Of a stretch of DNA of 64,000 nucleotides, positions 1-64,000 are shown piece after piece. How positions within the stretch are numbered: position 1 is the first letter of the stretch; each line of letters begins with the position of its first letter. Made by a program: the position numbers and the translations under genes. The stretch comes from Trypanosoma brucei (lineage: Eukaryota): contig CM000207.1 of assembly GCA_000002445.1 (NCBI GenBank), positions 160,001 through 224,000 on the forward strand. The letters are read 5' to 3'. Below the pieces are notes generated by a model. That model worked only from the letters and a program-made list of their open reading frames with translations, searched no databases and was not told where the DNA came from.

Positions 1-3000
1 ACATAAAGAACATGAAAAGATTAAAACTTTTCGGGAAAGAAGTGTTCACAGAGGCAAACGTGATTCCATACCGAGGTCGCTGGAAGCACATGGTACAGAA
101 TTATTTCGGAGGGAATAAGATGTGACGATATAAACCATAACCAGTATTAGCTTCTAAACAAAAAAGATCTGATTCGTTTCCTGGCACGTGCTGCTCCTGT
201 TGCGATATCAGGTTTCCCTGAGAACTAGAAACACTCATAAGGGCATTGCTGAACCAGAATAACTTTGAAAGTGTCTGCAAACGATGACGCTAATACAGAT
301 GCTATGATAACAGCGAACGTCTTAATACCAAGGCAAAATTCCATATGGTCGATTCTCCTTATTTTATATGTATCCCCTTAATAGCACTAAAACATCCAAC
401 GCATATTTTCTTCATATCGGAAGGGCAAAGAAGTTCTTACAACCACTTCTCAAAACTCATCCAACCACCCAGCGACAGTTCTTCAAGGAGTTCAAAACAC
501 CAATTAACGTGACATTGGTTATATTAAGGAAGCTTTCGCAAAAAAGCACATTGATATTTCGGTTGATTCTTAGTTCGCCACCGCACTCATCTTCTACGTT
601 CGTTCCATTAATCCACAGCTTATTCACGTTAGGAACACAGAAACTGCTGTCAACACGCTTAAGATGGCCACGCTAACCACTCGAGTCTCAAATGCGTTAA
701 ATCAAGCACCCGATAAACAATTAGTGTATACCACTTACCTCGTTACTGCAAAAAAAAAGGAGTCATAAAACAGCGTCAGCACCTCTTCTCGCGTAGTTTG
801 CTCGATACTTCCTTATCCGCAAAACCCAACGACCTCATAAGCACCACACGACGTTACAGCCTTTCGTCTCTCAGTTCCTTAGGCAGCTCGGCTAGTCCAT
901 TCTCCTTCCAAGCGGTTTCCAAAAACCTCACAGGATGCTCATTTATCTTTGTCATTTGGTATGCGACTTTCCGACCACTATGCTTTCCTACCAGACCACC
1001 AACACCTCGCTCATCCAGCCTCACTATTTCAGTCCTGGTGTCAGCTTCACGAGCATTCGCCAGCGCCAAACGTACAGCCCTTCTATTACCTCTAGGCCAC
1101 ATACACGGGCATACTTTGGACTCCGTGGCAACTCTGCAGCGTAAGGACCAAAAACTATGTAACGACACTGGTTGAATCTCCGCCAGCGCCCCACCTACTG
1201 AGTGGCTGCAAGACGTTCAGCCAGAAAAGTCACTGCCAATATCCACATTTCCTATTCGCAAAACAACTCGCAGAGTGGCAGCCTTTCTTTCACAATAAGT
1301 TGGAAAAGTACACGCACCTTAATGCGACACACCAACCCCATCCATAACACGAGGTGGAATATCTTTCCCTACATTTCGTAAAAAGAGACAGTGAGCTGCA
1401 GCAGCATAAACCCAGTCACACCCGACTCCAACAAGCACCACATCGCCTCTCCATACTATGTAATCCATTCCCTTACCTTTCATTATCTGAACTGCCTTTA
1501 GGCCACTATTCTAGACCTTTCAGCTCCATAATCATTCTGTGTTTCAGCTTTACATACACCCGACTCTCAGAAACCCTTTGACTCCATCAACAAAACGGCT
1601 GTATGTGAGCAAACATTTATTTACTCCGCTGCAGCTCTATATGTGCTACTTCATTGCCAGTTTGAACAGGAGCACACATCTGCATTGTGTAATGCGAACG
1701 AGATAGCTGTGCGTCATCAGCATATATGAGGGAATGCATAGTGGATGGCAACAAGCGCTGAGACTGCATCATAGATAAGGGGGAAAACATAATGTGATAG
1801 CAGTTGGTGCTGTCACCTCTTATTCGAGGAGAAGATGCTCCCGCGCTGCATATTCACTACTCTTACCTCTTGTAAAAGAGTTTGAGTACCGTGGCTCCGC
1901 GTCCACCTTCACTTTGCTGGGGGTTTTTGCATTTGTATCGTGTCCATGTCGATCTCAGGAATTGTTTCTGTTCCCTCTCAGCCCAGTGTTGGAAATAGTG
2001 ATGTTTGTGCTCAGGGGTTGTTGACAGCATCCCTTGAAAAAACTACCTGCCCATACTTGATATAAATTGTGTCTCTTCTCCACCTTTCTCGTTCCTTCCT
2101 CCACTTCCTGCGCTGCGCAGGAACAGAAAAATTTCCCGATGATCCCTCCTTTCCTGTTACTACACACTTCAATCGCCTCAATTAAAAATATCATGCCTTC
2201 TGTAGCTACAGCACTCCCTAAGGTCATACAGCCGATTCCAGTCCCCTTTACCAGGCTCGTTGTTGGACTCTCCTGCCTTGGCGCGGCACACCACATGAAA
2301 CTTTACGACGCACACCTCACCTTCACTATCCGTCTAGGTTGCTTATATTAAGAATTTGATTGAAGCAAAACACTTCATATTTATCTTCCTAACACAGTTA
2401 CGTGACACCACAACAACACACCAGAAAATCAATATGTGAAAGAAATCAAAGCTCAATTGCGGGATGTAGAATGAGATGAAAGGATAGAACATCCGCTTTC
2501 AGCTCCGCAACACCGACGCATACTATAATTTTATGGCAAAATAAACTTCACAAATAAAAAAGCGCTCGCAATGCATCTACCAGCCTCTCCCAGTTACGAT
2601 TCACCATTATTGCGTTTTGTGGCTAGGATTAGGGCTAGCACTGTTAACAGCAATTATGCATTCGCGGTTTAATCAAATGTGTTAAGGCAATCAAAGAGAA
2701 AAATAAAAAATAAGGTAATGCGCAATAGAGGCGCCATTTCCAACAAGTTACTTCCCCTAATTAATCATTAATTTCTCAAGCGTTGCGTATCAATCATTCA
2801 TTGCCTTCTGCACATTCGTCCACTTCCCCCACTCTTGATTAATTTAATTTTTTCGCATACCTGTACCTTGTGCAAGTCATTGATTCATTGATTACTCACC
2901 ATCCAAATCATTTCATGTTTTCGTCCACCACCCGTATCACTTAAAGAATATCTTATGATCATAAGTGCAATCCCGTATTTAGTCGCTGAATTTCTCGGTT

Positions 3001-5310
3001 ATTTCCCTGCAATTTAAATTTATGATTTTACTAAGACCCTCCTCCTTAACCCATTTTCATCTTCCCCCAACGTTTTTCGATCTAGAACAGAAGTAGAGCT
3101 TATTTTTTCTTTGAACACTTCACGTGATACGATTTTCTCAGTACAACTGAGGTTAAGTTCCTTTTGATTAATAAAAGGATTCGCAAAGCCATTGATTTTT
3201 CTTCTTTTTTCTTTGCGCTCGTTCTTTTTACAACGCTATTTTAGGCCCCTTTATACACTTGAAAACATTGACTTATATTTCCTGTTTTGAAATTATTCGC
3301 ATTAACACTGTTTGTTAATTATTTCTGTATTGGAGCTATTCATCCATCGCATTGGATGCCGCTATGGAACTTAACAAACAAGTCCTTTGGTAATAACTGC
3401 TGGAAGGTAGCTACGTATTTTTCACCAGTCTTTGTACTTGACGCTTGTTGCTCAGTTGAACGATTTTAAGTGCATATATTGGTTTCGTAGTAATTTGTGG
3501 TAGAAACATATGAAACGAAGCGCCGCAGAGAATCATCATACGTCCGCCACGCCACGGACCGTTACAGCCTCCTGTGGTGCTTTCTGCGGACTCTCACACA
3601 TCTACAAAGTCTGTTTCCATCCCCACTGCATCGCTTTGACCTGTTCCCGAACTCACTCCCTGTGGCGACGGCCGCGCCACGCGCCCACTGTTGTGACCTG
3701 CTACTTTCACTCCCGAAACCGCATTTCCTCTTTTTCCACCTTCTCAGCGGACGTTTTTCACGCTTTCTTGCTTTGCAACTCCCAATTCTTGCCCTTCTTG
3801 ACTCACTTTATGTTCTCTGTAGTCAGCTTCTGAGGGTGCCGACTCCAAGACTGGGGAGCCTTCAGATACCCGGTCGATCGGATCTTCGCTCCAGCTTCCG
3901 CCCGCAGCATCACTTGATTGTGCGCTCACTGTAGGAACGGTTTCATCAGAGTCGGGTACCAACCGGCAAATTCTCTCTGAGGTTGAACTCGATTCAACAC
4001 TCAGCCGTTTTTGTTGCGTTGGAGTGCTAACCGTGGCTGCACCTGGTGTGAGGCCGTTACGAGCTGAGGTAGCTACAGGGGACCGCTGGTTCACACCGTT
4101 CTGGCGGGTTGCGCCAGTGCCCTAAGGCCAGCAGTGGTGCTTATTGAAAGATTCCAAGTACCCCTCGCATTTCTAGCTTTTGCTTGTTGCTTGCATTGAA
4201 GCTTCCGACTCGCCGCGTGGCACAAGCAATCTTAGCGTCAAAAATGAGATTGTTGTATGTGTGAACATTATTCTCCCTCGAGGTTTCTGACGAACAAATT
4301 ATACAAAACACTACCAGGAATAAGGAGACCAATACATGTAAGAATGCCACGTGGTAAACAACTATAATTAGATTTAGAATTAGAGTATATACGAATAAAT
4401 ACACGATACTCCATCCGATTACTTCCTGTGGAAAAAAAAAGCGTCTGAAACGCCACGATGGTCCCTTCCATCGACTTCAGCGCCTTTTAACTTAATTTTT
4501 GATGTATCACTCCAGCGCCTCCCTCACCTACAGTCCTTTTGATCGCCCCTCAGCTTCCTTGCACACGATTCCCTATTTTCCATATTCTCAAGAACTCAGG
4601 GCAACAAAAAAAATCAGACAATATGTCTTTTAATGGCTTCACTTTCCTACCAATTTAAATGAAAAAACATACACCTAGTTCTTTCAATATTTTTTTAAAT
4701 AAAGAATTTATCGGAGTTCACTAGTCTTTTTGTTACCACTTCCTTCATCACCTGTAGGTGACTTTGTCGCCAAACCAACACATTTGAACTTGACCGTAGC
4801 TTCAATGCTTTCCTGTATACATAACTATATTTTTGCTCTCCATTCTTAAATGCTGCAACCAAGCTTCCAAAGAAAGGTCACGCTGTTTCTGCTTCTTATG
4901 TTTGAATGGGCCCAATTGTAAGCCTCGTAAGATTCACTTCCTGTGTACATTTATAACGCGGTTCTTTTAATATATCTTGTCCTTCCAGATTCCATAATTC
5001 CATAACAACAATATTAAAATCTGTATTCGTTCAATCCCAAAAGTTATAAAGTTTATTCACCATTTGCTTTTGTTTTCCTTACTGTCGCTTTTACTTTTCC
5101 TAACTTTTGTTGTTACTGATAGGTGTGAGCGGATTATTTTATTCTTTTGAGCATTGTATTTTTCCATTTTATGCAACTTTTTAAATGGGTGTAAAAAAGA
5201 AAAATCATTCCTTCCTTTCCTTTACTCTGTTCGCTGGTCTTCTGCGCTGGTGTTTGGCGTATTTTCCTTATTAAGGGTTAAAAATAAAAATAATTGAATG
5301 ATGAATAAAT

Positions 5311-6327
5311 TTATGCAAACAGCCAAAATAAAAATATCCGTAGAAACTGTAAAATAATTTTGGCGGAACTCTTTTGTTCTTCTGGTGGTCTTGCCGTAGT
5401 GGCACCTGTTTCAGTGCTGGTAGTTGTTTGCGCATTTGGGTTTCCATCTTTTTGTGGTCCTTCTGTCCCCTTAGCTGGTGAGTTATCCCCTGTGCTTGGA
5501 ACTGTGTTTGGCTTTGGATATTTTTCCATGCTTGGCTTCCCGTCCGCACGTGGTTTTGTGCTTCCACTTGTACTTTCATCCTTGCTCATTTCTTCAACTT
5601 CTCTCACCAGATCTTCGAGCTTACTAAGCCATTCAATACCACTTGCGTTGTCCTCGTTAGATCCCCTTGGGTACAGCACACAAATGCCGTCGTTCTCTGA
5701 TTCCGCTCCATTGCAAGTATGCAGTCCGTACTCTTTACCTCCCCCGTAGGTATAGAGGTGTTCGCGTCCATCTGAGTTCTTACGTTTCTTTATGCGCATC
5801 CTGAATTGAACCTTATTCTCGTGAAATTCAGTTTCTGATGGCACACCTTTTCCACTTCCAGTTATGCATCTACTCCTCAAGTCGTCCCATGTGCTTCGGT
5901 GCTTTTGGATGGTTGGCCATTCCTGGGAGTTAACTTTTCTTACATTTCCCGTGTAACAAAGGTCCCTAAGATTTGGTTGCTGACCTGTTCCTTCGCACAA
6001 ACAAATAATATCTTTTACAAGAGACCTTCCTGCCGACGCAGGGATACCCCCACTGTCTTGTCCGTAATCCTGTTCTCTGTACCATTTCCATTTCATTCTA
6101 TTCAGATCATCAACTCCTGATTCAAACAATATATCTTTAACCCTTTTTTGCACAGAGGCCACGTCTGCTTTTGATTTTCCCTTCATTGTTTCAAGTGAAT
6201 CGCTTATTCGTCCAACGAAACTAACAAATTCACATAATATTTTAAATTCATCCTCATTAAGTATACCTTGCTCCGCGCCGGACACATAGGTCAATATTAA
6301 AGTCACACCAAGAACTAATCCCAGCAA
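5311..6327 (-). CDS. VSG-related surface protein (type-B-like N-terminal motif), 338 aa, signal peptide plus S/T/P-rich stalk plus C-terminal hydrophobic (GPI-like) tail
   Basis: ORF with an N-terminal hydrophobic leader MLGLVLGVTLILTYVSG. Its NEDEFKILCEFVSFVG motif matches the NxxEHAALCxF N-terminal motif of the + strand type-B VSGs in this window (28040, 52549, 57427). A DIICLCEG motif resembles the VSG-B LCLC motif. The C-terminus is hydrophobic (IILQFLRIFLFWLFA). The protein is much shorter than a full VSG (about 480-530 aa). Confidence 0.45.
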   Translation of the reverse strand: MLGLVLGVTLILTYVSGAEQGILNEDEFKILCEFVSFVGRISDSLETMKGKSKADVASVQKRVKDILFESGVDDLNRMKWKWYREQDYGQDSGGIPASAGRSLVKDIICLCEGTGQQPNLRDLCYTGNVRKVNSQEWPTIQKHRSTWDDLRSRCITGSGKGVPSETEFHENKVQFRMRIKKRKNSDGREHLYTYGGGKEYGLHTCNGAESENDGICVLYPRGSNEDNASGIEWLSKLEDLVREVEEMSKDESTSGSTKPRADGKPSMEKYPKPNTVPSTGDNSPAKGTEGPQKDGNPNAQTTTSTETGATTARPPEEQKSSAKIILQFLRIFLFWLFA

Positions 6328-6339
6328 CTTCTTTCACAT

Positions 6340-6420
6340 CTTCACCACGCCACCTTCAACTACCTTCCTGAAGGGAAAAGACAAACAATAGAAAGAAAAA
6401 GCCATATATCTACAACTTCA
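6340..6420 (-). promoter_or_regulatory. polypyrimidine tract (minus strand), candidate trans-splice acceptor region for the 5311-6327 gene
   Basis: On the + strand this stretch is purine-rich (gaagggaaaagacaaacaatagaaagaaaaag). That makes it pyrimidine-rich on the coding strand immediately upstream of the ATG. Confidence 0.3.
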
Positions 6421-7296
6421 CTTCCAAATAAACCGTATGCGCAGCCAACTGAGAAGCACTTCTAGTTTGTAAATCCCTTTTACTTTCGGTGCGTCAAATT
6501 AAAAGGAACTGTAGCTCATGCCAAATACATTTCTCTTTTCCTTTTTTAACGTCATAAACAGTGGGAGATAAGCCATTAACAAGTTGATGCGCATACACCA
6601 AACAAAATCCTTGACAACAAGCGTGCAAAAGCTGCTCCCTGACCCATTCGTACGACTTTGGTAACCACTCTGCTGGGTTTTCTGAGAACTCCCAGGCCTC
6701 AGGGCGATCGTAGTTCCAACTGAACTTTAAACAAGCGAGTTCCTACGTTTCTTCCTCAGAAACGAACTCAGAAATTCGACAGTACGTGATTTACTTTCAT
6801 CTGTAGAGGTTTTAAATTACTCCCACGGAAAGGAAGCACCTGCATAGATGAGTGTATTCTCGACTGCAAGAGGTAAAGAATTTATCCTCTTACGTAAACA
6901 AAATCTTTTAACCGCCACTCGCTCCTCAAAGAAGTACCAGCGGAAGCTCCTCGAACGCTGTCGCACATTTGCATCAGGTGTATTTTCACCGTATTTGTTG
7001 GCACAGGCATGCCCCTTTGATAGATGAGTTTCTTGCCTGATGCTTTCACACAGAGAAATACCTGGTATCAAACAGAATCACCAATCATATCCTTGGTACA
7101 CAAAACGCCGGCTCAACACATAAGTGTGAACCTCCAGAACGATAATGTCGAGTTCTGGCACTTGAGGAAAAGGCCCGCAATGCTTGTTTTCTTGAATTGG
7201 GCTGACTTTCAGCTTTCCGATGCATATTTGTAGCGACACGAAGAGCACCGTATGCTCCGCTCATCAACGATAACTGGAGTCACAATCGATATTCCT

Positions 7297-7857
7297 TTAT
7301 CCCTGTGTGACTAACCGAAAGTGCTTGTCGTCGCCACCAGTGCTACACTTGGTAGTTTTTTTTCCGTAACATCGGGCCCCTGCGCATGAAGTTAACTCTC
7401 CCAACAATTCTGTTAAGAAGCTACAGCGTATGCGTTGTAGTGAACATGCCATTGTATTCCTCTCATTTCCTGGGAGAGTTGAACATGTCGTTGTTCCGCA
7501 GCTTCGTATTCCATTGCCTGTCTTTTCACCGGTATCACACATTCCTTTAACGTTGTTGACGTATCTTGGGGGCACCGTACTGCCGTGTATCAGCTCCTGC
7601 TGTATCGCTAGGAATTCTTCTGACCTCGATGTGAAACCACCGCCCCTGTATTTCACTGCGCAACTGCGTGTAGTTGTGCCGGCATCTGCACCTATTTTTC
7701 CGTTAGTGCCGCATTGTTGTGCTTCGCATTGAACCAACATACCCATTTGACTTTGTTGCGCTGTGAGCACAAGCAACGATTCAGAGCAGTGTTTTGGTCC
7801 ACTATGTATTACGGGGCCTACCCTTTTTCGCACAAAGTAAATGTACAAATTATACAT
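7297..7857 (-). CDS. cysteine-rich ORF of unknown identity (possible degenerate surface-protein fragment)
   Basis: 186-aa ORF with about 17 Cys, Gly/Thr-rich, on the same strand as and adjacent to the VSG-related gene. I recognise no motif. Confidence 0.12.
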   Translation of the reverse strand: MYNLYIYFVRKRVGPVIHSGPKHCSESLLVLTAQQSQMGMLVQCEAQQCGTNGKIGADAGTTTRSCAVKYRGGGFTSRSEEFLAIQQELIHGSTVPPRYVNNVKGMCDTGEKTGNGIRSCGTTTCSTLPGNERNTMACSLQRIRCSFLTELLGELTSCAGARCYGKKTTKCSTGGDDKHFRLVTQG

Positions 7858-10800
7858 TTATTTGAGTCTTCTGCATGATTATCAGTAGCATCAATTTCAT
7901 AAGAAAGATTCACAGATTTGACTAGCGTGTGCCACCAGTATAATCTGAAGTAATTCCACAAGCAATTTTAGGCGCAATGCCGCACATCGTACAAATTGAT
8001 GATTCTGCAAAGATATCACTGATTTCTCTTCTTCTCCGTCTCTCTGTGTTCACCTCCTCGTGTGGTCCATAGTGGCATTTAGCAGTATCATATGTATCTC
8101 TCTTCTAATTTGTGCACGGTCAACTGATATTATTATATGTATAGCATTTTGGAGAGTCGCTCAGGCAGTAGTTTAGGTGCCACCACCAGTTGTGTTCCGG
8201 ATTTCATATTACTAGGTGATTTGTTACTGTAAATACCATGAATCAGCTGAGAGTTCCAGACACAATACGACACGCTCTACCTTGCATCCTTGCTGTGACT
8301 CTTGCTCTTTTCTTTTCGCCTCATAGAACCACATCTCAATTTTGCATATGACAGTGTGAGGTACAAGCACAAAGTGGTATGCTTGAAGTGGATTTTTGCT
8401 TGTCGCCCACTAATGTTGGTAGCTCACTGAGGGATGTGGTAGTCATGCGCTTGCAACATTTCCCACGTCCATTATGTGTCGTCGGAATCCCTTCCACAGT
8501 AACACGATAACAGGGAATACCTCAAGGTTCCTATCCTCTCCTCCATTCGGTTGCCACCAAACCCTAAAATCAGGAATATCCTTGAGGAAGTATCCCATTC
8601 AGAATGCGTCCTTTATTATCTCCATAATAAGTTGTATTCGCTTTTGTAGTGAGACCTGTTTATGGATAAAATTTCCAGAAGCGCCTAGTTGTTGTTGTTG
8701 TTTTCGCTCCGTCGTGGAACAGTGCGAAGTTGTACGGTGGCACCTGCGAAAGCGATCAGTTATTCGTGTCCGCTGGTTCGTTGATGATTGTGTCGCCACA
8801 GAAACCTTACAATTTCATACTATCTCTCTTTATCCCGATTGCTACAAACCACTCTCTTCTGACTGTCATTCAGATAAACTCGGCGCAACACATCACTTTT
8901 TTTTGTGTACAAAATCGCGCTTCGACAACATTTTTGTCCACCATATGTGTTACGGGATCATCGCGTATTTGATACCCAGCATTATTCCCACTTGCAAAGT
9001 CGCGAATGGTCTTCTGGTATTAGCTCAACTGGCCCTTACAACTTTCCCTTTCATACTGTTTCACGTTGTCAATGGCTTTCCGTTCCATCCACATAACTGT
9101 CATCACAGCTGCTAATGAGCAACGTGCAAAGAAACCTATGTACCTTTGATGTTAGGCTGCACAAAATCAATTCTATGTTGTCTGTGGCAAAAGATATTAA
9201 TGCATCGCAGTATATTTCCTCAATCGAGCTTGATGTTTCCCCTACGTTCCTCTGGGATTAGCCACGCACGGTTTTTCACCCTTTATATCTTTTGGAAAGA
9301 TGTGGATTGGGAAAATAATTCGCAAGCTTATGCATCACCACCCCTCCCTGGATTTCCTCCATATGCCTAGGATACTATCCAGAATTCCGTGGTGGATTTT
9401 GCTGTTGCTATTCTGTATGGAATGTGTTCTTCCTTAGGAGATAATCCGCACCTGATATTTTTGACCTCAAAACATCGACAACTGTCATAAACCTTCACGC
9501 TACGCTCTGTTTGTACCTTTCTCTGGTCGCACAATCACCAAGCCTGATAACATCAGTTTCATCCGTTGCGGGATGCTTTAGTCATTTCAGCCTCAGCATC
9601 CTTCAAGAGACGCTTCACTTCCACACATAGCAACTTGTATCTCAGAAGTTTCTGTAATGCTACCAACTTCGCCGTGGCTGAATTATCCTCAGTAAAAGCT
9701 AACATCCTTAAGTATTCACCAACTAGGTCATCAGGGTACAGAATCACATTTCGCATTACACTACGCCAATATGGCCCCCTTTCAGGGAATATATATACAG
9801 GGCAGCACTGTATAAAATGCAGGTGAGAGTCGAGAGCCCGTACACAAATGTCCCACAAAATGTATTCACCACACTCCTTCTACTCCCTTAATATTTAGAA
9901 GTCCCAAATGTTCATATTTTTCTGCAGCTGCTGAGGTCATGCCGTACATCCTACCACACAGATATTTCACACCTCTGTGCACAGAATGAAGTTTTCTAGG
10001 AATTTCCAACCACCGTTATTAACTTACTTCATGTGTAAAATAATAATAATAATAGAAACCAGACAGAACAAAAAGTAAGATCCTATTTGTCAACGGTAAC
10101 TTCATTGACAAACCCAACTCCTCAACGGGAAACCGAGAACAGGAAGCCACAAAGCATATGGCGCATATGATTTTCACCTCTCAGTTAAAATGAGGTGGAT
10201 TGCATGACTTACACACCTTCTAAGAGCACACCCTCCGAGTGACCCGATTATAAGAAAAGAGACACTATGACGGTTGAAAACAGTTTTTCATAAACCTTCA
10301 CTCCATCCGTGAGGATAAATGCGCAAACAATGATAACGATGGCAATACTAGTGAAAACAATGATGGAGCATTAGGATCATGGGGAAAAACATGTACTTTT
10401 ACATTAAGGAACCTTAATAAATAAAAAAAAAATACAAATGTTCCCTACACAGAGGTATAGGGGGTGTTCGCCAACTTCGCAACACTGGTCAAAAAGTATT
10501 TAAATGTATCGACCATTAGTGCAGTCAGTTGAATAAGAAGTAACATGTAATATATAAAAATATATACAAAACCTACAGACTCGAATGTCTCATCGTTATT
10601 CGCCCACTGAAAGTGATGTTAATTTCATGTTGAACAAAATGATGGAGACCGATACCGCAAATGCACCTCGTCCAAAACATATAACGCATACCAGTTGAAT
10701 GGAAGATACAATTTGTGTGCCCACATAATCTGCTTCATGCCATCACGTCAACACAACCAGGTGTCCGAATACTCCACAAATGTCTTCACCATTTGCAAAA

Positions 10801-13800
10801 CTTAGCATTGCTTCACATTGGCTTACACATAGCAGCATCCACCAAACAACTAGTGCAAGCAACATGTGATGGTCGGAACACTATGCACTGCAACTGCGAG
10901 AGGCCTTCATTTTTAGAAGCAAACATAAATTCAGTGAATCAGATTGGTAACATTGTCCGACGGATTCGATTGTGAGCTGCACCGGGTTGGAAAGCAACCA
11001 AAACAGATATCAGAATACCAGCGGTGGTGCATTCCGGTTTCGATGACAATTACAGGCGAAACAATCTCTACATTTCACCTCATGGGCGACAAACCGCAGC
11101 AAAAAAGCAAACCAAACACACGGCAATGTGCACATAAACAATTTACCAAAAGAACAGATAGGACGGCGAGTACTTGCTCTCAATGGCACATCACTAATCA
11201 GTTACCTTTGGGGTAGGTTGAGTACGTGTCAAACGATAAACACGCGTTGGCGCTAGTGAGAATAAGAATATCTTTTCATTGCATCAAAATATAAATCGTA
11301 ACCGCATTCGCCTCCGTTTGAAATTTAAAAAAGAGAGTTTAAAAAAACATTCACGCCAAGGTGTATGCTACTAATCATCATTTTTAAGCTTAACCGCGAA
11401 GTGCCAACATATATAGAAGGCAACTCGCCATAAACTTGCAACCCACTGCCTCAATAACGGCACCAAAACTTACTTGGTGGGATTAAACCTGCAAGAGCGG
11501 GCAAATTTTTGGGGTTGAACATAAGAACACAGAAACGCATAAGGGTTAATTGAAATATCACCCAACTTGTGATAACTCAACACAGAATGGGCGTAAAGAT
11601 TGACTTCTAAAGTTAAGAAAGATTACGTAATTCAAAATAGAAAATCATAAAATGATTCACGACGCAGCCCGCGCATGTGCACAACACAATGGACCACCAC
11701 AATATATTCACCTCAGCCAGAGCCCACCTCTGTGCCATATCAAAAGTGTTCCATACAGCAAAAAAAAAAAGAAAAACATAATGTCAACCGCGTCTGTGTG
11801 GCTTGCCTATCTCCCACATTATGCATGTCAGATTGCTTTTACATGCATAAAGAAGGGTAAGAGTTGGCATTACGTTTTTTTTCAAACTGTTGTCCCCTAC
11901 TCTGATTTTGTTTTTCACGTTGATTCAAAACCTCATGAAGGCTAAGATTTCCACTTGATACAGAACCCCGGTATTACAAGGTCGTATGAAAAACGACCAA
12001 GCAAACAAACGCGTCTCGCCCTTGATGTTCACTGTAAATCAGTGTGATGGAAGTTTTACAAAGTTTGGGCCGCCTGTTGGAGTTGTGAAATTGTTATGAC
12101 GCTCAAAGGAGGCGTGACCGACGGCGAGGAGGTCATCGATGCGGTAGAGCTAAACGACATTTACTACCGGCTCCCAGAGAGCTCACCCTCAACTCTCTGT
12201 CAAACTGATGTACAGATCATATGGATCATAGAACAGATTCGGATGCCTTCATGATAAAAATTGCGTGCACCGTTATACGACGGCGCCCATAGCTGTTCAA
12301 ATCACTTCGACGGTACTTTCTTTCCTTGAAATAATCAGACATAGAGAGGTGGGTGCTATTTCTTTTGCCTTTTTGAGGTAGCTTTTCTCTGCTCCGCGGA
12401 AGTGTGGTAAGCGAATAAATGTATTCCTACTTCACGAGCACACATACGCACCACAGTGTTCATACCACTACTGTTGGTTGGTCGTATAAGCCCTATTTTT
12501 TAACCATGCGGTCACAAACCCATCACAGTTATGCGATGTGAAGATTTCATGTATTTGAGGTTTGGGGTTTCTAATACTCCCTGTATATGCAGTATCTTTC
12601 TGTAATCATAAATATGAATATCCGCATGCTGATTTTCATCACGCAAACAGTTATATGCAACATTCCTGTGTTCAAATAACCTTGTGCCGAGGCGATACGA
12701 TTAACACGTACCACTATGCACACATCTCCAATCGCCCATGAGCAGGTGCAAGAAAAGAAATTTAGAGCATTAAGATAGTTAAAGATAACTTGCTCTCATT
12801 GCTTCCAAATCCTTCCCGGAGAAGGAATTGTGGTACGGAAACGTACAGATCTGACAAGTAGTACTCATCTGAGCAACAGAATCCTACCTGGTATTGCAAC
12901 TGTGGGGGTCATCGCAACTATAAGCCAAAACAACACACCGGAAATTCAGTGAAACAACAACCTATACAGTTTCCAAAACAACGGGTTCCATACATCGCAA
13001 GAGGCAAACTGTTGGCACACAACCACCTTCACATGGGTACTTATAACTTCAAACAACGCACCTGAATACCGCACTGCATCACCAATGTCTAGTTTTTAGT
13101 GCAGCAAAAACCAAGAGAATTTGCGTGCCATGTGCCTGTCAGTTTGCAGTGAAATGTCGAAGCCCGATTTTTCCGCGAAGCTTATGCACGTGCAAGCCTT
13201 AACCCGCGTCTGGTGCCTGTCAAAACTTTCGAATCTTAGCTAGGATGTCAAGAAAAAAACATTCGCCGCTCCTTCTCGACTTCAGGCGATGCCTCAGGTA
13301 AATAGACATCACCAGTCGTCAACGCGCTCCGCCGCAACAATGCAACTCTCTTTCCTCCCGAAGTAGAAGCGGATGGAGTTTAAGGAAAATACGCCTCCCG
13401 TCCGATATGGCCAAGAACCAGTTAACGCTCTAAAATGAATGTTTGCAGAGTGTCGACGCTCGTTTGGCACAGCACGGGGCCGTCGGAGACCCGAAAGTAA
13501 CGGAAACTTTGAAAGGCACGACTGCCACACTTGCGCCCGCAAGCGGCAACCGACCCTCAGTGACCTCTGGATGCTTTGGACAACCCCTGACGCAAGCACA
13601 GAAGCGTTGGGGGCGAGTGGATGAGAACAAGGGCCCATTGGCCGTTAGAATAAATGCGTACTCACACTAACGTAACCAGGGCTTCTGCGTACCTGAGAGT
13701 TAAGGTTGAAAGCCTGGCATCGCACTTGTAGCTTGAGGGTGGCTTTGCAGTTTCCATTGATAGGGTCCCAACCTGGCATATTAACTGAAAGTCCGTACCC

Positions 13801-14734
13801 TCTCCCACGCCACTACCGGCTTAAAAGGACGCGACGCTACCAACTCGAGAGCAGCGAAGACCTCCAACAGCATTCAAAAGACGGACAGCCTTCGGTGCGG
13901 CAGTACGAAGCAACATGGAAGGCTCCGCGCACTGTGAGTTCCGTGTTGCACGATCTTTCGGGGGAAAGGGAGTGGAACGGCTAAGTTTTCGGAAGCAGTG
14001 TGCTACGAAGCCTCGTCAGCATTTTTTTTTTTTTTGAAGAAGGAATCGATAAAGGAAGCGGACGAACCCAAGGGTGCCACTACACTTGCCGTTCGTGACG
14101 AGGATGTCCAAAAGGCTGCTGAAAACAAAGGCATCGCACTGCCTGCAAAAACAGAGGGCTGATCGCGACTGAAAATAGACACCGATGAAAACTTTGTAAA
14201 AAGGACGAGCGGTAGGGATTTCTTGAGATAGTTCGGCGAATGTAAACAGAGAAACCTAGGGTGCCGCTTGCTTTCTCTAGAGAAAAAAAAAAAACTTCCC
14301 TTCGAAGTTAGTTGCCGCACCGCGTCTATCGCCACCCTCGACTCGGGCTGCGCATGGGCGGACTCATGTCGAAGCACCTGCGGATTCGACACTTAAGGGA
14401 TATGTAGAGAAAGGGATCCAAAACACACGGACGGGCCAGGCAGTGAACATTCCAGGAGCCGACGGCTGACCATTTTAACCGTTTGCACACCCTGAGTTAG
14501 CAGAAGTGGTTTGGGGAGCTTCCCGCCAACTGATGGGGGTGAGGCTTGGTTGTGAAAGCGGAAGGAGCTAAGCAAGATTGCTATGCGAAAGCTGACTTAT
14601 CTTCGTAATCGATGAACTTCGTCTAGAGAAGACTGCTGAAAAATGCTTTCACTGAAGGAAAACTGCTTTTTCATTCCCTAGAGAAATCGACTAATAATGT
14701 CGAGTTGTATTAACTTGTCGCTGTGTCCGTTGGA

Positions 14735-15069
14735 ACGTAGGAGCTCATGGCAAGAGATGTTGCCAGAAGGAAAGAACGCGGGCTGTGGCGACCCCGTGCG
14801 CAACAGTCATATTCCATCGCGTGGAAGTTTGCCGTTGGCTCTATTTTTGAGAAGGTGATACTGCTGATGGCACGCTGGCACGTGCCCAGGGACCGACAAA
14901 TGAAAAACGGTGTCCCAGCAAGACGCCGTTGATCCCTGTGCTGTATGATGCCGTGGCCGGAGCAAAGCAGTGTTCCCCATGAGAGGAACGCTGCTGGCTC
15001 TTGGCTTCTCCCGATGAGACGGGGTACTGGACCCTGGCACCACGTTGAGGTGGCCGGCGCAACCAGGGT
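14735..15069 (-). mobile_element. RIME/ingi 5'-terminal fragment (about 335 bp)
   Basis: The reverse complement reads CCCTGGTTGCGCCGGCCACCTCAACGTGGTGCCAGGGTCCAGTACCCCGTCTCATCG... This is nearly identical to the 5' end of the full ingi at 43525. The translated minus-strand ORF (ATSTWCQGPVPRLIGRSQEPAAFLSWGTLLCSG...) matches the ingi ORF start (PATSTWFQGPVPRIIGGSQEPAAFLSWGTLLCSG) and diverges after about 250 bp. Confidence 0.75.
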
Positions 15070-16590
15070 ATTGATAAGGAGATGACTTTCTCCAAAATGA
15101 GAAAAGTAACTGTCCATGCCAGAGTGGCGTTGCCGGATTGTATGTCAGTACATTATTCTTGAGGGTGAAGGAGGGGGGCGTGAACGTATCATCTTCTGCT
15201 CAGGGCGTTTAGCGTGGATCCACGTCTAACACAACGAATATGTGGCTTCTTGTTGGAGGGGGAAAGTTGATCGAACGGGGATCTTAACGTAACTAACACT
15301 GCGAAGCTAACAGGCGTGACGTTCTAAGGACCATTGTAGGTCCTCGTTTCCATTCGTGATTGCAGGAAATGTATGGGAGAAGGGTCTGGATAGCAATCCC
15401 GGCCGTGAGAACCTGCGTTGTCTTACTTGTTTTTTTTTACAAAATTTTCCGTTCTCATTGAGATGTGCCCCACAATATGAAAGCTATCTGATAGAGAACC
15501 AAAGGGACTGGACAGTGGAAAGAAGTGGATCCAATAAGTTTTGAAGCCTAATATTCTGATAATGATGTGGAATACATACTATACCGACTGCTTTGCAACA
15601 ATGATATTGTCACATCACAGAACTGCAGGACATATTACAAATGCGTTCCTTGACAAAAGAAAAAACGTTTGAAGTGAACCGACAAGTGCTCCATCCCCTT
15701 ACGACGCAAGCAAAAACCGAAACATCAATAGGTGAGAGCCGTTGTCCACTGAAAATAACGAACGCGAGGATGCTAGCAAAGCAAACGTTGCTGTGTATAT
15801 GGTGGTTGGAACTGTTCCTCAGAAAAAGTGTATCTATGCGGTAGCTGCAACACCAAAACCCAAGGTTTGAGCACCGGTGAAGAGACAGAAACGTAAGAGA
15901 GCACTGCGGCGGGAAACCGTTCGGTCATTAGCGAGAGAAAGTTATCCAATGAGGGTGGGCTGTCAACGAAGATTGCGTCGATGTACGTGCAGATTAAACA
16001 GTCCACCGAAAGGGGAAAATGTAACGGCGATTGATTTTGTGGACAGAGACAACGTTTGAGACCGTTGAGTAGTACGCCTCGGTTACACGCTTTTTATCTT
16101 ACTTCAATTTCATATTAAAATGAAAATGAGAAGACTTTGAACCGTGTCTTATTTGTATTATTCTGAGCGGTGGTGGTTCAATAGCCTCCGCCTTTCCCCG
16201 TTCCCAGCTCATTCGAAACATTTTTCTGGAAAAAAAATCCCGGAATGCTGTAACACAGTGAAGCAAATGATACTTAAAATATTGTTATGATTGTATGTGT
16301 GTGATTACTGGGAGATGCTCTTATGCTTTCTTTGATATTACAACTTAAGTGATATGCGTGACTCGCATGGTGTAAGTCTGTGCTTCTCCACGTATTGAGC
16401 AGATTTCGGAGAATCTGTATATCGCCACCGATGGGCTTAAAATTCCTAAGCGTTTTGTGGAGGTGATGACAGGCGTGCATATCAAAATTTGTTTTTGCGA
16501 AACTCTTCTTTATGCCCTTGGTAATTTATTATGATACTTCTTGTAAGGTTCCGTATACACTTGAGTAGTGGCAGCTTGTGAAGTAAAACA

Positions 16591-17406
16591 ATGCTTAAAA
16601 TTGCAGCAGTCATTTTGTTGACGCTGAGGACGTGTACGCCCAGTGTCGTCTTCACACGACAACCAGACGTGCAGGTCACATATGGAGACGAAGGGCCGAG
16701 AGAGTACTTCGCTCCCACAGCAGAACAGTTGGCACGGGGAAAGATAACTCCAAAACACAAAACTCAGCCGATGGTGGGACCTTTGACCCATGGTAGTATA
16801 CCCGATGAAAGGAGCGAAGGAGGTGAAAGTGAGAAAAAAAGTAGTGAAAAAGTCAGCCCTAAGGCAAGCGATGTTGAGAACGAGGATGGTACAGTGGTTG
16901 AAGTATTACACCAACCAGAGGCGAGTGGGGCACCTGTTGTTGCAGGTGAGGAAAGCACATATATAGCAGCACAAAAGTCAAAAAGAACAAAAAAACAATA
17001 GGGCGAGGACGATGAGGGTAAAGGAGGGAAGAACAAAGAAGATATTTCAGGAATGCAAGCAAAAAATCGTAACTACAGCCATGATGCACATCCTGCACCA
17101 CGAGGTGCAGTCTCGGTGGTTGACCAAGGAAGCACACAAGGGGCGAAAACCGTGAGCAAACGATCAGTCGATGAGGGAGGAAAGGAGATTTCGCAGCAGC
17201 AAGTGTCGGGGCAGTATGAAAGCTACGTAGCGTTGCCACTGCGAAATGGAATGTCCGAACATGAAGTGAGTAGACCTTCAGAAGTGGCCTTGGACGATGT
17301 GGGTGAACCCTCGTCCTTAAGTGAAAGTGTACCGAGGAGAAACGGTGCGAGTCGCAAAAGGTGTGCGATATTACTCTCCACAGGATTAAGTGTGGTGTTC
17401 TCCTGA
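16591..17406 (+). pseudogene. hypothetical secreted or surface acidic Ser/Glu-rich protein, split by a stop into two ORFs (16591-17001, 17053-17406)
   Basis: The first ORF starts with a signal-peptide-like MLKIAAVILLTLRTCTPSVVF. The second ends with the hydrophobic AILLSTGLSVVFS. The two are co-linear and separated by about 50 bp. Composition is low-complexity and acidic. Confidence 0.25.
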
Positions 17407-20400
17407 AAATCATTGCCTTGCGCTGATACATAGGCATACAACCATTGAATAAAGTGAAAGTTTGTCAAGGTGGAACTAAGGGTAAGAATAGGTGACTAAG
17501 TTGCTACTTTTTCCACCAAAGGGCATGTGTGTGTAGCTTTGTGCTGGCACATGATAAAAGGATCGAATAACTCCAATATAATTATAAATAGGTTACAGAA
17601 GTGGAGCGAGTGACTGGAAGAGGGGGAAAGTAAATTAATGTCCTTCATCGTATAAGCAAAAGGTTACCAGTATTTGAAGTGGCACAAATGCGAACCATAA
17701 AACAGTGAGTGTTCGTAAGAAAATTGGCCATGAGAAAAGTGAACTTAACCTCAATGCTACTGAGGAAATAGTGGGTGATTTATTTTTTAAGATATGTAAC
17801 GGGAACTGGTTGTCACCCAGAGGGAAACGCACCATGAAGAAAATGGGTAAGGTCTCGAGGAAAGGTGTAGCGGCATCACCAACTTAAAATGTGATGGCAG
17901 CACAAATTTCCTCGACGACCAGATTTGAAATCGTATATGTGAATATTTAAGTATTTTTTAAACAGTGCTTGTTACGAGTAACAAATAAAGACATGAATGA
18001 TTTAATCGAGCAACTAATGTGTGGGCGAATTGCAAAGGGTACAGTTATATAAAGATCCTTCTTTGAATAAGAAAATATTGCGAAGTCAGGCAATCCTTAA
18101 AAATAGATGAGGAACTGTTAAAGCGATGCTTTACGGCATACGATTAGTTATCTAAGGTAACCTACCAAAACGGGTACCCCTAGTGCGTGTACCTGCTGTG
18201 GTTGTTTTTTAAAGCTTGTCATTGCGGTCTATTTATCTACACGAAGAGTGCATACTTGCTGCAATCGGTACTAGAAGTAATTACTTTTTCAGCGCAAAAA
18301 CAATGAAAAACAATAGTAATGCTACTGCAAAATGGGAGATTTTGGTAAATTTTGCACGAGCACTCGTTTGTTATCTCCATGTTAGTTGTGTGTTCGTGTA
18401 TTTAAGCGAGGCTCGGCTGTAATAGGAACCAAGACTTGGATTTTGTTTTCTTTCTTGTAACTTTGAATCTTTTACTTTGAAGGTTGTACATTTTTTAAAT
18501 GTCGTTGCGTTAATAGGAAGTTAAAGTATTTCGCTTACTCCAGTGGGAAATATCCGGCAGCTACACGGTTTAGATTGTGGTTTTTGGGGATGCTGAGACA
18601 TAGACTGGAGTATAGTGAATGCTAAGCTGCCACATGGCCGCGTTTATTACCGTTCAATTTTTAGTCGTGTGTGGCGTTCGTCCGTTCCTCAAATTTGATA
18701 AGGGATACGCGTTGTTCTTCGGGCACGTGATTTCCAGCAACACGCAGATAAGGAAATAGTGAAACAGGCTGACTTTAGGTGGTGATTTTTTTTTCCATGA
18801 AAAAGAAGATTGACTTTCGTCAGTGAAGTTGTTATTAGACGCTATTGTTTTCCACCGAAAAAAAAAAGAACGGAGATATTTCTGCAGACTCCAAAGCGAT
18901 GCGTACATGGGATTGCTATGATGACAGTAGTTGGCCGATGGCGGATGTATTGCGCATTACACTGTAAAGCAATGCCTGTTTTTTCCGCTTCAACACAGTT
19001 CTTCCGGAGGATATCATAGGTGGTTGGTTTTCCATTTCTCCATGAGTTACAGGTTGCTGCCATCACTTTGAAACTCCCAGATTCACGAGGGAAATGTCAT
19101 TTTTGTATTGCACTTACATTCAAAGCCAATTGGGCAACGCTTTGAAGACAGTCAAGTGGCTTGTGGGAATATTTTCGCGTTGATGGTTCTTTAACGTATA
19201 GTGATTACGTTCCTAACGGTGATGGAATGAAAGCAAGATATGAATGTGTGTTCAATAATAATAATTATTATTATTATTAAATGCCAAGTTCTCTTACTTT
19301 CTGTATCAAACAGTGAGTCTGTTTTCTAATATCATTTTTTCAAATGCGTATCGAGGTTTAGGAGGCACAATGTTGCTTAAAACTCAACTCTCACGAAAAT
19401 GACACAAATTAAGGGAAGCTTCTATCGCAGCCACCATTTCCATGTGTGCAACAGTAATTGAGTCATCGTAACAATTTTTTTTTGCGCGTGTGAAGTGTGA
19501 AATCCTCATGAGAACTCAAAATTTACCACAATAATACTCATTATGCAAGGTGCTTTGAGTGGGGAAGGCGGCGCAGACTCAAATATCCAAAACAATTTAT
19601 TTTCCCATATGGCGGAGCGAACGGAAACTGTAGTGAAACATACACTGCAAAGCGAGAAAAGTATATCTCCGGGTGCCGACACTCTCCAACGATGTGAACA
19701 CAACCCCCTTATTTACGAACAGGAGGCTTCAGTTTGTTTATTTGTTTGTTTGTTTTTGAATCCATTCCTCACATCAGCGTCCAACATTAAATACAGGGAA
19801 TTCAGAACCTTTATCACGACCATTATTGTTGTGTCTTGTGAGATGATACATATTTTATGATAGGAACTTACTGGGCACCAGCAGTCAACAAAAGAAATAC
19901 GAAAGAACACAACAGTGATAAACATATATTACCTTGAAGCTACATGTGTACGTTTGCACGGAATTAGCTCAGTGGTATTTTCGAACTCAGAGAATGACAC
20001 GTGCGCTACAGCCAGATGAAATGAATAAAATACCAAATCTCGTGGATCAATTAATGTATTTGAAAACAATCTCATGCCGTGCATTCCTTGGAGGTATGAA
20101 AATAGATTCAATAACGCTAAGGTGTGACAGTGTTGAGGCATCTGTTAATCAACATGCGTTGAAAGTGGGGGAAATGTCAGTGAATACCTGAGGCAGCGCC
20201 AAAACTATTTTTTTTGTTTAATGGCCACAAAATGCTGCAGTGAAGCACTGTGGAAATATTTTCATTGGATAGAAAAATGTGTGAGGAAAGTTTATTAAAT
20301 TTGTTTGAGATTTATAACTGTTCTACCTGAGTAACTGTGTGCGTGCTTTAGTACAGGAATCCCTTTGCGATAAAGCTTCTATCCCCTTTAAAAGGAAACG

Positions 20401-23400
20401 GTAAGAAGTTACATTAGTTAAAAAAGTAAAACAAATATTTTAATCAAGAACAATACTCAATATTTTGCTTCAGGACAAAAAAACACTTATTCTGGGAGAA
20501 AAGCGTCTGAGGGGACGTGAAGCAAGAGTTGATAATGTTTTCAGTTTATATGGCTCTGTATGCAATGCAAAGTGAAGTCACATTATAATGGACAACGAAG
20601 CTCAACTGCTCGGGGTGGAGTTTGTTGATGGAACGCGTAGTGGCAATATAATGTGGAAGGATGAAGAACTTAATCTTGTCCCTGAAATTGAGGAAGCTGT
20701 TGAGAAGAAACCAGAGCGCATGGAAGAAGTTGAAGCATTGGTTCTAACATCTCAAATGGGGTGATAATAAGCTAAGTTTACCAACGGAAGTAACAAAAAC
20801 ATATCCGTAGAGAAGAGCTCCGCGTATGGAATGTTGTAAGGAGTGGAATTGAGTTATGGCGTACACAGCGTGCTTTACAGAGATGTCTTTATTTTCCACG
20901 AGCATACGCTGCCATTGTTGACCCTGGGATTGGCAAATCTCAGAATTTTGGTTTTTTCATCCTCTACAAGTTATTGCATTGCGATGCGGAAGATTTGCCT
21001 ATTGTTGCGTATTTCTGCGGTGTAGCCGCATATGTATTTGAAACCAACTGACGGACCCTTCGGCATGATCAAGGGAGATAGAAGGTACGCAGCTTTAATG
21101 CTGGACGGAAGCTTCCCAAGCATTAGTCATTTTTTCTGCTACGCGTTTAATGAAAGTGTGAATTTATCTGAGTTGTCTGTGAACTGGGGAAGCGCTCTGA
21201 CCAGTTCGTTTAATGAGCAAACTCCCATGGCAGAGCGTTGAACACACCTCATTGCGATGTCTGAATCCGGTGCATCTTCGAGAGGGAGGAGATTAAATGT
21301 TCGCGCGCATCCCGTCTTAAGGATTGCGGCAGTCGGACAGTAACAGACTGCCAGGGGGAGAAGGAAAAGCGGCGAAACCGTCGGTTTTCGGGATGGTGGA
21401 AAGCATCGGTGTGATCCTCTACGTGTGCAAACATGATTCTTTCGGTATCTTTAGAGTGCTCTCAATGTTGAGATCGTTGGTGTTAAGCAGAATACAGGTC
21501 TGATCTCAGGTGAGTCGCAGCGGAATTCCGGGGAACTCTCCCGGCCGAAAAGGATTACCTAAGCAAGTAACTGCGCGAGAAAAGGGTAAATGCTACATTT
21601 TGCATAAAACGTTATCATTAGAGGCGGAGGTGGAATCCACAGTAATGACTGGATGTCCGAAGATTGATATGGCACGGCCCCTTAAGGGTCCATAAGCGTG
21701 GAGATTAGAAAAGGGTGGGATCGGTGTGTCGAAGGTTCGCAGAAAAAAAACGAGCGAGTACGAAATACGATCGGTTGATTTAATTGTCGCACTGGAGATG
21801 CTAATTGCATCTGTATCGACGTTTTTACACAAACGAAAACAATAACAAAGAGAGAATCGGTCATACGCTAACCGACGTAACGTTTCAAAACAGCCGGGCA
21901 CGGGATCCAACTACAAAATCTATCAACGGAAGATGATGCGCTGTGCAATGGCCCTCGCAGTACATGATGGAAATAACCGGTACGAGGAATGACGCGAGAA
22001 CGTCCCATGTGTAACTGGTTTTCACCTCACGTTATGGTCGTCTACAGGTTATGTGGAATAGATGAAAATAATAGGGAATTGTGAAAAAAAGAGTTTTAAG
22101 AGAGTTTTTCGCCGTAATCGTCATCATTCTTCGGAAAGTCAGTATATGGGTTGTTATTATGGCGGCGCGAACTAGACCAGTCCGACGACGGCCACTGCAT
22201 TTTCTCCCGGCGACTACTGATATTTTCTCCGCCTTGTCCCTTTCCAAACACTTTTAACTCCTGAAGGTTTCGACATCTTTTCACTTCTTCAGCTGTGCTC
22301 GCGCCTTCCTTCTGTTCCCGATGTCAACGACTCCTGTCCTTTTTACCTTTGCAGAATTCGCACGCTCTCAAGAATTTCCTGACATTTTGCACCTCTTCCC
22401 ATTTCCCTCACCCGCGTCGTGATCACCCCAATACCTGCGCTACGATAGCGTGACGGTTTTTACCATGCGCCTCGTCACCGAATCTAGCGCCGGTGTTTCC
22501 CGCGCCTGTGAACTTTCGCCCATGGTGTCCACACCAAGTCGTTTCTCAACGATCCTTATTTCGCTGCATTTACAAGTTGCCGTTGGCTCTCTTTCCCACT
22601 CGACGTCATTACAACAATGGTTGAGTTCGGCTTTGGCATATAGCTTGTGTACAGCATCTCTTTTTTTGCTTATTTCTTCCGTGTGTCGAGAGAATGCTAG
22701 CGTCGGCATTGACGTTCCTGAACTCAGCAAGCTCCTGCGATCACTCACTTTCGTGAGTTCCATCAGCCGTAACTGTTGTGCTCTCGAGTTTGGCATCGTG
22801 CTTTCGCTCGCTTAGCGTCTAGTTAAATGCCACTGCCATGGGCGTCTCCTGAGCAACAATGCGTTTCTTCATACAAGCAACATTAGACTTACATTGTTGT
22901 GTCGTATGTGACGGAGGAAGACGCAGCTACGGTTTCAGGGTGGTGAGCTCCGTCCGTTTGTTTTTATCATCGGTGACAAATTCGATTACGCAGTTGTTTT
23001 ACCCTTCTGTAACTTTCCCTTCCCCAGTTTCAACTGTACAGGTTTTCCTGAAAGCCACTCCCATCTGGCAAGTTGGTTTGTTTTTTCCTCCCTTTACCAC
23101 TTCCAACAAAGAGAACGCCGTCCGCGACACAACTACACCTCCTTTCCCCTTTCCTTCCCCACCAAAGAACATCGTTGAAAGTTCAATACTTTCAATGCAA
23201 CTTTAGCGTAAGAAGTTTTTTAGCGGTGATGGCTAAGAATAGTCTAGTCTCACTTCCCTATAACATAACAATAGAAAAAATATAACATAATTATAAAGAG
23301 TGTTTTCGTACAAATTAGTTTTACTGAAATATAAGTCACATCGTAAACGAAATTTATTGATACTTATCTAACCGCCTCTATTACTTACAAAGCGGAAGTG

Positions 23401-26000
23401 TCTGAAAACGTCTTTAACCCGCCTCCCGCGCTCCCCTTTGCTTGCTCTTTGGACACCCATGGGGTTATCCTTCTGAGGTCACGTGAAACTCCATGAAGAA
23501 TTAATCTTTCCATTTCGCAGCACTCTCCGTCTATGGCTAAAGCCTCATGAATCATGGCATTGGTATGTGTGTTGCAATTCCCGCCATATTTTTTAAAACA
23601 ATAATATGCACCATAGTTGTGTTGACTACTCATACATGTACGAGACTCTTCAATCTCTTTCATAAGGCAAATATTCAAAAGTGGACCGCAGTTTCACAAG
23701 TAGCACTTGCAGTTAAGAACTTCTCTTCCGAATTGATAAATAATAAAACCACTCCCATCATCTTTGCATGGAAGCGTCCGTTACCATCATGGCCACAGTT
23801 TCTACAACTCGCTACGTGCTCACTGGTTTTTTCTCTACAAAAATGCACATCCATTGTTGTGTCAGCTGTAGCGCATATGTGTGTGTGTGTGTCTGTGTGT
23901 GGTGAAATGGTTAAATCATTGGGTCGCATCGGGACCATATTGCATCATGACAAATATCATGCTACCATTTAAAAAATAAGTAGCAGTAGTAGCAAGGAGA
24001 AAGCTATTGTTTTTTCTCACTCCTTCTGCCACGTACATCATGCATAATACAACAGTTTTCATTTATTCTATAGTAGATTTTTTCACATAGCAAGGGATAC
24101 TCGGAATTGTTGTGTCACTTTCGTTGTCCTAGCCATACTGTCTGCTTTTTATGGTTAAACTAAAACTCCAATGAAATCACATTGTTGTGTCATCTTTTGT
24201 GAGTCAACAATGATAGTATGCCCCACATTTCTTCATGTTCGTAAATATTTTGTTTCCACGACATTTAACCACGTCATGTGCCTCATACTGATACATATGT
24301 TGCATATCCATGTTTGAGTCCTCAATATTTCAGGGTTCGCCTGCTGCAGCCTCACGACATCGGCGTCTTCTGAAAAGACCCTTGTAATGGTGTGTAAAAT
24401 TCCAGGAGTCCATTTTATTAACTGATGGGGAGTCGATTAAATTCACTAATTCCTCATTTTAGTTAAGGTATCGGAACCCCACCCGAATATTCTCAGGTAA
24501 CTTCACTTGGGAGAGGAACGACTTTAGATCAAACATTGCTACAGACTGGTCATGGAGAGTATTTAAATACTGGGAAAAGTGACACAATGGGACATATGCC
24601 TCATAATCATCCCTGCTCTTTTTAGCCTTTGGTCATGCAATAAATCAACGCCTTCTTCCAATTCCGTGTTTCCTCCATCACAAATAATGGCACACAACCC
24701 ATCCTGTCGTATGTCTCTTTGAAACTGTGCTAATGATACGCGGCTGCTTCATTATTTGGGCATACTTTTCTGCAATGTGCAATTTCAGACTCCTTGTTTT
24801 ATACTCTCTCTTTCCACATCATCTGTGCTATTCTTAATGCTCCAAACCTCATCAAATCGCTTACTCCCTTCTTGCATCATCCTCTGTCAAATCCACTGAA
24901 GGGAAATCATTCCCACATTCATTTCCTATTGGAGAGGTGAAGTCTTTTTTTTTTCCTCATCCCGTGATGTCACCTTCATTTCCCCTTGTGAGTGTCAAGG
25001 AATGTTGTGCCCTTAATAATTTGGGAAAGTATTCCCTGTTATAAGTCCCGTCTTCCCTCACACTGAGGCTGCACATTCCTTCCAATTGTATCTTACATCA
25101 AAGACATTAAAAGAACCGACTTGCTGACGACAACTATCAATCATCTGAGATACCACACTGTGCTTTGTGGGAGTTCTGTTTTGTAGATGTGCTTTCCCAA
25201 TTGTATTAATAATATGTTGTCAATGTTGTGTTCCATTGCAACTACTGCCGCTGCGCGTGTCAGCAGTGCTCTTCTCTTTATGGGATGTTCTATCATTACG
25301 TATGGTCGTTTCAGTATGGTATCACTTTTCCCCTTTGTGGTAATCGTTATGAACTTCTTCCCCTTTCCTCCCGAGGTTCCTCCCTATGACTTTTCTCACA
25401 CTGGCAATATCCTTTTTCCAGTTGATAATTACGCATCGTGTGAGTCTGTCGGTATCGCTTTTGAATTTCTTTGGAAGGTTCCCTCCCAAAAAAATCCACT
25501 ATTGAGGCTTGCTTGCCATGTGAGTGTGGTATAACATTTTCCTTTTTTGGGAGTTGCGTAATTTCTTTTCCTCCAATGCTGGCTAATTCAGTCCATTGAT
25601 ATTGCAACTGGATACCACTCTGGACGGAACTTTCTGCAAGATATTATCGAATCCCCATTACAACATGTGTTGTGTTTGTTTGATGGGTTCACCTGTTACC
25701 GTATTGTAAAGACGGACCCCAAAAACAACATCCGCGTCGGTGTGTCCAATAGAAATGATGGAAGAGCTCTCCTGTACTGAAATGGCAATGCTCTTTGCGA
25801 GTCGTAAACTTACAACAACAAATAGAAGTGCAGTTGCATCCTATGCTGGCATGCGGTAATGATTTTCCGCCAATGCATAAAAACACCGCATGATGAATTC
25901 CTATTGCTCACATGTTTTAGTCCTCAGCCACATTCACTTTGCTATTCTGTTGGCTCCTGAAACCAATACCATGATGTACGGACAGCTTTTTGTGGGAACT

Positions 26001-26002
26001 GC

Positions 26003-26054
<52 letters not shown>

Positions 26055-26090
26055 GGAGAGTGCTGCAAGTGTGTATATACGTAGCTTAAA
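26001..26090 (+). repeat. 70-bp repeat (VSG-associated), (TAA)17 tract plus GGAGAGTGCTGCAAGTGTGTATATACG core
   Basis: Direct read. It matches the 70-bp repeat core seen upstream of every VSG in this window. Confidence 0.8.
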
Positions 26091-26828
26091 TCAAGTGTAC
26101 TGGTCGCCATGCTATGCAAACTCAAAGGTAAACAATTTCAAGTGTACAAAACGCAATGAACAGCAAATAACAGGCGGATAGCGCGTATTGCACGGACAGA
26201 AGTGAGGCCATACAAAGAGAGATAGCTATGGAATATGTGTGGGGTGAAGCGGAGCCATGCAACTCAGGGTCCTTATACGTGCGGTTGATGGGCCGCAAGG
26301 ACACAACCACAGGAAGATTCTAGTGCTCAGCCCAAATGGAGCTACCACATTACCCACAACAATAGTAAATTTAGTTAAAAATCCATGCCGATGGAAAATT
26401 TTGAAAATGAATAGTTGGCGTATTTACAGCACGAAGAGAGTAATATTCTTAGTAAACGTGAGGAAAAGTAGCGTATCTGGTTACTTGAATTTTCATAACA
26501 ATGTAAGTAAGGGTTTATGTAGCGTGTAGTAGAAGTTGTACATGAATATAAATTAAAAGTATAAACTGTAGATCCGTGATGATTTATGGTCTTCAAACAC
26601 TTGGAATGCACCGTTTAATAGCTAAATCAAAAACATATGAGAAAAAAGCATATATATATTGTTAAGTATTACTTCATAACTAATCATATTTTCAGCACAA
26701 TTTCCTTCTTTTCTTTTTAATGGTTTCTATGATTCTTTAAGGAATTTCAAGTGCTTTATTGCTATTATGATAACATCTTATGAAGCATATAGAAAGTATT
26801 TATGCGACTACATGTTGTTTAGCTTTCA

Positions 26829-27881
26829 TTGTTATGGGGATTAATGTACTTTTGTCTCTATACAGCTTGTTTGGTGAGGGTGACCCTATTTCATTTGAAA
26901 TTACTGAAGATGAGTATAAGATTTGTTTCGCAGGATGTGAGGAGGATATGGGAAATTGAAGATTATTTGGTTGTGGCTGGAATACCTTCAATAGATAATG
27001 ACGAAAGATTTAGAAGGAAAAACTTGCAGAGACAAACGTGTTGGAGTTATCCTGAAGTTGCGAGGAAGTCAAATAATTTTACTGGAAAATTGCTTATAAT
27101 TTATGCACTTTCCGCACATACAAATAACAATTGTGAGCTAAAAGAAATTGTTGAAGAGGAGGCAGAGTTAAATCAGGATGTTATTATTTTACCTGTTTGT
27201 GATGTAAATCCAACAACAAGTAAGAAAGTTGGAGAGGCGGGTAATTGGGGATGGGAACCGGAGATCACGATGAGTAGAAAAACATATTTGTGGTTCAAGT
27301 TCGCAGTTGAAATATTTAAACCAACTAATCCCTATATAATGAAAGCAGATGATGACATATTTATGAGGGTGCCATTGTATCTGAAATATCTGTATGGGCT
27401 TCCAAGAGAGAAATTGAATGTGGCAAGAGCGGTTGGTGAACTTGACGAGTCTATTGCTAAACTGACGTGGTATGTTGTTGGCTACGCAAATACAATTTCG
27501 AGAGGTGTCGTCAAAGAAATAGTTGGCTTTTCGCAAATTTCCAAACTATTAACCAGCAGAATCAGCTTTAGAAACTTTGACAAATATATTGAATATGCTG
27601 CCTTGAATGAGGATATTATGGTGGGGGAGGTGATAAGGCACAAAATGAAACTTGAAGGTTTGCTGACAGTGGGTATGCAGGATTGTCATTATGTGATGCA
27701 TGTGAAAAGACCACTAGATAGATTTGTAAAAGAAAATCCTAAACTTATTGTTTTTCACCACATTGCAGAGGAGGAATATAAGTGGCTAATGACGAATCCA
27801 CAAACAACGATTGAACGAAATGCAGAGCCGCTATTGAGGACGCAGCAAATAGTTCCATTCTGGCATGAAGCTAGCTGTTAA
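26829..27881 (+). CDS. putative UDP-sugar-dependent glycosyltransferase (trypanosome GT67-like), type II membrane topology
   Basis: 350-aa intact ORF. It has an N-terminal hydrophobic anchor (LMYFCLYTACLVRVTLF), a DxD-type motif (KADDDIF) and a GWEPE region typical of the kinetoplastid beta-1,3-GlcNAc/Gal transferase family. A polypyrimidine tract (ttccttcttttctttttaatggtttct, about 26700-26730) lies upstream. Confidence 0.6.
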   Translation: MLWGLMYFCLYTACLVRVTLFHLKLLKMSIRFVSQDVRRIWEIEDYLVVAGIPSIDNDERFRRKNLQRQTCWSYPEVARKSNNFTGKLLIIYALSAHTNNNCELKEIVEEEAELNQDVIILPVCDVNPTTSKKVGEAGNWGWEPEITMSRKTYLWFKFAVEIFKPTNPYIMKADDDIFMRVPLYLKYLYGLPREKLNVARAVGELDESIAKLTWYVVGYANTISRGVVKEIVGFSQISKLLTSRISFRNFDKYIEYAALNEDIMVGEVIRHKMKLEGLLTVGMQDCHYVMHVKRPLDRFVKENPKLIVFHHIAEEEYKWLMTNPQTTIERNAEPLLRTQQIVPFWHEASC

Positions 27882-28039
27882 CTTATAAATCCGAACAACA
27901 ACCCCGCAAAAAAATCAAAAGTCGACACAAAACAACTCGACTGCTATAAGTTCCCAACCAGTTTCTTAATTATTGGCAGCGAAGTTCAAGTAACTGAACA
28001 TCTTGACCACGAAAATAAAAGCAACTTAACACAGTAAAA

Positions 28040-29623
28040 ATGGGGGCATTAACAAAGGTATTGACACTTGTAGTTTTTGTTCTAGCTCAACGCATCAGTG
28101 GGTTGGATATGACGGACGGCGGCAACCGCCAAGAACACGCCGCCTTGTGCAGTTTTTTCGCAATGGCGGGGCGAAAACTCGATATTCCGATGATAGATCC
28201 GCTAGCCGAAGATGACTACAAATACATCCAAGAGCTGAACTTCACATTTGCGCCAGAAACATGGCAGAGCAAATTTTACAAAGAAGCAGACCGTACAACC
28301 GTCCACGGCGATGCTAACGCAGCTTCCCTTTAAAACGTCGGAGAGGAGCGCCACTGGCCAGACTGGAAAGAAGCGGCGCAGGCCTTCAGAAAAGAAAGCA
28401 AGGAAAGCAGGGTAAAAGAACTACTTGAGCCGCCGTTAACTTCCACAGCAAGAGGGATAGCAGCAGTAGAGGTGGCGGCAATCGCAGCCTCAGCTTGGAC
28501 GATAAAGCAGGACTATCCTGCGCTAACGGCAGAGCAGAAAGCGTACGCGGCAACAAACCCGCCGCCAGATCTGGCAAAGGCTTTATTCGGCGGCGGCGCA
28601 ACAACAGCAGAAACAGTAACGGCGAACGACCCTTTCGGCAAAAGCGTAGGATCGACGGCAAGAGACCAAATATGCGACGTCGGACACGCAAACTCGGGTA
28701 TAAAATGTGCAACAGCAATGCTAGCTTGCGTTTGCGAGCCGCACAACGCCCAGGCAACAACGAACGGGGAATGCACTGAGAAAGCAAAACCGGTCGGCAA
28801 TTGGAACGGCGGAGTCTCTGGACCCAGCCAAGCGGACCTGCAGAAACTCGCCAAGTCGTGCGGAACGCCTCCTTCAACAAAACTAACAAGGACGGAAATC
28901 CGGTCGGCGATAACTCATCTCCGCAGCTTAATACATTTTGACACCAACGACGGTTATTTAGGGCATTATTCAGGCACGGGTTGCAATGGCAGCAAAGGTC
29001 ACGGAATATGCGTCAAATTCACGAACCTGATGACATCGGACAAAACACAATTCGAAACAAAAACCTGGGTGGCTAAGTTCGTGCAAGCCGCGGAAATTAT
29101 GGACAGCCTACAACAGACCGCAGCAAAAGCCGCCGCCGTCAACGCACAATTGAAGAATATGAAGGTGGAGGCAACCAAAGCAGTGAAACACAGCAGAGCA
29201 CTTGCAACGGCTTTAAGCCAGTCACACACAACACCAGTGCAAAATCAAAAAATAGACCTCAAAACCCAATGCGAGCAACACAAAGACAACAAAACTGCAT
29301 GCGAAAATGCTCAATGCGCGTGGAAAGGACAAAAGGATGATGACGGCCCATGCACTCCAAGCGAAGCACAAGTTGCAGAACAATCAACCTAAGCAGGGGC
29401 AGGAACAGGAGCTGCAGCAACAACAACTGTAAAATGCTCTGATTATGGCTCAAAAGACAAATGCGAAGAAGTCAACAAGGATGGCAAAAAGCATTGCGGC
29501 TGGAGAAGTGGGAAAGATAACGAGAATAAAAAGAACAAAGGCAAATGCCGTGATTCCGGTTTACTCATCAATAAGAAAATTTCTCTGATGGCTGCTTCTT
29601 TTGTGAAATTGGTGTGGTTTTAG
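28040..29623 (+). pseudogene. VSG: VSG (type-B N-terminal domain), full-length, interrupted only by two in-frame TAA stops (28331, 29390)
   Basis: Signal peptide MGALTKVLTLVVFVLAQRISG. NRQEHAALCSFFAMAG motif. C-terminal domain with CEQHKDNKTACENAQCAWKGQKDDDGPC and KCSDYGSKDKCEEVNKDGKKHCGWRSGKDNE. GPI signal SGLLINKKISLMAASFVKLVWF. All parts are in one reading frame. The two stops look like CAA-to-TAA type changes (AEQST*AGAGTG versus AEQTTQAGTGE in the VSG at 52549). Confidence 0.85.
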
Positions 29624-29683
29624 AAATTTAAGTATTTTTCTCAATTTTATGAAATTTATGAGATTTTACTCTTTGAGAGAATT

Positions 29684-29699
29684 TGCTAAATCTTAACAC
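29684..29699 (+). promoter_or_regulatory. VSG 3'UTR 16-mer-like element (variant tgctaaatcttaacac)
   Basis: Lies about 60 bp after the VSG stop and resembles the conserved TGATATATTTTAACAC 16-mer found after the other VSGs here. Confidence 0.35.
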
Positions 29700-29889
29700 T
29701 TTGGTAAAACTTCTTCAAAATTTGCAAGTTTCTAAAAAACTAGAAAATGTAAAACTTTAATAAACGTGCATCATAGCGTCCTATGTATGTAAAGCAGTAT
29801 GGTGATACAGAACGAAAAATAAGTGTCATTATAATTTTGTTAATTTGGTTTATTGTGTTTAATTTATGGATATTGGTTAGGTTTATAGA

Positions 29890-29970
29890 AATATAGTAAT
29901 ATAGTATTAGAAATAATAATTTTAAGCATAGGATAGTGTTGTGAGTGTATATACTAATATTATAGTCGAA
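29890..29970 (+). repeat. 70-bp repeat (short, degenerate)
   Basis: ATAATAAT... then GGATAGTGTTGTGAGTGTATATACTAATATTATAGTCG core. Confidence 0.7.
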
Positions 29971-31201
29971 GTGGTGAAGACGGAGTAGAAGGTTTATTAG
30001 TGGAACTTGAGACAATGGCATGGGTGTTATTTGTACAGGTGGGTGAGTGGGGGTGTGAGAGAATACGAGAAATTTTATTGACGGAGACCCGGAGAGACAA
30101 AGAAGAATGGAGATAGAACTTGAGATTTTTCGGATGCATAAAATGATTATGAGAATTATTATACAAAATGAAATTATTGAGGGTATGGTAACAGAGAAGC
30201 ATGATCTGTTTTTTCAGTTTAATGGAGTCCCTAGCTCACATACAGCAGCAACTAGAGGAAAGAAAAACAAAGGAAGAAACATGATAAAACCGTAGGATAA
30301 CGCCCAGTACAGCATAGAACAAAGAATTATCATACATCAAGATGAACATGAGTCGGTTACTCAAAGCATTTTACTGAAAATGAATAGATGCCACCGCTAA
30401 GATGGTAGTGGATGTGGATTTCATCCTGATAGTGAATCCAAAATACGAGAATGAAGTTTAGCAGACGCTGCTCATTCAAAAAATAACTGCAGGTGTTAGA
30501 GGAAGCAAAAAGGGTTTAAAACAAAATTTTTATAAATAAAGACAAAACTGAATATATTTTAATAGAAATTTGTAGTTTGGAGTTTATGTTACAAAGAAAG
30601 CTGTTTCTTGTCGCCAATTGTTTATACACCAAAAGGATCTCTCATACAACAAGCAGTCCACCAGCATCCTTACAAACAAAAAAGACAATATATACCCAAA
30701 CAGAATTGAAAAAGTGACGTAAACTGTGTGGCACAAGAAATTAAAAGTTTAGCTTCGGTTATTGCCAATAAACCTCAAAGTAACAGCGCAAGATCAATAA
30801 AATTAACTGGAAAGCAACTGCACTTTAGTTAGTGGTTGGTTTTAAAAAACGGATAAATCAGCTGCTAAACTTGTACTACGCGCCAGAGCGACTGAGGAAG
30901 ATGTTCCCGCAACGTTGTAAGCTAGGAAGCTAAGAAGCTGAGGGAAATTTAACAAAGAGAGGGCTGCGACGAATAAAAGGAGGAAAACAAATGAATAAAG
31001 ATGTTGCATTTGGAGTAAAAATGCGAACCATATAATAGTTGAGAAACGAAGTAAAAATACTAACTATCCACTCCCTCTGGCAGGGATTTGCGACCAACCT
31101 TCAACCCTACACTGACAACTATAGAGATAAAGTAGCAAAGGCACCAAGCGCCGGGCACAACCGTCAGCAGGCAATAAGACGGGTTCGTAAGCAAGAACAC
31201 C

Positions 31202-32816
31202 ATGACACCGGCGCAGCTGACCCTTTTCTTTCTGCTAGCTGGAGGCGGGTTGCAATCGACGGAAGCGACAGCTCTCGGCGACAACGAAAACACGCCGTAT
31301 TTCAACACACTTTGCAGCATCATCAAAGTAGCAACAACGCCATTGCCAGAGCTCGAAGCCACAGAAGACGTAGCAGAAATCGCAGCACTGGCGCAACTCG
31401 TCAACCTTACGGCAGTAAACCCGGAGGCACTGAAACAAATAGCCGACAAAGCAAAAGCGAAGGACAAAATCAAAGAGGAAGGAACGCCAGCGAACACCTA
31501 CTGCAAAGAAGGCAAAACGACCGTCTGCGAAAAGTTAGCGGAGTTACTTGCAAGCAGTAACGGAGCCAACCTCGAAGCAATAATAAACCAACGACTGTCA
31601 CAGGCGACGCCCGGGCAGCATCTGCTGGAACTCAGCGCAGCGATATCAGCTAAAGTTGCCGAGGCTCAACGACAAGATCCATCGGCCCAAATGAACCTCG
31701 CACGACAAGCACTAAACAACGCACTAGAAGGCAAAGACTCAGGGGACGCGACCGCTGCGGAGCTAACAACGGCAGGCAACCGAGAAGACCAGTGTGGGAA
31801 GCCGCAATCCGGCAGCGAAGCAGCAGGCACGACGGCCGGGGCTTCGCTCGCAAAAGACAGTCTTTGCATGTGTGCTACGACGTCAACAGCCAACAGCCAA
31901 ACCGCATGCGGAACAGACATTCAAGCGAACGGCGCCGCCCAGCTAACCTGGGGAACCGCGTCGACTCAGCACAAACAGTGGGAAAATCTGAAGAACCACT
32001 GTAAGCAAACAACAGGACAGACAAAGCTATCGCCAAACAGGCTACGGACAGCCGCTGAAACTTATCTAGCCGCCCTAACCATCGGGGCGCTTACAACAAA
32101 GGCGATACCAGGCACGATAGGCTACACCGAAAATTCGCCAACGGTCTGCAACGGCGAGAAAGGGAGCACGAACGGCGCCTGCGTTTTCTACGGCAAAGCC
32201 CAAGGCAGGGCCCTCGAAAACAAAATACTATGGAGGCAGAAACTACTCTCAGCAGCAGGGCACATCGAGGCCGCAATAAAAACGAAGCAGACCCAGCTTC
32301 ACATAATTAGCCAGATAAAAGCATTAAACGTCACCCTAACAGCACTCACAATAGCGCCACAAGCAGCCCACAATACGGCAGCCACAGGGGCTAGCGCATC
32401 CACAGAATCCCGAAAGGAAAAAACAATGGAGGAAAAGAAGAAAGAATACGAGCAACACAAAGACAACAAAACCTACTGCGAAAATGCAGGAAAATGCAAA
32501 TGGGAAGGCAAAACTGACGCAGATGGCCTCTGCGTAGTAGACGAAAGTAAAGTTAAAACCCAGAAAAATGCAGCACCAGGAACAGGAGATGGAGCTACAG
32601 GGGCAGCAGCTGAAACTTGATGCGCACAGCATTTCAACGACAAAGAAAAATGTGAGAAAATGAATGAAGGGAAAATCAACCCCCGTTTGTGGCTGGAGAA
32701 AAGGTAAAGATAATGAAGATGACAAGGGTACAGAGAAGTGTCGAAATGGTAGTTTTCTATTCAATAAGAAATTGGCTCTGATGGCTGTTGATTTTGTGAG
32801 TTCATTGGCATTCTAG
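31202..32816 (+). pseudogene. VSG: VSG (type-A-like N-terminal domain), 472-aa ORF, then an in-frame stop and a C-terminal frameshift
   Basis: Signal peptide MTPAQLTLFFLLAGGGLQSTEA. C-terminal domain YCENAGKCKWEGKTDADGLCVVDE. After a TGA at 32618 the C-terminus (KCEKMNEGKSTPVCGWRKGKDNEDDKGTEKCRNGSFLFNKKLALMAVDFVSSLAF) continues with a +1 shift near 32660. Confidence 0.85.
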
Positions 32817-33039
32817 AATTTTAGTATCCTAAGAATATTTGCCCAATTTTATGAAATTCGCTATAATTTCACTCTCTCTGAGGAAAGTGTGGAAATCTGT
32901 GAAATATGTGAAATTCAAAAAGTTGAGGATTTTAGTAAAATGTGCATGGCAACTGCATATGAGTGTAAAGCAGTGAAGCGATATGGTATGAAAAAATAGT
33001 GTTATTGTAATTTTGTATATTTTATGAATATTTATTATG

Positions 33040-33160
33040 TTTATAATAGTAATAGTAATAGTTATAGTAATAGTTAGAGTAATAATGATAATGATAATAA
33101 TAATAATAATGATAGTAGAATGCGGTGAGTGTGCATATACTAGTATTATAACAAGAGAAT
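33040..33160 (+). repeat. 70-bp repeat (TRR triplets plus GTGAGTGTGCATATACTAGTATTATAACAAGAG core)
   Basis: Direct read. Confidence 0.75.
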
Positions 33161-34470
33161 TAATTAAAACTAAAGTTGAGACCTTAAGAAAAGTACTTAA
33201 GCAATGGAAAAATTGCAATATGAGTTATAGGTAGCTAGAGGGAGAAAGAGGAATATTAGTAAAGGAGATACAGAAAGGAAGAGAAATGGAAAGAAATTAG
33301 ATATGCGCAGTTATAAACGCAGTTATGACAACCTTTATCATTGTGCGCGAGGAGAAAAAACAATTATGGAAAACAAAACGTCCTTTTCCTAGCTAAATGG
33401 TGTTTTTACGTTATTAGTAGCACTAGTAATGGACAAAAAAGAGGGAGAAAATAAAGAGTCGAACAAATGGACACAAAACATTACAACAGCATAACACAGA
33501 GAAAATAATACATTAGAAGGATGAGGAGGAGAGACAATGATTCCAAGTCTTTAATTTGAAAATGTATAGATACTACTGTATAGATGATGGGATAGAGAGT
33601 TGTGTTTAGTCTAATTGTAGGTATTAATAACCAGATATAAAGAAAGGCAACAAAAAGGCCAACAGTAAGAGGGGATTGGATAAGTATGAGGCAATACCGA
33701 ACGCTTTTAATTAGATATTATAACAATGGATAATATTTTTGGAAACAATATGATATTATCGGATGTAACTTTTGAAGCAATGACGACTATTGGATTGTTC
33801 CTTATGACAAAAGAGTAGCACAAATAAGAAAGATACTAAAAATAACGAATGTAGGAAACTTCAGAAGATCTCTATGAATCAAAAAAGTCAGTAATGATAT
33901 ACCACCAATTTCATACTGGTATACTGCTGAAAATATGACGGTATTGAAAGAGAGCAGAATTTATATGAATTTTATTGCTGATTCGGCTTTAACGCGGCAA
34001 GCAAAGGAAGTTTAGAGATGAGGACGTTGCGAATTAAAGAAGAATTGCGACATACAAACAGAAGGAAGTATAGAATATTCTAGAATTCGAAAGAGAAACT
34101 GCTAAGGACCATTCTTTGTCAAAATGAAACAGTATATTGTTGTAACATCGGTGTAACGGAAGATAGTCGCTGCAAAGTTCCAATGTTTAACAAGTTTAAA
34201 AAATTTATGTTTTAGATCCATAGAGGTGTTCAACATATTATAGAAGTAGCAAATGCGGTTGATGTGGAAAAGATAAGAGTTTTATAGCTTAACGATAAAA
34301 GGCTTTTAAAATTTACAAGCGAGTATAATATATAAATTAAAGTATTAAGGGAAGGTCCTCATAAAACAGGTGTTTGTGCTCATATCTCGGCTTATATGTT
34401 CATCACTAAACAACCTCAGGCACCAAAGGTACAAAAGGCCATGATACTACTGACTAGAGGACAGTAACTA

Positions 34471-35977
34471 GTGATGATTACACTTGCGGTGCTCATGAAA
34501 GTAACACAGACCACTTTATGCAACAGTGCCGGGGACGACAACGCAGTAGAATCCCGCTCTCTCTGCAACATTGCGAACTTAGAAAGGGCCGGCATCAATA
34601 CAACGCCAGTCAAAAAGGCTTCGGTACCCACCTCCGTATACATCGGCGCGCTAAACCTCAGCATCTCGCCAAAAACATTCGTAGAAGCCATAGACACAAC
34701 AAAGGAATGGGAAGGGCTAACAGAAGACCAGCACAAGACACTGGACAACAAGGCATCAATCTGGCCTTTCTACAAAGCAGCAAAACAAGAGTTACAAAAG
34801 TCTCAAGAAACAATAGAGAAATGGACGGCAGGAAAGCACTCAGGCAAAACAGCGGAGCACATTAGGCAAGCGGCCGAACGAGCGCTCGAAGCTTTCAACA
34901 CAGCGAGTAACCCACCCAAGTCGTCAGCTCAGGATGCAGCCACACTAGCAGCCGAAGCACTATATGGGGCCGGCAACACGGAAACCAAAACAAAGATGAT
35001 AGGCCACTCGACTAGGGCAGAAGCGTGCTCAGAAAGGGCGGGGGAGCAAACAACAAAGCAGGAAACTCGATAGCGACAGACTTGCTTTGCCTATGCGCCG
35101 GCAGGGACGACCTAGACCCAGCACAAAAAAAGCATGCGGCGACGGCCTAGAAAGCACCGTGACGAACGACGACTGGAGCCCGAACACAAACGACAAAACT
35201 GTTGCGGACAAACTACTAAACAAATGCAAAGAATTTGGCAGCCCAGGAAAACTCAATTCACTGGATGTTCAAATAGCCTGAGGCAACTTCAGACAATTAA
35301 TAAACAGGAAAAAAGGAGGAAACGCGCAACAGCAGCATATACTCTGGATGGTCGGCGGCAGCGGTAGCCCCTGGGGTGGATACAGAGGAAACAAGGACGC
35401 TAACAACGGCCGGTGTGTCCAGTAGAAAGATGCCCATTTCACAGATTCCTAGCCAACCATACCTTGGCTGATCAAATTGCACCAAGCGGCAGCCGTGGCG
35501 GCCAAAAGCAAGCAGCAAGCAGAGAAAAACGAAGCAGCATCTAAGGAACTTCAGCTATTAAACGACACGATCACGGCTGCACTCTCAGCCGGCTATTTGA
35601 CTGCAACAGACTCAAGTTCATCAACAGCGGTAGCAGTACAAGCTAATTGCAAGAAGCACACGGCAAACGCGACCTGCACAGCAGACAATAACTGCAAATG
35701 GGGGGGAGAAGGTGAAACCGAATGGGGGTGTGAACCCAAAGAGTGGGAGGTGCAAGAAATTCCAAGGAAAAGGAAAGCAAGCAGCGGGATAAAAAACTGT
35801 AAACTGTGGCCAATATATTGACAAAACTAAATGCGAGGAAGAAAACAAGGGAAAAACAACTCCCGTTTGCGGATGGAGAAAAGACAAAGATGGCGAACCG
35901 GAGCCAGAGAAGGAGAAATGATGCTCTTTTAGTTTTCTTGATAATAAGCAAACTGCTTTGATTCCTGAGTTCTTGTG
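34471..35977 (+). pseudogene. VSG: VSG pseudogene with multiple frameshifts
   Basis: A 200-aa N-terminal ORF is followed by pieces in other frames. These include TDLLCLCAGRDDLDPAQKKHAATA (the type-B LCLC motif), NATCTADNNCKWGGEGETEWGCEPKEW and KCEEENKGKTTPVCGWRKDKDGEPEPEKE, plus a truncated GPI signal SFLDNKQTALIPEFL. Confidence 0.8.
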
Positions 35978-36082
35978 AGCTTCTTATTTTAAGTATTTTG
36001 AAAGTTCTAAATATTTTTGCTTAATTTTATGAAAATTATAAAAATTGGCTTTTAAACATAATTTACTGAAATTTTTAAAATT

Positions 36083-36098
36083 TGATATATGTTTACAC
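36083..36098 (+). promoter_or_regulatory. VSG 3'UTR 16-mer (tgatatatgtttacac)
   Basis: About 100 bp downstream of the VSG end. One mismatch to TGATATATTTTAACAC. Confidence 0.55.
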
Positions 36099-36264
36099 TT
36101 TTTGATGAAAATGTAAATATTGTTGAAAAACTCGAAAATATAAAACTTCTACTAAAATTTGTATAATAGTGGACTACGGATGTAAAGTAGTATAGTGATA
36201 GGGTATTAAAAAATGAGTGCTATTTTCATTTTGTTAATTTTATTGATACTCGTTGTGTGTATCA

Positions 36265-36330
36265 TAGTAAGGATAATGACAACGATAGGAGTGTGTTGTG
36301 AGTGTGTATATACGAATATTATAATAAACG
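36265..36330 (+). repeat. 70-bp repeat (one unit, core GGAGTGTGTTGTGAGTGTGTATATACGAATATTATAATAAACG)
   Basis: Direct read. Confidence 0.75.
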
Positions 36331-37778
36331 CAGTGTTGAAGACTTAATTGGGTGTAAAATTAGAAGCACTTAATCTGATGTTAAGAATGAAAAGGGAGTT
36401 GTTGAGCGAGAGGACACAAGGAGGATTATTATTAAACGAAGCACAGAAAAACAAAGAATGAAAGAAGAAAGTGTCGATAGAATATGCGCATTTTTAAATA
36501 CGACCGTGCCGATGAGCATCATTATACGCATGTAGATAATTAAGGGGAAAGTAACTGGACAAAGTCCATTGTACGGTCAAAATAAATTTGGTACGTTATC
36601 CGGAGTGATGAAATAAGAAAATAAAAAATATCTAGAGTGAAAAAACGATATGTACAATAGTGAAGAAAAATAATGTATTTTTAGGATTATGATGCTCAGT
36701 ATTTCAATCAAAAAAGTATAGACGCAACAAAAGAAATGGTATATGCTGTACCTTTTAATGTAATGGCGTATCTTAATATCCATTTGTGAAGATGTAAAAA
36801 AGGGTGGAAGGGATTTAACATGTATGAACTAATGTCGAAAATTTTCTAATCAAATGTAGAAATCATGGCCAATATGTCTTGAAAACAATATATCATTATA
36901 TGGAGAAAGAATTGCTAAATAAGACTAAAAATGGATTATCATGGACACAAATAAGGGATAAAACAAAAGAAACTACTTTTAACAGCAGATATATAAAAAC
37001 ACGGATGGTATCTATGAAGTGGAGAGGATTAATGGTAATACTCCTCAAATTCTGTATTTTTATGCTGGTAAGATATTAATAACGTGCAATGTGAGAGGAG
37101 TGCTACTTATAAAAGTGGTTTTCAGCTGGAAACTAACAAACCGTATTAAGAAAAAGAAGTGAGGAAGGCACTTTCTGATCATAAATTTCAAGCCTTAAGT
37201 GCGATCGACTCAAACAGGCGGAAGATTATCATAACCAAAAGCAAAAGGTCAATCACCTACGTACCAAATACCACAGTTATCTAAATTCAGAGTCAAACTG
37301 AAGCCGACAGATTAGCAGAACATTGAAGGGACTGAGAAACATAAATATTGAGTTTTCTTATGCGGCAAAGCATGCACTGTTTAAAAAAATCGCACAAAAG
37401 GGGCCGCAGTTGAGCAGAATGGAAGCACAAAAATAGACGCAGCCTGATTTAGATCGAAATAAAAAATGCAGTGTTGTCTAAAAACAAAATTTAAGTTTAA
37501 ATTTATGTCATAGTGTACATGGGATTCTATGGTGAAACTAACTTTTTAGAAAGTCAAACAGTATGAAAGCAAATCATTTAGAGTGATAATTTTTATAGTG
37601 CAATTAGTCTGATACTTATTTCTATTTATACAGTATTAAAGAAAGGCCACCGTCAGTTACTCGCAGACACGCCGGGTTTACGTCACCTTTAAATACCAGT
37701 TAAACAAAGCTAACGTGAGAGAACGCTAACGCTATAGCTACCAAGGCCATCGAACCAGAGGCAACCGCAAAAAGCACA

Positions 37779-39260
37779 ATGAAGAGAAACAAAGAGCTCA
37801 TGTTACTTCTAGTAGCGTTAGCACTTTGCTGCGTAACCAGCAATGCTTCTCACGACGACAGCAATACATTTGCCTTCAACAGCGACACCTGGTGCGCGGA
37901 AGCAAAATATCTGCGCAATACGCTAGCAGCCATAGATCTGGAGCGGCAAGAGAGGCTCAAAACGATCCAAGCCAACGAGCGACGGCTGTGCAGCTGGCAG
38001 ATAGCATCTGCGGCTGAAGCTAACATAAACAAGCAGACAGCTTACACTGTTCTCTTAGCAATAGGCGCTGGTGTAAAACTAAAGGCAGCGAAAAACGCAC
38101 ACCAGCTAGAAAGAGCCGAGGAAAAAGCGAGTAAACTAAACCAAACCATACTAGAAAAACTGGCGACTATAGAAGGGAAAAAAGCAGCGCACCAAGCTGC
38201 AATAAAGCCGTCAGCAACTAACAGCGGTAACAGAGACGCCGTAGCACGTGCAATTAAACTGCTGAAACGAGCACAAGTTCAAAAAGTGTGTGCAGAAAAA
38301 TCAACAGCCAGAGATGGCGTGGTCGAAGTCCGCACACTGCTTAAAACAGCAACGCGCGTCAAGCTTTTTGACAAATTGGCAGCCGCCGCTTACATCAACA
38401 ACGGAGAAGTCGGGCTAACCACGATGAGCCGACAAACATGTGAGTCGCCGGCGGGCGGCGCTACATGCCAAACGACCAGCCGCAGCAAGACGTCATTTAC
38501 GCTCAAGTAAATACCTGGCCCAATCCCCGAGACAAGCGCCGCTAAAGTAGCAACACACGAACTAGCCGCATCCAGCAACAAAGAGCCCACTGAAAGCGAC
38601 GGTATATTCAAGGTATACCAACTAACAGGAAAACACCTAGAAAAAGTACTACATACACTGCGAAATCACCTAAGGAAGGAATCAACGGACTTAAAAAAAT
38701 TGACGCTCTCAGCCGTCACACAAAGCCCAGCCATACAGGAGATAGGACGAAACATCCTTATGGCAAACCCAGGCGGAGCCAAAATAGAGGCAGTGCCAAC
38801 AGCAGACAACCTGGACGCACTGCTAAAAAAGTATTTCGAAAAAGATGCAGCAACATACGACAAGAATTTTTTAACAGGCTTAGACGCCAAAGACATTAGC
38901 GTAAAACCGTCAGATACAACAGAAGCGAAACCAATAAGCTTTTTATGTCAGCCGGAAAACTTCGTAAAAGCAATTACTTATTTAAAAGGCCAAAGTCTCA
39001 AAAAGCAAGCAGTAAAAGAAGTGATTAAGATTTCTACAACATCGAAAGCGATCTGCAACGACAGAAAGAAAAATGATGGTACCAAAGAGAGTAAATGAGA
39101 ATGGGAAGGAACTGAAGACAAAGGAACTTGCAAACCTAAAAATGAAGAAGACGGAGTGAAAGCAGAGAATGATGGAAAAACAAACACAAACACCACAGGA
39201 AGCAATTCGTTTGTCATTAATACGGTTCCTTTTTTGTTTACACTTTTGCTTCTAGCTTAA
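37779..39260 (+). pseudogene. VSG: VSG (type-A N-terminal domain) pseudogene, frameshifted
   Basis: Signal peptide MKRNKELMLLLVALALCCVTSNA. A 243-aa ORF, then a continuation in another frame (38700-39098). The C-terminal tail TNTNTTGSNSFVINTVPFLFTLLLLA matches the classic ...NTTGSSNSFVISKTPLWLAVLLF ending. Confidence 0.85.
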
Positions 39261-39339
39261 CCCTTTTTGGAGTTTTGCTCAATTCTAGATAATTGATAAA
39301 TATTTCCTTTTTGAGAGAATTTGCTGTTTCGAGAAAATG

Positions 39340-39355
39340 TGATATATTTAAACAC
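39340..39355 (+). promoter_or_regulatory. VSG 3'UTR 16-mer (tgatatatttaaacac)
   Basis: About 80 bp after the VSG stop. Confidence 0.55.
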
Positions 39356-39519
39356 TTTTTAATGAAATGTGCAATTCTTTTATCTTTAAAAATTATCAAA
39401 ATACAAAATTTTGGTATGAAAGAAACCTATGGAAGAATAGAAGCAAATTGATAGGGCATAGAAAACGAGTACTATTCTAATTTAGCTAATTTTGTTTACT
39501 TTATGTTGATTGGCTGACT

Positions 39520-39675
39520 CTTAATAGTAATATAGTAATAGTAACGACTATTAAGGATATTATAACAGTAACAGTAATATTATAATAAGAGCAGTAATAA
39601 TAATAATAAATGATTATGATAGTGATGATAATAGGAGAGTGTTGTGAGTGTGTATATACGAATATTATAATAAGA
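39520..39675 (+). repeat. 70-bp repeats (about two units)
   Basis: TRR triplets (TAATAG, TAACAG, TAATAA) plus GGAGAGTGTTGTGAGTGTGTATATACGAATATTATAATAAGAG. Confidence 0.8.
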
Positions 39676-41051
39676 GTTGTGATTAATCCCGACTGAAAAC
39701 ACAGAACAGATATAACTATGACAATAGCAAAAGTGCAATTGAACTGACAAAAAACCTGCAATTTCTTTAACATTTGCTCAGGGAAAGGCCAGAATTAGTT
39801 GTAGAGCTTGTACTGGGAGGATCGCACCTTGCGAAGATTTTCCCGTATTCTGTAGCCACAAAGTGTGGGGAACACGGAGAGTTTAACATACAGAGACTAG
39901 TTGGGCTACAGGAAGATGAGTATAGAGGTTTCTTTGTGGCACTACCACTTGACCATGTAGGCTATCGTTAACAGCAGTATAAACACATAGAATTCTTTCA
40001 AGCAAACCAGAAGCACAAGAAGTGCTATTGCATCAAAAAATAGAGTAGGCACAATAACCCATAGTGGCTACTTCACTCAATTGACTTGGTAGAAATTTTA
40101 GATAAAGGGAACCATTTCGTTGTTTTCTATATTCAAGCTTTTACATGTTAAACAAACGATCCTTAAATGTCAGATCTAGTAGATTATATAAAGGCAACTT
40201 ACAAAAGTGAAATTGAAGTTATACTAGAAAGTGAAAATTGTCAAAAATGAAGCCATATTCCATAATACTTACATCATTTATAGCTTTTGCATCGGTAAGT
40301 GTAGAAAATAATAGGAAAAACCACAACACAGTCAAAGATAGTTCAAATGGAAGAGGAAAGAGCATTTCAGCTCCAGATAGAAGCATCTAGGAAAAAAGCA
40401 GCGGAAAACCCTCCTCAATGCACAAAATTCACATTTGAAAAGCGTGGAATAAATCAAAGAGGGTATCAACTTCATTTAAATAGACAGCTAGGAGCCGTGA
40501 TTGCTGAAGACCGTATAATTCGGCATTGGGAAGTCCATAAAGAGACTGAAGGAGAGACCACACATTACTCAAAAATGTATAGATGCTAATTTCCGAGATG
40601 GTGATGGCCTTGGCCTTTATTCTAATTGTTGCTCCTGATGTTAAGTGGTAAGTTCAAAATGCAGCAGTTGGTAGAATTACGTTTAGACTTTAACGCATAA
40701 ATGAAGAAAATAGAGGGGATTTTTATGCTAGTGTGGGAACGCGGAAGGCTAGGGTACCTGCTAAGGCAGAAAATTATAGAAATATAGAAATAGAAATGAC
40801 GGAAGCACAGCACAAGATAGGATATGAATTCGCTGAGTTACCGAAGCCACGAAATATCCTTAATCAGGAAGCCTTTGAAGTCAGTGCTACAGCAGTAACT
40901 CGATAACGTAATCACGGAATCGCTTGTCAATGTTATCAAAATGCTAACAAGGTTAAAACTTAATAAACTCAAGATTTACCGTTTTTAAAAGAATTCAGCA
41001 ATGAAAAACCAGAAGCTAAATTCACCACTAGTAGTATTCGTAGCTTTGTAG

Positions 41052-42473
41052 CTAACATACTACGAGCGAATCGACGCAGCCGACCCACAATCAGTAACGG
41101 AAATCAAGGACGAATGTGACGAACTTGAATTCATGGTGGCTTTACACAGGCACTTCGACCAGCAGCTAACAACTCTGAACAATGCAGTAACAATGCTAAG
41201 CAAAAATGAACGAAAGCTAGAGTTGGCGGCGGCAAAGAACACCAACGCAGTGATGGAAAAACCGTATACGTTTCTTAGCGCCATCAACAGTGTGTGCAAA
41301 GCACAGGCAGAAGCGGCGCTAGCAAAGCAGGTCGACACCTTAAAACAAGTGATCCATGAAATCTCTAAAAGTGTAGGCCAACTGCAAACGGCCAGTACAA
41401 AAGCGGGAACGGCGGAAGCAGCCTATACATTAGCAGCACAGGACGGCTCGACGGCAAGCCTAGGAAACAGCCTAGGCGACGACTGCAAAGTGACGTTTAC
41501 TGGAACGAAGCCGGCAATTGCAAAGTGTACCAGCAAGGCAGGCACAATGGAACAAATCGAGAAAGTGGGTGCAGAACTAGATCAAATGGAAAACATACCC
41601 TACAGTCCTGTAAGCCAGATCCTTGGCTATAAACTAGCCGTCACAATCAAAAGCAAAAGCACTCCAACAGGCAGCACGGGGTTGACCAACAAACAGGGCT
41701 GCGGCAACGACACAACAGCGAGCAGCAACGGAAAAGGCATAACAGGCATAACCCACGAGGCTCACACAGCCAAGCCTGGCAAGCGATGCCTAAAGAGCAA
41801 CGGTGGCTGCAAACAACCAAGCAGCACAAAAGCGGACGACTCGTTCAACCCGACAAACCTTGCGTACGCCATCTGTCAAGCAAGAGCAGTAACGGTTCCC
41901 AACGCAGTAGATGTAGCAACACAAAAAGTAGCAGATTTAACCAGCGACTATGTAGCCCAACATGTGGCTCTCACATCGTTAAAGAAATCTGCCACAACTA
42001 CTGAATACACGGGCTAAAAGGCCATAACAGACTTTCTTGGTCCAAAACACACTCCGTATCTAATTTCAAATTTGTGTCCACTTTTGTGAATGGAGTAAAA
42101 AATTTGAAATTAGATACGGAGACGGCACCAATAAGCATCGAAGCTGCAAGTAGTGAAGGCAACTTCGGCAAGGCCTTAGCCATATTCATAGCAAAAGAAA
42201 AACAGCCTGCGCTGCTAGGAAGCAAAGAAAGCCAGACAGCCGACAACAATAAGGAAGCAGATGCAACAGAAATAACAGGAGAAAAAAAAGACTGGCATAA
42301 TAAAGCCGCAACTGAATGTGTAGCCACCGAAGAGAAAGATTGTGACAAAACAAAGTGTAACTGGAACAAGGAAAAAAGTGAGTGAAAAGTTAAGGAGGGG
42401 GCGGCTTTTATTTCTTATGTGATTGAGGCCCCCCTTTTACTTGTGGTTTTGCTTCTATATATAATTTTTTAAT
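41052..42473 (+). pseudogene. VSG: VSG pseudogene lacking a start or signal peptide (stop at 41049), frameshift before the C-terminus
   Basis: Mature N-terminus-like ...DECDELEFMVALHRHFDQQL. A 294-aa N-terminal-domain ORF. C-terminal domain CVATEEKDCDKTKCNWNKEKSE. GPI-like tail GAAFISYVIEAPLLLVVLLLYIIF in another frame. Confidence 0.8.
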
Positions 42474-42743
42474 TACTTTTTCTCCAATTTAAGAATTTTA
42501 TAATATTTGAAAAATTTTTGTATAATTTAAAATCTTTTAACATTTTTCGATGAAATTGTGCAAAGTATTTAATGATTAAAAGTTTTTAAAAATTAAAGAA
42601 CAGAAAAATTGTGAAAACAGTGTATGGTGGCGGTTTAACAGTTTAAAGTATTGTATTGTAGGCTACAAAAAATGACTAATATTATGAAGTTTCTTTATTT
42701 TGCATATTTTGTGAATATTAGTTAGTATTATAATAAGAGCAGA

Positions 42744-43171
<428 letters not shown>

Positions 43172-43209
43172 TAATAATAATGATAATTATGATAGGATAG
43201 TGTTGTGAG

Positions 43210-43309
43210 NNNNNNNNNNNNNNNNNNNNNNNNNNNNNNNNNNNNNNNNNNNNNNNNNNNNNNNNNNNNNNNNNNNNNNNNNNNNNNNNNNNNNNNNNNN
43301 NNNNNNNNN
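43210..43309. other. assembly gap (100 N)
   Basis: Run of n characters. True size unknown. Confidence 0.99.
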
Positions 43310-43524
43310 TGACAGCCCTCAGGCACGACCAACAATAAAGAGGAGGAAAATGGTAACAAAGCAGATGCATCAGCAGACAAAACAGGAGATAAGTCAGACG
43401 GGAATTAAAAAGATGAGGTTTGCACAGGCACTGAAGAAAAAGATTGTGACACGAAAAAGTGTGATTGGAATAAGTAAAAGAAAGAGTGTAAAGTTAAATG
43501 GGGGCAGAAGTTACCTCTTATGTG
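43310..43524 (+). pseudogene. VSG: VSG C-terminal fragment (CDWNK motif plus GPI-signal remnant)
   Basis: ...GTEEKDCDTKKCDWNK... then agtgtaaagttaaatggggg...tcttatgtg. This aligns with the VSG 3' end at 42330-42420 (CNWNKEKSE...tttcttatgtgattgagg). The ingi begins immediately after. Confidence 0.6.
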
Positions 43525-46500
43525 CCCTGGCGATGCCGGCCACCTCAACGTGGTTCCAGGGTCCAGTACCCCGTATCATCGGGGGAAGCCAAGAGCCAGC
43601 AGCGTTCCTTTCATGGGGAACACTGCTTTGCTCCGGCTACAGCATCATACAGCACAAGGATCAGCAGCGTCTTGCTGGGACACCGTTTTTCATTTGTCGG
43701 TCCCTGGGCACGCGCCAGCGTACCATCAGCAGTATCATCCGCACTAAGATGCTGCTGTCCGGTGATGTGGAAGAGAATCCCGGCCCGTCGTTGCGCGGGA
43801 TGCAGTGGAACTGCGCCGGGCTATCTCAAGGAAAGAGATTAGCACTCCACAAAACCCTTGTTGATGAGCGGATCGCCTTTTGTCTGTTGAGCGAGACAAG
43901 GATGACGCCTGGAGAGGCGGCTTGCTTTAGCGTTGCTGGCTACCAACATCACGAAATAGCTCGTAACTGCAAAGGAGGTGGTGTATCAATACTAGTGAGG
44001 GAGGACCTACCAGTCGAGACCGGTATGGCCGTTGTTGGTCGCATTGAACAAGTGCATGCAACAATTCACCTTGCACGTGGAACGGCGCTGACTGTCACGT
44101 CGGCATACATCCCACCAAAACACACCTTCACGGCAACTGACCTAGATACGCTTCTGACGACTGACGGTGCCCAGCTCTCATCGGTGCAGACGCTAACGCA
44201 CACGCGTTGGCATGGGATCGCGCGAACCCACCAAATACCAAGGGTGAAACCCTCACACAGTGGTGCATTGACAACCAGTTTCTGGTCTGCAACACTGGTG
44301 AGTGCGCCATTTACACACGCCACCACGGGGAGTCCACCCCTGATGTGACACTGTCAAGGAATTGTACAGTGTACACGTGGACATCGCTGTATTCTCCCGA
44401 TAGCGATCACCATCACATATTTTTCGACGTTATCGTTGTAGACGACACAGATGCACTGAGTTGCCCGCGGCTTCGAAAGCCCATGTACGCATGGCTAAAA
44501 GCTAACTGGAGGAATTTCCGTCTCAAGGTTGACGAGCTCTGCAGGAAAATTGGTAGAGAGAAGAACGTCAACACCCTGGAACAGAAATTGAGCTCCGCCA
44601 TCCGCATTGCAACGAAGGTCTCCGTCCCCCGTGGCTGCAGAGTAACGCCACCACATTGGACACCTGAGCTCGCGAAACTCGATGAAGAGATCGCTGGATG
44701 CGGACCCTCCCACCGAAGGGAAAAGTTGGTAACCACGCGTAAGCAGATCCTGGACCGTACCACAAAGAAGAGATGGAGCACGCTATGCTCCAGACTTGCG
44801 GTGTCAGACCGCTGCAGTTGCCACATTGTCAAGAAGGTATATGCGCCACGACCACTAACCACACCGGCTGTACTTGTTGATAACGCGGCCATCACGGACT
44901 ACCGTCAAGCTGAGAGGTTCATTAAACTGTACTCGTCCCGCGCAAGAAGGCACCCCGACTCACACCCACCGGCACCAATAAAGACGATAGCGAGTGAGTT
45001 CAGTCTCATCACGATGGCTGAACTACGGAGATCGATCAAACTGCTACCGAGTGGATCCGCAGCCGGACCTGATTGCTTATACAACGAGGCACTGAACATC
45101 TCGGTAGAACAGCGCTGAATGTTGTTCTGAAGCTATTCTATGAAAACATACGAACGGGAGTCGTGCCGTCTGCATGGAAGATCGGTGTTATCATCCCCAT
45201 CCTGAATGCCGGAAAAAAGGCGGAGGACCTCGATTCTTACAGGCCTGTAACGCCCACGAGCTGTCTCTGCAAAGTCATGGAGCGCATAATTGCCGCGAGG
45301 CTTAGAGACACTGTTGAGTCCCAGCTGACGACGCAGCAATCAGGCTTTTGCCACGGATGCTCAACGCTCGAACAACTCCTGCACATCCGCGCTGCCCTCT
45401 GCCGTCCCACGCACCAATATCGTACGGGTGCTGTATTCGTTGACTACGAGAAGGCATTCGATACAGTAGACCACGACAAAATTGCGAGGAAAATGCACAG
45501 AATGAAGGTATCACCCCACATTGTGAAGTGGTGCGTATCATTTCTGAGTAACCGAACTGGCAGAGTGAGATTCAAGGAGAAGATTTCCAGCAGCAGAACA
45601 TTTGAGCGAGGAGTCCCACAAGGAGCTGTCCTTGGCCCAATCATGTTCATTATTGTCATGAACTCGTTGAGCCAGCGCCTTGCAGAAGTGCCGTTGCTGC
45701 AGCACGGATTCTTTGCAGACGACCTGACGCTACTTGCGAGGCACACAGAGAGGGATGTCATCAACCACACACTACAATGCGGTCTAAACGTGGTGTTACA
45801 GTGGTCAAAAGAGTACTTCATATCTGTCAACGTAGCGAAAACAAAGTGCACACTCTTCGGGTGTACAGAGCGCTATCACCTTACATTACAACTGGACGGC
45901 GAAAGAATAGGAGCTGACAGGACACCGAAGCTTCTAGGAGTAACATTCCAGTGTCTGCAGGGGATGGCAACACATGCGGCCGAAACGAGACGCAAGATGG
46001 ACTTCAGACTACTGCAGATAGCAGCCATCTCAGCTTCTACATGGGGGCCAAGACGACAAGTGTTGAGAGCTTTTCATCTGGAACTCGTACAGGCACACAC
46101 CATGTATGGCATTGAGGTATGGTACTGGGACGCTTCGAAACGAAATCGCGACCTCCTTGCATCAGCACAACACAAAGCCAGTCGCATCATAGCTGGCATA
46201 CCGCATGGGACGCGCAAAGAGGACTCTCTGCTGGAAGCAAACCTCCTGCCACTCAAGACGACCACTCTTGTGCGCAGCATGAAATTCATGCTGATGTGTG
46301 AGTCACGAGGCGGATGTTTGCGGCGCAGTGCTGAAGAAGTATACCACAGCAAACACCCAGTCAGAGTCTTACATTCCCGCATCATGCTGTCCTACCCCCA
46401 CCTCCGCATTGAGCCACGCGAGCAACCACTAGAGACATCGACGCTCCGCCACAGCTGCCGACCGCTATTTCACACGCAGATAAAGCCTGTGTGCGCTGAT

Positions 46501-48779
46501 GACCCTGACGATGTCAAAAGCGAGGCTTCCGAAAAGTGGATTGCACGGCATTTTGCACGGAGGGGGAAGGAGCCACAGCGGCGAGAGCACTACGAATTGT
46601 GGACTGATGGATGCGTGTCCCTCGGTGAGAAGTCCGGAGCAACTGCCCTGCTCTATAGAAACAACACGCTGATTTGCGCACCCAAAACTGGAGCAGGGGA
46701 ACTCTCATGCAGTTACAGAGCGGAATGCGTAGCATTAGAGATAGGACTGCAACGGCTGCTGAAATGGCTTCCGGCATACAGAAGCACACAGAGCAGGTTG
46801 TCCATCTTCTCTGACTCGCTGTCAATGTTAACAGCACTGCAGACAGGCCCCCTAGCCGTAACGGACCCAATTCTAAGACGACTATGGAGGCTTCTGCTTC
46901 AAGTTCAGAGAAGGAAGATACGTATCCGACTGCAATTTGTGTTTGGCCATTGTGGCGTGAAACGGAATGAGGTTTGTGATGAAATGGCCAAAAAGGCCGC
47001 AGATTTACCACAGTTGCGAGACACATGGATCCCCGACATCATTGCTTATGCGAAGCGAGTGCTTAGGTCGGAAGAAGTCCATGAGAACACTCATAGGTTT
47101 GGTATCACGGGCAACCACTTTACAACAAAACATAAGGAAGAACTGACGAGGGAAGAAGAAACGGCATTGGCACGCTTTCGGGTTGGGTCTTCAAGACACT
47201 ATGGATGGATGTTGCGAAAGATCAACCCGAGTGTGCCTCCACAGTGCCGATGGTGCAACCAGAAACATGCACCGATAGGACCAACAATACAAAAGGCCCC
47301 ACCTGTTGCGACACGCACTCTTCAGAGAACCTCCGAACCGACAAAATGTACGGAATGTGATGCCGCATACCAATGCCGCTCGAGTTCTGTAACGCACATG
47401 GTAAACAAACATGGCTTTGTGCGAGCTGATGCCCTCCGGAGGATCAAATACGGCGATGCAACACCCGCAGTGGATATCCCCCCGGAGCCCCCTCCAGTGG
47501 TGGCGATCGTTCCTCTACCATCGAACACACGAGTCCCGATGAGACCGCAGTTGCTTCATTGTACCATCTGTGCCTCCAAATTCGCAGTGCCAGGCCGACT
47601 ATTACACCACCTTAGAACAATACATGGCATAGGCAGCGGTAGTTGCCGCGTGAAAAGGGGGCGAGAGAACGAGGACTCATTGCAAGGAGATGGTAGAGCC
47701 CCAGCAGCGCCAGCCTCTCAGGATACACGGAAGCTGCCGTTTCAATGTGACCTGTGTGAGGCGAGTTTCGGTACACACTCTTCCCTGTCACTACACAAGA
47801 AATTCAAACATAAGAGCATAGTGACGGAGGACGGTACCGTGGTGGTGGTGCAATTCCCTCGTAAGCGTGCCCGTGAGGGAAACGTTGACGTGCCGGGGAA
47901 AGGCGAGGTGCAGTGTGGTGTGTGCCAAAAAGTGCTCAGTTGCAGGGACTCCCTCATCCGACACTGTAAGGCTTTCCACAAAGGTGAGGGTGTCGAGCTT
48001 AAATGCAGCAAAAGCAAAAAATTTTGTGCCACTGATTCCCCGCATACAAATGCATCCATGTTGGTGTGCCCGACATGCGGAAGGCAGTGTGCTAGCAAAA
48101 CTGGCCTCACCCTACATCAAAAGAAGATGCACGGTATGAAGGTAGAGCGCGCTGTTACCAGCCAACGCGGCGACTGTGAAGAAACGTCGCTGCACTCGAT
48201 GAGCTGTCCCGGTTTGAAGGAGTTACGTGTCAGGTTTGCGGTGGAAGGTGAGTGTGTGCAGGATATATGCTTCTCCAAAAGGCTGGCGCAGTTTCTCATT
48301 GCGGTTGAACGGAGCCGGCCGCAGGTGAAGTCCTCACCTAAGGTAACAGTCATACAACCCACTCTCCCTTCTGCAACTTCCCCCCTTATTGCCGAGTGTG
48401 GAGCTAGCAGGAAAAGCACCGGATGCAGGAATAGTCCAGACACCCTCAGAGACAGAGGGGGTATGCAGTCAACAAGCAACAAAAACATAAAAAGGGGGAG
48501 AGAATAATAAACGAATAACAAAAATCAAAACAAAAGGATTGCTAATTGACATCTTTGGGAGAGTCCGGAGTGGGGGGCTTCTCGCCCCATCTGCTGTATT
48601 CCGTTCAACTGCGGAGCTACAACAAAAATTATAGAGGGAGTGTTAGGATGAATAAAAAAGGGAGACTCTGCCACAGTCGCCAGATCGATAGCATCTCAGG
48701 GCTCTACGGTGATGGTTGATGGCCGCGCCAGTGGGGGGAAACTCTCACGAAGGCACGAAGAAAATTCCAAAAAAAAAAT
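43525..48779 (+). mobile_element. ingi non-LTR retrotransposon, about 5.25 kb, degenerate (ORF split over three frames), A10 tail
   Basis: The 5' end CCCTGGCGATGCCGGCCACCTCAACGTGG... is the RIME/ingi terminus. A 2A-like peptide SGDVEENPGP sits at 43758-43787. There is an AP-endonuclease-like region (MQWNCAGLS...CLLSETR). RT motifs are present (AVFVDYEKAFDTVDHD, GVPQGAVLGP, FFADDLTL). An RNaseH-like region is present (LWTDGCVS...AECVALE). Four C2H2 fingers are present (CTICASKF..HHLRTIHG, CDLCEASF..HKKFKHK, CGVCQKVL..RHCKAFHKG, CPTCGRQC..HQKKMHG). ORF segments are 43350-44348, 44207-45118 and 45073-48507. The poly(A) tail is at 48769-48779. Confidence 0.9.
45073..48507 (+). pseudogene. ingi ORF fragment: reverse transcriptase, RNaseH, C2H2 zinc-finger region (1144 aa, frame-disrupted relative to the EN region)
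   Basis: RT motif series and zinc fingers as above. The upstream EN part is in two other frames, so the element cannot encode the single roughly 1650-aa ingi polyprotein. Confidence 0.85.
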
Positions 48780-50206
48780 AGCGGTGGCAGCACTTGCATT
48801 CACGAAACCAACTGAGGCAGAAAATTCAGCTGCTGCTGAAGGAATAAAGACACGCCGCGATGAACTAAAATTCAATCATGCACTGGCCGAGGCGCTACGG
48901 AAAAACGTCAGACAGGCACAAGGCAACTTACAAAACATAAGAACCGAAACGCGGGCGCTTCTTCTGGCGGCAATGCTAGCAGACACAATAAAGCAGCGAC
49001 AGGCATATAGTGTTATAGCTGCATATTCCGACGCCAAAGCAACCGCGCTGAAGGCAACGATCGACACAAAAAGCAAACAAATTATAGACGCCGCCGACGT
49101 GCTGGAAAAGAGGAGCGCCCAATTAAGAGGGGCGATTTTCGCAGCGAAAACAAAGGCGGTAACCGTTTCCGGCTCAATAGCGGGAGCACTAGCCAATGAC
49201 CCTGATTTCGGGGGAACGGCGAAGACATGCACACTAAAGCTTTCAGTGCACGACACGGCTGACACGGCATGCGACACCTCAGCCAACTATGATGACACCC
49301 TCGCAACACTGGCCACACAAATTAATAACCTGAAGACCATCTATACAGTCTGCGATGAGACCCCAATCACAGAACAGCTGACGGCGGTAATCACAAGCAA
49401 AGGCGACTTCGCGAGCTCAGGGGACACAACAGCAGACGGAACCGCATACTGCGGTAACCATGCCACGCGATCAAGCGCAACACACGCCATTAGCATAAAA
49501 GAACTACACGGTGAAAGCAACCCGACACGCACGATACCACAAAACCTCGAAAACGACGGAACTTGCGTAAAGCCAGGAGCCGGCCGCAAGGACGGATTAA
49601 TAACGATAAGAGAGACCGCGGCCTCAAAATGCAACGCCAAAAAAAACCTCATATCCCCGGTAATGCCAGTAAGCAGCCCGTCAGCGACCCAGCTAATCGA
49701 CGACCCAACGTTCCAAAAGCTGGCCGCCCTAGCATCAGGACAAAACACACCGCAAACTACCGGCGGAAAAAATGACAAAGCAGCAGCGATCCAACTTTTA
49801 GGGAGCGACGAAACGAATTTAAAAGACAAGTATTTCACCCCACTGGAAAACCAACACGTAGAATTCAACCTAGGTGAAGAACTAATCAGAACCAGCATAA
49901 AATCGGCAGCTTCAGGTGACAATTACGGCGCAGTTTTGGCGTTTTCAGCAGGAAAAGCAGCCATTCAAGCAGTACAGAAGGACATACCAAAAGGAGTGGA
50001 AACAGAAGCTAACGATGACTGCACAGGAAAAGGAAAAGATGATTGCAACAACAAAACAGGGTGCAAATACAATGACAAATATAGAAATGCGAAAAAGACC
50101 CTGCAAAAGCTACAACGGCGGGAACACCAGTGACCAAAAACACCACAGGAAGCAATTCTGTTATGATTAATAAAACCCCTCTTTTCTTGCATTTGTGGTT
50201 ATATAG
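48780..50206 (+). pseudogene. VSG: VSG (type-A), N-terminally truncated at the ingi junction (no start or signal peptide), otherwise a continuous about 470-codon frame with one C-terminal shift
   Basis: Begins IAVAALAFTKPTEAENSAAAEG immediately after the ingi A-tail. C-terminal domain DDCTGKGKDDCNNKTGCKYN. Tail VTKNTTGSNSVMINKTPLFLAFVVI. Confidence 0.8.
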
Positions 50207-50290
50207 TTATGCTTTTCGAAGATTTTTGCTACATTTTGTGAAATATGCGAAAATTGCTTTGTCAGAGAGTCTGTTAAATTTTCTTAAATT

Positions 50291-50306
50291 TGACATATTT
50301 TAACAC
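50291..50306 (+). promoter_or_regulatory. VSG 3'UTR 16-mer (tgacatattttaacac)
   Basis: About 85 bp after the VSG stop. Confidence 0.55.
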
Positions 50307-50439
50307 TTTTAGATAATATGTGTAAATTTGTTAAAATGTGAAAGTTTAGTAAATTTTATATAATAGCAGCTTAGTCGTGTATTTAGTATGTGAAATTGTA
50401 CGGAAAAGGAATGATATTATAATTTTATTTATTTTGTTT

Positions 50440-50555
50440 ATTTTATTGATATTATTTGCTTTTATGATAGTGATAGTATTAGCAAGGAAAATGCAAAATA
50501 TAATAAAAGGAGAGTGTTGTAAGTGTGTAAATACGAATATTATAAAAACTTATTT
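50440..50555 (+). repeat. 70-bp repeat (degenerate TRR plus GGAGAGTGTTGTAAGTGTGTAAATACGAATATTATAAAAAC)
   Basis: Direct read. Confidence 0.7.
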
Positions 50556-52548
50556 GTGAAGACTGAATAAACAACAAAAAAGAAACACAGAAAAGAGTTG
50601 TAGTGTTGCAACGAATGGAAGCTAGAAAAAAAGGGAAATGGAAATGGGAATATTTTAATGAAAACAAAGGCATAAATGGAAGTGGGGTATGCACATGTCT
50701 ATAAACAAACATGAATATAATCACCATTATACAAAAGAAAATAAAGAAGGAGAACATAAGATACAGACAGAGTCCAGTGAAGAGGCATAATGCAGTCTCT
50801 ACGTTACCTATAGTGAGACAGGAAACTAAGGACCATAAATTTTGATATTTTACATTTAGATACAGGGCGGAATGTTTTCTAATTGAGAGTGGAAACTTGT
50901 CGAACAAATTATAGAAGCTTCGTGACTGATTTACGCTCTTCAACTTTCTATTTTTCTCATAACAACTACAAATTTCACATGTATAATGGGGCATCAACTT
51001 AATTATCTTGGCAATTTTACTGGCTCTGCTGTCCTTAGTGTGTTTAAGCTCAACATATCTTGAGAACAATGATGTAACAAATTAAAAAACAATTATAACA
51101 AAGAATGATCCTAAGAAGCACAGAGTATTTGTGATTGTAGTTCAAACGCATGCAACTAAAGAATGGTGTAGGCTCATATTGAAATTATTACAATTGCAAA
51201 AAGAGGTTTGTATAGCCATGTTAAAAGGCCTAGATGGGTTATGCAATATTTAGAGAAACAGAATGCAAGTGATGAGGATATTGTAATTTATTTGGATAGA
51301 TCTGATGTTATAATATCCGAACTTTATAAGTATTGTAAAGCTGTGGAATATTTTATACAGAATACTGCAGAAAGTGAAGAGAAGTTTAGTAAATAGGATG
51401 TTTTCAAAGAGCATGTAGAGAGATGTTACTGGTTTTTTAATGTTGGATATAGAAAGGAAGAGGACAAAAAATTAAATCATTCTAAAATCGCCTCCTAGTG
51501 GAAAACCCTATCTTAGCGGTGGAGGTTTGATAGCCAGAGTTTGGGCAGTTAAAAGGTTTGAATATGCATTTGTAGAATTTTTGGGAGGAAGTAAGGAATG
51601 GCAGTCAGATAAGAGTATTTACAAGCCATTTCTTATTTGGAGTGCAACTCAAAAAGAAGCTGTTGGACAGAGAATTGTTTTGAATAGAGGAATGATTGGA
51701 TTGGATTATGAAGTGAAATTTTTTCACTCGACTTAGTGAAGGGTTTAGGAAAACTACATTCATTTATTTTCCAGGATAGCAGATTGCATGGGAAGAGTGG
51801 ACGGAATTGATTTTTTAAAACCTTAGTTTGTACAAGAACTTGAGATGGAGGAAATTCGCTGGTAGAGATATGGGGAAAATAGAAACTTATGCAATGGATG
51901 GAGGAAATGGGATTTTGTATATCGGGAAGTTTTGTGGTGATACGGGTACACAAGGACATTCTTTGAAGCTAAGCAGGCGTTGACGCAGGTCCTAAAATAA
52001 CTATATTTAACGACAAGCAGCTCTGAAAACTACTGCTGACATCCTAACGATGCCAAAGGAGTCTGAACCTTTCAACTCCTGCATAACCCAACACATGTTT
52101 ATATAATAGCTGTGTTGTTAAGCTGAATAAGAGTGCTAACCGCGTGAATATAGAAGACAGAGGCATGTTTCAGGGGGAAGCTTTGCGATATAGAAAAAAC
52201 AGTTCATATAATGCCTCGACAATAACGAAACGTTTTTGATGAAATAAACGAGGCTCTTCTTGTCAATGCAATTAAACATTCGAACATCCATCATACTAAT
52301 TGACTTTGCTGTCACATTAGCACTATTCATTAGAAAAGACTGAAACAAATTTTAGCGATAGGGAAGAAAACCACTACACACTGATAAGGTACAGAATTCA
52401 ATAAAATCTAGTGATACCAGCATCAAGTCACTCCTCGGAACAAAGAATTATAGCTTCAAAGCAACGACACAAAGCCGTAATCACGGCAAAGCGACGCACT
52501 CGCCACAAAATGCTGCTTTCATCAGCAAGAAGCACTCAACAGCGCAAC

Positions 52549-54120
52549 ATGGCAGCCATAACATTTATACTAACCCTCAGAGTGGACAAAGCAGCGGGCA
52601 ACGTCGTGGCTGGAAACAACAAAGGGGAGCATGCGGCGCTTTGTGAGTTTATAGCAATGGCTCAGCAAGAAGTAGAAGCGCCGCACCTAGAAAGCCTGGA
52701 CGTGGAGGCATATAGGCGTGTCCACCTGCTGAATTTAACTATCAGACGATGATTGGATAAACAAATTCTACACCGACAAGACACGGAAAACGACAAAAGG
52801 TTCATCGGCCGAAGCGGGACTAGACGACAAGGGTGGCAAACTACACTGGGACGACTGGAAATGGGCGGCTGAAAGACTGGTGGCAGCGCCAGAACATACG
52901 ACGCTTAAAGAAAGCGGCACCACGCAGGTCTCCGGTCTAGCAAAAAAAATGGCAGCTGTTGCGATAAAAGGCATAGCAGCAAAAGCAGCCAAACTGAAAG
53001 ACAGTTTTCCGGAGGAAGCTTTGCCAGAAAGCGCCGCCAAAACAGCAGCGGCCGCCGTAGCTAAAAAAATGCGGGATGCGGCCTTCGGCGGCGAAGACAC
53101 GCTGATAACGACTCTAACAGACATCACAACGCTCGGGGCAAGCCCATCTAACAACAGGAACGTCGAATGCAAGACACAGGGGCCTGGCAAAGGCACACAT
53201 ATTGCTCTAGCAGCGCTAGCATGTGTCTGCTGGCAGGGCAACACCAACACGGTGACACACGGTATGTGCAACAAAGCAATGGAAGGCCAAACGGGCTGGA
53301 ACGGAAACAGCAACAAGCCGGGGACATCGGACCTTATCAAGCTCGCCAAAAGTTGCGGCCCCGCCGGAAAACGAAAGGTGACGGCAGCAAGGCTTCGAGC
53401 AGCCATAACTTCACTGCGGAACCTTATAACCGGCCACGACACCGGCAACCTTTACCTAGGCACTTTTATCGCAACCGGTTTCTCAGGATCGTCAGACAGC
53501 AGCGTTTGCATCGAATTCACAAACTTAGCTGGCGGGGCTGACGACCCGCTCACCAAGCTGCCCTGGATCAACAAAGTGGAAGCGGCTGCAGCCGAACTGG
53601 AGAAGCTAACGCAGGTGCGCCCAAGGCACAAGCAATCAACATCCAACTAGTAGCAGCAGAAACCGAAGCGAACCAAGCGGTAAAGCAGGCTGCAGCGGAA
53701 GCAGAAGAAATAAGAAAAGGTAACAACAACCCGAGTGTAGCGACGCCAGCACTACGTAAGACGATCTGCGAAGCTCACAACAAGTCCAAAACAGCATGCT
53801 TAGGAGCTAAATGCAAATGGGGAGGGCAAAAGGATGATGACGGCCCATGCATAGTAGATGAAAGCAAAGTTGCAGAACAAACAACCCAAGCAGGGACAGG
53901 AGAAAAGAAAGACGGGGCAGCTTCAACTGGGTGTGCAAAACATGGAACTGATAAGACTGCGTGTGAAAATGACAAAACAGGCGACAAACAAAATTGCGCA
54001 TGGAGGAAGGGGAAAGATAATGAACCTGAGCCAGAAAAAGAAATGTGCCGAAATGGAAGTTTTCTAGTAACCAAACAATTGGCCCTAATGGTTTCTGTAT
54101 TTGTGGCCTTGCTTTTTTAA
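52549..54120 (+). pseudogene. VSG: VSG (type-B) pseudogene with frameshifts
   Basis: MAAITFILTL leader, NNKGEHAALCEFIAMAQ motif, a 256-aa mid ORF, C-terminal domain CKWGGQKDDDGPCIVDE...CENDKTGDKQNCAWRKGKDNEPEPEKEMCRNGSFLVTKQLALMVSVFVALLF. Confidence 0.85.
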
Positions 54121-54176
54121 AACAAATTTTTCCCCCTCTTTTTTAAAAAATTCTTGCTAAAATTTTCCTTGCTATT

Positions 54177-54192
54177 TGATATATTTCAACAC
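54177..54192 (+). promoter_or_regulatory. VSG 3'UTR 16-mer (tgatatatttcaacac)
   Basis: About 60 bp after the VSG stop. Confidence 0.55.
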
Positions 54193-55024
54193 CTAAAAAT
54201 TCACCGAAAAATTGAACTGTGATTTGTAAAGTTTGTGATTCTGAAATTTTTTGTTTTTCTGGCAACTAAAAGAATTTTCTCTCTTTTTTTCTTCTTTTTT
54301 GGAATTTTTTAAGGGTTAGGTTTTTATTTTATGTTTTATGGTTTTTAATATTTTTAATTTTTAATTTTTATTTTATCGATTTTTTCTTTTTTCATTTTTG
54401 TGTTTTTTTGGACGTTCAGGGAAACAAAACCAACTACCAAACTAAAGAGAGACTAGACAGGGTTAGTGTTATTAATTTTTGTGGGTTATTTTTTAATCAC
54501 TTCTTTTCAATTTTTATTCTTCTATAAATCGCTATTTTTAAATTGTAAGTGATGCAGCGTATCTTTTTTGATGCAACTCTAACCCTTATTTACCCAGCAC
54601 ACAGCTGCGTCTTCACATTTTTCGCCTCCGTCATCGACGCGATTTGTTAATTTTTTTTTGTGAATTTCAGCTCTGCATTTTGCGATGCGTGCGGCTTAAA
54701 AATTTTTTAAAACCCTGGCGCATGGCAGTTTCGCTGCTTGAAGCGATTTGCTTTTCAAGAGGCGGTAAAAAATATCTTAATATTAGGAAGTTGAAAGATA
54801 AAAGATCTCAGTGCAGGGCCCCATAATCACGACGGGAAAAAATCCACCGCAAAAATCAACTAAAAAACACAACAGCTGAGGAATACCCAAGCGAGCACTG
54901 CGACTATGATGCCACTAAAAACAAATACAAACCAAAACTGAAACAGTAAAATAAAACACAGCAGCAGGACCAGGAGAGACAAGCACTGTGGTAGATTAAA
55001 ATAAACACCGATCCCAGAAAGCAT

Positions 55025-55225
55025 GTGAGGCAAAAAACAAGGATGTCAAACAGGGTGAGAAAGCAGTCTGTAAATGAATTAATTTTTGTTGATGGTACTG
55101 GAAAGCTTCTCAAGTCCGAGTGCCGCTATTCCAGCTCTCTCATCAATAAGAAATTGGATCTGAGTATGGCTGCTGCTTTGACGGGTTTGGCTGCACTCTA
55201 TAATTATAAAATTATAGTACTTTAA
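55025..55225 (+). pseudogene. VSG: orphan VSG 3' fragment (GPI-signal region: ...SSLINKKLDLSMAAALTGLAALYNYKIIVL) with trailing 3'UTR-like sequence to about 55340
   Basis: Matches the ...FLINKKLALSMAA... GPI-signal pattern. The downstream run ttatgaaatttaatatattatattac resembles the VSG 3'UTR. No N-terminal domain lies upstream. Confidence 0.5.
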
Positions 55226-55499
55226 GGATTTTTTTAATTTCATGAATTTTTGTGAAACTCTTCTATGTTGAGAGGATTTGTTAAAATTTTATGAAATTTA
55301 ATATATTATATTACTTTTTTTAAATCTTTGCGAAATATGAAAAATAATGAATTGTTTTTAAAAGAATACGTAATTTTTATGCGAAAGCGACATCTAGGAA
55401 CAAAGATGTAACAAAGTAAGGTAATGTAGTGTGTAAATGAGTGTTATTCTAATTTAGTTAATTTTTGTTTATTCTTCTTCATTTTATAGATGTCAGTTG

Positions 55500-55570
55500 A
55501 GACTATAATAAAGACGATAACAATAGGAGTGTATTGTGAGTGTGTATATACGAATATAATAATAAGAGTG
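55500..55570 (+). repeat. 70-bp repeat (one unit)
   Basis: GACGATAACAATAGGAGTGTATTGTGAGTGTGTATATACGAATATAATAATAAGAG. Confidence 0.75.
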
Positions 55571-57426
55571 GTGGTGGTGAGTGACTGAAAATAAAAAGTA
55601 AACACTTAAACGACGGTATAGTGTAATAAGATTGAGTTAGTGGAAAGTAATGGGCAGGATTCACCAGGTATATTATTATAAAATAAAGTACTGAGGAGCT
55701 GACGGGTTGTACTCCGTGTGCAAAAAAAGAAATGAATAAGAAATTAGCGGAAGAAAGAGCGTACAGGCTGTCTCATAAAGATCTGGAAGTCAGTGGGTGC
55801 AAGAGACGTAGCTACTACGTTGTACAGACCGGTAGCTACCGGACGTGCTACTGAAAAAACTAAAAGGAAATATCGTTAACAAAATAAGAATCCGCGGATA
55901 TAAAAAATGTAGGATCTCTATGAAGTTTGTAAAATCTATGCTAAAAGTTCCCATTTCCGTGTCTTTATGCTAGTTATGTGTTAAGATATTTTAAGTAGTG
56001 AGTACCTTTCATGAGAGTGTTGCTTATACATGGCTAATGGCGCGTATTAATAAGGCAAATTTTGAGAGGAGGGAACTGTTAGAACTTAAAATGACAAGTC
56101 TTAGCGCAATCAGCATAATCCGAGGACAGATAAACACAAGCATAATCGAATGTTCATCCGTATGTGGAAGGAGCATAATTGATAAGTGGTTGTTTTGGGA
56201 ACATTATGTAGAGAAGTACAAACAAATAGAAGCAATAAGAAACCATTAAATTTTAATTTTTATCTACATAAATATGTGTAGTACTTTCAAGGATGGTTGG
56301 CCAGGGATTGGCAATGTTAGTTGAAAACAGAAATAGAAAGAAGGCGATGAAATAGAGTTTAAAGTGCAAAAATGAAAGCTGATGCGCTCGCTTTTTTTAA
56401 AAATTCCAGTAGCTGGATAATATAGCAAATAAACAATTGCATTTTTTATTTCCACCTCAAACAAATAGGATTTAAAAGCATTTCACCAGGAAATAGTCCT
56501 CAGTTACAAGAAAGCACAAAAACACACAACTGTTCTCTAATAGAGATACACCGCAATATTATTTTCACACAGCTAAAAGAACTCCGGCAACCAAAGCAAA
56601 AGCCGGCAAACTAAACTAGGAAATAAAGTCGATTGTAAAGCAAGCATAACGACATCCTTCGAGTAGAAAAGCAGCCGCCAATAGCATATAAATCAGAAAC
56701 AATTGCACCGGTTCTGTTTGACGGGAGAGTGGTTTAGGCGACTAGAGACGGTGAAGGCAAATAAGATGTGAGCGTCAATCTATTAGGCAGTGCTCAGGCC
56801 CACTAAAAACACTTCCATTAGCACTTAGTAGAAACAACCGCACAAAAACCGACAAGCACTCGATCACCTCAAAAACAGTGCACAAAAATGGAGCCAAAGG
56901 AAGGGACGCTCGGTCACCCAACCAAGAAAGATACCTTTTATTAGCGATTTCAGGCCATGCCGACAAACTTTTCATAGAAGTATAAGCAAGTTTCTAATTG
57001 ATACCATACATCTTGGAAGCTCGACGGCGGATACAGGGGCAGATGCATCCGACTCTAAGTAAACACAAAATGGAAGCAGATCACGTGATAAAATTTCTCA
57101 AAAACAAAAATATGTTTAAGTTGCAACTCCAAGTTTATGCAGCGGCTTACAAAAAATCCGAATGGAAAGATGGTGCTGAAGTTCTGACTGCGTTGAAAAA
57201 CAAGCCAATCAACAACCTACTAAGTGCTGCAGCCAACTCTTGTACATCAATTACACTACCGGTGATGACACTAGCGACAACGGAGAGCAGTTTCCGCTAG
57301 CCGTGGATGGTACTATCGGCGGACGAAAATTAGGCGCAACTCCAGCCCAAAATCGCGTCAATGCTAAAGATATTTTACTCGTTGTTTAAACTTTGGAAGA
57401 TAGCCCTATCCTTTAAGACACAGCCA

Positions 57427-59098
57427 ATGAAGCAAGAAAAGTTCATTTATATACTACTATTTTTTTTAGCGTTAGTGACCGTCGCTAACTCAGCAAACAA
57501 AAACGAACATGAATTTGACCAGATGTGCCGCTTGTACAAGCTTTTAAACATCCCCATAACGATGCCAGGATTGACTATCAGTCAAAGAAGCGATAGCACA
57601 GAGGCAGCCAATCAAATAACGCTCGGCATTTTAGACAGAGCCCAAAAGATAAATATGTATGTGGCATAGAAACCGATAGTAGAATTTTTAACGAGCACGG
57701 ATAAATACAAAAACAAAGCTGCATTCGACAGTGACGCCGCAAAGAAGGGATATTTCAATCCAAAAGATGATGCTGAACTCGAGAAAATGTGAAGCGCCTA
57801 CAAAGAGGTTCAAGGCGCTCAGGGCGCTGAAAAGGCGTTTTCCAAAAAGTAAGGCAGAGCGCTAGAAAAAAAAAGCAAAGGCAGTTACCACGACCTGCAA
57901 TTGCAAATCTATACCAAAACCTGGCAAACACAGCGGCGCTTTTCCAACACCTCGAAGCAAAGTTACGCCAAACAATTGCAGCGGCCAGGGTGCACATGGA
58001 AAAGGCGCTGTACGGTGCCAAGTATGCCGCAACACCAACAGATCTTCTCAGCTCGGCGGCACCACTACCAAAACCGGCTGCAGCAAACTTCCCTTGGCAG
58101 ACCAGTGCGGACAGAAAAACAGCCTGTGCAGCGCCAGATGCAGCCGAAGCGACTAAAGCCGACAATGCGCTAGCCACAGATGTAGTGTGCATATGCATAC
58201 GCGACCATTCGACATCCCACGACACATGCGCAACAGGGATCCGCCAAAAAAGCGCCAACTTTGCAGCCACCAGGTCGCCGGCAAATGCAGCAGACGCCTT
58301 CACATAGATAGTAGCACAATGCAAACCAACCGATGACGAAGCAGCGCTGTTAAACATAGCAAGCAAGCTCACAGAGGCTGTCCAAGCGGTGTACACCTGG
58401 TTAGGCAAAAATGTATTCACCGCAGCGGTGGCAAACGGTGGACCAAACGGCGCAGCGAAGCGCTTTAATTTCTATGGCATCACCGCCCTAGGCGGTGCAG
58501 CACCGGGTCGCGGGGCGCGACAACGCACGCAACGGCAGGGGAAGGGGTGTGCATCGACTACTCTGCTTACCTCAAACCCACTAAAGGAATCCCTTGGATC
58601 AACAACATTGAAGCCGCAGCAGCGGAGCTAAAGAAGGGCAAGGAACTTTTTCCAGAATTGAACAGAGAGCTGGCGAAAGCAGTGGCACAAGAAAGACAAA
58701 TAGAAACGCTGCTTTTACTTGGCACTTTATTAACCCCGGCAGTAACAACAGCCCCAACAGAAAAAACATACAAGAAACCAACAGTAGAGGACCAAAACAA
58801 ATGCAAAGAAGCCACAAACAAAACACTAGAAGGATGCGCGGCTGTCGACTGCGACTATGACAGCGAGAAGATCGAATGCAAACCCAAACCAGGAACAGAA
58901 ACCACAGTAGCAGGAACAGGACCAGGAGACCAAGCAGGAGCACCAACAGGAGCAACTGGATATGCAACAAACAAAAATAAAACCACTTGTGAGACTGACA
59001 AAAAAGATGGTAAGCAAAATTGTGCATGGACGAAGGAAAAAGATAATGAAGATGACAAGGACACGGAAAAGTTTCGCTCTTCTAGTTATTTATAAAAA
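57427..59098 (+). pseudogene. VSG: VSG (type-B) pseudogene, multiple frameshifts, no GPI signal
   Basis: MKQEKFIYILLFFLALVTVANSANKNEHEFDQMCRLYKL N-terminus. VVCICIRDH and IPWINNIEAAAAELKK segments in other frames. C-terminal domain CKEATNKTLEGCAAVDCDYDSEKIECKP...CETDKKDGKQNCAWTKEKDNEDDKDTEKF, ending prematurely. Confidence 0.8.
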
Positions 59099-59244
59099 AA
59101 ATTGTACTTATCGTTTCTTGTCTTGCAAGTTTAGTGAAATTTTGAGGATTCATAAAATTTAAGGATTTTTGCTCAATTTTATGAAATTTACTGAAATTTT
59201 CTTTCTTGAGAGAAATTGATAATTTTTCTGAAGTTTGCGAAATT

Positions 59245-59260
59245 TGATATGTTTTAACAC
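59245..59260 (+). promoter_or_regulatory. VSG 3'UTR 16-mer (tgatatgttttaacac)
   Basis: About 150 bp after the VSG ORF end. Confidence 0.5.
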
Positions 59261-59477
59261 TATTTCTTGAAAATGTACAAGTTGTAGAAAATTATAAGGA
59301 TTTTAAGAATGTAGAACTTTATTAAATGTATATGATAGTAGCTTATGGATGCAAAGCAGTGGGTGATAGGGAATGAAAAATGAGTGCTACTCTTCTCTTG
59401 TCTTCTCTGTTTAGTTAATCCATATTAGTTGCGAATATAATAATCGTATAGAAATTTTTAAAATGGTATTTGTAATG

Positions 59478-59520
59478 GGGTGTGTTATGAGTGTGTATAT
59501 ACGAATATTATAATGAGAGC

Positions 59521-59569
<49 letters not shown>

Positions 59570-59612
59570 GGAGAGTGTGGTGAGTGTGTGTATATACGCA
59601 TATTATAATCTG
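59478..59612 (+). repeat. 70-bp repeat with (TAA)24 flanked by two core copies
   Basis: GTGTGTTATGAGTGTGTATATACGAATATTATAATGAGAG - (TAA)n - GGAGAGTGTGGTGAGTGTGTGTATATACGCATATTATAATC. Confidence 0.85.
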
Positions 59613-61086
59613 TGAGTGGTGTTACAGAGTCACTGGAAGTGGAAAAAGAAGCACTTAGCGCAAAATATTATAGGTAATTAAAGTGAGTGAGTGAGCGAGA
59701 TTTGGAGAGAAAGTGGAGATGGAACTTGCGCCGTTTCTAGCGGCATCCTGACCAATGGCGTAATCATGCACAAGGCGATAATGAGGTTGAAAGTGATGGT
59801 GAGAGACAGAGTACAGTGTGCAGAAGAAATAGAGTCGCTGACAGTGACACAAAGAAGCAGTGGAAGTGGGAAGAACCGAATACCGTATCGACAATATGCT
59901 CTCAAGATCTTTTTGAAGGATTCTTTTTTAAAACTGACGCACTGTAATAAATATAAAGAAACATAAGCCATAGAATTCATCTGATAGGAGCTGTTCACTT
60001 TGTATAAAAGTGCACTGCTCACCAGATATAACAAAATCTGTAAAATAGAGACGTAAAAAGCAGTTGATGGTCGGAAAGACACCTGACTAAAGAGCTAAAC
60101 CCTCAATAAATTTATAAAGGCTAAGAGTAAACGCAAGAATGCATAAAAACAGCAGAAAAAAGGAAATAAAGGCGTTATTGCGTCACAAGATGTCTTAGAA
60201 AAAGAAATTAATTTCACTTACACTAAAGTAAGTAGAAAAAGTTATTAGCAACAAGAATTTAGTTGTTTACTAGAGTCGAGAATGTAAAGTTATGAAAATG
60301 TAGTTTAAATCGCATATTGAGTATATTAGAATCAAGCCGACCACAAGAGTGCAATATGGCTTTATAAGATGAAGCAACCACTCAAAGAGAAGCCATTTTG
60401 AAGCGAAAATTTACTTCTCTCACAGCTTTTTAAACACAGAAATTCAAAAGAAAGCAATAGTGATAAAAAAGGGTGATTAGGAAACCGCATTTACATGACA
60501 CATAAAACTTACGTAGTAAACCAGTATATAAGCCGAAAGGAGATGACAATATAGACCACACGAAGCTCGATAAAAAATAAAAAATAACGTCTACCTGTGG
60601 ACAGCAGCTTAGGGGAAAGTGGATGCCTGAAGCACCAGAAAATCAATTAGCAACACCTATGTGGTGGAAGCAAAAAATACAGCATACCAACTTATCAATA
60701 AATAAAAAAAACAAGCACGTAAAACGTACATAACAAAGAGACGGCTAAATCTAACGTCGAAGAAAAAGGCAGCAACTATTTGCGGTCAACTGGAAAAGTG
60801 TCAATGTTAAATGGCCGTGTAGAGAGCAACAAGCAGCCACTGAGCCGAAATGAATTAGTATATGAAAATTCAGCATCTAAAACAGGATGACATAGGTTAA
60901 TCAGAAATAGTCATGATCCAAAGAAAGAAAAGTTTTTTTTAATCAACATTTACACCTAGATGCAGGACGACATAACACACAAACCCCACAATTAAAGTTT
61001 AAGCTCAATAAAAAAAGAAACCTTCAGTACCGCTAATCTTTCCGAGAAAATAAGTAGGTTTCAGAATCAACAGGAAACTCAAGACA

Positions 61087-62550
61087 GTGCCGGCAGATAT
61101 GTGTAAAACCAAAAGCAGCAGCAGCCTAGGAGCCTACACCTTCCTGACGTTAATAACGTTAATAGCTGTTTCCGGCACAGACACGCCAGAAGAAATTACC
61201 AAGGATGCCTGCGGCTCAGCGGCCTTCCTTCGCATAGTCGCGGACACTGTTAAAAGTGGACTTTTAGCAGCTGTGAAGCGAAACAACGAACTGAACAAAA
61301 GACTAGCACAGGCAACGGCAGCAGTACGCAACCAACAAAGGCCGGATCTTGGCAAAGCAGCAATGGCTTTATTGCCAATTCTAGCAAAGAAGGCGGCCGA
61401 GGAGACGTCGGCAGCCCTGGCAATGCCAACAAGGGCATTGCCAGGACTCGTAGCGGCAGCAAATTACAGTGGGCAGCAGCAGGCGCTAGCGGCGCTACTG
61501 ACAACAGAAGTAGCAGACAGCACAACAGGCCAAAGCGACGTGGGAAGCGCAGCCTCAGGGACAGCCAACATCAAATTTAAACTCAGCCAAACCAACGGAC
61601 TCACCTCGTGCGCTAGCAGCGTAAACAAGGCGGCGGACAAACACGCGTCGTGGGCCACAGTCCCAGGCCTAAAAAAATTCAGCATACACTCGCCAGAACC
61701 GGAGGTGTCGGCCAGCGACAACAGGTTTCTGGCGGTTGGCAAAGGCAGCGGCAACGGACAACAATGTGACGTAAATGGAGGAACAAACAAGCAGTTCACA
61801 GTTACAAGCTCACACGTTTGCATAGCAGGCGGCCCTGTATTTTCAGCAGCACAAAAGCAACTAGACGCCGGCACCTCAGGTGACTACGGTCGGGGGCACA
61901 TAAGCAGCTACAGCGAAACCGACGAAGACCATTTCGCCAAGCAGGCGGCGACAGACATCAAAACCGCCGTCAACGCCCTAGCAAGCAGAGCGGGGGCGTT
62001 TGATCCCAACGAACTAAGCAGCTATGACGCCGACCCGGATTTCCAGGCTGCGGTGGGCGCAATCTACGGCAATTTACCCCGAGACAAAGCAACCGGCGAA
62101 GCAAAAAATACAGTATCCAACCTTATCACACAGCATTTTGGAAAGGCGCAAAACTTCAAAAGCAAGATTTGGGACGAAATCGAAAAGCTGAAAGTGCCAG
62201 CAACAGTCCTTGGAGACAAGGCAGAGATGACGCTAAAGGACGTTGACGACATAGGATTAGCTACACATATAATGGTACAACACATTACCGCCAGCTTCCA
62301 AAAGTCAGCACCTCAAGCAGAAAAGCAGCCAGATACCACAGAAGTCAAACCAGGAAAAGCAGAAGAAACGAAAAAAACAGCAGACGAATGCAAAAAGCAT
62401 ACAACAAGTGAAGATTGTAAAAAGGAAAAAGGTTGTGATTTTGTTGAGAAAAAACCGGAAGGTGAAAAATGCTTTCCAAAAGTTGAGACTGACAAGAAAG
62501 ATGAAGAAAATAATGGGAAAGAAAGCTCTGACCGCAAAGATAAGCCTTAG
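61087..62550 (+). CDS. VSG: VSG, 487-aa open frame covering the whole N-terminal domain and first C-terminal subdomain, with the final subdomain and GPI signal in the +1 frame (to about 62665)
   Basis: Leader MPADMCKTKSSSSLGAYTFLTLITLIAVSG. C-terminal motifs CKKHTTSEDCKKEKGCDFVEKKPEGEKC. Then after a shift, KDCTGNCKWENNACKDYSFIVNKKFALTAATLIGLLGF*. Confidence 0.7.
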   Translation: MPADMCKTKSSSSLGAYTFLTLITLIAVSGTDTPEEITKDACGSAAFLRIVADTVKSGLLAAVKRNNELNKRLAQATAAVRNQQRPDLGKAAMALLPILAKKAAEETSAALAMPTRALPGLVAAANYSGQQQALAALLTTEVADSTTGQSDVGSAASGTANIKFKLSQTNGLTSCASSVNKAADKHASWATVPGLKKFSIHSPEPEVSASDNRFLAVGKGSGNGQQCDVNGGTNKQFTVTSSHVCIAGGPVFSAAQKQLDAGTSGDYGRGHISSYSETDEDHFAKQAATDIKTAVNALASRAGAFDPNELSSYDADPDFQAAVGAIYGNLPRDKATGEAKNTVSNLITQHFGKAQNFKSKIWDEIEKLKVPATVLGDKAEMTLKDVDDIGLATHIMVQHITASFQKSAPQAEKQPDTTEVKPGKAEETKKTADECKKHTTSEDCKKEKGCDFVEKKPEGEKCFPKVETDKKDEENNGKESSDRKDKP

Positions 62551-62919
62551 AAAGATTGCACTGGAAACTGCAAATGGGAAAATAATGCTTGCAAGGATTA
62601 TAGTTTTATTGTCAATAAGAAATTTGCTTTGACGGCTGCTACCCTTATAGGTTTGTTAGGATTCTAATATTATAAGAATTTTCTTTCAAATTTATGAAGT
62701 TTAAGAAAGTTAAGAGAATTTGCTATCATTTGATAGATTTTGATACTTTCTGATGAAAAAGTGCAAAATGACAAAAATTTTAAATAATACAGAAATATGA
62801 ACTTCGTGTGGGACTGGCCTATTGGTGCAACCTAATAGGGTTAGAGGGTATGAAAAATTAGTAATACTCCAATTTGTTTTATTTTGTTTACGTTATGTAT
62901 ACTAGATATTGTTATAATA

Positions 62920-63120
62920 GTAACAATAAGGATATTAGTATAGCAGGAGAGTGTTTTGAACGTGTGTATATACGAATATTATAATAAGAGCAGTAATGAT
63001 AAAAATAGTAATAATAATAATAATGATAATAATAATAATAATGATAATAATAATAATAATAATGATAATAATAATAGGAGAATGTTGTGAGAGAGTGCAT
63101 ATACGAATATTATAATAAGG
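62920..63120 (+). repeat. 70-bp repeats (about 2-3 units with (TAA/TGA)n)
   Basis: GGAGAGTGTTTTGAACGTGTGTATATACGAATATTATAATAAGAG ... (TAATAATAATGA)n ... GGAGAATGTTGTGAGAGAGTGCATATACGAATATTATAATAAGGG. Confidence 0.85.
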
Positions 63121-64000
63121 GCACTGGTGAAAAATAAATGGACAAAAAAGATAGAAGCAGTTAAAAACAATAGCGGAATGAAACTTTAGTAGCATGATGA
63201 AACCGAAACAAAGATTGTGAGATAGCACGATAAATATTATTTATGGGGGCGCGTGGAGATAGATGGAAAAGATAAAGACACGTAATTTTAAACACTAAGA
63301 TCAAGCTGGGAATTATCATACACAAGAAGATGATTGAGTGGACAATAAATGGAGAGAAAGTCGAATGCAGAATCAAAAATAGGTCACTTCGTTATCTGAA
63401 GAAGCTGAAAAAAAGGACAAAAAAGTAGAAACAAAAATATGATATGAAACAACGGAATGCGTGGAATAACATGGGACATAAAAAATAATACATCAAGACG
63501 AGCCACTGATACGCCATATTTAGCACAGAAATATATAGAGGCTACGGCGATGATGATGTTAGCGCCTGTAGGTTTTAATCTTATGGCAGTTTTTAATGTC
63601 CATTTAAAAAACCAAAAAAGTAGAAGCAGCAGATGCAGGAAGAGGGATTTAATAAGTGTAATGTAACGCGAAACTTTTCTTATCAGAAATAGTATGAAAG
63701 ATCAATATTTATGGACATCGATATAATGTTATCGGGAAAATGGTTTTAAAAATTGGAATACTAATGAATTACTGTGGCGAGCAGCAAAAGAATAAAAATA
63801 CGAATCCTTCAGGAAATGATACATATGAACACATAGAATATCTCTATGAAGTGGAGAAATTCAACGGTGATATTCCTCCAATTTTTTTTGGTATACGAGC
63901 CAGACACTAAAACCTTTGAAATAGCGAGCAATTCATATAAAAGTGGTCAGTAACCCCAAGTTGAAGTGGAGCATAAAGTAAGACAATAAGAGCAACGAAG

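What the first reader, a model, noticed from the sequence alone, without database searches (positions are those of the whole stretch)
5311..6327. Short minus-strand VSG-related gene with a type-B N-terminal motif and an S/T/P-rich stalk
The ORF shares the NxxEFxxLCxF and ICLC signatures with the type-B VSGs in the window, but it is only 338 aa. About 60 residues of low-complexity T/S/P/G-rich sequence (PKPNTVPSTGDNSPAKGTEGPQKDGNPNAQTTTSTETGATTARPP) lie before the hydrophobic tail. This looks more like an O-glycosylated stalk than a VSG C-terminal domain. It is on the opposite strand from the array, has no 70-bp repeat, and has its own polypyrimidine tract. It is a candidate invariant VSG-related or ESAG2-like surface protein and not part of the switching archive.
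Basis: partly seen in the sequence, partly recalled or inferred. Interest (0 to 1): 0.5.

Follow-up and report, generated by a model that had tools for sequence, protein, structure and literature searches.

The report
Disabled VSG-related (VR) gene copy
This is a copy of a known Trypanosoma brucei family of small VSG-like surface proteins (the VSG-related, or VR, genes), but a stop codon right after its start codon means it probably makes no protein, so the finding is ordinary.

Summary

Two corrections:
- **The start codon.** The "338 aa" comes from a TTG start that the bacterial-code ORF finder chose. The family's ATG is at 6339-6337 and is followed at once by TGA, where every homologue has Trp (MWKK; TGG in a T. 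b. gambiense paralogue).
- **Two conserved residues are lost.** Gly73 is Glu and Cys92 is Tyr.

The window is T. b. brucei TREU927 chromosome 9. The flanking ORFs are annotated proteins there, but this ORF is not in the protein collection. It is therefore most likely a recently disabled VR pseudogene. ESAG2 is not supported. The family and genome are already known, so interest is low.

The parts
5311..6339 (-). Whole VR (VSG-related) coding region: 342 codons plus TAA, collinear from residue 1 to the end with family members
   Evidence: tblastn of P0001, P0002 and others aligns residues 1-342 to 6339-5314. Protein alignment A1. Translation.
6334..6339 (-). ATG start codon (6339-6337) followed at once by an in-frame TGA (6336-6334). 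All homologues have Trp here (MWKK).
   Evidence: Sequence. All 18 homologues in alignment A1 have MW or MC at this point. The T. b. gambiense paralogue reads AATGTGGAAG where the window reads GATGTGAAAG.
6274..6339 (-). Signal-peptide-like N-terminus, M*KKLLGLVLGVTLILTYVSGA (KK, a hydrophobic core, then SGA before EQ). The stop codon separates it from the initiator Met.
   Evidence: Hydropathy 1.6 over the first 19 residues. Conserved in the family. Read by inspection only; no predictor was run.
5566..6270 (-). Compact class-B VSG N-terminal-domain fold, about 235 residues against about 350 in canonical VSGs
5959..6123 (-). Divergent patch, residues 73-127, inside an otherwise near-identical match to Lister 427 'VSG 1903' (P0003). 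Probably a segmental gene-conversion tract.
   Evidence: Identity to P0003 is 68/70, 31/55 and 121/127 in residues 3-72, 73-127 and 128-254; Fisher p = 4e-12. No aligned family member exceeds 60% identity across 40-residue windows inside the patch.
6121..6123 (-). GAA (Glu73) where 25 of 25 close family members and 23 of 24 remote relatives have Gly
   Evidence: Count of deviations at conserved columns. Sequence.
6064..6066 (-). TAC (Tyr92) where 25 of 25 close family members and 22 of 24 remote relatives (other VR clades, T. congolense VSGs) have Cys. This leaves 7 cysteines instead of 8.
   Evidence: Cys positions.
5641..5649 (-). The only N-glycosylation sequon (N231-A-S), in the conserved DNASGIEW motif
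   Evidence: Regex scan. Conservation in alignment A1.
5365..5562 (-). Cysteine-free T/P/S/K/G-rich linker ('stalk'), predicted disordered, ending in the family-invariant RPPEEQKS
   Evidence: Composition. pLDDT 29-37. Invariant columns R315-S322 in the numbering of alignment A1.
5314..5364 (-). 17-residue hydrophobic C-terminal tail, AKIILQFLRIFLFWLFA, after KSS: a candidate GPI-addition signal
   Evidence: Hydropathy 1.67. Conserved in the family. That VSG GPI signals are 17 or 23 residues long is my own knowledge; no GPI predictor was available.
6368..6402 (-). Polypyrimidine tract (6402-6370; 28 of 31 pyrimidines counted over 6400-6370) and AG (6369-6368), a candidate trans-splice acceptor 28 nt upstream of the ATG
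   Evidence: Sequence. The 5' flank is 84% identical to the T. b. gambiense chr5 paralogue, including the tract and the AG.

Best explanation
The ORF is a copy of the roughly 342-aa subfamily of T. brucei VSG-related (VR) genes and lies on chromosome 9 of strain TREU927.

Family members encode, in order:
- a signal peptide;
- a shortened class-B VSG N-terminal domain of about 235 residues with 8 conserved cysteines and one N-glycan sequon;
- a disordered T/P/S/K/G-rich linker of about 65 residues in place of the VSG C-terminal domain;
- a 17-residue hydrophobic tail of the kind replaced by a GPI anchor.

Intact members are therefore expected to be small GPI-anchored proteins sitting low within the VSG coat. 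They are not moved into expression sites, because they lack 70-bp repeats. This architecture is inferred from sequence. VR proteins as a group have been reported on the bloodstream-form surface.

This particular copy is most likely a recently inactivated pseudogene. Its ATG is followed at once by TGA (Trp2 to stop, TGG>TGA). The next in-frame ATG (Met52) would give a protein with no signal peptide. Two structural residues that are otherwise invariant are also lost (Gly73Glu, Cys92Tyr). The rest of the frame is still open, so the disablement is young. The copy is a mosaic of family segments, which suggests that VR paralogues, pseudogenes included, exchange sequence by segmental gene conversion.
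For: **Family membership**
- 24 homologues with E from 1e-66 to 3e-178, all from T. brucei subspecies, 340-345 aa when full length, collinear from Met1 to the last residue.

**Fold**
- Pfam VSG_B 5.9e-28.
- AlphaFold2 pLDDT 80-96 for the head and about 33 for the linker.
- Canonical VSGs align with an offset of about 100 residues, whereas other VR clades and T. congolense VSGs are collinear end to end.

**Pseudogene status**
- ATG TGA at 6339-6334. All aligned homologues have MW or MC there, and the gambiense paralogue has TGG in an 84%-identical flank.
- Gly73Glu and Cys92Tyr are the only changes at invariant columns not shared with the closest relative, P0003.
- The exact sequences of the flanking ORFs 7297-7857 and 16591-17001 are TREU927 proteins (Tb09.142.0350 and EAN76234). 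The VR ORF read from its first in-frame ATG is not in the collection, nor did an exact look-up find it among called genes.

**Context**
- 70-bp-repeat motifs occur only on the + strand at 29934-63126.
- VR followed by ESAG1, as in T. b. gambiense chr5.

**Literature**
- VR genes lack 70-bp repeats (PMC2771046, PMC2567434).
- VR proteins are enriched in the bloodstream-form surface proteome (PMC4587319).
Against: - Only one mutation is outright disabling, and the remaining 340 codons are open. A base-call error or a strain or haplotype polymorphism at one nucleotide (TGA against TGG) would restore the gene. I could not inspect reads or the reference annotation.
- Absence from the protein collection is indirect. 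P0001 and P0008, which are real TREU927 proteins, were also missed by the gene-position index.
- Gly73Glu and Cys92Tyr both lie in the divergent patch and could come from an unsampled donor. Three of 48 remote-relative residues at the two columns also differ from Gly or Cys.
- The signal peptide and GPI signal were judged by eye, not with predictors.
- The function of the VR family is unknown.
Confidence: 0.8

Rival explanations
1. This is a functional VR gene. The TGA at codon 2 is a sequencing or assembly error, or an allele-specific polymorphism, and the locus makes a normal GPI-anchored VR surface protein.
For: 340 codons remain open after the stop. The 5' flank, with its polypyrimidine tract and AG, is conserved, and blastn similarity (70%) extends about 1.1 kb past the stop. 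Residues 128-342 are 88-97% identical to intact members P0001 and P0004.
Against: Besides the stop there are two independent changes at invariant structural positions, Gly73Glu and Cys92Tyr. The ORF is missing from the protein collection although both neighbouring TREU927 ORFs are present. I expect a clone-based Sanger reference to be accurate at single bases, though this rests on my own knowledge.
Confidence: 0.13
2. It is an ESAG2-like or ISG-like invariant surface protein, not a VR gene.
For: ESAG2 is described as a VSG-related GPI-anchored protein (PMC11298655). The ORF lacks a VSG C-terminal domain and has a linker plus a hydrophobic tail, a superficially similar layout.
Confidence: 0.02
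3. It is a degenerate canonical VSG (archive) pseudogene that lost part of its N-terminal domain and its C-terminal domain by deletion.
For: It lies in a subtelomeric region with VSG arrays nearby. It carries a VSG_B domain.
Against: The short architecture is shared end to end by more than 25 intact paralogues and by T. congolense VSGs, so it is ancestral to the family and not a local deletion. There is no 70-bp repeat. It lies on the strand opposite the array.
Confidence: 0.02

Closest known systems
T. brucei VSG-related (VR) genes, ~342-aa subfamily (e.g. P0001 and P0008 'VSG-related, putative' of TREU927; Lister 427 'VSG 1903' P0003; the 'VSG, atypical' protein P0021, which may be the VR gene reported in expression site BES11)
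   Same: Collinear over the full length at 40-87% identity. It has the same signal peptide, NxxEFxxLC and CLC motifs, cysteine pattern, NAS sequon, T/P/S-rich linker ending RPPEEQKS, and 17-residue hydrophobic tail. There is no 70-bp repeat. VR is followed by ESAG1, as at the T. b. gambiense chr5 locus.
   Different: It has TGA instead of Trp at codon 2, Glu for the invariant Gly73, and Tyr for the invariant Cys92. Residues 73-127 form a patch that no aligned family member matches above 60% identity in windows inside it.
Canonical class-B VSGs (mVSG1954 8b3w, VSG11 8ok4, VSG3 6elc, VSG615 8ok8)
   Different: About 100-130 fewer residues in the N-terminal domain. In the model the first two helices are 23 and 16 residues long. 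No cysteine-containing C-terminal domain, no 70-bp repeat, only 14-18% identity.
T. congolense VSGs (e.g. P0104, P0105, P0125, 341-374 aa)
   Same: Similar length, collinear end to end with the VR profile, and the cysteines are shared. Jackson et al. 2013 (PMC3605285) already note that VR genes resemble canonical T. congolense VSGs in structure.
   Different: Only about 15-20% identity. They come from a different species, where they are the variant antigens themselves.
Fam1 (Tb927.6.1310), a T. brucei-specific b-VSG-derived family whose section heading in PMC3605285 places it in the flagellar pocket
   Same: [quoted passage not shown]
   Different: [quoted passage not shown] No Fam1 sequence was available here, so the relationship was not tested.

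Membership tests
VR (VSG-related) genes of T. brucei, ~342-aa subfamily | Full-length, collinear sequence homology to proteins annotated as VSG-related | tested here: met
   24 hits with E from 1e-66 to 3e-178; 79% identity to TREU927 'VSG-related, putative' P0001; alignment runs from Met1 to the C-terminus.
VR (VSG-related) genes of T. brucei, ~342-aa subfamily | Type-B VSG N-terminal domain | tested here: met
VR (VSG-related) genes of T. brucei, ~342-aa subfamily | No 70-bp repeats in the upstream flank | tested here: met
   Two 70-bp-repeat motifs (up to 3 mismatches) and the AAT runs are found only on the + strand, at 26003 or beyond. None lies in 1-26000 or on the - strand.
VR (VSG-related) genes of T. 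brucei, ~342-aa subfamily | Typical location outside the VSG arrays, at chromosome-internal strand-switch regions (as stated in PMC2771046) | tested here: inconclusive
   The gene is on the strand opposite the array. An ESAG9-like gene points the other way about 10 kb away, and GC skew flips at about 13-14 kb. The locus nevertheless lies in a region with ESAG1, ESAG9-like and VSG genes that the array paper's supplement labels sub-telomeric.
VR (VSG-related) genes of T. brucei, ~342-aa subfamily | Intact reading frame from ATG, with signal peptide and GPI signal (needed for a functional member) | tested here: not met
   TGA at codon 2. The signal-peptide and GPI-signal sequences are present but uncoupled from the start codon. 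It is therefore a family member by descent and probably a pseudogene.
Canonical VSG (switching archive) | Cysteine-containing VSG C-terminal domain | tested here: not met
   No Trypan_glycop_C hit, whereas two window VSGs give one. The last cysteine is residue 220 of 342.
Canonical VSG (switching archive) | Upstream 70-bp repeat used for gene conversion into expression sites | tested here: not met
Canonical VSG (switching archive) | N-terminal domain of about 350 residues | tested here: not met
   The folded head is about 235 residues. Canonical VSGs align with an offset of about 100 residues.
ESAG2 | Closest relatives are ESAG2 proteins | tested here: not met
   No ESAG2 name among the 29 family hits or the 20 next-tier representatives whose names were looked up. 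No ESAG2 sequence was aligned directly.
ISG65/ISG75 | ISG fold, and a type-I transmembrane helix with a cytoplasmic tail | tested here: not met
Fam1 (Tb927.6.1310) | Membership of the chromosome 6 tandem array clade | not tested
   No Fam1 sequence was retrieved. The description comes only from PMC3605285.
GPI-anchored protein | Omega site followed by a hydrophobic C-terminal propeptide that a GPI predictor recognises | not testable with these tools
   Inspection only: KSS followed by the 17-residue tail AKIILQFLRIFLFWLFA.

The most novel reading that the evidence does not exclude
The VR family may not be a set of fixed 'invariant' genes. It may diversify by the same segmental (mosaic) gene conversion that builds new VSGs, with pseudogene copies such as this one acting as donors or recipients. 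This copy is 97% identical to Lister 427 VSG-1903 over residues 3-72 and 95% over residues 128-254, but carries a 55-residue patch (56% identical) that matches no aligned family member. It is also 97% identical to a TREU927 paralogue only from residue 128 onward.
Probability: 0.3. Interest if true: 0.35.

Novelty: already known. Interest (0 to 1): 0.12.

Why it matters
It matters little beyond correct annotation. The VR family has been described and catalogued in this very genome (36 VR sequences are cited in PMC2854126), and VR proteins have been reported on the bloodstream-form surface (PMC4587319).

Three points are useful:
- **A scanning caveat.** ORF calls made with bacterial start codons hide a nonsense codon next to the true ATG. 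This "gene" should not be counted as an expressed invariant antigen or vaccine target.
- **A family model.** The predicted structure shows the family as a minimised class-B VSG head on a disordered tether.
- **A hint of recombination.** The mosaic pattern suggests that VR paralogues recombine with one another.

Tried and rejected
- **Exact look-ups for genomic context.** Look-ups of P0001, P0008, the window VSG and the Met52-start version of the ORF found nothing in the gene-position index. Only the T. b. gambiense paralogue P0016 gave a locus. No nucleotide sequence of the closest relatives was therefore available, and I did not attempt dN/dS.
- **First AlphaFold2 run.** With 19 close sequences it was too poor to use (pLDDT 48.5). 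A 50-sequence alignment with remote relatives fixed this.
- **AFDB Foldseek library.** It was not installed.
- **Key papers.** Marcello & Barry 2007 and Jackson et al. 2012 are not held, so statements about them are second-hand from papers that cite them.
- **Spurious profile hits.** P0039 and P0061 matched profile positions 139-214 in 13 and 15 stretches. They carry Ig-like and PKD-like domains, and P0039 also a secretion-system sorting domain. I took them to be bacterial repeat proteins and rejected the matches as spurious.
- **Neighbouring ORFs.** Pfam on neighbouring ORFs and on the gambiense locus genes gave nothing informative.
- **Six-frame Pfam scan of 17-27 kb.** I prepared it but did not run it, because it bears little on the finding.
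- **The VR locus identifier.** Searches of the array paper's supplements for Tb09.142.0330.0340 and .0360 found none.
- **Conservation by region.** Mean pairwise identity is about 50% in every part of the protein, so I make no claim that the linker is specially conserved.

Full report
**1. The observation**

The ORF finder, which uses the bacterial code, lists a 338-aa ORF at 5311-6327 on the minus strand starting at TTG.

- NEDEFKILCEF and ICLC occur in the ORF.
- A stretch of about 70 residues is rich in T (16%), P (14%), S (12%), K (11%) and G (10%) and has no cysteine. A 17-residue hydrophobic tail, AKIILQFLRIFLFWLFA, follows it.
- Pfam finds VSG_B (5.9e-28) but no VSG C-terminal domain, whereas two canonical VSG ORFs in the window give both.
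- The two 70-bp-repeat motifs I searched for give 7 and 9 matches, all on the + strand between 29934 and 63126. The AAT runs are all at 26003 or beyond.
- A 31-nt tract with 28 pyrimidines, followed by AG at 6369-6368, lies 28 nt upstream of the ATG (read).

The start codon does not hold. TTG is not an initiation codon I would accept in a trypanosome. Four codons upstream the sequence reads ATG TGA AAG AAG TTG (6339-6325). All 18 full-length homologues I aligned begin MWKK or a near variant. tblastn aligns their residue 1 to 6339. A nucleotide alignment with a T. b. gambiense paralogue, whose 5' flank is 84% identical, shows AATGTGGAAG where the window has GATGTGAAAG. The gene is therefore 342 codons long with TGG>TGA at codon 2. 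The next in-frame ATG is Met52 in 342-residue numbering, beyond the signal peptide.

**2. What it is**

A search of the 5.8-billion-protein collection returns 24 hits, all from T. brucei subspecies. The full-length ones are 340-345 aa, and several are named "variant surface glycoprotein (VSG)-related, putative". A profile search adds five more of the same kind.

An exhaustive HMMER search of 1.8 billion cluster representatives shows what comes next.
- Other VR clades of T. brucei, for example Tb09.v1.0300 and copies on the contigs that hold Tb927.3.2500 and the chromosome 1, 2 and 11 VR proteins.
- T. congolense VSGs of 341-374 aa, which align collinearly end to end.
- Canonical 440-530-aa VSGs, which align only with an offset of about 100 residues.

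None of the 49 named relatives is ESAG2.

**3. Source of the window**

Two window ORFs are exact TREU927 proteins.
- 7297-7857(-) is Tb09.142.0350.
- 16591-17001(+) is EAN76234.

The supplement of the 2009 array paper places Tb09.142.0370 at chr9:176,591 and Tb09.142.0380 at 177,053. These match window ORF starts at 16591 and 17053, so the window is chr9 at about 160,001-224,000.

ESAG1 (Tb09.142.0310, chr9:157,848) lies about 6-7 kb downstream of the VR. The T. b. gambiense chr5 locus has the same VR-then-ESAG1 order. That locus matches the window at 86% upstream of the gene and at 70% through the gene and about 1.1 kb beyond it.

The VR ORF read from its first in-frame ATG is not in the protein collection. 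This is consistent with it being treated as a pseudogene in the reference, but I could not read the annotation.

**4. Structure**

With 19 close sequences AlphaFold2 gave a poor model (pLDDT 48.5). With 50 sequences, including remote VR clades and T. congolense VSGs (alignment A3), it gave pLDDT 80-96 for residues 22-256 and about 30-37 for residues 258-323.

- Foldseek against the PDB returns only class-B VSG N-terminal domains among its 26 matches with E <= 0.001, and rank 27 (E 0.02) is also one.
- A profile search of PDB sequences agrees. Family positions 92-251 align to residues 176-333 of mVSG1954, and the N-terminal NxxEFxxLC helix aligns to residues 8-28.

The family head is thus a class-B VSG N-terminal domain that lacks about 100-130 residues. 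In the model the first two helices are 23 and 16 residues long. The "stalk" is a disordered tether, not a folded C-terminal domain. Whether it is O-glycosylated cannot be judged from sequence.

**5. State of this copy**

Apart from the nonsense codon, the window copy departs from the consensus at 4 of 51 columns that are at least 95% conserved in the close family.

- Two of these (Phe for Leu, Val for Leu) are shared with its closest relative, Lister 427 "VSG 1903" (P0003).
- The other two are unique. Glu73 (GAA) replaces Gly, which is present in 25 of 25 close and 23 of 24 remote relatives. Tyr92 (TAC) replaces Cys, which is present in 25 of 25 close and 22 of 24 remote relatives. This leaves seven cysteines.
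- The nonsense change is G>A against the gambiense TGG. The two missense codons (GAA, TAC) would also be single G>A changes from a Gly GGA or Cys TGC codon, but I did not see those ancestral codons.
- The close relatives P0001, P0002 and P0004 have no such deviations.

I conclude with about 0.8 confidence that this is a recently disabled pseudogene. The main rival, at about 0.13, is a single-base error or polymorphism at codon 2.

**6. Mosaic structure**

Against P0003, identity is 68/70 in residues 3-72, 31/55 in residues 73-127 and 121/127 in residues 128-254 (Fisher p = 4e-12). Against the TREU927 paralogue P0001, it is 37/70, 30/55, 123/127 and 77/88 in the four segments, the last being residues 255-342. 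In 40-residue windows inside the patch no aligned family member exceeds 60% identity.

This pattern points to segmental exchange among VR paralogues. Both unique missense changes lie inside the patch, so they may have arrived with it from an unsampled donor, possibly a pseudogene. This is inference.

**7. How it works**

For intact family members the sequence implies the following. All steps are inferred except that VR proteins as a group were found enriched in a bloodstream-form surface proteome (PMC4587319).
- Entry into the ER through the signal peptide.
- Four disulfides and one N-glycan in a squat VSG-like head.
- A flexible tether.
- GPI anchoring through a 17-residue signal.

The family's ligand or role is unknown.

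For this copy, the conserved polypyrimidine tract and AG suggest it could still be trans-spliced within its transcription unit. Translation would end after Met1, so I expect no protein.

**8. Comparison and novelty**

The VR family, its lack of 70-bp repeats, its resemblance to T. congolense VSGs and its restriction to T. brucei are already published (PMC2771046, PMC2567434, PMC3605285, PMC2854126). The genome is the curated reference. The finding is therefore already known. The only additions are the corrected gene model (nonsense at codon 2), the structural model of the family, and the mosaic pattern.

Noticed in passing
window 16591-17406 (+): An ESAG9-like gene, 90-92% identical over 271 aa to T. 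equiperdum and TREU927 proteins that UniRef names ESAG9. An in-frame TAG at 16999-17001 interrupts it where the homologues have His or Gln. The reference annotates the two halves as separate proteins: EAN76234 and EAN76235, which by their array-paper coordinates are Tb09.142.0370 and .0380. Both are reported as stumpy-enriched 'ESAG9-like' transcripts (PMC2771046). This is a second gene near the VR broken by a single nonsense codon.
   Followed up: partly
window 7297-7857 (-): This ORF is the annotated hypothetical protein Tb09.142.0350. In the 86%-identical T. b. gambiense chr5 region its homologue splits into two tblastn segments that meet at one base (8497-8661 and 8661-9008), i.e. a frameshift. 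It may not be a real coding gene.
   Followed up: partly
window 5271-5579 (-), alternative frame inside the VR gene: This 102-aa alternative-frame ORF matches the C-terminal 76 residues of Lister 427 'VSG 1595' (P0024, 67% identity). That deposited protein is therefore a frameshifted VR family member.
   Followed up: partly
window 45073-48507 (+): A 1144-aa ORF with reverse transcriptase, RNase H and C2H2 zinc-finger domains. It is a non-LTR retrotransposon, ingi-like by my own knowledge, inside the VSG array. GC content rises to 0.50-0.53 there.
   Followed up: no
window 42744-43187: A perfect (AAT)148 triplet run (99% matches). It lies next to a 70-bp-repeat motif at 42725-42744 and generates spurious ORFs on both strands (42663-43380).
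   Followed up: no
window 31202-32620 (+): A 472-aa type-B VSG ORF (VSG_B 1.4e-43) that ends ...GATGAAAET with no hydrophobic GPI-signal tail, so it is probably an atypical or pseudogene VSG. Its exact sequence is not in the protein collection.
   Followed up: no
window 26829-27881 (+): A 350-aa ORF with a TTG start and a weak partial galactosyltransferase match (Pfam Galactosyl_T 1.9e-06, 41 of 195 profile positions). It sits just upstream of the first VSG ORFs of the + strand array and is probably a glycosyltransferase pseudogene fragment.
   Followed up: no
window 12000-14000: GC skew changes sign here, negative to the left and positive to the right. The minus-strand VR and Tb09.142.0350 lie on one side and the plus-strand ESAG9-like gene on the other. 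This fits a divergent strand-switch region, and no ORF of 130 aa or more lies in 9-14.7 kb.
   Followed up: no

What the first reader, a model, noticed from the sequence alone, without database searches (positions are those of the whole stretch)
26001..28040. Glycosyltransferase gene occupying the co-transposed-region slot between a 70-bp repeat and a VSG
In this array every 70-bp repeat is followed 1.2-2 kb later by a VSG with only non-coding sequence between. The first unit is different. An intact 350-aa GT67-like glycosyltransferase ORF with a DDD motif and an N-terminal membrane anchor sits between the repeat at 26001-26090 and the VSG at 28040. Its stop lies 160 bp before the VSG start. 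Because 70-bp repeats are the upstream boundary of VSG gene-conversion cassettes, this GT could be duplicatively transposed into an expression site together with the VSG. It could also mark the array boundary.
Basis: inference. Interest (0 to 1): 0.55.

Follow-up and report, generated by a model that had tools for sequence, protein, structure and literature searches.

The report
Glycosyltransferase pseudogene inside a VSG cassette
A sugar-transferase gene already annotated in the Trypanosoma brucei reference genome sits between a recombination repeat and a silent coat-protein (VSG) gene; it has been copied together with that VSG at least once, but a 2-base deletion now separates its membrane anchor from its enzyme domain, so it is most likely a decaying passenger.

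Summary
The window is T. brucei TREU927 chromosome 9. [quoted passage not shown]

It is a real GT67/beta3GT-type gene. It passes Pfam Galactosyl_T, carries all three GT67 motifs, and is 43% identical to a full-length 377-aa chromosome-2 member.

It is not intact. The native start (ATG 26780) and signal anchor lie in another frame, cut off from the catalytic domain by a 2-nt deletion near 26921. The VSG at 28040 is also a pseudogene, with in-frame stops at 28331 and 29390.

The 70-bp repeat is real, and no other spacer in the array carries a long ORF.

New here: a paralogous locus in T. b. equiperdum chromosome 9 has the same layout (single 70-bp repeat, ~0.7 kb, GT, ~160 bp, VSG). It aligns with window 26726-29382 at 79% over 2.7 kb. 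GT and VSG were therefore duplicated as one module, and their lesions arose independently. GT dN/dS is 0.13-0.24.

Transfer into an expression site is untested. GT pseudogenes in subtelomeres are already documented. Interest is modest.

The parts
26001..26082 (+). Single 70-bp repeat: (TAA)17 at 26005-26055 plus the GT-rich core GAGAGTGCTGCAAGTGTGTATATACG. The usual 3' part (AATATTATAATAAGAG) is replaced.
   Evidence: 93% identity to 59521-59594; matches every other repeat in the array.
26083..26725 (+). AT-rich spacer with no recognisable coding content. It holds one 90-aa ORF (26257-26529) that was not examined further. Only weak, inconclusive similarity to the equivalent spacer of the paralogous module.
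   Evidence: local alignment z=8.5, but unrelated control spacers reach 13.7.
26726..26779 (+). GT 5' flank where co-linear homology with the T. b. equiperdum module begins. A polypyrimidine tract at 26700-26725 is followed by AG dinucleotides, giving a candidate trans-splice acceptor (inference).
26780..26917 (+). Native GT start codon and type II signal-anchor segment (MKHIESIYATTCCLAFIVMGINVLLSLYSLFGEGDPISFEITEDEY). It is now in a different frame from the catalytic domain and reads on to a stop at 26957-26959.
   Evidence: tblastn of P0004 residues 1-46 to 26780-26917. Hydropathy 2.18.
26918..26922 (+). Site of the 2-nt deletion (frameshift). The window reads GAGTATAAGA--TTTG; the L002 paralogue reads GAGTACATGATTTTTG. 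Paralogue proteins read EDEYMRFV across this point.
26844..27881 (+). Annotated CDS of XP_803396.1/EAN76242.1 (345 aa). Homology to the catalytic domain starts at 26916. Motifs NWGW, YIMKADDD and NEDIMVG are present; the stop codon is 27879-27881.
27882..28039 (+). 158-nt GT-to-VSG spacer, 86% identical to the paralogous module. It must hold both the GT 3' end-processing signals and the VSG splice acceptor (inference).
28040..29623 (+). VSG_B-type VSG pseudogene with in-frame stops at 28331-28333 and 29390-29392 and terminal stop at 29621-29623. It is 97% identical to Lister 427 VSG-1522, which has Gln where the first stop lies.
29893..29975 (+). Next 70-bp repeat, which opens the following cassette (VSG at 31202).

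Best explanation
The locus is a silent-array VSG cassette whose repeat-to-VSG spacer contains a GT67-family glycosyltransferase gene. If the frame were restored, the gene would encode a 367-aa type II Golgi beta-Gal/GlcNAc-transferase-like protein.

The GT and the VSG downstream of it form one recombination module. That module has been duplicated within T. brucei subtelomeric arrays by cassette-sized gene conversion or duplication. The GT is a passenger. In this copy a 2-nt deletion uncouples the signal anchor from the catalytic domain, and the VSG has two nonsense codons, so both are most likely non-functional archive material.

Shown here: gene identity, the frameshift, the VSG stops, co-linear duplication of GT plus VSG, independent lesions in the two copies, and purifying selection over most of the GT divergence.

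Inferred: loss of function, the duplication mechanism, and the ability to be copied into an expression site.
For: Identity:
- The ORF matches XP_803396.1 at 100%. It passes Pfam PF01762, and the three GT67 motifs listed in PMC9472816 are present.
- The frame-corrected 367-aa protein aligns end to end with the 377-aa full-length members.

Frameshift:
- P0004 residues 1-46 map to 26780-26917 and residues 47-251 map to 26916-27530, in a different frame.
- The 2-nt gap is visible against L002.

Module duplication:
- L002 9894-12551 aligns with window 26726-29382 at 79.2% over 2680 nt.
- Identity is 70-91% per 100 nt across the GT, the spacer and the VSG. It dips to 50-64% in the VSG variable region and drops off outside the block.
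- L002 has its own single 70-bp repeat about 750 bp upstream of its GT ATG.

Independent decay:
- The window's 2-nt deletion and its TAA at 28331 are absent from L002. L002 has other indels.
- Lister 427 VSG-1522 has Gln at the position of the window's first stop.

Selection and recurrence:
- GT dN/dS is 0.23-0.24 against L002 and 0.13 against L001, so the gene was constrained for most of its divergence.
- A GT relic lies directly upstream of a VSG_B in T. equiperdum OVI.
- At least eight further fragments of the same subfamily are annotated in TREU927: Tb11.0730/0740, Tb11.1830/1840, Tb10.v4.0188, two more on chr9, one on chr4 and CAJ16295.
- Three of them (P0011, P0012, P0014) end at the same residue (...TYL). 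This suggests copies that were already dead were propagated (inference).
- The chromosome-2 member (probably TbGT3) lies among core genes with no VSG nearby.
Against: - Clear homology between the two modules begins about 650 nt downstream of the 70-bp repeat, so the repeat cannot be shown to be the recombination boundary.
- Divergence is uneven: GT dS is about 0.5, VSG 5' dS 0.23, spacer 14%, VSG variable region dS 1.5. The module is therefore a mosaic of tracts of different ages, not one clean duplication.
- The 2-nt deletion could be a sequencing error in the reference; no reads were available.
- The annotated out-of-frame N-terminus is still moderately hydrophobic (1.54) and could conceivably act as a signal sequence.
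- The indels in L002 lie in short homopolymer contexts and could be assembly errors.
- Only three loci could be inspected at the DNA level.
Confidence: 0.72

Rival explanations
1. The GT is a working gene. Either the frameshift is a reference-assembly error, or the 345-aa product uses its fortuitous hydrophobic N-terminus. On this view the gene simply lives at the edge of a VSG array, like other subtelomeric GT67 genes, and is expressed on its own.
For: - All three catalytic motifs are intact and there is only one lesion in 367 codons.
- dN/dS of 0.13-0.24 shows long-term constraint.
- The gene has its own polypyrimidine tract and AG upstream of ATG 26780.
- Pereira & Jackson report that Tb927.9.800, a chr9 GT that may be this gene (identity not verified), is preferentially transcribed in bloodstream forms.
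- NCBI annotates it as a protein, not as a pseudogene.
Against: - The native anchor is out of frame, and paralogues read straight through that point.
- Every retrievable member of this subfamily is truncated or split.
- The gene lies 158 nt upstream of a VSG pseudogene in a silent array.
- Low dN/dS is equally expected if inactivation was recent.
Confidence: 0.15
2. The GT is an ancestral gene marking the boundary between non-VSG sequence and the VSG array. The 70-bp repeat upstream of it is an incidental orphan, and the GT is not part of any mobile cassette.
For: - It is the first + strand unit in the window. The 20 kb upstream holds no + strand VSG, only hypothetical ORFs, a RIME/ingi fragment and one minus-strand VSG pseudogene.
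- No VSG 3' end precedes the repeat.
- In L002 the module is also close to a divergent strand switch.
Against: - In L002 the equivalent module is preceded by a complete + strand unit: 70-bp repeat, VSG_B, VSG 3' end, 70-bp repeat.
- GT and VSG are co-linear between paralogous loci, which an immobile boundary gene would not produce.
- Multiple relics of the subfamily are annotated across TREU927 chr9, chr10 and chr11.
Confidence: 0.08
3. The resemblance between the window and L002 comes from a large subtelomeric block duplication that happened to include a GT next to a VSG, not from cassette-scale recombination.
For: Subtelomeres do undergo large segmental duplications (general knowledge). The 5' homology boundary is not at the 70-bp repeat.
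Against: - Homology is confined to about 2.7 kb.
- The flanking units differ. The sequence upstream of L002 9894 and downstream of 12551 matches other cassettes, or generic VSG 3' ends, better than it matches the window's own flanks.
Confidence: 0.05

Closest known systems
T. brucei GT67 family (UDP-Gal/UDP-GlcNAc-dependent glycosyltransferases), nearest full-length member XP_951590.1 on chr2 (probably TbGT3, Tb927.2.3370, lineage 7)
   Same: Pfam Galactosyl_T hit; WG, Y(I/V/F)xKxDDD and ED(I)(M)xG motifs; C-terminal Cys; about 370-aa type II layout once the frame is corrected; 43% identity.
   Different: The anchor is frameshifted away from the catalytic domain. The gene lies inside a VSG cassette, whereas the chr2 gene sits among core genes. 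No activity data exist for this subfamily.
Subtelomeric GT67 genes and pseudogenes, as described by Pereira & Jackson 2018 (PMC5853035) and Carnes et al. 2015 (PMC4288722)
   Same: A strain-variable, multi-copy, often degenerate GT in a subtelomere. The published explanation is expansion by transposition between subtelomeres.
   Different: As far as I could read them, those papers do not place the GT between a 70-bp repeat and a VSG, and do not show co-duplication with the downstream VSG.
VSG gene-conversion cassette (70-bp repeat, about 1.5-kb co-transposed region, VSG, conserved 3' end)
   Same: The upstream 70-bp repeat, the 1.96-kb repeat-to-VSG distance and the 3' homology limit near the VSG C-terminal domain all fit the cassette.
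   Different: The spacer contains a protein-coding gene, whereas all the other spacers in the window are non-coding. The VSG is a pseudogene. Transfer to an expression site was not shown.
Bloodstream expression sites with extra sequence between the 70-bp array and the VSG (BES2, 4, 7, 15; Hertz-Fowler 2008, PMC2567434)
   Same: They set a precedent for passenger sequences in the slot between repeat and VSG.
   Different: The reported passengers are ingi, VSG or ESAG3 pseudogenes. No glycosyltransferase is mentioned.
Human B3GNT2 (GT31), PDB 6wmm/7jhk
   Same: It is the only solved relative found by sequence. The match covers the DxD region (profile positions 158-215, E about 0.003).
   Different: The similarity is very weak. 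GT67 is classed as a separate CAZy family.

Membership tests
GT67 / beta3GT-like glycosyltransferase | Pfam Galactosyl_T (PF01762) match above the gathering score | tested here: met
   28.2 bits against a cut-off of 23, E=1.9e-6, residues 149-190.
GT67 / beta3GT-like glycosyltransferase | Three T. brucei GT67 motifs: WG; Y(I,V,F)xKxDDD; ED(A/V/I/L/M)(M/L)x(G/A) (PMC9472816) | tested here: met
   NWGW, YIMKADDD and NEDIMVG are present in the ORF.
GT67 / beta3GT-like glycosyltransferase | Sequence relationship to annotated or characterised T. brucei members | tested here: met
   100% to XP_803396.1, 82% to the chr4 paralogue, 43% to the 377-aa chr2 member.
GT67 / beta3GT-like glycosyltransferase | N-terminal type II signal anchor in frame with the catalytic domain | tested here: not met
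   The anchor is encoded at 26780-26917 in a different frame, because of a 2-nt deletion near 26921.
GT67 / beta3GT-like glycosyltransferase | GT-A fold | tested here: inconclusive
   The AlphaFold2 model built from a 16-sequence alignment had mean pLDDT 42.7, too low for a fold search. By sequence there is only a weak profile hit to B3GNT2.
GT67 / beta3GT-like glycosyltransferase | UDP-sugar transferase activity | not testable with these tools
   This needs a biochemical assay of the frame-restored protein.
VSG gene-conversion cassette | 70-bp repeat 1-2 kb upstream of the VSG, in the same orientation | tested here: met
   The repeat is at 26001-26082 and the VSG ATG at 28040, 1958 nt apart.
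VSG gene-conversion cassette | VSG with N-terminal and C-terminal domains and the conserved 3' UTR 16-mer | tested here: inconclusive
   VSG_B (E=4.5e-39 and 4.5e-16) and a weak Trypan_glycop_C hit are present. The best 16-mer match, at 29684, has 3 mismatches.
VSG gene-conversion cassette | Intact VSG ORF, i.e. usable as a whole-gene donor | tested here: not met
   In-frame stops at 28331 and 29390.
Co-transposed region (sequence copied together with the VSG) | The spacer is duplicated together with the VSG in another locus | tested here: met
   L002 9894-12551 aligns with window 26726-29382 at 79% over 2680 nt, covering GT, spacer and VSG. This holds only from 54 nt upstream of the GT ATG, not from the repeat.
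Co-transposed region (sequence copied together with the VSG) | Present upstream of a telomeric, expression-site copy of the VSG | not testable with these tools
   No BES, MES or minichromosome sequences could be reached. The BES survey text does not mention a GT.

The most novel reading that the evidence does not exclude
GT-VSG modules might be a selected two-gene unit. When such a VSG is copied into an expression site from the 70-bp repeat, a glycosyltransferase gene would arrive with it and be transcribed by Pol I, coupling a change in glycan-modifying capacity to a coat switch. The low dN/dS of the array GTs (0.13-0.24) would then reflect selection acting during episodes of expression.
Probability: 0.05. 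Interest if true: 0.75.

Novelty: already known. Interest (0 to 1): 0.27.

Why it matters
The gene is already in the reference annotation. The abundance and strain variability of GT pseudogenes in T. brucei subtelomeres is also published. On its face the finding is therefore ordinary.

The small addition here is structural. At least one GT67 subfamily does not just lie 'in subtelomeres'. It occupies the spacer between the 70-bp repeat and the VSG, and has been duplicated co-linearly with its VSG.

That offers a concrete route for the 'transposition between subtelomeres' that Pereira & Jackson invoked to explain GT67 expansion. It also gives a sequence marker for tracing the boundaries of old VSG conversion tracts.

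It would become important only if such a cassette were found in an active expression site.

Tried and rejected
- **TREU927 paralogue DNA.** The look-up of encoding contigs could not retrieve any TREU927 locus (P0001, P0002 and P0005 are not on record). The chr4, chr10 and chr11 relics, and the other chr9 relics, could therefore not be inspected as DNA.
- **Similarity between spacers.** I asked whether the GT-containing spacer resembles the other cassettes' spacers. The test is uninformative, because the other spacers share no similarity with each other either.
- **Homology back to the 70-bp repeat.** A global alignment with free end gaps collapsed. A local alignment gave z=8.5, but unrelated control spacers reached 13.7, so the result is inconclusive.
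- **Sequence upstream of the repeat.** A six-frame Pfam scan of the minus strand of about 20.8-26 kb found nothing. Pfam on individual left-hand ORFs found only the minus-strand VSG_B.
- **Structure.** The AlphaFold2 model had pLDDT 42.7, so no fold search was run.
- **Literature.** Searches for a glycosyltransferase in a co-transposed region or VSG cassette found nothing specific. Accession searches found nothing. A search for 'Tb927.9.800' returned mostly unrelated Tb927.9.8000-type hits, so the TriTrypDB gene ID remains unverified.
- **VSG homologue search.** It found Lister 427 VSG-1522 (97%) but no contig, so the Lister 427 upstream region could not be checked.
- **Large block duplication.** Considered and rejected, because homology is limited to about 2.7 kb.
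Full report
[quoted passage not shown] It lies on a 3,057,547-bp record, presumably chromosome 9. Exact look-ups of neighbouring ORFs give the gene order along the + strand:
- EAN76233 at 8474-9115
- EAN76241 at 25187-25534, a hypothetical protein
- EAN76242, the GT
- EAN76243, the VSG at 48712-50133
- EAN76244, the VSG at 61099-62550

The low accession numbers suggest the window lies near the left end of the chromosome record (inference).

**What was checked in the observation.** The 70-bp repeat is real. It consists of (TAA)17 at 26005-26055 followed by GAGAGTGCTGCAAGTGTGTATATACG. It is 93% identical to the repeat at 59521-59594 and matches every other repeat in the array. A related core motif occurs 15 times in the window against 0.28 expected by chance.

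Repeat cores lie at 29941, 33127, 36300, 39646, 50521, 55538, 59489/59584 and 62960/63091. Each is followed 1.2-2.0 kb later by a VSG:
- VSG 3' UTR 16-mer matches are.
- For the units with no Pfam hit, two are annotated VSGs. The rest are assigned from array position and the 16-mer.

An ingi retrotransposon (endonuclease, RT, RNase H) sits at about 43.2-48.5 kb, next to a 100-N gap. In the other spacers the longest + strand ATG-ORF is 85 aa or less, against 345 aa in this one. tblastn finds no other GT relic in the window. The GT stop codon is 27879-27881 and the VSG ATG is at 28040, 158 nt later.

**The ORF is a glycosyltransferase gene, but it is not intact.**
- It passes Pfam Galactosyl_T at 28.2 bits (cut-off 23).
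- It carries the three GT67 motifs listed by Duncan & Ferguson (PMC9472816): NWGW, YIMKADDD and NEDIMVG.
- The family's real N-terminus is elsewhere. ATG 26780 opens MKHIESIYATTCCLAFIVMGINVLLSLYSLFGEGDPISFEITEDEY..., which matches the signal anchor of paralogue Tb10.v4.0188 (P0004).
- tblastn places P0004 residues 1-46 on 26780-26917 and residues 47-251 on 26916-27530, in a different frame.
- Against the T. b. equiperdum paralogue, the window has a 2-nt gap after 26921: GAGTATAAGA--TTTG versus GAGTACATGATTTTTG.
- With the frame restored, the 367-aa protein aligns end to end with the 377-aa full-length members, including the C-terminal Cys.

Its Kyte-Doolittle maximum is 1.54 and it contains an internal Arg, against 2.18 for the native frame.

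The downstream VSG is also a pseudogene, with stops at 28331 and 29390. Its Lister 427 counterpart, VSG-1522 (97% identity), has Gln at the position of the first stop.

**GT and VSG form a duplicated module.** The subfamily's fragment P0016 led to T. b. equiperdum IVM-t1 chr9 (locus L002).
- L002 9894-12551 aligns with window 26726-29382 at 79.2% over 2680 nt.
- Identity is 70-91% per 100 nt across the GT, the 158-nt spacer (86%) and the VSG.
- It dips to 50-64% in the VSG variable region (28442-28940) and drops off on both sides of the block.
- L002 also has a single degenerate 70-bp repeat (9133-9195) about 750 bp upstream of its GT ATG. That is the same architecture as in the window, where the distance is about 700 bp.
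- Outside the 2.7-kb block the neighbouring cassettes are not homologous, so this is cassette-scale duplication and not a large block duplication.

The lesions differ between the two copies, so the ancestral module carried an open GT and an open VSG.

A third locus is T. equiperdum OVI contig CZPT02000975.1 (L001). It has a GT relic that is 80.6% identical at the nucleotide level to window 26770-27423, with its own frame break. About 470 bp downstream lies a VSG_B that is unrelated to the window's VSG.

By contrast, the T. b. gambiense orthologue of the full-length chr2 member (probably TbGT3) lies among core genes with no VSG nearby.

**History of the GT.** Nei-Gojobori dN/dS for the catalytic domain is 0.23-0.24 against L002 and 0.13 against L001 (5' half). 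Most of the divergence therefore accumulated under protein-level constraint, or through patchwise conversion from functional paralogues.

Synonymous divergence is uneven: about 0.5 for the GT, 0.23 for the VSG 5' part and 1.5 for the VSG variable region. The module is therefore a mosaic of tracts of different ages.

Every retrievable member of the subfamily in TREU927 is truncated or split:
- Tb11.0730/0740
- Tb11.1830/1840
- Tb10.v4.0188
- EAN77410 and EAN77432 on chr9
- the chr4 copy
- CAJ16295

Three of them end at exactly the same residue (...TYL). This suggests that copies already dead were multiplied (inference).

**Comparison with the literature.** Pereira & Jackson (PMC5853035) state that lineage 1 and 7 UGTs are mostly subtelomeric, and propose expansion by transposition between subtelomeres. 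Carnes et al. [quoted passage not shown] Hovel-Miner et al. (PMC4858185) place 70-bp repeats about 1.5 kb upstream of VSGs. Hertz-Fowler et al. (PMC2567434) report that most bloodstream expression sites (BES) carry only the VSG beyond the 70-bp array, with ingi, VSG or ESAG3 pseudogenes as the exceptions; their text never mentions a glycosyltransferase. I found no paper in the searchable library that places a GT inside a VSG cassette. The arrangement is nonetheless visible in the public annotation.

**Verdict.** The GT67 identification is right. 'Intact with an N-terminal anchor' is wrong.

It is untested for expression sites.

The most likely reading (about 0.7) is a decaying passenger gene in a duplicated GT-VSG module. 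The gene and the general phenomenon are already known, so interest is modest. The one reading that would matter, co-delivery of a glycosyltransferase with a VSG into an active expression site, is not excluded but is unlikely (about 0.05).

Noticed in passing
window 5314-6333 (-): A VSG_B-type pseudogene fragment lies on the minus strand (Pfam E=6e-28). The window therefore contains oppositely oriented VSG material about 20 kb to the left of the + strand array.
   Followed up: partly
window 14856-15058 (-) versus 43535-43737 (+): A 203-bp fragment is 94.6% identical to the 5' (RIME-like) end of the ingi element at 43.2-48.5 kb. It looks like an isolated retroelement relic in the non-VSG left part of the window.
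   Followed up: partly
window 42746-43309: An unusually long (TAA)n tract of 441 bp is followed by the start of a 70-bp core, then a 100-N assembly gap (43210-43309), then directly by an ingi element. The VSG at 48712-50133 has the ingi where its usual repeat-plus-spacer would be.
   Followed up: partly
window 51085-51944; L002 6049-6867 and 17351-18322: The spacer of the unit whose VSG starts at about 52570 shares 71-77% identity with two spacers in the T. b. equiperdum locus, each downstream of a 70-bp repeat. This is a second conserved 'co-transposed' spacer family. It has no Pfam-recognisable coding content.
   Followed up: partly
window 28040-29389 versus Lister 427 VSG-1522 (P0017): The pseudogene VSG has a 97%-identical counterpart in the Lister 427 VSGnome that lacks the first nonsense codon (Gln in place of the stop). 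The TREU927 stop may therefore be recent.
   Followed up: partly
window 25187-25534 (+): The annotated hypothetical protein EAN76241 lies immediately upstream of the 70-bp repeat. It falls in the same 90%-identity cluster as a 104-aa protein on T. b. equiperdum chromosome 2 (DPX39_020031900). It has no Pfam domain.
   Followed up: no
P0011, P0012, P0014 (TREU927 Tb11.0730, Tb11.1830, EAN77432): Three GT N-terminal fragments from different array loci all end at the same residue (...TYL, just before the conserved WFKF). This suggests a shared nonsense mutation that was propagated by duplication after the gene died. It could not be checked at the DNA level.
   Followed up: no
window 26767-26844: A short upstream ATG at 26767, in a third frame, precedes the native GT start at 26780. 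The L002 paralogue lacks it.
   Followed up: no

What the first reader, a model, noticed from the sequence alone, without database searches (positions are those of the whole stretch)
43310..50206. Ingi retrotransposon flanked by non-contiguous VSG pieces (a 3' fragment upstream, an N-truncated VSG downstream)
Upstream of the ingi 5' end is the last 215 bp of a VSG (CDWNK motif plus GPI-signal remnant). Immediately after the ingi A10 tail a different VSG begins at its mature N-terminus with no start codon or signal peptide. A simple insertion into one VSG would leave the 5' part upstream and the 3' part downstream. Here the order is reversed, and I see no target-site duplication flanking the element (...ctcttatgtg | ccctgg ... 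aaaaaaaaaa | tagcggtggc). This suggests an ingi-associated rearrangement, such as inter-element recombination or a deletion that removed the intervening VSG body and the next 70-bp repeat. It could also be two independent events.
Basis: partly seen in the sequence, partly recalled or inferred. Interest (0 to 1): 0.6.

Follow-up and report, generated by a model that had tools for sequence, protein, structure and literature searches.

The report
Ingi retrotransposon between two VSG pseudogenes

Summary
The window is T. brucei brucei TREU927, from a 3.06-Mb NCBI record. A full-length Tbingi occupies 43525-48778. It has two frameshifts and an A10 tail. No 12-bp target-site duplication flanks it, not even a degenerate one. 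The two flanks belong to different VSGs.

Two parts of the observation need correcting:
- A 100-N scaffold gap (43210-43309) ends exactly where the finding starts. It interrupts a 70-bp repeat. The "215-bp VSG fragment" is therefore cut by the assembly. It has not been shown to be a biological fragment.
- The downstream VSG does not start at its mature N-terminus. It lacks only its first 10 codons and keeps 13 signal-peptide residues.

Ingi copies without a duplication are common. Two of five T. b. equiperdum copies I checked have none, and one of those also abuts an N-truncated VSG. Ingi/RIME recombination is already in the literature (PMC2854126).

The best reading is a hybrid element left by homologous exchange between two ingi copies (about 0.45). 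An assembly mis-join, a single insertion with target deletion, and 5' transduction with the duplication hidden in the gap all remain open. No orthologous locus could be reached. The finding is ordinary and of low interest.

The parts
42746..43209 (+). 70-bp-repeat region upstream of the gap. It consists of a 423-bp (TAA)n tract (42746-43168) followed by the repeat core GATAGTGTTGTGAG, which is cut off by the gap.
43210..43309 (.). 100-N scaffold gap of unknown true size. It abuts the first base of the finding.
43310..43524 (+). VSG-A: the 3' end of a VSG-like pseudogene. It carries the C-terminal-domain cysteine motif CTGTEEKDCDTKKCDWNK and the first codons of the GPI signal, with two in-frame stops. 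Its left edge is set by the gap. Compared with the neighbouring VSG tail, it lacks the last 16 codons and the stop.
   Evidence: No Pfam, PDB or protein-database homologue was found.
43513..43524 (+). The 12 nt (ACCTCTTATGTG) where the 5' copy of a target-site duplication would lie. Together with the 22 nt upstream, they match the published Tbingi target motif at 6 of 10 positions (about 3% of window positions score this high).
43525..48778 (+). Full-length Tbingi non-LTR retrotransposon, 5254 bp. It has the canonical 5' end and an A10 tail (48769-48778). Two frameshifts (near element nt 660 and 1560) leave it defective.
48779..50206 (+). VSG-B: a VSGsur-like VSG pseudogene. It starts at codon 11, inside the signal peptide (AVAALAFTKPTEA|ENSAAAEG). 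A window-specific 1-nt deletion near 50085 shifts the frame in the C-terminal domain. The whole family also shares a frame problem in the GPI signal.
48712..50133 (+). Chimeric ORF annotated in public databases as 'VSG, putative' (EAN76243.1 / XP_803398.1). Its ATG and first 22 codons come from the ingi 3' tail and poly(A) (MVDGRASGGKLSRRHEENSKKK), fused in frame to VSG-B.
50460..50560 (+). 70-bp repeat downstream of VSG-B (core at 50511). It marks the start of the next cassette and is conserved in the T. equiperdum homologous cassettes.

Best explanation
A defective, full-length Tbingi sits in a silent, same-strand VSG array of T. brucei TREU927. Its two junctions derive from two different insertion sites. 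The 5' junction lies in the GPI-signal coding end of one VSG pseudogene (VSG-A). The 3' junction lies at codon 10/11 of another (VSG-B).

The most likely history is as follows. Two ingi copies in the same orientation each inserted normally by target-primed reverse transcription, and each acquired its own 12-bp duplication. Homologous recombination between them (unequal crossover or deletion, or a gene conversion or cassette duplication that used ingi as its upstream homology) then left one hybrid element. That element carries the left flank of one copy and the right flank of the other.

The lost interval is at least about 1.9 kb: the last 16 codons of VSG-A, its 3' UTR, a 70-bp repeat, about 1.5 kb of upstream region and the first 10 codons of VSG-B. 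It could equally be many cassettes long.

Shown: the anatomy, the absence of a duplication, and the different identities of the two flanks. Inferred: the recombination step and the two-element history.
For: - No target-site duplication, even a degenerate or gapped one. A 12-bp duplication is the rule for Tbingi/TbRIME (PMC3820030).
- The same test recovers duplications in controls: 12/12 in L006, 11/12 with one indel in L004, and 8/12 in L003.
- Decay cannot explain the loss. The element has 84 private sites in 5254 bp.
- The 5' flank matches the published Tbingi endonuclease target motif at 6 of 10 positions, and only at the correct register (about 3% of window positions). Five control elements score 8, 8, 7, 7 and 3.
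- A proxy for the pre-insertion site at the 3' junction, taken from intact homologues, scores 5 of 10 (about 10%).
- The pattern recurs. Two of five T. b. equiperdum ingi copies lack a duplication. One of them (L002) abuts an N-truncated VSG. L002 and L005 share a 600-bp 3' flank but have unrelated 5' flanks.
Against: - No reciprocal junction and no ancestral arrangement was found, and no independent assembly of either junction could be reached.
- The element shows no internal breakpoint signal against five other copies. With comparators from another strain, this test has little power.
- The motif matches are statistically weak (about 0.03 and 0.10).
- A scaffold gap lies 215 bp from the 5' junction, so this region of the assembly was never finished.
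Confidence: 0.45

Rival explanations
1. Assembly mis-join. The VSG-A tail plus ingi 5' end and the ingi 3' end plus VSG-B belong to two different ingi copies in the genome. They were joined through the roughly 5.2-kb repeat during assembly of this unfinished subtelomeric region.
For: - A 100-N scaffold gap lies only 215 bp from the ingi 5' end, so the right-hand contig ends just outside a dispersed repeat.
- The first 500 nt of ingi are the least divergent part: 7-8 differences from two other copies. Junction reads could therefore be assigned to the wrong copy.
- A mis-join would also explain why both flanks look like genuine target sites.
Against: - Ingi copies differ from one another by 2-5%, which is many differences per sequencing read. 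From general knowledge, TREU927 was sequenced with Sanger-length reads, and those usually separate copies this divergent.
- The 84 private sites of this copy are spread evenly along its length. A collapsed consensus would not look like that.
- The same pattern, with no duplication and mismatched flanks, occurs in an independent T. b. equiperdum assembly.
Confidence: 0.2
2. One retrotransposition event with target-site deletion. The first-strand nick and reverse transcription started at codon 10/11 of VSG-B. The 5' end of the new copy was then joined to a break further upstream, in the tail of the preceding VSG-A. This deleted the intervening 1.9 kb or so instead of creating a duplication.
For: - It needs only one event.
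- VSG-A and VSG-B lie on the same strand, in the order expected for neighbouring cassettes.
- The size of the missing interval equals one normal inter-VSG interval.
- The proxy pre-insertion site at the 3' junction matches the target motif moderately, at 5 of 10.
- From general knowledge, insertion-associated target deletions are documented for mammalian L1.
Against: - The 5' junction would then be an arbitrary break. Yet it matches the endonuclease target motif at 6 of 10, only in the right register, and the element's 5' end is complete to the first base.
- I found no report of this mechanism for ingi.
Confidence: 0.15
3. 5' transduction. A read-through transcript began upstream of a source ingi that sat in the tail of VSG-A. 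It was retrotransposed as one unit into codon 10/11 of VSG-B. The matching duplication copy and the head of VSG-B then lie in the unsequenced gap. On this reading the locus is a simple insertion into one VSG.
For: - The contig left of the gap ends in a 70-bp repeat. That is what should precede VSG-B's upstream region; an intact homologue has the repeat about 1.5 kb before its ATG.
- It would explain both the motif match at the VSG-A/ingi junction (the source copy's own target site) and the apparent lack of a duplication.
Against: - Elements of the L1Tc/ingi clade carry a 5' HDV-like ribozyme within the first 77 nt, which releases the element RNA from upstream co-transcripts (abstracts of PMC4035085 and PMC3383444).
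- The first 21 nt of this copy match the four comparator copies that carry the CCCTGGCGATGCC 5' end, L003-L006; L002 differs there.
- A 70-bp repeat before the gap is equally expected if the gap simply hides the body of VSG-A.
Confidence: 0.07

Closest known systems
Tbingi / TbRIME (ingi4 subclade) non-LTR retrotransposons of T. brucei
   Same: It has the canonical 5' end and the expected 5.25-kb length. It carries endonuclease, RT, RNase H and zinc-finger coding capacity and a poly(A) tail. It is 95-97% identical to other ingi copies, and the 5' flank resembles the published target motif.
   Different: It lacks the 12-bp target-site duplication that defines a fresh insertion. Its ORF is broken by two frameshifts.
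Retroelement-mediated ectopic recombination, as described for ingi/RIME rearrangements between T. brucei subspecies (PMC2854126) and for chimeric RHS pseudogenes flanking ingi/RIME (Bringaud et al. 2002, as summarised in PMC7563717)
   Same: One element sits between flanks that do not belong together, with no shared duplication, in a subtelomeric multigene array.
   Different: Here the flanks are two VSG pseudogenes rather than RHS genes or core-genome genes. The recombination is inferred from one assembly only, with no ancestral or reciprocal product in hand.
The ingi without a duplication in T. b. equiperdum IVM-t1 (locus L002, 1744-6998), 3 kb upstream of a VSG-B homologue
   Same: It is a full-length ingi in a VSG array with no 12-bp duplication. 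An N-terminally truncated VSG lies at one end and unrelated sequence at the other.
   Different: It has the opposite orientation and different insertion sites. The VSG-B homologue beside it is intact at its N-terminus, so it is an independent event and not the same locus.

Membership tests
Tbingi non-LTR retrotransposon | The conserved 5' signature begins CCCTGG..., and the element is about 5.2 kb long. | tested here: met
   The 5' end is at 43525 and the element is 5254 bp. It aligns end to end at 95-97% identity with five ingi copies.
Tbingi non-LTR retrotransposon | It encodes an AP-type endonuclease, a reverse transcriptase, RNase H and a C2H2 zinc finger in one long ORF. | tested here: met
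   Pfam gives RVT_1 at 1.3e-42 and RNase_H at 1.2e-08. Exo_endo_phos and zf-C2H2 hits are weak. All 1656 aa of an intact ingi ORF are covered at 93-95% identity, but in three frames, so the ORF is not intact.
Tbingi non-LTR retrotransposon | A 3' poly(A) tail. | tested here: met
   A10 at 48769-48778.
Simple (unrearranged) ingi insertion by target-primed reverse transcription | A 12-bp target-site duplication flanks the element. | tested here: not met
   ACCTCTTATGTG lies upstream and TAGCGGTGGCAG downstream. The best local alignment of the flanks is below the random median. The same test finds duplications in three of five control elements.
Simple (unrearranged) ingi insertion by target-primed reverse transcription | The conserved target motif AxxxxxxxTxxxGTxGGxTxxx^xTxTxxTxxxxx lies upstream of the element (PMC3820030). 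| tested here: inconclusive
   The match is 6 of 10, at the correct register only (about 3% of window positions). Controls score 8, 8, 7, 7 and 3.
Variant surface glycoprotein (downstream gene, VSG-B) | Full-length homology to known VSGs. | tested here: met
   It is 78-94% identical to proteins that their sources name VSG. A full-length homologue matches the VSGsur structure 6z79 at E 3.5e-27 over residues 11-484. There is no Pfam hit.
Variant surface glycoprotein (downstream gene, VSG-B) | An intact N-terminal signal peptide and a C-terminal GPI signal, as needed for a functional gene. | tested here: not met
   The first 10 codons are missing. A 1-nt deletion near 50085 shifts the frame. The GPI-signal frame is disrupted.
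Variant surface glycoprotein (upstream piece, VSG-A) | Homology to a VSG C-terminal domain and GPI signal. | tested here: inconclusive
   It is 71% identical at the DNA level over 170 nt (E 2e-17) to the C-terminal coding end of the adjacent array gene, which continues into a hydrophobic tail and a stop. Pfam, PDB and the protein database gave no match. The neighbour itself has no Pfam or PDB match either.

The most novel reading that the evidence does not exclude
Ingi copies scattered through silent VSG arrays could act as regular homology blocks for deleting, fusing or moving VSG cassettes. This would be an alternative to the 70-bp repeats. As a by-product it would create ingi-tail::VSG fusion ORFs such as the annotated XP_803398.1. 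If so, retrotransposons would measurably shape the turnover of the antigen archive.
Probability: 0.1. Interest if true: 0.35.

Novelty: already known. Interest (0 to 1): 0.15.

Why it matters
It matters little beyond curation.

- The locus is one more example of a retrotransposon-associated rearrangement in the fast-evolving VSG archive of a published reference genome.
- There is a practical annotation point. The database entry XP_803398.1 ('VSG, putative') is a fusion of ingi tail, poly(A) and a VSG that lacks its signal-peptide start. It should be treated as a pseudogene.
- Any structural inference at this locus must wait for the adjacent scaffold gap to be closed.

Tried and rejected
- **Orthologous locus.** Exact-protein look-ups for window VSGs, for the annotated chimeric ORF and for the EATRO1125 homologue returned no contigs. 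The two T. equiperdum loci that carry VSG-B homologues share only the cassette from CDS nt 28 to about 1.5 kb past the stop. They contain nothing like VSG-A, so they are paralogous cassettes and not syntenic arrays.
- **Missing parts within the window.** There is no second copy of either flanking 12-mer next to an ingi end. VSG-B's upstream region is not present anywhere in the window.
- **Internal recombination breakpoint in the ingi.** I compared sliding-window distances and shared minority alleles against five other copies. There was no signal, and the test has low power.
- **Identity of the VSG-A piece.** Pfam, PDB and the large protein search found nothing.
- **Rfam scan of 40000-52000.** No family reached threshold.
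- **Mutational decay of the duplication.** Rejected, because the element has only 1.6% private divergence.
- **Insertion into a pre-existing VSG-A/VSG-B fusion.** Rejected, because that would still leave a duplication.
- **Literature.** Bringaud et al. 2002 and 2004 are not held in the library. I took the 12-bp rule and the target motif from PMC3820030 instead.
Full report
**Source and setting.** Exact-sequence look-up identifies the window as Trypanosoma brucei brucei TREU927, from an NCBI record of 3,057,547 bp. Three window ORFs are in the public protein collection: a glycosyltransferase (26844-27881) and two 'VSG, putative' entries (48712-50133 and 61099-62550). The region is a same-strand array of VSG cassettes. 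70-bp-repeat cores lie at 29936, 36293, 39636, 43200 and 50511. The three with a clear following VSG start (29936, 36293, 39636) each lie 1.3-1.5 kb upstream of it.

**What is confirmed.**
- An ingi begins with CCCTGGCGATGCC at 43525 and ends with A10 at 48769-48778.
- It is 5254 bp and aligns end to end at 95-97% identity with five T. b. equiperdum ingi copies.
- It has RT (1.3e-42) and RNase H (1.2e-08) domains, plus weak endonuclease and zinc-finger hits.
- It covers all 1656 residues of an intact ingi ORF, but in three frames. It is therefore full-length and defective, with two frameshifts.
- The 215 nt upstream (43310-43524) read as a cysteine-rich VSG C-terminal region with two in-frame stops.
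- That piece is 71% identical over 170 nt (E 2e-17) to the C-terminal coding end of the neighbouring array gene. The alignment runs exactly up to ...TCTTATGTG at the junction. The neighbour then continues for 16 more codons of hydrophobic GPI signal and a stop.
- Downstream of the poly(A), a different gene reads in frame from 48781.
- That gene is 94% identical to EATRO1125 VSG 1125.3086 and 78-81% identical to two 517-aa T. equiperdum VSGs. A full-length family member matches the solved VSGsur structure (6z79, E 3.5e-27).

- Positions 43210-43309 are 100 N. This gap starts in the middle of a 70-bp-repeat core (...GATAGTGTTGTGAG|NNN) and ends at the first base of the finding. The '215-bp fragment' is therefore bounded by the assembly, not by biology.
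- Given the spacing of the other cassettes, a complete VSG-A would need about 2.6-2.8 kb here. The 100 N are presumably a conventional placeholder of unknown true length, so that is possible.
- The downstream VSG does not begin at its mature N-terminus. The T. equiperdum homologues begin MTSQTATAFI|AVAALAFTQPSEE.... DNA homology to them starts at the last A of the tail (window 48778 aligns with CDS nt 28). Only 10 codons are missing, and 13 signal-peptide residues remain.
- The public annotation gives this gene a start codon inside the ingi tail. XP_803398.1 begins MVDGRASGGKLSRRHEENSKKK and then continues IAVAALAF.... It is an ingi::VSG fusion ORF and not an intact VSG.
- VSG-B also carries a window-specific 1-nt deletion near 50085. 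The whole family reads through the GPI signal into the 3' UTR.

**Absence of a target-site duplication.** Tbingi and TbRIME are flanked by a conserved 12-bp duplication and preceded by the motif AxxxxxxxTxxxGTxGGxTxxx^xTxTxxTxxxxx (PMC3820030).
- Here the flanks are ACCTCTTATGTG and TAGCGGTGGCAG. A gapped local alignment of 20 nt upstream against 40 nt downstream scores 4, below the random median of 5.
- Neither 12-mer recurs at a sensible place in the window.
- The method works on controls. Among five T. b. equiperdum full-length copies, one has a perfect 12/12 duplication (L006), one has 11/12 with an indel (L004), one has 8/12 (L003), and two have none (L002, L005).
- Decay is not the cause. 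The window copy has 84 private differences in 5254 bp (1.6%), spread evenly.

**Are the junctions genuine insertion sites?**
- The 34 nt before the element match the target motif at 6 of 10 positions, and only in the correct register. About 3% of window positions score that high. The controls score 8, 8, 7, 7 and 3.
- For the 3' junction, I used the intact homologues as a proxy for the pre-insertion sequence. The expected register scores 5 of 10, about 10%.
- Both results are compatible with two real target sites, but the evidence is weak.

**How unusual is this?** It is not unusual.
- Two of the five control ingi copies lack a duplication.
- One of them (L002) lies inverted 3 kb upstream of a VSG-B homologue. 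Its 5' end abuts a VSG that aligns only from about residue 210 onward, while its poly(A) end abuts unrelated intergenic sequence.
- L002 and L005 share about 600 bp of 3' flank (74% identity) but have unrelated 5' flanks.
- Recombination around ingi/RIME insertion sites is also the published explanation for chimeric RHS pseudogenes (summarised in PMC7563717).

**Mechanism.** The best-supported reading (about 0.45) is a hybrid element produced by homologous exchange between two same-orientation ingi copies. One had inserted in the GPI-signal end of VSG-A and the other at codon 10/11 of VSG-B.
- By comparison with an intact homologous cassette, the lost interval is at least about 1.9 kb. It comprises 16 codons, a 3' UTR, a 70-bp repeat, about 1.5 kb of upstream region and 10 codons.
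- The interval could equally span many cassettes, or the exchange could have been with a copy on another chromosome.
- The anatomy is shown. The exchange is inferred.

**Rivals.**
- Assembly mis-join across the repeat next to an unfinished gap (about 0.2).
- A single insertion with target-site deletion (about 0.15).
- 5' transduction of the VSG-A tail, with the duplication and the head of VSG-B hidden in the gap (about 0.07). The 5' HDV-like ribozyme of this clade argues against this.
- The internal breakpoint test on the element was uninformative.

**What could not be done.** No orthologous array or independent assembly of either junction was reachable with these tools. The VSG-A piece has no detectable protein relative.

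**Verdict.** The element and the missing duplication are real in the assembled sequence. The 'reversed fragment order' puzzle is half created by an overlooked scaffold gap. The remaining feature, an ingi with mismatched flanks in a VSG array, belongs to a known and common class. Interest is low.

Noticed in passing
window 48712-50133: The public entry EAN76243.1 / XP_803398.1 ('VSG, putative') is a chimeric ORF. Its ATG and first 22 codons come from the ingi 3' tail and poly(A), fused in frame to a VSG that lacks its first 10 codons. This looks like an annotation artefact.
   Followed up: yes
window 42746-43168: An unusually long, pure (TAA)n tract of 423 bp (141 units) forms the triplet part of the 70-bp repeat just before the scaffold gap. 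It may be the reason the gap could not be closed.
   Followed up: no
window 14856-15068 (minus strand): A second ingi/RIME-type 5' end (CCCTGGTTGCGCCGGCCACC...) shows only about 213 nt of homology to ingi (94.6%). Unrelated sequence follows, with no ingi 3' half. It is either a truncated element or another family that shares the 5' signature. The T14 run at 14022-14035 does not provide a matching duplication.
   Followed up: partly
window 43350-44348: A 332-aa ATG-initiated ORF starts inside the VSG-A tail (in a different frame) and reads across the junction into the ingi endonuclease region. It is not present in the protein collection.
   Followed up: partly
window 50176-50206; L001 and L002 homologues: All members of the VSG-B family seen (TREU927, EATRO1125 and two T. 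equiperdum strains) read NKTPLFLHLWLYSYAF... through the GPI-signal region into the 3' UTR. The canonical ending ...LAFVVI* lies in another frame. This suggests an old frameshift shared across the family, so these genes can serve only as partial donors.
   Followed up: partly
L002 1744-6998 and L005 3993-9241: Two T. b. equiperdum ingi copies without a target-site duplication are followed by the same repeated sequence of about 600 bp (74% identity) but preceded by unrelated sequences. I did not establish what that shared 3' flank is.
   Followed up: partly
window 26844-27881: An annotated UDP-Gal/UDP-GlcNAc-dependent glycosyltransferase gene (XP_803396.1) sits inside the VSG array, just after a (TAA)n tract at 26005-26052.
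   Followed up: no
window 41001-42450: The VSG immediately upstream of the gap has a stop codon within its signal-peptide region (MKNQKLNSPLVVFVAL*) and further frame breaks, so it is also a pseudogene. Its N-terminal domain has no Pfam or PDB match.
   Followed up: partly
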